This document shows, in pieces, positions 1 through 17,834 of a stretch of 17,834 bases of DNA; within the stretch, counting starts at the first letter, position 1, and each line of letters begins with the position of its first letter. The translations under genes and the position numbers were made by a program. The DNA is from Acaryochloris thomasi RCC1774. Its GTDB lineage: Bacteria; Cyanobacteriota; Cyanobacteriia; Thermosynechococcales; Thermosynechococcaceae. Location of the stretch: the NCBI RefSeq assembly GCF_003231495.1, contig NZ_PQWO01000045.1, positions 1-17,834 of the forward strand. Reading direction: 5' to 3'. Under the pieces are notes generated by a model that was not told where the DNA came from, did no database searches, and saw only the letters and a program-made list of their open reading frames with translations.

Positions 1-68
1 GATTGGCGAAGGTCTTGAAGAGTTGATGCTTCATCTTCAGTCAAAGTGATACGCAATGCTGCTGGCAT
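1..68 (-). CDS. Partial 5' end (22 codons) of an IS630-family-like transposase/HTH ORF that runs off the window start
   Basis: The minus-strand ATG at 68..66 translates to MPAALRITLTEDEASTLQDLRQ. This matches my memory of the stereotyped N-terminus (MPAxLRIxLTxxExxxLxxLR) of the HTH ORF of IS630-family elements common in cyanobacteria. Only 22 aa are visible and the ORF is too short for the supplied track. Confidence 0.4.
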   Translation of the reverse strand, partial: MPAALRITLTEDEASTLQDLRQ

Positions 69-94
69 GGAGGAAGAGGCGATAGATACGATAG

Positions 95-1273
95 CTATCT
101 TAAGCTTATTTGCACCTCCCTACTTACACCGCCAAACTCCCGCATTAACCCGTCTCCATAGAATTGGGTGCTGGTCACCGCCTGATTATGAAAAGCTATC
201 AAACCAGGGGGATTCGAGTAGGAGAAATAGATAGCCTTATCCACACTATTGGAAATCGCATCATAGTTGGAGGGCGTTCCTAATACCCATTGCTGCGGTG
301 TCACAAGTTTATCGGAGCCACCATGTAAAATCGCCACTGGAACCTTAATCGCTTCGCCTGTTGATGTGATCTCGATTGGCTTTTGAGTAAAGGGGGAATG
401 AAGCCGTCGTAATAGCCAAATAGCAAAACCAGGGATACCCATCAATGTGCTAGGGGCTGGATCTGCAACCACGATCTTCTGGGGCACAACTCGGGGGTCA
501 CTGTCACAGGTCACCTTAGAGGGCACACTCAAGGCGATTAGGCCACCAATGGAATGACCAAAGGCAAACGTAGACAACTCAGTAGTCGCCCAGTGGGGGT
601 AATCAAGGGTCAATTCTTTCCATGCATTTTCAGTCAGCTTCACTGCGTTCGCCAACCAGCAGGTTGGATATTGAAACAAGCTGATGCCCACCGTGGAGAG
701 CAGGTGAATGATATTTTTTGAATACTCCTGACGAATGAAGCCCAGGAGCTTAAAGAACCCAATCAAGAGCAATAACACCCAAGCGACTCGACGAACATCG
801 CTTGCCATCGGCTGCTCTAATCCAGGCCCCCACTTCATCTCTTCCGCTTGGGGCCACTCTTTTTGATCGAGGGACAGGAGTTCATTGACGCTGAGAGCCT
901 GCTCCTCTTGCTGGGTTACTTTCTTACCAGTAGCAATGGAATACCAGCGCTTCCAATGTTCGATATCTTCATCTTCCCGAGTCTGAGGAGAAGCGGAAGG
1001 AAGGACGGTGCGATAGAAACTGGGCTGGAAGTCAGGGAAAAAGATGATGTAGCCCTCCTTCACCAGTTGGAGCATATGCTCCTCATAAAAATCAGGGATG
1101 CACAGGGCGAACCCATGAAGATACACAATTGATTTGAGCGGGTTCCCTGGTTTTGTGGCAGTGTCGGGGACGTAAACCCGCATGTAGGTCCCAGAGACAT
1201 GATCTCCTGATTGGTGAATTCGATACCCTGCTCGTTGCTCAGTTACCCAATCAACGTCATGCTTTGCGGCCAT
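95..1273 (-). CDS. Alpha/beta-fold hydrolase, lipase/esterase-like, with a hydrophobic insertion
   Basis: The track ORF is 95..1312. I prefer the ATG at 1273 (MAAKHDVDW) because GAAGGAGAAGTCATA lies just upstream as a Shine-Dalgarno-like sequence. The nucleophile elbow is GHSIGG (Ser codon at 553..551). The oxyanion-region motif is VYLHGF. Candidate acid and base residues lie in LHGGSDKLV and IAFHNQ. A hydrophobic segment (VAWVLLLLIGFFKLLGFI) sits in a long insert before the nucleophile. Confidence 0.8.
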   Translation of the reverse strand: MAAKHDVDWVTEQRAGYRIHQSGDHVSGTYMRVYVPDTATKPGNPLKSIVYLHGFALCIPDFYEEHMLQLVKEGYIIFFPDFQPSFYRTVLPSASPQTREDEDIEHWKRWYSIATGKKVTQQEEQALSVNELLSLDQKEWPQAEEMKWGPGLEQPMASDVRRVAWVLLLLIGFFKLLGFIRQEYSKNIIHLLSTVGISLFQYPTCWLANAVKLTENAWKELTLDYPHWATTELSTFAFGHSIGGLIALSVPSKVTCDSDPRVVPQKIVVADPAPSTLMGIPGFAIWLLRRLHSPFTQKPIEITSTGEAIKVPVAILHGGSDKLVTPQQWVLGTPSNYDAISNSVDKAIYFSYSNPPGLIAFHNQAVTSTQFYGDGLMREFGGVSREVQISLR

Positions 1274-1366
1274 TATGACTTCTCCTTCAAGGAATAATTG
1301 CGGTCTGCTCAAGTACTAAAGGGTTTGGGGATCGTACATCCTTACCCTATTCAACGATCAGTATTC

Positions 1367-3106
1367 CTAAACTCTCTGACAGTGCTGGGTGGCAACATGA
1401 TGACCAATCAAATATGCTGTCATCTGTGGACTCACCCTAGGAAGCGGTGCAGCAGAAAGATCGGCGACATAAATGTTCTGACTGCCAATGACTTTACCCG
1501 TATCGTGGGCGGACTCCTCTCCTCGGTTGAGGGCTTTGCCAAATACACAGCCGCCTGACAGGTGCTGCTCGGTGAGCAAATCATTGCGACTATAGTGCTG
1601 AATATAGTCATCCACCTGTAACTTTGAATAGGGCATTCGGGTGAATAGTCGAATCAAGAATTGAAAGAATGGGTGAGGTTTAGCACCTAGTGATTCGACA
1701 AGGGGAATTTGATTGATGAGAGCTGTTCTAGCAATTCGATAGTCTGGATCATCCTGGAGCGGGCTAGCTTGGAAACATCGAAGGATAACCTCATACAGTT
1801 TAGATTTGTCTGATGGAGGATCAGTCTTACCATCAGAGGGTTGATAGAATCCTTCACGAACAATATTGAATTTCACAATGGCTGAAATAAGATTCCACTG
1901 GTGCTGTCCCATCTGAGTCGGATGCCGAAGGGACCACAGAAGATCGTCGAGGCCATTCAATCGGGCAATCAACCATCGACTAACATCCTTAAGCTGTTGA
2001 AAGACCCGTGGGTTGCCGATCATCAGTACCTTGAGCCAGTTCGGCACCCAAAAGGCTAGGAATAGATGAGAAATCAAGTAAATCAGGACATCCAATTGAC
2101 CAGAGAAGAAGTCAAAGTTGCAAACGGTTGGCTCTTCGGCTTCATCTTCCCCGAGGCGAACTTCGGTGGTGGCAAACAGGGAGAGATACTGGTCTTTAAG
2201 ACTGACCTGAAGAGGCTTAGGAAGCAGGTAAATCCCAAAGGGCAGGAGAATATGATCGTTGACATGTTCACCAATTTCAAGATTTTGGAGACGATCTCGA
2301 TGCTCGTAAAGCAATTGGGGGGTCGCTGCTCCAGCACAGAGGAGAAGTTTGGTGTGGTTACCCAATAAGTGGGTTTTAAGGTCTCCTGTTTCTAGGTTCT
2401 CGATGGTAATTGCTGAACAACGTAGGTCTTCATCATCTGCTGCTTCGAGCTGCAGATGAGTCACTTTCCGTTGAGTCACATAGTCCAATCGAGGGTTGTC
2501 AGACCAGTGCAGAAGGGAGATCCCACTATGGGTCCGTTGACCAAATTCATTGAACTGAGTGGGAAAGATGTGGATCTGTTTGTCTTGATCGTCTGGATAG
2601 ACGGGGATATGCCCACTATTATCTTTGTTGATAGTGAATTGCTGGGCTTCTAATTTTGCTTTGACATACTCAGCCGCTGGCGTCAGTGTCCGGTTCGGAT
2701 CTGTCCGTTCGAAGGCTTGTGATAGTTCTGCTTTTCTATCTGTCCAATAATCTGGATCATGCCCAAGATGCTCACTCAGCCACTGGGATGATTCAAAGAT
2801 CATGGTGTAGTTGATGGAGCCACCCCCTCCCATTGTGCAGGCTCGACCGGAAAGGATGGGGGTTCCATCGGGGGTTTGAGCGTTGTGAAGTTTGAAGATA
2901 TTGGCTTCAGAATAGGATTGGGTCCAGTTCCGTTGGTGGGAGATATCACTGGTTTCAAAGAAGTTCTCGCCTTCTTCTATAACCAAAACGTTTCCCTGAG
3001 TTGAACAGGCGAGGTATTGATGCAGAAACGCACAGGCTCCATTGCCAGATCCCACGACAATATAGTCATATTGCTCAGAATTCGGACAGTCGGCTAGCTT
3101 TGGCAT
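1367..3106 (-). CDS. GMC-family (glucose-methanol-choline) FAD-dependent oxidoreductase
   Basis: 579-aa ORF. The N-terminal Rossmann motif is YDYIVVGSGNGACAF followed by VLVIEEG. The GMC signature is GGGGSINYTMIF. C-terminal GMC features are EQHLSGGCVFG and NIYVADLSAAPLPRVSPQMTAYLIG. An atypical hydrophobic stretch (VLIYLISHLFLAFWVPNWLKVLMIG) lies in the middle. The gene is 55-94 nt upstream of the hydrolase on the same strand. Confidence 0.85.
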   Translation of the reverse strand: MPKLADCPNSEQYDYIVVGSGNGACAFLHQYLACSTQGNVLVIEEGENFFETSDISHQRNWTQSYSEANIFKLHNAQTPDGTPILSGRACTMGGGGSINYTMIFESSQWLSEHLGHDPDYWTDRKAELSQAFERTDPNRTLTPAAEYVKAKLEAQQFTINKDNSGHIPVYPDDQDKQIHIFPTQFNEFGQRTHSGISLLHWSDNPRLDYVTQRKVTHLQLEAADDEDLRCSAITIENLETGDLKTHLLGNHTKLLLCAGAATPQLLYEHRDRLQNLEIGEHVNDHILLPFGIYLLPKPLQVSLKDQYLSLFATTEVRLGEDEAEEPTVCNFDFFSGQLDVLIYLISHLFLAFWVPNWLKVLMIGNPRVFQQLKDVSRWLIARLNGLDDLLWSLRHPTQMGQHQWNLISAIVKFNIVREGFYQPSDGKTDPPSDKSKLYEVILRCFQASPLQDDPDYRIARTALINQIPLVESLGAKPHPFFQFLIRLFTRMPYSKLQVDDYIQHYSRNDLLTEQHLSGGCVFGKALNRGEESAHDTGKVIGSQNIYVADLSAAPLPRVSPQMTAYLIGHHVATQHCQRV

Positions 3107-3162
3107 TGCTGCACCCCAATGGCTTGTATACGTTGCGAAATTTGAGCGGGCTTCTCTGGACT

Positions 3163-3351
3163 TTAAATTGTGGTTGAGTCGGCTCCCATAAAGCCAACCT
3201 TGATTCCAGCTCCCTTCAATGTCTCTATCGCTCTGCTATGGATGAAAAGCAATAGCAATAGACCCAGCACAGATAGGAACAAACCCAATATCAATACAAC
3301 GATTCCGACTATCGGAAACTTCAGGGCTTTTCCACGGTAAATGATGGTCAC
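3163..3351 (-). CDS. Small hypothetical membrane protein (62 aa, GTG start)
   Basis: Track ORF with one strong hydrophobic helix (FPIVGIVVLILGLFLSVLGLLLLLFI). Its GTG start overlaps the TGA stop of the upstream small ORF, reading GTGA. It ends 57 nt upstream of the GMC gene on the same strand. Confidence 0.4.
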   Translation of the reverse strand: MTIIYRGKALKFPIVGIVVLILGLFLSVLGLLLLLFIHSRAIETLKGAGIKVGFMGADSTTI

Positions 3352-3515
3352 GATTTAAAAGAGGGCTGCACAGCTATAGATGCCCAGAAGATGGCTTCCC
3401 CCTCTAGGGTGAGCCGAGCAAGATTGGCTGCGATCGCCGCAAGAATCGACCATAGGAGGAGTTTGTGGTACCTAGCAATGTTGCGGAGTTCTGAACGGGT
3501 AAATGTTTTACTCAT
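3348..3515 (-). CDS. Small hypothetical protein (55 aa) below the ORF-track cutoff
   Basis: Hand translation from the minus-strand ATG at 3515..3513 gives MSKTFTRSELRNIARYHKLLLWSILAAIAANLARLTLEGEAIFWASIAVQPSFKS*. It has one hydrophobic segment. The stop TGA (3350..3348) overlaps the GTG start (3351..3349) of the next ORF. No family was recognised. Confidence 0.35.
   Translation of the reverse strand: MSKTFTRSELRNIARYHKLLLWSILAAIAANLARLTLEGEAIFWASIAVQPSFKS
3430..3437. repeat. HIP1 octamer GCGATCGC
   Basis: Exact match, inside the 55-aa small ORF. Confidence 0.95.
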
Positions 3516-3701
3516 CAGCTCGATCCACGATCTGGTTAGTGCGGCACTACTGAGTTATCAACACTATGGTCGTAATTTACGCATGGTCCTAAGATCAAAC
3601 CTTTGCCCACGGGACTGTTAAAAATAGCCCAACCATTTGATACCTAAGGCCTCGCTGGCGTTACGGCTCCTAGCAGGCCTGAAATGCCTGGTGCGATGTA
3701 G

Positions 3702-4021
3702 AAAGCTGAGTGTGAAAGGAGGAATCAACTTCTATTCAATGAGTGGAAAATAGTCTCTGACTCCGGTCACTCTATGCCAAGGCGGGGGTGATACTATTTG
3801 ATATCTCCCAGGCCAATGCGATACAGGGGCATCTCTTTCAAGAGAGGGACAGTGAGAAAGCGATCGCGCTGATGCGGACTGTAGATCAACTCAATCGTCT
3901 ATATGGTCGTAGGGCTGTCTTCTTTGCGAGCGAGGGTTGCACTCAGCAGTGGGCGATGAAGCGGCAGCGGTGTACTCAGGCATATACAACGCGATGGGAT
4001 GAGTTGCCGGTGGTGCGGTGA
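3702..4021 (+). pseudogene. umuC: 3' remnant of umuC (Y-family translesion DNA polymerase V subunit), 5'-truncated and frameshifted
   Basis: The 3788..4021 ORF (ILFDISQANAIQGHLFQERDSEKAIALMRTVDQLNRLYGRRAVFFASEGCTQQWAMKRQRCTQAYTTRWDELPVVR) tracks the E. coli UmuC C-terminus (AGVMLGDF...QLNLFDD...LMTVMDTLN...GRGTLYFAGQGIQQQWQMKR..LSPRYTTR..DLLRV). The same frame extends upstream as LRSLYAKAGV to a TGA at 3758..3760. A second frame gives ...NEWKIVSDSGHS just before that, which implies a frameshift. No palm or finger domains and no umuD are present. Confidence 0.7.
3860..3867. repeat. HIP1 octamer GCGATCGC
   Basis: Exact match, inside the umuC remnant. Confidence 0.95.
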
Positions 4022-4213
4022 TCGACAGTGAATGCTAACTGAAGAAGCATTCGACACACACAGAAATCATCCATTTCTCACTTACTAATCGATGCATAGG
4101 TCAGTGGCAAGCAGAGTTAAATAAACATCAGAAACATTTCATCTTTCCTGAAATACAGGGCGGTACTTTTCTTTGAGTGCTCATGTCATCTCAAGGAATG
4201 TTGACACCTAACA

Positions 4214-4229
4214 TATTGAGTACTCAATA
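4214..4229. promoter_or_regulatory. Perfect 16-bp palindrome TATTGAGTACTCAATA (candidate operator)
   Basis: Exact dyad symmetry read directly from the sequence. It lies in the AT-rich region about 300 nt upstream of the lipoxygenase ATG and is immediately preceded by TTGACA at 4201..4206. No convincing -10 hexamer follows. Confidence 0.3.
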
Positions 4230-4438
4230 CAGAACCACAAAGATTAATTAATATATTCCGTACCATCCATCCATTATCCGTTTTCTAAATAATATACCTA
4301 CGTCATTCAATCAGAATATAAATGCTTTGAAAATTTAAAAATAAGCACTTTGTAAATTCTATTCGCATACATCTATTCCAGAAGTAAATCGTGTTTGGCA
4401 CAAATATTTAAGAGACATAAATTACTCTTTGTTACGGG

Positions 4439-4480
4439 ATTCAGATTTATTCAGATCTTTGCATTTCATCCCAGTATAGT
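4439..4480 (+). promoter_or_regulatory. Candidate lipoxygenase promoter: tandem direct repeat ATTCAGAT-tt-ATTCAGAT plus a TATAGT -10
   Basis: ATTCAGAT occurs exactly at 4439..4446 and 4449..4456, a 10-bp periodicity. TATAGT at 4475..4480 lies 18 nt after the second repeat and 53 nt before the ATG at 4534. Helical-phase direct repeats overlapping the -35 position are the usual layout for OmpR/PhoB-type activator sites. Confidence 0.3.
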
Positions 4481-4533
4481 AGCGGAGATATCTGTAATGC
4501 TCTGCTTGAATTAGTCATATATTTGGAACTGCT

Positions 4534-6519
4534 ATGACAGACTCTAATACTGCTCAAGAAGCTCAGTCTCAGCAATACGAGTATCGGTACGACGCCTTTA
4601 AAAATATTTCACCTAAGTTGATATATCCAATGGCAGTGAAAGTCTTACCTGCTGATCAGTCGTTTACGAAATGGAAGTGGACGAAAAATGTAGTTTCCCT
4701 TGTACTTAGACTAGTTGCAAATCAGGCCATGCAAAATGTATCACTCCGAAAGGGATCGGCCTGCCGCCTGATTACATTTATCCGCTTATACAGAATTTTA
4801 GAAGATCCAAAGAACAGTTCCTATATTGAAAGACTCTTTGATTTCATCATTAGCATTGCCCGAGCGTTGACAAATCGGTTCAAGCGCAGACCTAAATCTC
4901 AAGATATTGAACAAGATGTTAAGCAAAACCAGAAGCCCGATCAGGTGCAAGCCAGGGTTGAGGCAATGGTTGATGATATTCAACAGCAATCTAAAACGAA
5001 GGACCCGGTAAAGCATCTTTCATTTGAGGACTATCGCAATCTATTTCAGATCATCTATTTACCGGATATTAGCAATCATTTTCTTGAGGATCGCTCCTTT
5101 GCAGCTCAACGGGTGGCGGGGGCTAACCCACTGGTCATTATGCAAGTCTCTGAACTCCCTGAGTATTTCAAGGTAACTGAGGAACACTATACAAAGGTGA
5201 TGGGTAAAGATGACTCCCTTCAGGCTGCACTAGACGAGGGGCGGATCTACCTGGCTGACTACAAGATTCTGGACGAAATCGATCCAGGGACTGTTGAGGT
5301 AGGGGTAAACGGTAGCATCAAAGAAACGATTGAGAAATTCGGTTATGCACCTCTAGCTTTGTTTGCGATCGCCTCGGGTGATTGTCCGGGCCGTCTACTG
5401 ACACCGGTTGCGATTCAATGCAGTCAAGACGCTGGCAGTCTCATTTTTACTCCACCCAGTATAGCGGCTGTTGATGAGGAGCGATGGGCTTGGAGAATGG
5501 CAAAGACGGTCGTTCAGGTCGCTGATGGCAATTACCATGAACTAATCTCACACCTAGGACGCACTCATCTGTGGATTGAGCCAATAGCGCTCGGTACCTA
5601 CCGTCGTTTAGCAAAACACAAGTTAGGTAAGCTCCTTCTGCCTCATTTTGAGGGTACTTTCTTCATCAATAATGCTGCTGCAGGTAGCCTGATTGCTAAG
5701 GGTGGTGTTGTGGAAAGTATTTTATCGGGTACGTTGCTATCGTCTGTAACGCTCAGTGTTAAGGCTGCGAAGGGATACCCGTTTGCATTTAATGATTCAA
5801 TGCTTCCCAAAACCTTTGCTGCTCGTGGTGTAGATGATCCACAAAAATTACCGGACTACCCCTATCGTGATGATGCGTTGCTCATTTGGGATGCCATTCA
5901 TAAGTGGGTTAAGTCATACCTTGAGGTCTACTACAGCAGTGATGATGAGGTGCTAAGTGATGCCGTTTTACAGGCGTGGCTAGCAGAACTTGTCGCTGAG
6001 GATGGGGGCCAGATGACAGAGATAGGAGAAGTCATACCAGAGGACAGAAGACCAAAAATCCGAACGTTGGATTATTTGATCGATGCGACAACGCTGATTA
6101 TCTTCACTTGTAGCGTTCAACATGCAGCAGTCAATTTCACCCAAGCATCGTTAATGTCGTTTGCACCCAATATGCCACTGGCAGGATTTAATGCGGCTCC
6201 AACGACTCTTAAAGTCAGTGAAGCAGACTACTTTTCGATGCTGCCATCACTTAGCCTAGCTGAGCAACAAATGAATTTTGGATATACATTAGGATCCGTG
6301 TACTACACTCAAATCGGACAATACAAGGCTAATGAGGTAGAGCTAGAGGAGATGAATCAGCATGATTACTTTGGTGATTCACGAATCTCTCATCACCTAG
6401 AGATTTTTCAGAACAAGTTGAAAGAGATTGAGTTGACCATTCAACAACGGAACGAAACTCGTCCTACTTTTTACGATATTTTGCTGCCGTCAAAAATTCC
6501 GCAATCTACAAATATCTAG
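4534..6519 (+). CDS. Lipoxygenase (non-heme iron, bacterial type; no PLAT domain and no signal peptide)
   Basis: 661-aa ORF with these motifs: FAAQRVAGANPLVI; WAWRMAKTVVQVADGNYHELISHLGRTHLWIEP (His335 at 5536..5538, His340 at 5551..5553); FTCSVQHAAVNFTQ (His530 at 6121..6123, Asn534 at 6133..6135); and a C-terminal IPQSTNI ending in Ile661, the carboxylate ligand. Together these make up the canonical five-ligand lipoxygenase iron site. Confidence 0.93.
   Translation: MTDSNTAQEAQSQQYEYRYDAFKNISPKLIYPMAVKVLPADQSFTKWKWTKNVVSLVLRLVANQAMQNVSLRKGSACRLITFIRLYRILEDPKNSSYIERLFDFIISIARALTNRFKRRPKSQDIEQDVKQNQKPDQVQARVEAMVDDIQQQSKTKDPVKHLSFEDYRNLFQIIYLPDISNHFLEDRSFAAQRVAGANPLVIMQVSELPEYFKVTEEHYTKVMGKDDSLQAALDEGRIYLADYKILDEIDPGTVEVGVNGSIKETIEKFGYAPLALFAIASGDCPGRLLTPVAIQCSQDAGSLIFTPPSIAAVDEERWAWRMAKTVVQVADGNYHELISHLGRTHLWIEPIALGTYRRLAKHKLGKLLLPHFEGTFFINNAAAGSLIAKGGVVESILSGTLLSSVTLSVKAAKGYPFAFNDSMLPKTFAARGVDDPQKLPDYPYRDDALLIWDAIHKWVKSYLEVYYSSDDEVLSDAVLQAWLAELVAEDGGQMTEIGEVIPEDRRPKIRTLDYLIDATTLIIFTCSVQHAAVNFTQASLMSFAPNMPLAGFNAAPTTLKVSEADYFSMLPSLSLAEQQMNFGYTLGSVYYTQIGQYKANEVELEEMNQHDYFGDSRISHHLEIFQNKLKEIELTIQQRNETRPTFYDILLPSKIPQSTNI
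5365..5372. repeat. HIP1 octamer GCGATCGC
   Basis: Exact match, inside the lipoxygenase gene (codons FAIAS). Confidence 0.95.
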
Positions 6520-6689
6520 TTGAGGTGGGTGACGATAGAAGACCTACACTGCTTCCAGACTTAAATCGTTGCCCTTCATTTCTTCCTTAGCAACTACTGG
6601 AGCAAAGCTTATATTGTTCTATTGGTAATATTCTGCTCACTGTCGCTCAGTAAGGCAAGAGAGCATACGGCTGATCAGAAGCGACCGAA

Positions 6690-6730
6690 CCCTACGCCTA
6701 CCGAGCGGCTGAAAAGCTGAGGTAGTAGGG
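6690..6730 (+). other. Imperfect 41-nt hairpin capped by a GAAA (GNRA) tetraloop
   Basis: Hand-folded. Three 5-bp helices: 6690-6694/6726-6730, 6698-6702/6721-6725, and 6706-6710/6715-6719 (which includes one G-T wobble). The loop is GAAA at 6711..6714. There is no following T-run, so it is not a classical intrinsic terminator. It lies 171 nt after the lipoxygenase stop. Confidence 0.3.
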
Positions 6731-7198
6731 GTAACGATACACCGCAGATAATCTCAGCCATACGGCAGGCTGCAGAGGGTGTCCACCAGCCGGGGCTGTA
6801 GTGATGACATTCGGGCTATATCCTGAACATCAGGTAGAGGGGCATCTTCGGGCTTCATATGAAAACTGGGAGCGCCGGAAGTGATAGACGAGTGTGGTGA
6901 AGAGCGGTGCTTCAAACTGGATTAAATACTTAAGGAGATTGCTGCGAATTAACTTCACCCCAGTTCATGTCCATTCGCTCCCATACATGAAGCTTGGCTG
7001 CACTCGATTCGGCATGCAGCGACTACGATTGCCTCATTGAATGTACAGAGGAACAGTCGCCAAGATAGATCCATATTGAAATCTGGCACTCATCACAACG
7101 TTCTGTTGATGGGATACTGCTCGATGCGGCTCTACGCTAGTGACTTAAAGGCAGTGAGCTTGCGCCCTTCTGAAATCATTTAGGACTATTGTAAACCA

Positions 7199-10100
7199 AT
7201 GGATTCTGGCCGTTCCGCTCAGCTTTCTCTGAGGATTCAGTTAAACCATCCCGCTCTGTTGAAGGGGCTGGATGTGTGGCTACAGCTAGGGTTAATCTCA
7301 GATTCACAAGTCCGCAATTTTTGCCTGCAAAACTTGACTTGTGCTCTCTTAACAACCTCACTGAGCAAGGAGACGACCATTGCGCATCAGGTTGGACAGT
7401 TGGAGGCTCCGATTCCCCCATCTAGCGATTCACCGAGGGTACCGGCTCCTCAGATATCTTCCCCTCCCCAACAGCAAGGAACAGATTGGCTGACACACAT
7501 TCTACAGTCCCTGATGGCAGAGCTAAGTGTTTTATGGCTGTTGCTGTTGGGCGTTTTTATGGTGGTGGTGTCCTCTGGGGTGTTAGCTGCGACCCAATGG
7601 CGCTATCTAGTACCCGCAGGTCAGTATGGTTTGCTGCTGGCTTATACCCTGGTTTTCGCTGCCGTGGCCTATGGGCTAGAGCGTCGTCCTCAGCTACAGC
7701 TCACAGCTCGAATGCTGCAAGTGACGACACTGCTGCTCATCCCGGTTAATTTTTGGATGATGGATCAGCTCAACCTGTTCAGAAGTGGTGGGGGTTGGTT
7801 GGTGGCAGCACTCTCAGCCCTGACCCTAACCGGAATTCTCGGGGTGCTACTGCGCTTGAGTCGAGGGTCTCTCTCCACCTCATTAATCCGGATTACCACC
7901 GTCAATATTGTCGGGTTGAGCTGGTTGCACTGGGGATGGGAACAACCAGGTTGGCCCTGGTTTGCGACCTATGGGGGTATGCTAGCGACCTGCATAGCAC
8001 TTACCTATGAAGACAATATTCAGGAACAGGGAGGCGCTGTCGCTTCGGAAGAGGCCGAGGACTCATTACCTTCGCTCTTGGGATGGATGCAGCCAAGCCG
8101 GATTGCTGTGATAGGTGGACTACTGCTGCTCTTGTTCCGAGCTATTGTGGTGGCCCAGATCCCGATATCAAAGATGGGATTGGCAATTGCGCTGGGCGGC
8201 TGGTTATTGTGCTGGTTAAGCCGCCGCTCTCTTCAGCCTTGGTTTTGGTTAGGGGTGGGACTGCTGATCATGGGTCGCTGGGCAGCACTGGCAATTCCAG
8301 GACAGGCATTGGCCATTAGTGTCTTAGCTCTATGGATCTTTGGGGAACGCCTGAGGCGTCGGTCAAAGGTTTTAGATCTAGTCTGTCTCTTTTTCATTGG
8401 TCTTCAAACGTGTTGGCCTCTAACTCATCTCGTGTCGGCAGGGCTGCGGCAGCAGGTGGTATCCACAGCGATTGAATGGGCACCCACCGAGGTGGGAATG
8501 CCAATGGCTCTCTGGGGAGTTGGGTTATTCCCATACTGTCTGTTGACTCTTTGGCTGGGGTCAAAACTACGGCAGCGGTCATCGGGTCAATTGACTGAGA
8601 CAGCAGAAGGCTTGGCCTTAGGAATGGGATTGATTTTGACGATCATCAGCTTCTTAAATCCCTTGACGCGATCGCTCAACCTGATTTTGTCTGCCCTCAC
8701 GCTCAGTTGGGTTGTTTGCCGACGACCTCAGGCGCGATCATTCCTGCTCTATTTGACCCAATTCGCAGGTCTCTCGGCTATCTTCGCAAACATTGACTTC
8801 GGTTTTCCTCGCCTTAGTCTGGCAGTTTGGGCCAGCATTTGTCTTGGAGCCATGATGGCAGAGTGGGTCGTTAGCGGTTGGGTCAGAGCATCAAGGTGGC
8901 AGGAAAGTGCTTGGAATCTAGGTCTCGGGTTAGCTGCGGTCAGCTATGTTCTCTGGAGTAGCGAGAATATGATTTGGCGGGTGTCATGGCTGATGACGCC
9001 CGTGATGCTGACTCTTTTAGGAACTCGGTCTGGCTTTCAAAGACCAAAACTAGCGGCTGGCCTAGGCATGGCCACGCTGGTGGTTGCTCAACCCCTCACC
9101 TTTGCTTGGACCACACCGCGTCTGTTGGGGTTGGCGGGCAGCACAGTACTTACGTTTTTCAATACTCGGACGCTAAAGCATCCATTGGCAGGTGGGTTGA
9201 CCATTGGCTTTGGCCTCAGCTTTGTCTACGCAGCTCTCTGGGAACTCCGCCAAGGGCAGATCTCTTTGGGATTATTCTCAAACTGGGTAGCCGCGACGGC
9301 TCTGTTGCTGTGGCTCTTACATGGCGAACTGCAGCGGCGCGGGTTGGGACGCTGGTACATCAAAGCCCTGAGTCGATGGGCCTGGGGTCTCAATACGCTC
9401 AATCTGTTGGGAATGAACCTCTGCTTGGGCTTGCTCTACAGCGGCTGGGATACGCTGGGCCCTAGCCCTCAATATCTCATCGGAGCAACGGGGCTAGCGA
9501 CGCTTGCCATCAGCTATCACAGTTGGCAAAATCCTTCTGAGAGCAGTCGGTTTCAGGTTGCTGTGAGCCTAGAGGTCTTGATGGCCAGTTTGCTTCTTCT
9601 GCGAAATGCTTCAATCATAGAATTAGCGATTGCTAACTTAGCTCTTGGCATCCTGAGTCTGGGCATTGGGAAGCTATGGAGGCGGCAGAACGACAGACCA
9701 TACTGGGCCAGTGAAAAACTCATTCCTCTCCTCTACGGCAGTTTAGGATGGGTCTTTGGCCACAGCAGCTTTTCCGCCACTACCGGAATCTATACCCTGA
9801 TCTTCAGCCTGATCGCTATTGGCGTCAGCCGACGGCAGGTCAGTTTCAAGGGCATGTCCTATCTGGCGATCGCCGGTCTGAGCTGGGGCGCCTATGAGCT
9901 CTTGATCTATCAACTGCTGCAGGCCATTGGCGGGCGGGTGGCCGATGGCTGGCTGATGTTTGCAGTCTTGGGCACGGTGATTGCCTACAGTGAATACGTC
10001 TTGGCCCCCTGGCTAGCACGCTATGTGAAGCTCTCGGTTAAGGAATTACAGATTATCGCGCATCTTCACTGGACCGCGGCCAGTGGGTTGGCTTTCTTAG

Positions 10101-11008
10101 CGTTGGTTGCCGAATTGAGTACTGGTGGGGAGCCGCTATGGATTGGGGTGACCAGTGGCTTAGCCTGCTATGCCTTTATCCAGGGACGCAGGCGCGAGGG
10201 CTGGATCTATGCAGGCATCCTAGAGACAATTGCAGCCCTCGGCTATGGGCTGTATCTTACGGTTCCCATGCCGTTCTTGCAGCACTGGGGAGCAGCAATT
10301 GCCTGCCTCTTAGCGGCTGGCGTTTATCGATTGCCCTGGTCTACATGGGGCTGGCCTAGAAGACCGTGGAGACAGACGGCCTTCGCTCTGCCTCTAGTAG
10401 CGACTTTAACAACTGCTAACGCTATCCTTATTCCCACCCTCCTGATTGCGGGGGCTTTCTATGCCTGGTTAGCAATGCAGGAACGTCGTCCTCAATTGAG
10501 CTATCTCAGCATATTCTTCGCGGACTGGGCCATCTGGCGGTTGCTTGATATCTACCAACTCCAGGGACAGTTTGCAATCGCCTGTCTTGTGGGAGGCTCC
10601 CTTCTGTATATCGCTCAGATTGATCCTGTCTTTAAAACTGACACAACCCGCAACCAGCGCCATCTGCTAAGGACGATGGCCACGAGCTTGATGTGTTTGA
10701 GTGCGCTGGCTGAATCTGATGCTCAGCTACTATGGGGATTTGCCGCTGCTGGCTGTTTTCTGTTGTTGGTTCTATCAGGTCTAATCCTGCGGGTACGAGC
10801 CTTTGCCTATGTGGGCAGCCTATTTTTCGTCCTCAAGGTGGGGCGTCAGCTCTGGCTATTCGTTGCCGATCAGTCGTTTTTGCTCTGGGCCATAGGGATT
10901 GTTGTGGGGCTGCTGTTCATATGGGTGGCAGCTACCTTTGAGGCCCGGCGATCTCAAATGACGGCACTCCTAAATTATTGGGTTGATGAACTGAGAACGT
11001 GGGCATAG
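7199..11008 (+). CDS. Very large polytopic integral membrane protein (1269 aa), function unknown
   Basis: A single uninterrupted ORF. The soluble N-terminus is about 95 aa (LLKGLDVWLQLGLISDSQV, reminiscent of DUF2157-type N-termini) and ends in a Pro/Ser-rich linker (PIPPSSDSPRVPAPQISSPPQQQ). After that come dozens of hydrophobic helices rich in L, W, G and A, separated by short Arg-rich loops. It is visibly more GC-rich than the neighbouring lipoxygenase gene. No catalytic motif was recognised. Confidence 0.8.
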   Translation: MDSGRSAQLSLRIQLNHPALLKGLDVWLQLGLISDSQVRNFCLQNLTCALLTTSLSKETTIAHQVGQLEAPIPPSSDSPRVPAPQISSPPQQQGTDWLTHILQSLMAELSVLWLLLLGVFMVVVSSGVLAATQWRYLVPAGQYGLLLAYTLVFAAVAYGLERRPQLQLTARMLQVTTLLLIPVNFWMMDQLNLFRSGGGWLVAALSALTLTGILGVLLRLSRGSLSTSLIRITTVNIVGLSWLHWGWEQPGWPWFATYGGMLATCIALTYEDNIQEQGGAVASEEAEDSLPSLLGWMQPSRIAVIGGLLLLLFRAIVVAQIPISKMGLAIALGGWLLCWLSRRSLQPWFWLGVGLLIMGRWAALAIPGQALAISVLALWIFGERLRRRSKVLDLVCLFFIGLQTCWPLTHLVSAGLRQQVVSTAIEWAPTEVGMPMALWGVGLFPYCLLTLWLGSKLRQRSSGQLTETAEGLALGMGLILTIISFLNPLTRSLNLILSALTLSWVVCRRPQARSFLLYLTQFAGLSAIFANIDFGFPRLSLAVWASICLGAMMAEWVVSGWVRASRWQESAWNLGLGLAAVSYVLWSSENMIWRVSWLMTPVMLTLLGTRSGFQRPKLAAGLGMATLVVAQPLTFAWTTPRLLGLAGSTVLTFFNTRTLKHPLAGGLTIGFGLSFVYAALWELRQGQISLGLFSNWVAATALLLWLLHGELQRRGLGRWYIKALSRWAWGLNTLNLLGMNLCLGLLYSGWDTLGPSPQYLIGATGLATLAISYHSWQNPSESSRFQVAVSLEVLMASLLLLRNASIIELAIANLALGILSLGIGKLWRRQNDRPYWASEKLIPLLYGSLGWVFGHSSFSATTGIYTLIFSLIAIGVSRRQVSFKGMSYLAIAGLSWGAYELLIYQLLQAIGGRVADGWLMFAVLGTVIAYSEYVLAPWLARYVKLSVKELQIIAHLHWTAASGLAFLALVAELSTGGEPLWIGVTSGLACYAFIQGRRREGWIYAGILETIAALGYGLYLTVPMPFLQHWGAAIACLLAAGVYRLPWSTWGWPRRPWRQTAFALPLVATLTTANAILIPTLLIAGAFYAWLAMQERRPQLSYLSIFFADWAIWRLLDIYQLQGQFAIACLVGGSLLYIAQIDPVFKTDTTRNQRHLLRTMATSLMCLSALAESDAQLLWGFAAAGCFLLLVLSGLILRVRAFAYVGSLFFVLKVGRQLWLFVADQSFLLWAIGIVVGLLFIWVAATFEARRSQMTALLNYWVDELRTWA
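8668..8675. repeat. HIP1 octamer GCGATCGC
   Basis: Exact match, inside the large membrane protein gene. Confidence 0.95.
9866..9873. repeat. HIP1 octamer GCGATCGC
   Basis: Exact match, inside the large membrane protein gene. Confidence 0.95.
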
Positions 11009-11087
11009 TCACCAGGGATAAAGAAATGCGACGAAGGGGGCATAGAATTTAAGGTCAATCAAGGGCATTCAAGCTCGGGATAAAGCA

Positions 11088-12080
11088 GTGGCAAAGCGAA
11101 AAAACGATATCGAGACAGTCCTCTCACAACTAGACCAATTGGCTGATGCTCCCCCTGATGATGAGACATGGTTTGGGTTGCGTCGGGGACTATTGAGCAA
11201 GCATGGTGTTGTTATAGGCAAAGCGGCGAAGATTGCGGCCCAATTGGAATGGAAAGATGGCATTCCTGACATGCTCAAAGCTTACGAACGGCTGAGCAAC
11301 AATGGAGCGAATGTTGATCCGGGCTGTATAGGAAAGGCGAATATCATTAAGGCTTTGCGACGTTTGAAAGCCTATGAACCAACCACTTACATACGGGGCA
11401 TCAGGTACAAACAGTTTGAGGCAGTCTGGGGTGGCAAAGAAGACCGGGCCGCTCAACTCAGAGCTGAATGCGCGTTGGCACTGGCTGAAACTGGATATTC
11501 TGATGCCCTACTCTACATTGCCGACCTATTGGCGGACCCAGAGACCGAAGCTAGAGCAGGGGCGGCGCAAGCGCTAAGCTGCTTTTCAGGAACAACGCCC
11601 ATTGCTTTGCTTCGATTGAGAGCACTCAGTGGCGAACAGAATGTCAGGGTTCTAGAAGAAATTTTCTCGGTCTTATTTGCCCTTTCTGGTCCCACTACTA
11701 ATCCTGAGGAGAAAGACGAAACGGTACGGTTCGTGGCTCAGTTTCTAGAGTCTTCTGATGTTGATGTAGTATCTGTTGCAGCGATTACCTTGGGATCTTC
11801 ACGGCGACTGTCAGCTTTCAATGCACTGCGAGAATTCGCAGAGAACATTCTCGACGAAGAACGACTGAGGATTTCGTTCGAGGCCATCGCCATTCTGCGG
11901 TTGCCAGAAGCATTTGACTATGTTGTGGATACTATTTCCCGTGGCAGTGAGTTAGAGGCGCGTCTTGCCGAACAAGCCATGTCGATCTACCGCGATGATG
12001 AACGGCTCTGGGAACGCGTAGAAACAGCCCGTGCAGACAGAAAAGGAGAAGATGGTTTGAGCTTTTTGTTTGATGATTAG
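11088..12080 (+). CDS. HEAT/ARM-like helical repeat protein, function unknown
   Basis: 330-aa ORF with a GTG start; there is no in-frame ATG until about codon 62. HEAT_PBS-like units are present (LLADPETEARAGAAQALS, ESSDVDVVSVAAITLGSS, plus regularly spaced amphipathic helices). It starts 79 nt after the membrane protein gene. Confidence 0.65.
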   Translation: MAKRKNDIETVLSQLDQLADAPPDDETWFGLRRGLLSKHGVVIGKAAKIAAQLEWKDGIPDMLKAYERLSNNGANVDPGCIGKANIIKALRRLKAYEPTTYIRGIRYKQFEAVWGGKEDRAAQLRAECALALAETGYSDALLYIADLLADPETEARAGAAQALSCFSGTTPIALLRLRALSGEQNVRVLEEIFSVLFALSGPTTNPEEKDETVRFVAQFLESSDVDVVSVAAITLGSSRRLSAFNALREFAENILDEERLRISFEAIAILRLPEAFDYVVDTISRGSELEARLAEQAMSIYRDDERLWERVETARADRKGEDGLSFLFDD

Positions 12081-12087
12081 CGATCGC
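12080..12087. repeat. HIP1 octamer GCGATCGC
   Basis: Exact match that overlaps the last base of the HEAT-protein stop codon. Confidence 0.95.
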
Positions 12088-12136
12088 TCACATCTGCCCC
12101 AGTTAATTGTAGAAGCAATACTTTTTGAGATTCAGT

Positions 12137-12499
12137 ATGTCCAATCGTTCTCCGTTTGTTGATCAAGTGGTTGCCCATCTCAATCGGGTTACGCCTGTGA
12201 CGGCCCGGTTCATGTTTGGCGGCTATGGCCTCTTTGTAGAAAGTGTGATGATCGCCTTGATTGCGGATGATGTTCTCTATTTCAAGGTCGATGACCAGAA
12301 CCGAGAGGACTACATTGCAGCAGGCTCGGAACCTTTCACCTACCACGGCAAAGGTAAACCCATCCAAATGTCCTACTATCGGCTTCCGGGTGAGGTCTTT
12401 GATAATCTAGAACAGCTCGTGCAGTGGGTAGAGGCGGCCCAGGCTGCTGCTGCCCGGTCAAAGTCCAAGTCTAAAAGCAAGCGGAAAAAATCGTCGTAG
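12137..12499 (+). CDS. TfoX N-terminal domain protein (Sxy/TfoX_N-only family)
   Basis: The track ORF starts at a TTG at 12125; I prefer the ATG at 12137 (MSNRS...). The TfoX_N pattern is present: ARFMFGGYGLFVESVMIALIADDVLYFKVDD...PFTY...GKPIQMSYYRLPGEVFDNLEQLVQWVEAA. The protein has a C-terminal KSKSKSKRKKSS tail and lacks the TfoX C-terminal HhH domain. Confidence 0.8.
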   Translation: MSNRSPFVDQVVAHLNRVTPVTARFMFGGYGLFVESVMIALIADDVLYFKVDDQNREDYIAAGSEPFTYHGKGKPIQMSYYRLPGEVFDNLEQLVQWVEAAQAAAARSKSKSKSKRKKSS

Positions 12500-12905
12500 A
12501 GGAAAGGTTGATAAAGGCTCTTCAGCAATAGCAACAGCCATACAGGTCGGCTAGGCTTGCTAATTTGTGTCCAATCCCTTTCGGTAATGGTTACCTTTTC
12601 GAGAGCCACGCTGGGCTAATGCGGGGGGTACGACAGCCCAATTGCTGCCATCCTAGCCTCGATATTTTGAGTGGCAAGTACAGCTCTAGAGATTTACTAA
12701 ACCACCAATAAGCGCTGGAGTTACAGGAGAATTGCAGTTGCGGCCACAGGTTTGCGGCAGGCTTAGATGATGCGTTCGTAGATGCGATGGTCTCTCACCA
12801 GGCCCCGGCGGTATCCTTGTCAAAATTGTAAGGGTGAATTGACCACACCTGGCTGCCAGAAGATACATATGAAGATTTATTGAACCCTTGAGAAACAGGG
12901 CGTTA

Positions 12906-12921
12906 GCTACTGATAAGTAGC
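12906..12921. promoter_or_regulatory. Short dyad GCTACT-gata-AGTAGC upstream of the S8 peptidase gene
   Basis: Two exact 6-bp inverted arms with a 4-nt spacer, about 60 nt upstream of the ATG at 12980, where the DNA becomes AT-rich. It could be an operator or a small RNA hairpin. There is no further support. Confidence 0.2.
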
Positions 12922-12979
12922 AGTATCCATATACACTTCAATCAAAAAAACCTCAATATACGGATCTGTAGGTATTTCT

Positions 12980-14779
12980 ATGCCGAACATGAAAGCTACC
13001 ATAGCTCAGCAGTGCGCTCCAGTCTTTGAAGGGTTTGCTATCGAGACTAGTACGTCAAGCAAGCCGCAAGATGTGCAGCAGTTGATTTACAAACATTTCA
13101 AAATAGAATTTACAGTCCAGGCTTACGGTCATCAGTCAACAAACTTTGATCTGATTGCTGAAGAATTTAACCCAACCGTTCGAGAAGCTTGGGAAATGGC
13201 ATACGACATGGACGAACTCTCAGAAATTGCGTGTGTGGAACCGCTCTTTGCCGCTGTGGTTGAAGGGCGACCTGATTGGATTGAAGATATTGAACTACCC
13301 AACGAGGAAGACAGCGAGGATTTTACCCGAGAATATCGCTCTGTTCTCGGAACCGGATCAGATGAACATTTACCTGAAAGCCAAGATCTGGAGTGGGCAT
13401 TGAAGGAAATGAGAGTATTCCAAGCCTGGGAACGCTTTTTCCCAGGCCACATTCAGAAGCCACCAGGTCAAAAAATTATCATTGGACACCCAGATACAGG
13501 ATATAGACAACACCCTGAAATTAAAGACAACTTACTAATCGAGCAGGGATACGACTTCATTGATGGAGAAACTCACTCAGACCCCCTAGATGAATTAGAA
13601 GAACCTTTTGGGGTCATCATCCCAAACCCTGGGCATGGTACTTCCGCAGCCAGCGTCATTGTCAGTCCCAGAGGCGGTGCAGATTGTCTCTTCGTGACGG
13701 GAGTTGCCCCAGGTGCAGCGCTGATTCCTTACCGCACTACCTATTCGGTCGTCCTCTGGCCCCAAAGCGTACTCAACCTCGCACGATCCATTGAACGCGC
13801 TGTAAAAGATCAGGCAGATGTTATTTCAGTCAGCATGGGAGCAGTACAGTCATCTGGACGGTTAAGACAGGCCGTTCGTGAAGCACAATCTCAAGGCGTA
13901 ATTGTGCTCGGAGCCGCAGGTAATTACATCCCGTGGGTTGCCCCTCCAGCATCGATTGATGAGGTCATCTCGGTTGCGGCTAGCAATGCCAAACAGGAAA
14001 TCTGGCAAGGCTCTATCAGCAGGATTGGCGAGGTAGATGTTTCGGCACCCGGAGAATCTGTTTGGAGAGCACGGGCGATCAAAAACGATCAGGGCCAAGT
14101 GAAGTTCCCTGTTGAGCGAGGAAGCGGGACAACGTTCTCTGTGGCTCTAACGGCAGGTGTGGCAGCTTTGTGGTTGGACTACCACGGCGGTAGGCAAGCG
14201 TTAGCTCAAAGACTAGGTGGGAGTGATAATCTTGCGAAGATCCCAACACTCTTCAAGAAAATCTTAAAAGCTAACTGTAGGAAAATTGACAATTGGGATA
14301 CTCGTCGAGGCGGAGTGGGTATCGTCAACGCTGAGGATACTCTCTCCGCAAGGCTTGAAGAGTATATCGATGATGTTGCTATGCCCGATACCTCAATGCA
14401 AGAAGTTGGATTCAGAAACAGTGAAGCTTTACGAGAATTACGGGAGCTATTTGGACAAAGCCCGTCATTTACCGATGAATCCAAACCGAAAACATTGTCA
14501 GACACGTTAGATTCACAGCTATCGGAGCTTCTCAACGTCTCTCCGGAAGAACTACCGAATACTTTATCCAAGTTCGGGCAGGAGCTAGCGTTCCGTTTTT
14601 CTACAAACCCAGATTCCTATAAAGCATTCGCTAAAACCCTCACAAGCAATGGTGAAGTTATACTCAATAGTGAGACATCTATGACTAATTTGGATGGTAT
14701 CAAAGAGTGTCGTAGCTCACTCTTATCTAAAGACATGTCAAGGCAGCTAACGAAACAGATGTCTAAACAAGTATTTTAG
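12980..14779 (+). CDS. Subtilisin-like (MEROPS S8) peptidase homologue, leaderless, with long N- and C-terminal extensions and a non-canonical Ser motif
   Basis: 599-aa ORF. The Asp motif is IIIGHPDTGY (Asp172 at 13493..13495). The His motif is NPGHGTSAAS (His219 at 13634..13636). The oxyanion Asn is in LGAAGNY (Asn315 at 13922..13924). The Ser-motif region is GSGTTFSVALTAGVAAL, with Thr385 (ACG, 14132..14134) at the position aligned to the subtilisin GTS serine and Ser387 (14138..14140) two residues later. There is no N-terminal signal peptide. About 165 aa precede the catalytic domain and about 170 aa of polar, low-complexity sequence follow it. Confidence 0.88.
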   Translation: MPNMKATIAQQCAPVFEGFAIETSTSSKPQDVQQLIYKHFKIEFTVQAYGHQSTNFDLIAEEFNPTVREAWEMAYDMDELSEIACVEPLFAAVVEGRPDWIEDIELPNEEDSEDFTREYRSVLGTGSDEHLPESQDLEWALKEMRVFQAWERFFPGHIQKPPGQKIIIGHPDTGYRQHPEIKDNLLIEQGYDFIDGETHSDPLDELEEPFGVIIPNPGHGTSAASVIVSPRGGADCLFVTGVAPGAALIPYRTTYSVVLWPQSVLNLARSIERAVKDQADVISVSMGAVQSSGRLRQAVREAQSQGVIVLGAAGNYIPWVAPPASIDEVISVAASNAKQEIWQGSISRIGEVDVSAPGESVWRARAIKNDQGQVKFPVERGSGTTFSVALTAGVAALWLDYHGGRQALAQRLGGSDNLAKIPTLFKKILKANCRKIDNWDTRRGGVGIVNAEDTLSARLEEYIDDVAMPDTSMQEVGFRNSEALRELRELFGQSPSFTDESKPKTLSDTLDSQLSELLNVSPEELPNTLSKFGQELAFRFSTNPDSYKAFAKTLTSNGEVILNSETSMTNLDGIKECRSSLLSKDMSRQLTKQMSKQVF

Positions 14780-14814
14780 ATTCAGCTCTAGTTGAAGGGA
14801 CAAGGAAAGGGTTG

Positions 14815-15222
14815 TTAACCCTCACACCCAACTCCATCCCTATTGCCGTCAAACCGATGTGGGTCAGCACCCACTACCCGGAACCGGCGATGACTGATAT
14901 CCCCACAGTCGAGGTCTGGTGGAGCCGATGGAATGCACACATCAGGATAGGAGCGATCGCATCCAGCTCGAGAAGGACCAGATGCTTCGGGAATAGCCAC
15001 AGTGGGCTGCTGAACGACGGAGCGTTTTCGTCGACGGTAATCCCACGGCATGATCGGATCAGTCTGCGACCAAAAGGCCAACCGACGTTGACGAGCGCTC
15101 TGCTCTGCTGCTGCGTATTTGCATAGCTTCGGCATCAGTTGCGTGTACTTCGGCACCCCCTTCTCAGAGTGTTCATCAGTGCCATGAAAACAGGCAATGT
15201 GGGTATGTTGGCATGTCAGTCC
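14815..15222 (-). pseudogene. 5'-truncated thermonuclease (SNase)-family remnant with a C-terminal Excalibur-type Ca-binding domain
   Basis: The track ORF 14815..15156 begins at a GTG, and the frame stays open upstream to a stop at 15223..15225. AAAEQSARQRRLAFWSQTDPIMPWDYRR matches the last helix and C-terminus of SNase homologues (AE..AR..R.GLW...P..PW.YR). CDRSYPDVCIPSAPPDLDCGDISHRRFRVVGADPHRFDGNRDGVGCE matches the Excalibur DxDxDGxxCE domain. The catalytic OB-fold core of about 100 aa is missing, and the break lies at the IS21 edge. Confidence 0.65.
14953..14960. repeat. HIP1 octamer GCGATCGC
   Basis: Exact match, inside the nuclease remnant. Confidence 0.95.
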
Positions 15223-15268
15223 CTAGATAGGCAATATGAGCATTGCCCAGTGAGATCGTAAATTGTCA

Positions 15269-16039
15269 TCAAGTCGTCTTCTCCGCTGGACTATCCTCCT
15301 GCTTTTCATTGATCATTGAACTGGTGAGTTTCCGCATCGACTCACCTTTGAGCATCACTCGAACCGAATCATGGACAATGCGGTCGAGGATGGCATCAGC
15401 GAGGGTGGGTTCTTCAATCTTTTGATGCCACTGCTTGATGGGCAATTGGGTGGCAAACAAACACGACGCCCGTCGATAGCGTTCATCAAGGAAGTCAAGT
15501 ATTTCCCTTGCATCATGGTCACTAAGCGGATCTCTGAGCCATTCATCGAGAACAATCAAATTAAAAGCTGCCAGTTGCTTTCTGAATTTCGGGAACGACC
15601 CATCGACCTTAGCCATTTTGAGCTGGCAGATTAAATCTGCTGTTTTGAAATAGCGCACTGTCATCCCCTGCTTACAGAGATGCTCAGCTAAAACACAACT
15701 GAGAAAGGTTTTGCCCACCCCTGTCGGTCCAATGAGCATCAAGTTGAGATGTTTGCTAAGCCATTGCCCCTGCGTCCACTGTAGGAAGTGAGCCTTATTC
15801 AACCCTCGCTTGACCTGGAAATCAACATCATCGAGGGCCGCATTAGTGAACAATCGAGCTTGTTTGAGCCGCCGATGCATCCGCTGGTTTTGGCGTCTGA
15901 GATATTCGCTTTCGACCAGCAGGGCCAAGCGTTCATCAAAGGAGAGATCTTGATAGGTCGGCTGTGCCTGTTGTTGTTGCCATGCCTCTAGCAATCCGTT
16001 GAGTCTGAGATATTGGAGTTGTTCTATGGTTTGTTGCAT
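15269..16039 (-). CDS. istB: IS21-family helper ATPase IstB
   Basis: 256 aa. Walker A is LIGPTGVGKTFL and Walker B is LIVLDEW. The IstB-type N-terminus is LRLNGLLEAWQQQ...LSFDERLALLVESE. The gene starts 26 nt after the istA stop. Confidence 0.92.
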   Translation of the reverse strand: MQQTIEQLQYLRLNGLLEAWQQQQAQPTYQDLSFDERLALLVESEYLRRQNQRMHRRLKQARLFTNAALDDVDFQVKRGLNKAHFLQWTQGQWLSKHLNLMLIGPTGVGKTFLSCVLAEHLCKQGMTVRYFKTADLICQLKMAKVDGSFPKFRKQLAAFNLIVLDEWLRDPLSDHDAREILDFLDERYRRASCLFATQLPIKQWHQKIEEPTLADAILDRIVHDSVRVMLKGESMRKLTSSMINEKQEDSPAEKTT

Positions 16040-16065
16040 CGTTACTAAAAGGAGGAAAGGGACGC

Positions 16066-17610
16066 TTAGCTGTAGTAGTCTTGACCGCGCAAATTGTCAT
16101 GTTGAATCGGTGGCACTGAAGACTCTGGTGGTGCTTGGGGAAGCTGGTCATAATTAGATTTAAGAATCGACTTGAGCCGTTGATAACCGACGAGATTGAA
16201 GAGATTAGCCCGTTGTGCAGCCTGCTCTAATCGCTGGGGGCCATAGCGTGTGGCTAAATGCTGAACCCCTGAAATTGAGCGAAATGCCTGTTCTTCATAG
16301 GTCTTGCGCTTGAAGATGGCTTCCACCTGTTGGAGGGTCTGTGGCCCAATGCGATGTGCCCATGCTAAGAATCGCTCTTTCGACTGTTGTTTATAGGCCC
16401 AATGCTCAGGGGGCATATGCTCAGGTAAGGTGGTGTGCCGATACGGGACCGATGAGCGCGGATGGGCAGCAATCCGCTGATTTTCAAACAACACTTCAAT
16501 GAGTTTCTCGGTGATCTTGACGCTGACCTTGCGTCTGACAAACCAATAAGGGACCGAGTAGTAGTGGTGCTCCACTTCTATGTGATAGTCCAGGTTGACG
16601 GTCGCTTGTTTCCATTGCGCCAGGACAAACGAGTAAGTCGGTAAGGGCTTGAGGACCGATTTCTCTATCTGCTCAAAGCGTTGCCGACGTGACATGCCAT
16701 ACCCTTGCATCGTCCGCTCGTTAAGCTGGCACAGCTTGAGAGTAATGGCCTCATTGAGAGCGCTAAAGCTCGTGAATTGCTCATGGCGTAGTGGGGCAAT
16801 AATTTGCCGTTCTACTTCCTGGACCGCTTTTTCAACCTTGGCTTTATCGCGGGGTCGCCTGACACGTGTGGGAATGACCGCAACACCATAGTGCTCTGCA
16901 AATTCCTGGTAGCTGCGATTGAGTTCTGGCTCATATCGACAAGCAGAGTTGATACCGGATTTCAGATTATCGGGAACGATACAGTGGGGCACACCCCCAA
17001 AGAAGGCCAAAGCTCGTTGGTGAGAACCCAGCCAGTGAGGAATCGCTTGAGTGGGAGTTGCTTCGGCAAAGGTATAGTTGCTGGCACCTAAACACGCGAC
17101 AAAAATTTGAGCCTCATGCTCTTCTTCTGTGAACGGATCTCGGACCCTCATGGTCAACCCACAATAATCGACGAATAATTTTTCACCGGCTTTGTGGACC
17201 TGACGCATCGATAGATTATGATGCCCTTTCCACTGGTTGTAACGACGGCAAAATTGACCATAGCTCAGGTTCCATTCTTGGCGATCTAGGCCCTCTTGCC
17301 AGAGCAAAGCGAGGGTGATCCCTTTTGATTGCAATTCGGTATGAACCGCCTCAAAGTCAATCGCGTCCCGTTGCAAAGGCTTCGATTGATGCTTGCCCAG
17401 TAAGGCTTGAGCCTCCTTATCATTGAGACTTTGAAGTTGCTCGTAGCTGAGGCATTTAGCGGCAGCGCGACGGATATAGTCTTGAACCGTAGAGCGGGCT
17501 ACGACGCAACTGGTCGCGATCTGGGTTTGGTTATAGCCGAGTTCATAGAGGCGGATGATTTCTCGAAATTTGACCATCGATAGTAATTTCCCTTGGTGAT
17601 GATGCTTCAT
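16066..17610 (-). CDS. istA: IS21-family transposase IstA (HTH plus DDE/rve domain)
   Basis: 514 aa. The N-terminal HTH is IIRLYELGYNQTQIATSCVVARSTVQDYIRRA. Integrase-core-like motifs are LFVDYCG...IFVACLGASNYTFAEA...CIVPDNLKSG. The length and the pairing with IstB are typical of the family. The start could also be the internal MVKFREI. Confidence 0.92.
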   Translation of the reverse strand: MKHHHQGKLLSMVKFREIIRLYELGYNQTQIATSCVVARSTVQDYIRRAAAKCLSYEQLQSLNDKEAQALLGKHQSKPLQRDAIDFEAVHTELQSKGITLALLWQEGLDRQEWNLSYGQFCRRYNQWKGHHNLSMRQVHKAGEKLFVDYCGLTMRVRDPFTEEEHEAQIFVACLGASNYTFAEATPTQAIPHWLGSHQRALAFFGGVPHCIVPDNLKSGINSACRYEPELNRSYQEFAEHYGVAVIPTRVRRPRDKAKVEKAVQEVERQIIAPLRHEQFTSFSALNEAITLKLCQLNERTMQGYGMSRRQRFEQIEKSVLKPLPTYSFVLAQWKQATVNLDYHIEVEHHYYSVPYWFVRRKVSVKITEKLIEVLFENQRIAAHPRSSVPYRHTTLPEHMPPEHWAYKQQSKERFLAWAHRIGPQTLQQVEAIFKRKTYEEQAFRSISGVQHLATRYGPQRLEQAAQRANLFNLVGYQRLKSILKSNYDQLPQAPPESSVPPIQHDNLRGQDYYS

Positions 17611-17834
17611 GGCTCCTAACTCCTCTGCGGTCTTTACAGAACGTAGGACATTAGATTCCGTGAAACGTGGAAATTACCTGTGTGGGCACGGCAAACAACT
17701 ACATAGAGGTGTTTAGGGTACATCGGAACAGAAAACAACGCTAAGGCTGCAGCGCTTTGACAGCATAGGTTTCAGGCGTTATTTTTCGCCTTTTTCAGAG
17801 CACCTAAATCGATGTATCTCTTTCTATGTATAGG

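Follow-up and report, generated by a model that had tools for sequence, protein, structure and literature searches.

Why proteases with a classical catalytic triad use serine as their nucleophile, and never threonine, is a long-standing question of enzymology. It is raised by a gene of Acaryochloris thomasi RCC1774 encoding a homologue of the S8 subtilases with a threonine (Thr385) in the position of the catalytic serine. The window analysed here is a 17,834-nucleotide stretch of DNA (contig NZ_PQWO01000045.1, positions 1 to 17,834, forward strand), and a first-pass annotation of it had offered three accounts of the site: a threonine nucleophile, an active site shifted in register to a nearby serine, or a pseudoprotease. 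Our analysis removes the second of these and leaves the first and third standing. If the threonine-bearing proteins are active, the steric problem posed by threonine would have found a natural solution in subtilisin-type proteins, and protease engineers, like designers of ligases or acyl-transfer enzymes, would gain a new catalytic type; otherwise they would mark out a cleanly defined route from a protease to a regulated pseudoenzyme that still needs a hydroxyl.

Domain layout and active site of the subtilase homologue

The open reading frame at 12980..14779 on the plus strand, read from its first ATG to the stop codon, encodes a 599-aa S8 subtilase homologue that NCBI annotates as an S8 family peptidase of A. 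thomasi (100% match to our family member P0001). Over aa 163-401 the protein scores 83.4 bits with Pfam PF00082, for which the cut-off is 21.8 (E = 2.2e-23), and a profile of the family retrieves subtilases from the PDB with E-values down to 6e-29. The full-length AF2 model (pLDDT 88, pTM 0.92) has a predicted subtilisin-like fold, with target-normalised TM-scores of 0.80-0.86 against subtilisins in Foldseek (E 1e-15 to 1e-17) and about 20-24% identity to solved subtilases. These three lines of evidence place the S8 catalytic domain at aa 136-455 (13385..14344, plus strand). The N-terminal region of some 165 aa recognised in the first-pass annotation is present, and resolves into a beta-alpha-beta-beta-alpha-beta domain (aa 15-92; 13022..13255, plus strand; pLDDT 92-97) that begins with a family FEGF motif, followed by a linker to the catalytic domain (aa 93-135; 13256..13384, plus strand; pLDDT 64-79) that varies in sequence and length in the family alignment. 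The longest Foldseek alignments covering the aa 15-92 domain are with unprocessed pro-subtilisin E (3whi), pro-Tk-subtilisin (2z2z) and fervidolysin (1r6v), and by its predicted fold the domain is propeptide (I9)-like. What had been described as a polar C-terminal tail proved instead to be a helical domain (aa 474-595; 14399..14764, plus strand; the full-length AF2 model gives its helices a pLDDT of up to 94), which is kept across the family and carries a GQELAF motif at aa 533-538. A Pfam scan of the separate N-terminal and C-terminal fragments of 19 family members returned no match, and the C-terminal domain modelled alone (AF2, pLDDT only 69) had no fold match in the PDB (best E = 1.6).

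As the first-pass annotation had proposed, the protein has no signal peptide: the maximum Kyte-Doolittle mean is 0.90 over 15-residue windows in the first 50 aa, and an in-frame upstream extension of the reading frame is impossible. Nor is there a transmembrane segment or a hydrophobic stretch at either terminus, the maximum mean over 19-residue windows of the whole protein being 1.26. The best explanation of this layout is a cytoplasmic, zymogen-like subtilase whose S8 core lies between a propeptide-like domain and a helical C-terminal one.

Translation confirms that the remaining catalytic motifs are intact, as had been claimed. Asp172 lies in HPDTGY (codon GAT, 13493..13495), where all 264 aligned members have Asp, His219 lies in GHGTSAA (CAT, 13634..13636; His in 264 of 265) and the oxyanion-hole residue Asn315 lies in AAGNY (AAT, 13922..13924; Asn in 198 of 265), all on the plus strand. 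Thr385 (ACG, 14132..14134, plus strand) lies in GTTFS and falls on the nucleophile column, where the norm is a Ser encoded by TCN, in MAFFT and hmmalign alignments of 266-321 homologues. A profile built from 119 full-length homologues aligns this position gap-free with the serine of the GTSMA motif in both thermitase (1thm) and an intracellular subtilisin (7y6m), and a pairwise alignment of the query fragment with PCSK9 sets T385 opposite the Ser of SGTSQAAAHVAG. The placement of Thr385 on the catalytic serine column in the first-pass annotation is thus upheld by family-profile, PDB and PCSK9 alignments, which together indicate that the replacement of Ser by Thr at the nucleophile column is real and that its register is fixed. 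The predicted fold, the profile score, the order of Asp and His and the oxyanion Asn are all those of family S8, but the Ser nucleophile of the G-T-S-x-[AS] pattern is absent. Because the nucleophile column holds Thr385, we regard the protein as a homologue by descent and not as a canonical serine peptidase. The Pro usually found after the serine motif is missing, as had also been noted, but its absence is common in the family and not specific to the threonine-bearing members.

With classical subtilases such as subtilisin and thermitase the protein shares the catalytic domain, the predicted fold, the order of the DTG and HGT motifs, the oxyanion Asn, a propeptide-like domain and a helix with the G-T-x nucleophile motif at its N-terminus. 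It differs from them in having Thr for Ser, no signal peptide, a long linker after the propeptide-like domain and, at the C-terminus, an additional conserved helical domain of ~125 aa. The best profile-to-PDB match (E = 6e-29) is to the Bacillus-type intracellular subtilisin proteases (ISPs; PDB 7y6m and 7xr8), which are likewise leaderless, cytoplasmic S8 proteins. ISPs have a short inhibitory N-terminal extension, no classical prodomain, no C-terminal helical domain and a Ser nucleophile, whereas the window protein combines the leaderless state with a folded propeptide-like domain of ~80 aa, a linker and a C-terminal domain. The best-scoring NCBIfam model is TIGR03921, which describes the S8 mycosins of type VII secretion systems (E = 2.6e-29); we rejected this assignment, as the score of 102.5 bits compares with a cut-off of 278.75 and the window contains no signal peptide, membrane anchor or ESX/T7SS genes.

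Recurrence of threonine and its possible catalytic role

The gene belongs to a large, uncharacterised family of stand-alone, leaderless pro-subtilases, which form 749 clusters at 50% identity (E below 1e-30). Most members come from filamentous cyanobacteria and others from Acidobacteriota, Gemmatimonadota and Actinomycetota; the description of the family brings to notice a protease family of multicellular cyanobacteria and other phyla. At the nucleophile column of the family alignment Ser is the norm (307/316) and Thr the minority state (9/316), with no other residue present. Ser is encoded by TCN in 80/80 genomic family loci, and Thr arises from it by a single TCN-to-ACN change; one step from TCN could just as well lead to Pro, Ala, Phe/Leu, Tyr or Cys/Trp. 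In a neighbour-joining tree built with this column masked, the threonine-bearing sequences form four separate lineages, each nested among Ser sequences: the query with P0002 and P0003 (lineage 1), P0232 with P0249, P0208, and P0234. Thr is also present in P0307 and P0314, which have 55% identity to P0232. Judged from this tree, the replacement of Ser by Thr has at least four independent origins, and a natural S8 family with such a record is a direct test system for the question posed at the outset. Lineage 1 members are 56-62% identical, with Thr codons ACG in the query and in P0003 and ACC in P0002, and the second lineage likewise uses both codons (ACC in P0232, ACG in P0249). Thr has thus been retained over long spans of evolution. 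Two metagenome scans for further members of lineage 1 returned P0003 again and nothing else. Within lineage 1 the dN/dS of the S8 core is 0.08-0.09 (NG86, with dS saturated), by which measure the core is under purifying selection. No substitution near the active site that co-varies with Thr recurs in three or more lineages. The oxyanion Asn position is Thr in 64/265 members, and a weakened oxyanion position elsewhere in the family fits a low-turnover role.

The family pattern favours a need for a hydroxyl at the nucleophile column. Building on the evidence for homology and register, and on the conservation, recurrence and purifying selection documented above, we propose that the window protein is a slow Thr-nucleophile protease for limited proteolysis, a reading to which we assign about an even chance. 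Thr385 O-gamma-1, activated by His219 and Asp172, would still be the acylating nucleophile, with the substrate-binding strand, both of these residues and the oxyanion Asn315 all kept around it. Turnover would be far below that of a Ser enzyme. An enzyme this slow would be suited to proteolysis that is limited or confined to a single turnover, for instance if it autoprocesses its propeptide or cuts a single specific target, and not to bulk degradation. Any chemistry at Thr385 would use His as the base and not a free alpha-amine, which sets the protein apart from the threonine peptidases of MEROPS type T (Ntn hydrolases, including the proteasome): these have an N-terminal Thr nucleophile, exposed by autoprocessing, in an alpha-beta-beta-alpha fold, and Thr385 lies inside the chain, where a helix of the predicted subtilisin fold begins. 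Among the papers searched, none described a natural Thr-for-Ser subtilase or an 'Asp-His-Thr' triad. It is possible, though somewhat less likely than not, that the threonine-bearing proteins are catalytically competent Asp-His-Thr endopeptidases and the first natural classical-triad proteases with an internal Thr nucleophile, the secondary alcohol perhaps having been selected for a slow or long-lived acyl-enzyme that would serve single-turnover, switch-like or transfer chemistry in the cell.

The only experimental model of such a site is provided by engineered Ser195Thr trypsin and thrombin, which carry the same triad swap. For these mutants PMC8695361 (citing Pelc 2015 and Baird 2006) describes residual but greatly reduced activity, and a Thr195 O-gamma that can still reach a covalent inhibitor. 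These are laboratory mutants of the chymotrypsin fold crippled by the Thr methyl group, whereas the swap in the window protein is natural, recurrent and conserved. In the trypsin fold the replacement is severely damaging and no natural case has ever been observed, Thr being undocumented there as a nucleophile (PMC8695361), and a Thr subtilase could therefore be effectively dead. On that reading, the chief competitor of our proposal but one we consider less likely, the protein would be a pseudoprotease or strong hypomorph in which useful catalysis is abolished and which is kept for a non-catalytic task, for instance binding a substrate or partner or regulating another protease, in the way that CspC and CspA of Clostridioides difficile regulate CspB. 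CspC and CspA are S8 homologues conserved under selection that keep the prodomain, have an altered triad and act as regulators in the cell or spore, and an intact triad is no guarantee of activity in subtilases (PMC7200643). The second threonine-bearing lineage provides a compatible setting for a regulatory protease-like subunit, its gene lying in an operon of overlapping genes between two C14 caspase-like genes, in the order caspase-S8(Thr)-caspase-HEAT, and strong purifying selection is equally expected of a functional pseudoenzyme. The DTG and HGT motifs are structurally important, and Asp and His might persist for folding alone.

The pattern of replacement argues against the loss of catalysis. 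In four independent events starting from TCN the new residue has always been Thr and never Ala, Gly, Cys or Pro, and the threonine clade shows no accelerated evolution, the branches of lineage 1 being no longer than that of its Ser-bearing sister P0004. Asp, His and Asn are intact in every threonine-bearing sequence of the 265-member alignment, whereas the Csp pseudoproteases lost both His and Ser (His to Thr and Ser to Gly in CspC, His to Gln and Ser to Ala in CspA; PMC7200643). The window protein departs from the Csp pattern in that His219 is retained and only Ser is changed, to another hydroxyl residue, and it has no specific sequence tie to the Csp proteins beyond S8 membership and no sleC/cspBA context.

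Genomic neighbourhood

The first-pass annotation had hinted at phage defence by pointing to IetS, an S8 protease that is leaderless like the window protein. We consider it unlikely that the protein is an anti-phage or conflict component, whether an IetS-like protease or an effector or activator of an NTPase-based system whose partner has been lost or separated. The comparison with PADLOC systems gave a generic 'subtilase' match (E = 2.6e-10), and some family members are fused to caspase, to trypsin and endonuclease, to thermolysin or to a second S8 domain. Some loci are variable or mobile, as in the window itself, where the mobile elements reported beside the gene were confirmed as an IS21-type istB (15269-16039) and istA (16066-17610) on the minus strand (15269..17610; Pfam IstB_IS21 at 6e-60, rve and Mu-transpos_C_2). 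P0003 is adjoined by ALP_N and FtsK/SpoIIIE, and P0004 by Tae4 and giant proteins. However, the window protein does not match the IetS model and has no IetA partner: the sole nearby ATPase is the IS21 IstB, which accounts for the neighbouring 'IetA/DrmD' matches (IetA at 6.7e-4 over 32 residues), in agreement with the earlier observation that a partner ATPase is absent. When neighbouring reading frames within 8 kb on either side were clustered at 80 genomic loci, no family occurred in more than 15 of them and no conserved gene partner emerged, and many family loci are ordinary chromosomal neighbourhoods. The IetS and ietAS assignment was accordingly rejected along with the other PADLOC systems. 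The genes flanking P0002 and P0003 are not related to those in the window, and the operon of the second threonine-bearing lineage encodes no protein similar to the neighbours of the window gene.

The IS21 genes lie downstream of the protease gene and are separate from it; the copy lacks clear terminal inverted repeats, and the contig stops shortly past istA. On the other side, a 480-bp intergenic region (12500..12979) contains no significant open reading frame and presumably holds the gene's own promoter. Its description as AT-rich barely applies to the whole region (GC 0.467, against 0.489 for the window) but does apply to the last 180 bp (0.41). A scan of its plus strand for a sigma-70-like promoter gave no match, and no Rfam family was found in the window. 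The promoter scan also returned terminator-like matches.

Ser387 and the integrity of the sequence

It is very improbable that the active site is shifted in register, with Ser387 (TCT, 14138..14140, plus strand) as the real nucleophile. Residue 387 is Ser in the window protein and in P0002, as such a shift would have it, but Ala is the commonest residue at this position (180 of 265 members, against 79 with Ser, 3 with Cys and 3 with Gly), and P0003 and all members of the other threonine-bearing lineages have it. The motif alignment against solved subtilases is free of gaps and assigns the nucleophile column to Thr385 instead of Ser387. In the subtilisin fold the residue two after Ser221 on the helix points away from His, and residue 387 is in what we take to be that position. 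We rejected the shift on family conservation, because 387 is mostly Ala, including in 7 of the 10 threonine-bearing sequences; by these counts Ser387 is an unconserved residue and no credible alternative nucleophile.

That the threonine is an artefact, arising from a sequencing or assembly error (ACG for TCG) or from decay of a pseudogene beside an insertion sequence, can be practically dismissed: the gene does lie on a short draft contig ending in an IS21 copy, but an error is ruled out because independent sequences with 56-62% identity keep Thr with synonymous codon differences (ACC in P0002, ACG in P0003), Thr recurs in independent sequences sampled elsewhere (12 contigs carry P0003, 4 carry P0249 and 2 carry P0208), and the 599-aa reading frame is intact, with homology over its full length and dN/dS of about 0.09-0.15.

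Threonine at the nucleophile column

In the window protein, a homologue of the S8 family, Thr naturally replaces Ser at the nucleophile position. Reading of the codons confirmed the first-pass annotation's assignment of D172 (GAT, 13493), H219 (CAT, 13634), the oxyanion N315 (AAT, 13922-13924), T385 (ACG, 14132-14134) and S387 (TCT, 14138), all on the plus strand. A homologue search over 5.8 billion proteins returned 624 relatives (E <= 1e-5), and nearly all of the best 120 are full-length at about 550-610 aa. The Ser form G-T-S-[FLY]-[SA] is the family rule, and in both MAFFT and hmmalign alignments its surroundings are gap-free and Thr385 falls on the Ser column. A 119-member family profile aligns this column without gaps to the GTSMA catalytic Ser of intracellular subtilisin 7y6m (E = 6e-29) and of thermitase 1thm, and the query fragment alone sets T385 opposite Ser in PCSK9 SGTSQAAAHVAG. 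The column of Ser387, the alternative nucleophile suggested earlier, is mostly Ala (Ala 180, Ser 79, Cys 3, Gly 3; Ala in 7/10 Thr-bearing sequences). A register shift to Ser387 is therefore rejected, since this residue is not conserved and the profile alignments place Thr385, not Ser387, on the gap-free Ser column.

Sequencing error can likewise be dismissed as the source of Thr385, because the two nearest relatives also carry Thr: P0002 (57% identity; GTTFS, codon ACC) and P0003 (56% identity; GTTFA, codon ACG), the latter recovered from 12 contigs across several samples. At this codon the closest Ser-type relatives have TCA or TCT. When 1.84 billion cluster representatives were searched exhaustively with HMMER, 749 clusters passed E <= 1e-30; the best 150 of these contained four further Thr forms (P0208, P0232, P0234 and P0249), and P0307 and P0314 came from a profile search that used the Thr forms as seed. 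Among members with a recognisable motif the nucleophile is Ser in 307/316 and Thr in 9/316, with no other residue present, and every Thr-bearing sequence of the main family alignment keeps the Asp, the His and the oxyanion Asn. The Ser codon is TCN at all 80 genomic family loci, so that a single step could lead to any of about six replacements, Thr (ACN) among them; Thr alone is observed among family members. Thr at this column is thus conserved, recurrent and exclusive, a genuine anomaly and a stronger one than could be known from the window sequence.

Evolution and catalytic reading of the Thr forms

Neighbour joining on the S8 core, with the nucleophile column masked and P0307 and P0314 left out, resolves four separate Thr lineages, each nested among Ser sequences. 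The first comprises the window protein, P0002 and P0003, with Ser-type P0004 as sister; its branches are no longer than that of this sister, and NG86 gives the S8 core a dN/dS of 0.08-0.09, dS being saturated. The second unites P0232 and P0249 (58% identical; Thr codons ACC and ACG, respectively; dN/dS about 0.3 overall) and probably includes P0307 and P0314, which share 55% identity with P0232. P0208 and P0234, the latter sister to P0244, each form their own lineage. No compensating active-site substitutions were found to recur across the Thr lineages. The oxyanion Asn column also varies, with Thr in 64/265 members (mostly Nostocales) and Gln in three, all of which retain the Ser nucleophile (for example P0037, L009:10001-11749, motif AASGT). 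Judged from these alignments, a weakened catalytic apparatus seems to be tolerated within the family.

We consider, with moderate confidence, that the window protein is most likely a low-turnover Thr-nucleophile subtilase, a reading supported by the evolutionary pattern and by the tolerance of Asn-to-Thr change in the oxyanion hole. Thr385 O-gamma-1 would be activated by His219 and Asp172, with the oxyanion stabilised by Asn315, and the enzyme may serve limited proteolysis, for example the processing of its own chain or the cutting of one target. The main rival, a pseudoprotease or hypomorph whose hydroxyl is still needed for binding or structure, is possible though less probable. In its favour, a Thr nucleophile is undocumented among natural trypsin-fold proteases, and engineered Ser195Thr trypsin and thrombin are strongly hampered by a steric clash between the methyl group and the substrate (PMC8695361). 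Of the three options originally offered, the register shift falls, and the evolutionary pattern speaks for a need for the hydroxyl. A defence-system role is improbable and unsupported: the earlier hint of IetS found no IetS model match to the protein, and the weak 'IetA/DrmD' matches nearby are the IS21 IstB, so IetS identity is rejected.

The closest conceptual precedent is provided by the Csp pseudoproteases, although in these both His and Ser are replaced by non-catalytic residues (PMC7200643). The Ntn threonine peptidases are unrelated in fold and chemistry. No description of a natural Ser-to-Thr nucleophile subtilase was found in the literature searched, MEROPS lying outside that search.

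Gene, protein architecture and surroundings

The 599-aa ORF (12980..14779, plus strand) starts at the first ATG to follow a stop codon, stays open until the next stop and cannot be extended upstream in frame; from its second Met, its product is identical to NCBI 'S8 family peptidase [Acaryochloris thomasi]'. Pfam PF00082 matches aa 163-401 (E = 2.2e-23, 83 bits). The best NCBIfam model, mycosin, scores 102.5 bits against a cut-off of 278.75, and a mycosin identity is rejected on this score and on the lack of a signal peptide or anchor. The protein is leaderless as proposed, having no hydrophobic N-terminal segment, and no transmembrane segment was found in it. A confident AlphaFold2 model from the family alignment (mean pLDDT 88, pTM 0.92) comprises a beta-alpha-beta-beta-alpha-beta domain (aa 15-92), a variable low-confidence linker (aa 93-135), the subtilisin core and a helical C-terminal domain (aa 474-595). 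In Foldseek the core resembles mature subtilisins at TM-scores, normalised to target, of 0.80-0.86. The modelled N-domain appears propeptide-like, as the structures that Foldseek aligns over the greatest length are unprocessed pro-subtilisin E (3whi), pro-Tk-subtilisin (2z2z) and fervidolysin (1r6v). Neither terminal domain had a Pfam match in the 19 members scanned, and the C-domain modelled alone found no PDB fold match.

Upstream lie a 1269-aa ORF without a recognisable domain (7199-11008, plus strand; no match in Pfam, NCBIfam, PADLOC or PDB sequences), a 330-aa HEAT-repeat gene (11088-12080) and a TfoX_N gene (12125-12499). The 480-bp region before the subtilase gene, previously called AT-rich, is AT-richer than the window only marginally (GC 0.467 vs 0.489). 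Mobile elements do adjoin the gene, IS21-type istB and istA lying within 15269-17834 downstream on the minus strand. The ends of this element are undefined because only one weak inverted repeat was found (16 nt, 15129-15144 / 17504-17519, 81% complementary). The contig ends 224 nt past the istA start, and the break probably lies in a repeated insertion sequence. Elsewhere in the window, a bacterial lipoxygenase gene (4534-6519; PF00305, E = 7e-66) has in its vicinity a GMC oxidoreductase gene (1367-3106, minus strand) and a gene with a below-cut-off match to Hydrolase_4 of the alpha/beta-hydrolase family (95-1312, minus strand), and 95-6519 may be an oxylipin-related cluster.

Family distribution and genomic contexts

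The family occurs chiefly in Nostocales, often in more than one copy per genome, and also in Pyrinomonadaceae, Gemmatimonadaceae, Kribbella and Pseudonocardiaceae. The subtilase gene behaves as a stand-alone unit, since no neighbouring gene family is common to more than 15/80 loci and the individually inspected contexts are mutually unrelated. Some members (P0267/P0270, P0125, P0132/P0133, P0203/P0207/P0256 and P0249) are fused to degradative partners, namely Trypsin_2 with Endonuclease_1, M4 thermolysin, DUF3616, a second classical S8 or Peptidase_C14 with DUF4384, hinting at roles beside degradative effectors. The lineage of P0249 and P0232 has a conserved operon of overlapping genes (L091:5131-12305 and L093:2-7249), ordered as C14 caspase (fused or separate), Thr-type S8, C14 caspase of 382-390 aa and HEAT-repeat protein of 800-817 aa, followed in L091 by a Tricorn_N/PD40 protein; such an arrangement would be compatible with a protease cascade and with a regulatory subunit alike. 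The P0003 gene closes a block (L002:1-11794; similarly arranged in L001, L003 and L004) encoding an ALP_N actin-like protein, a 386-aa FtsK/SpoIIIE ATPase and several proteins without a Pfam match, among them a 582-aa Asn/Ser-rich protein whose gene stops 6 nt short of the P0003 gene. Ordinary chromosomal genes lie beyond the block, which may be an integrated mobile element. P0004, the nearest Ser-type relative, is encoded in a toxin-like neighbourhood (L008:1-11824), downstream of two giant ORFs (>3186 and 2235 aa), an SH3_3 gene and a gene for a Tae4-family amidase.
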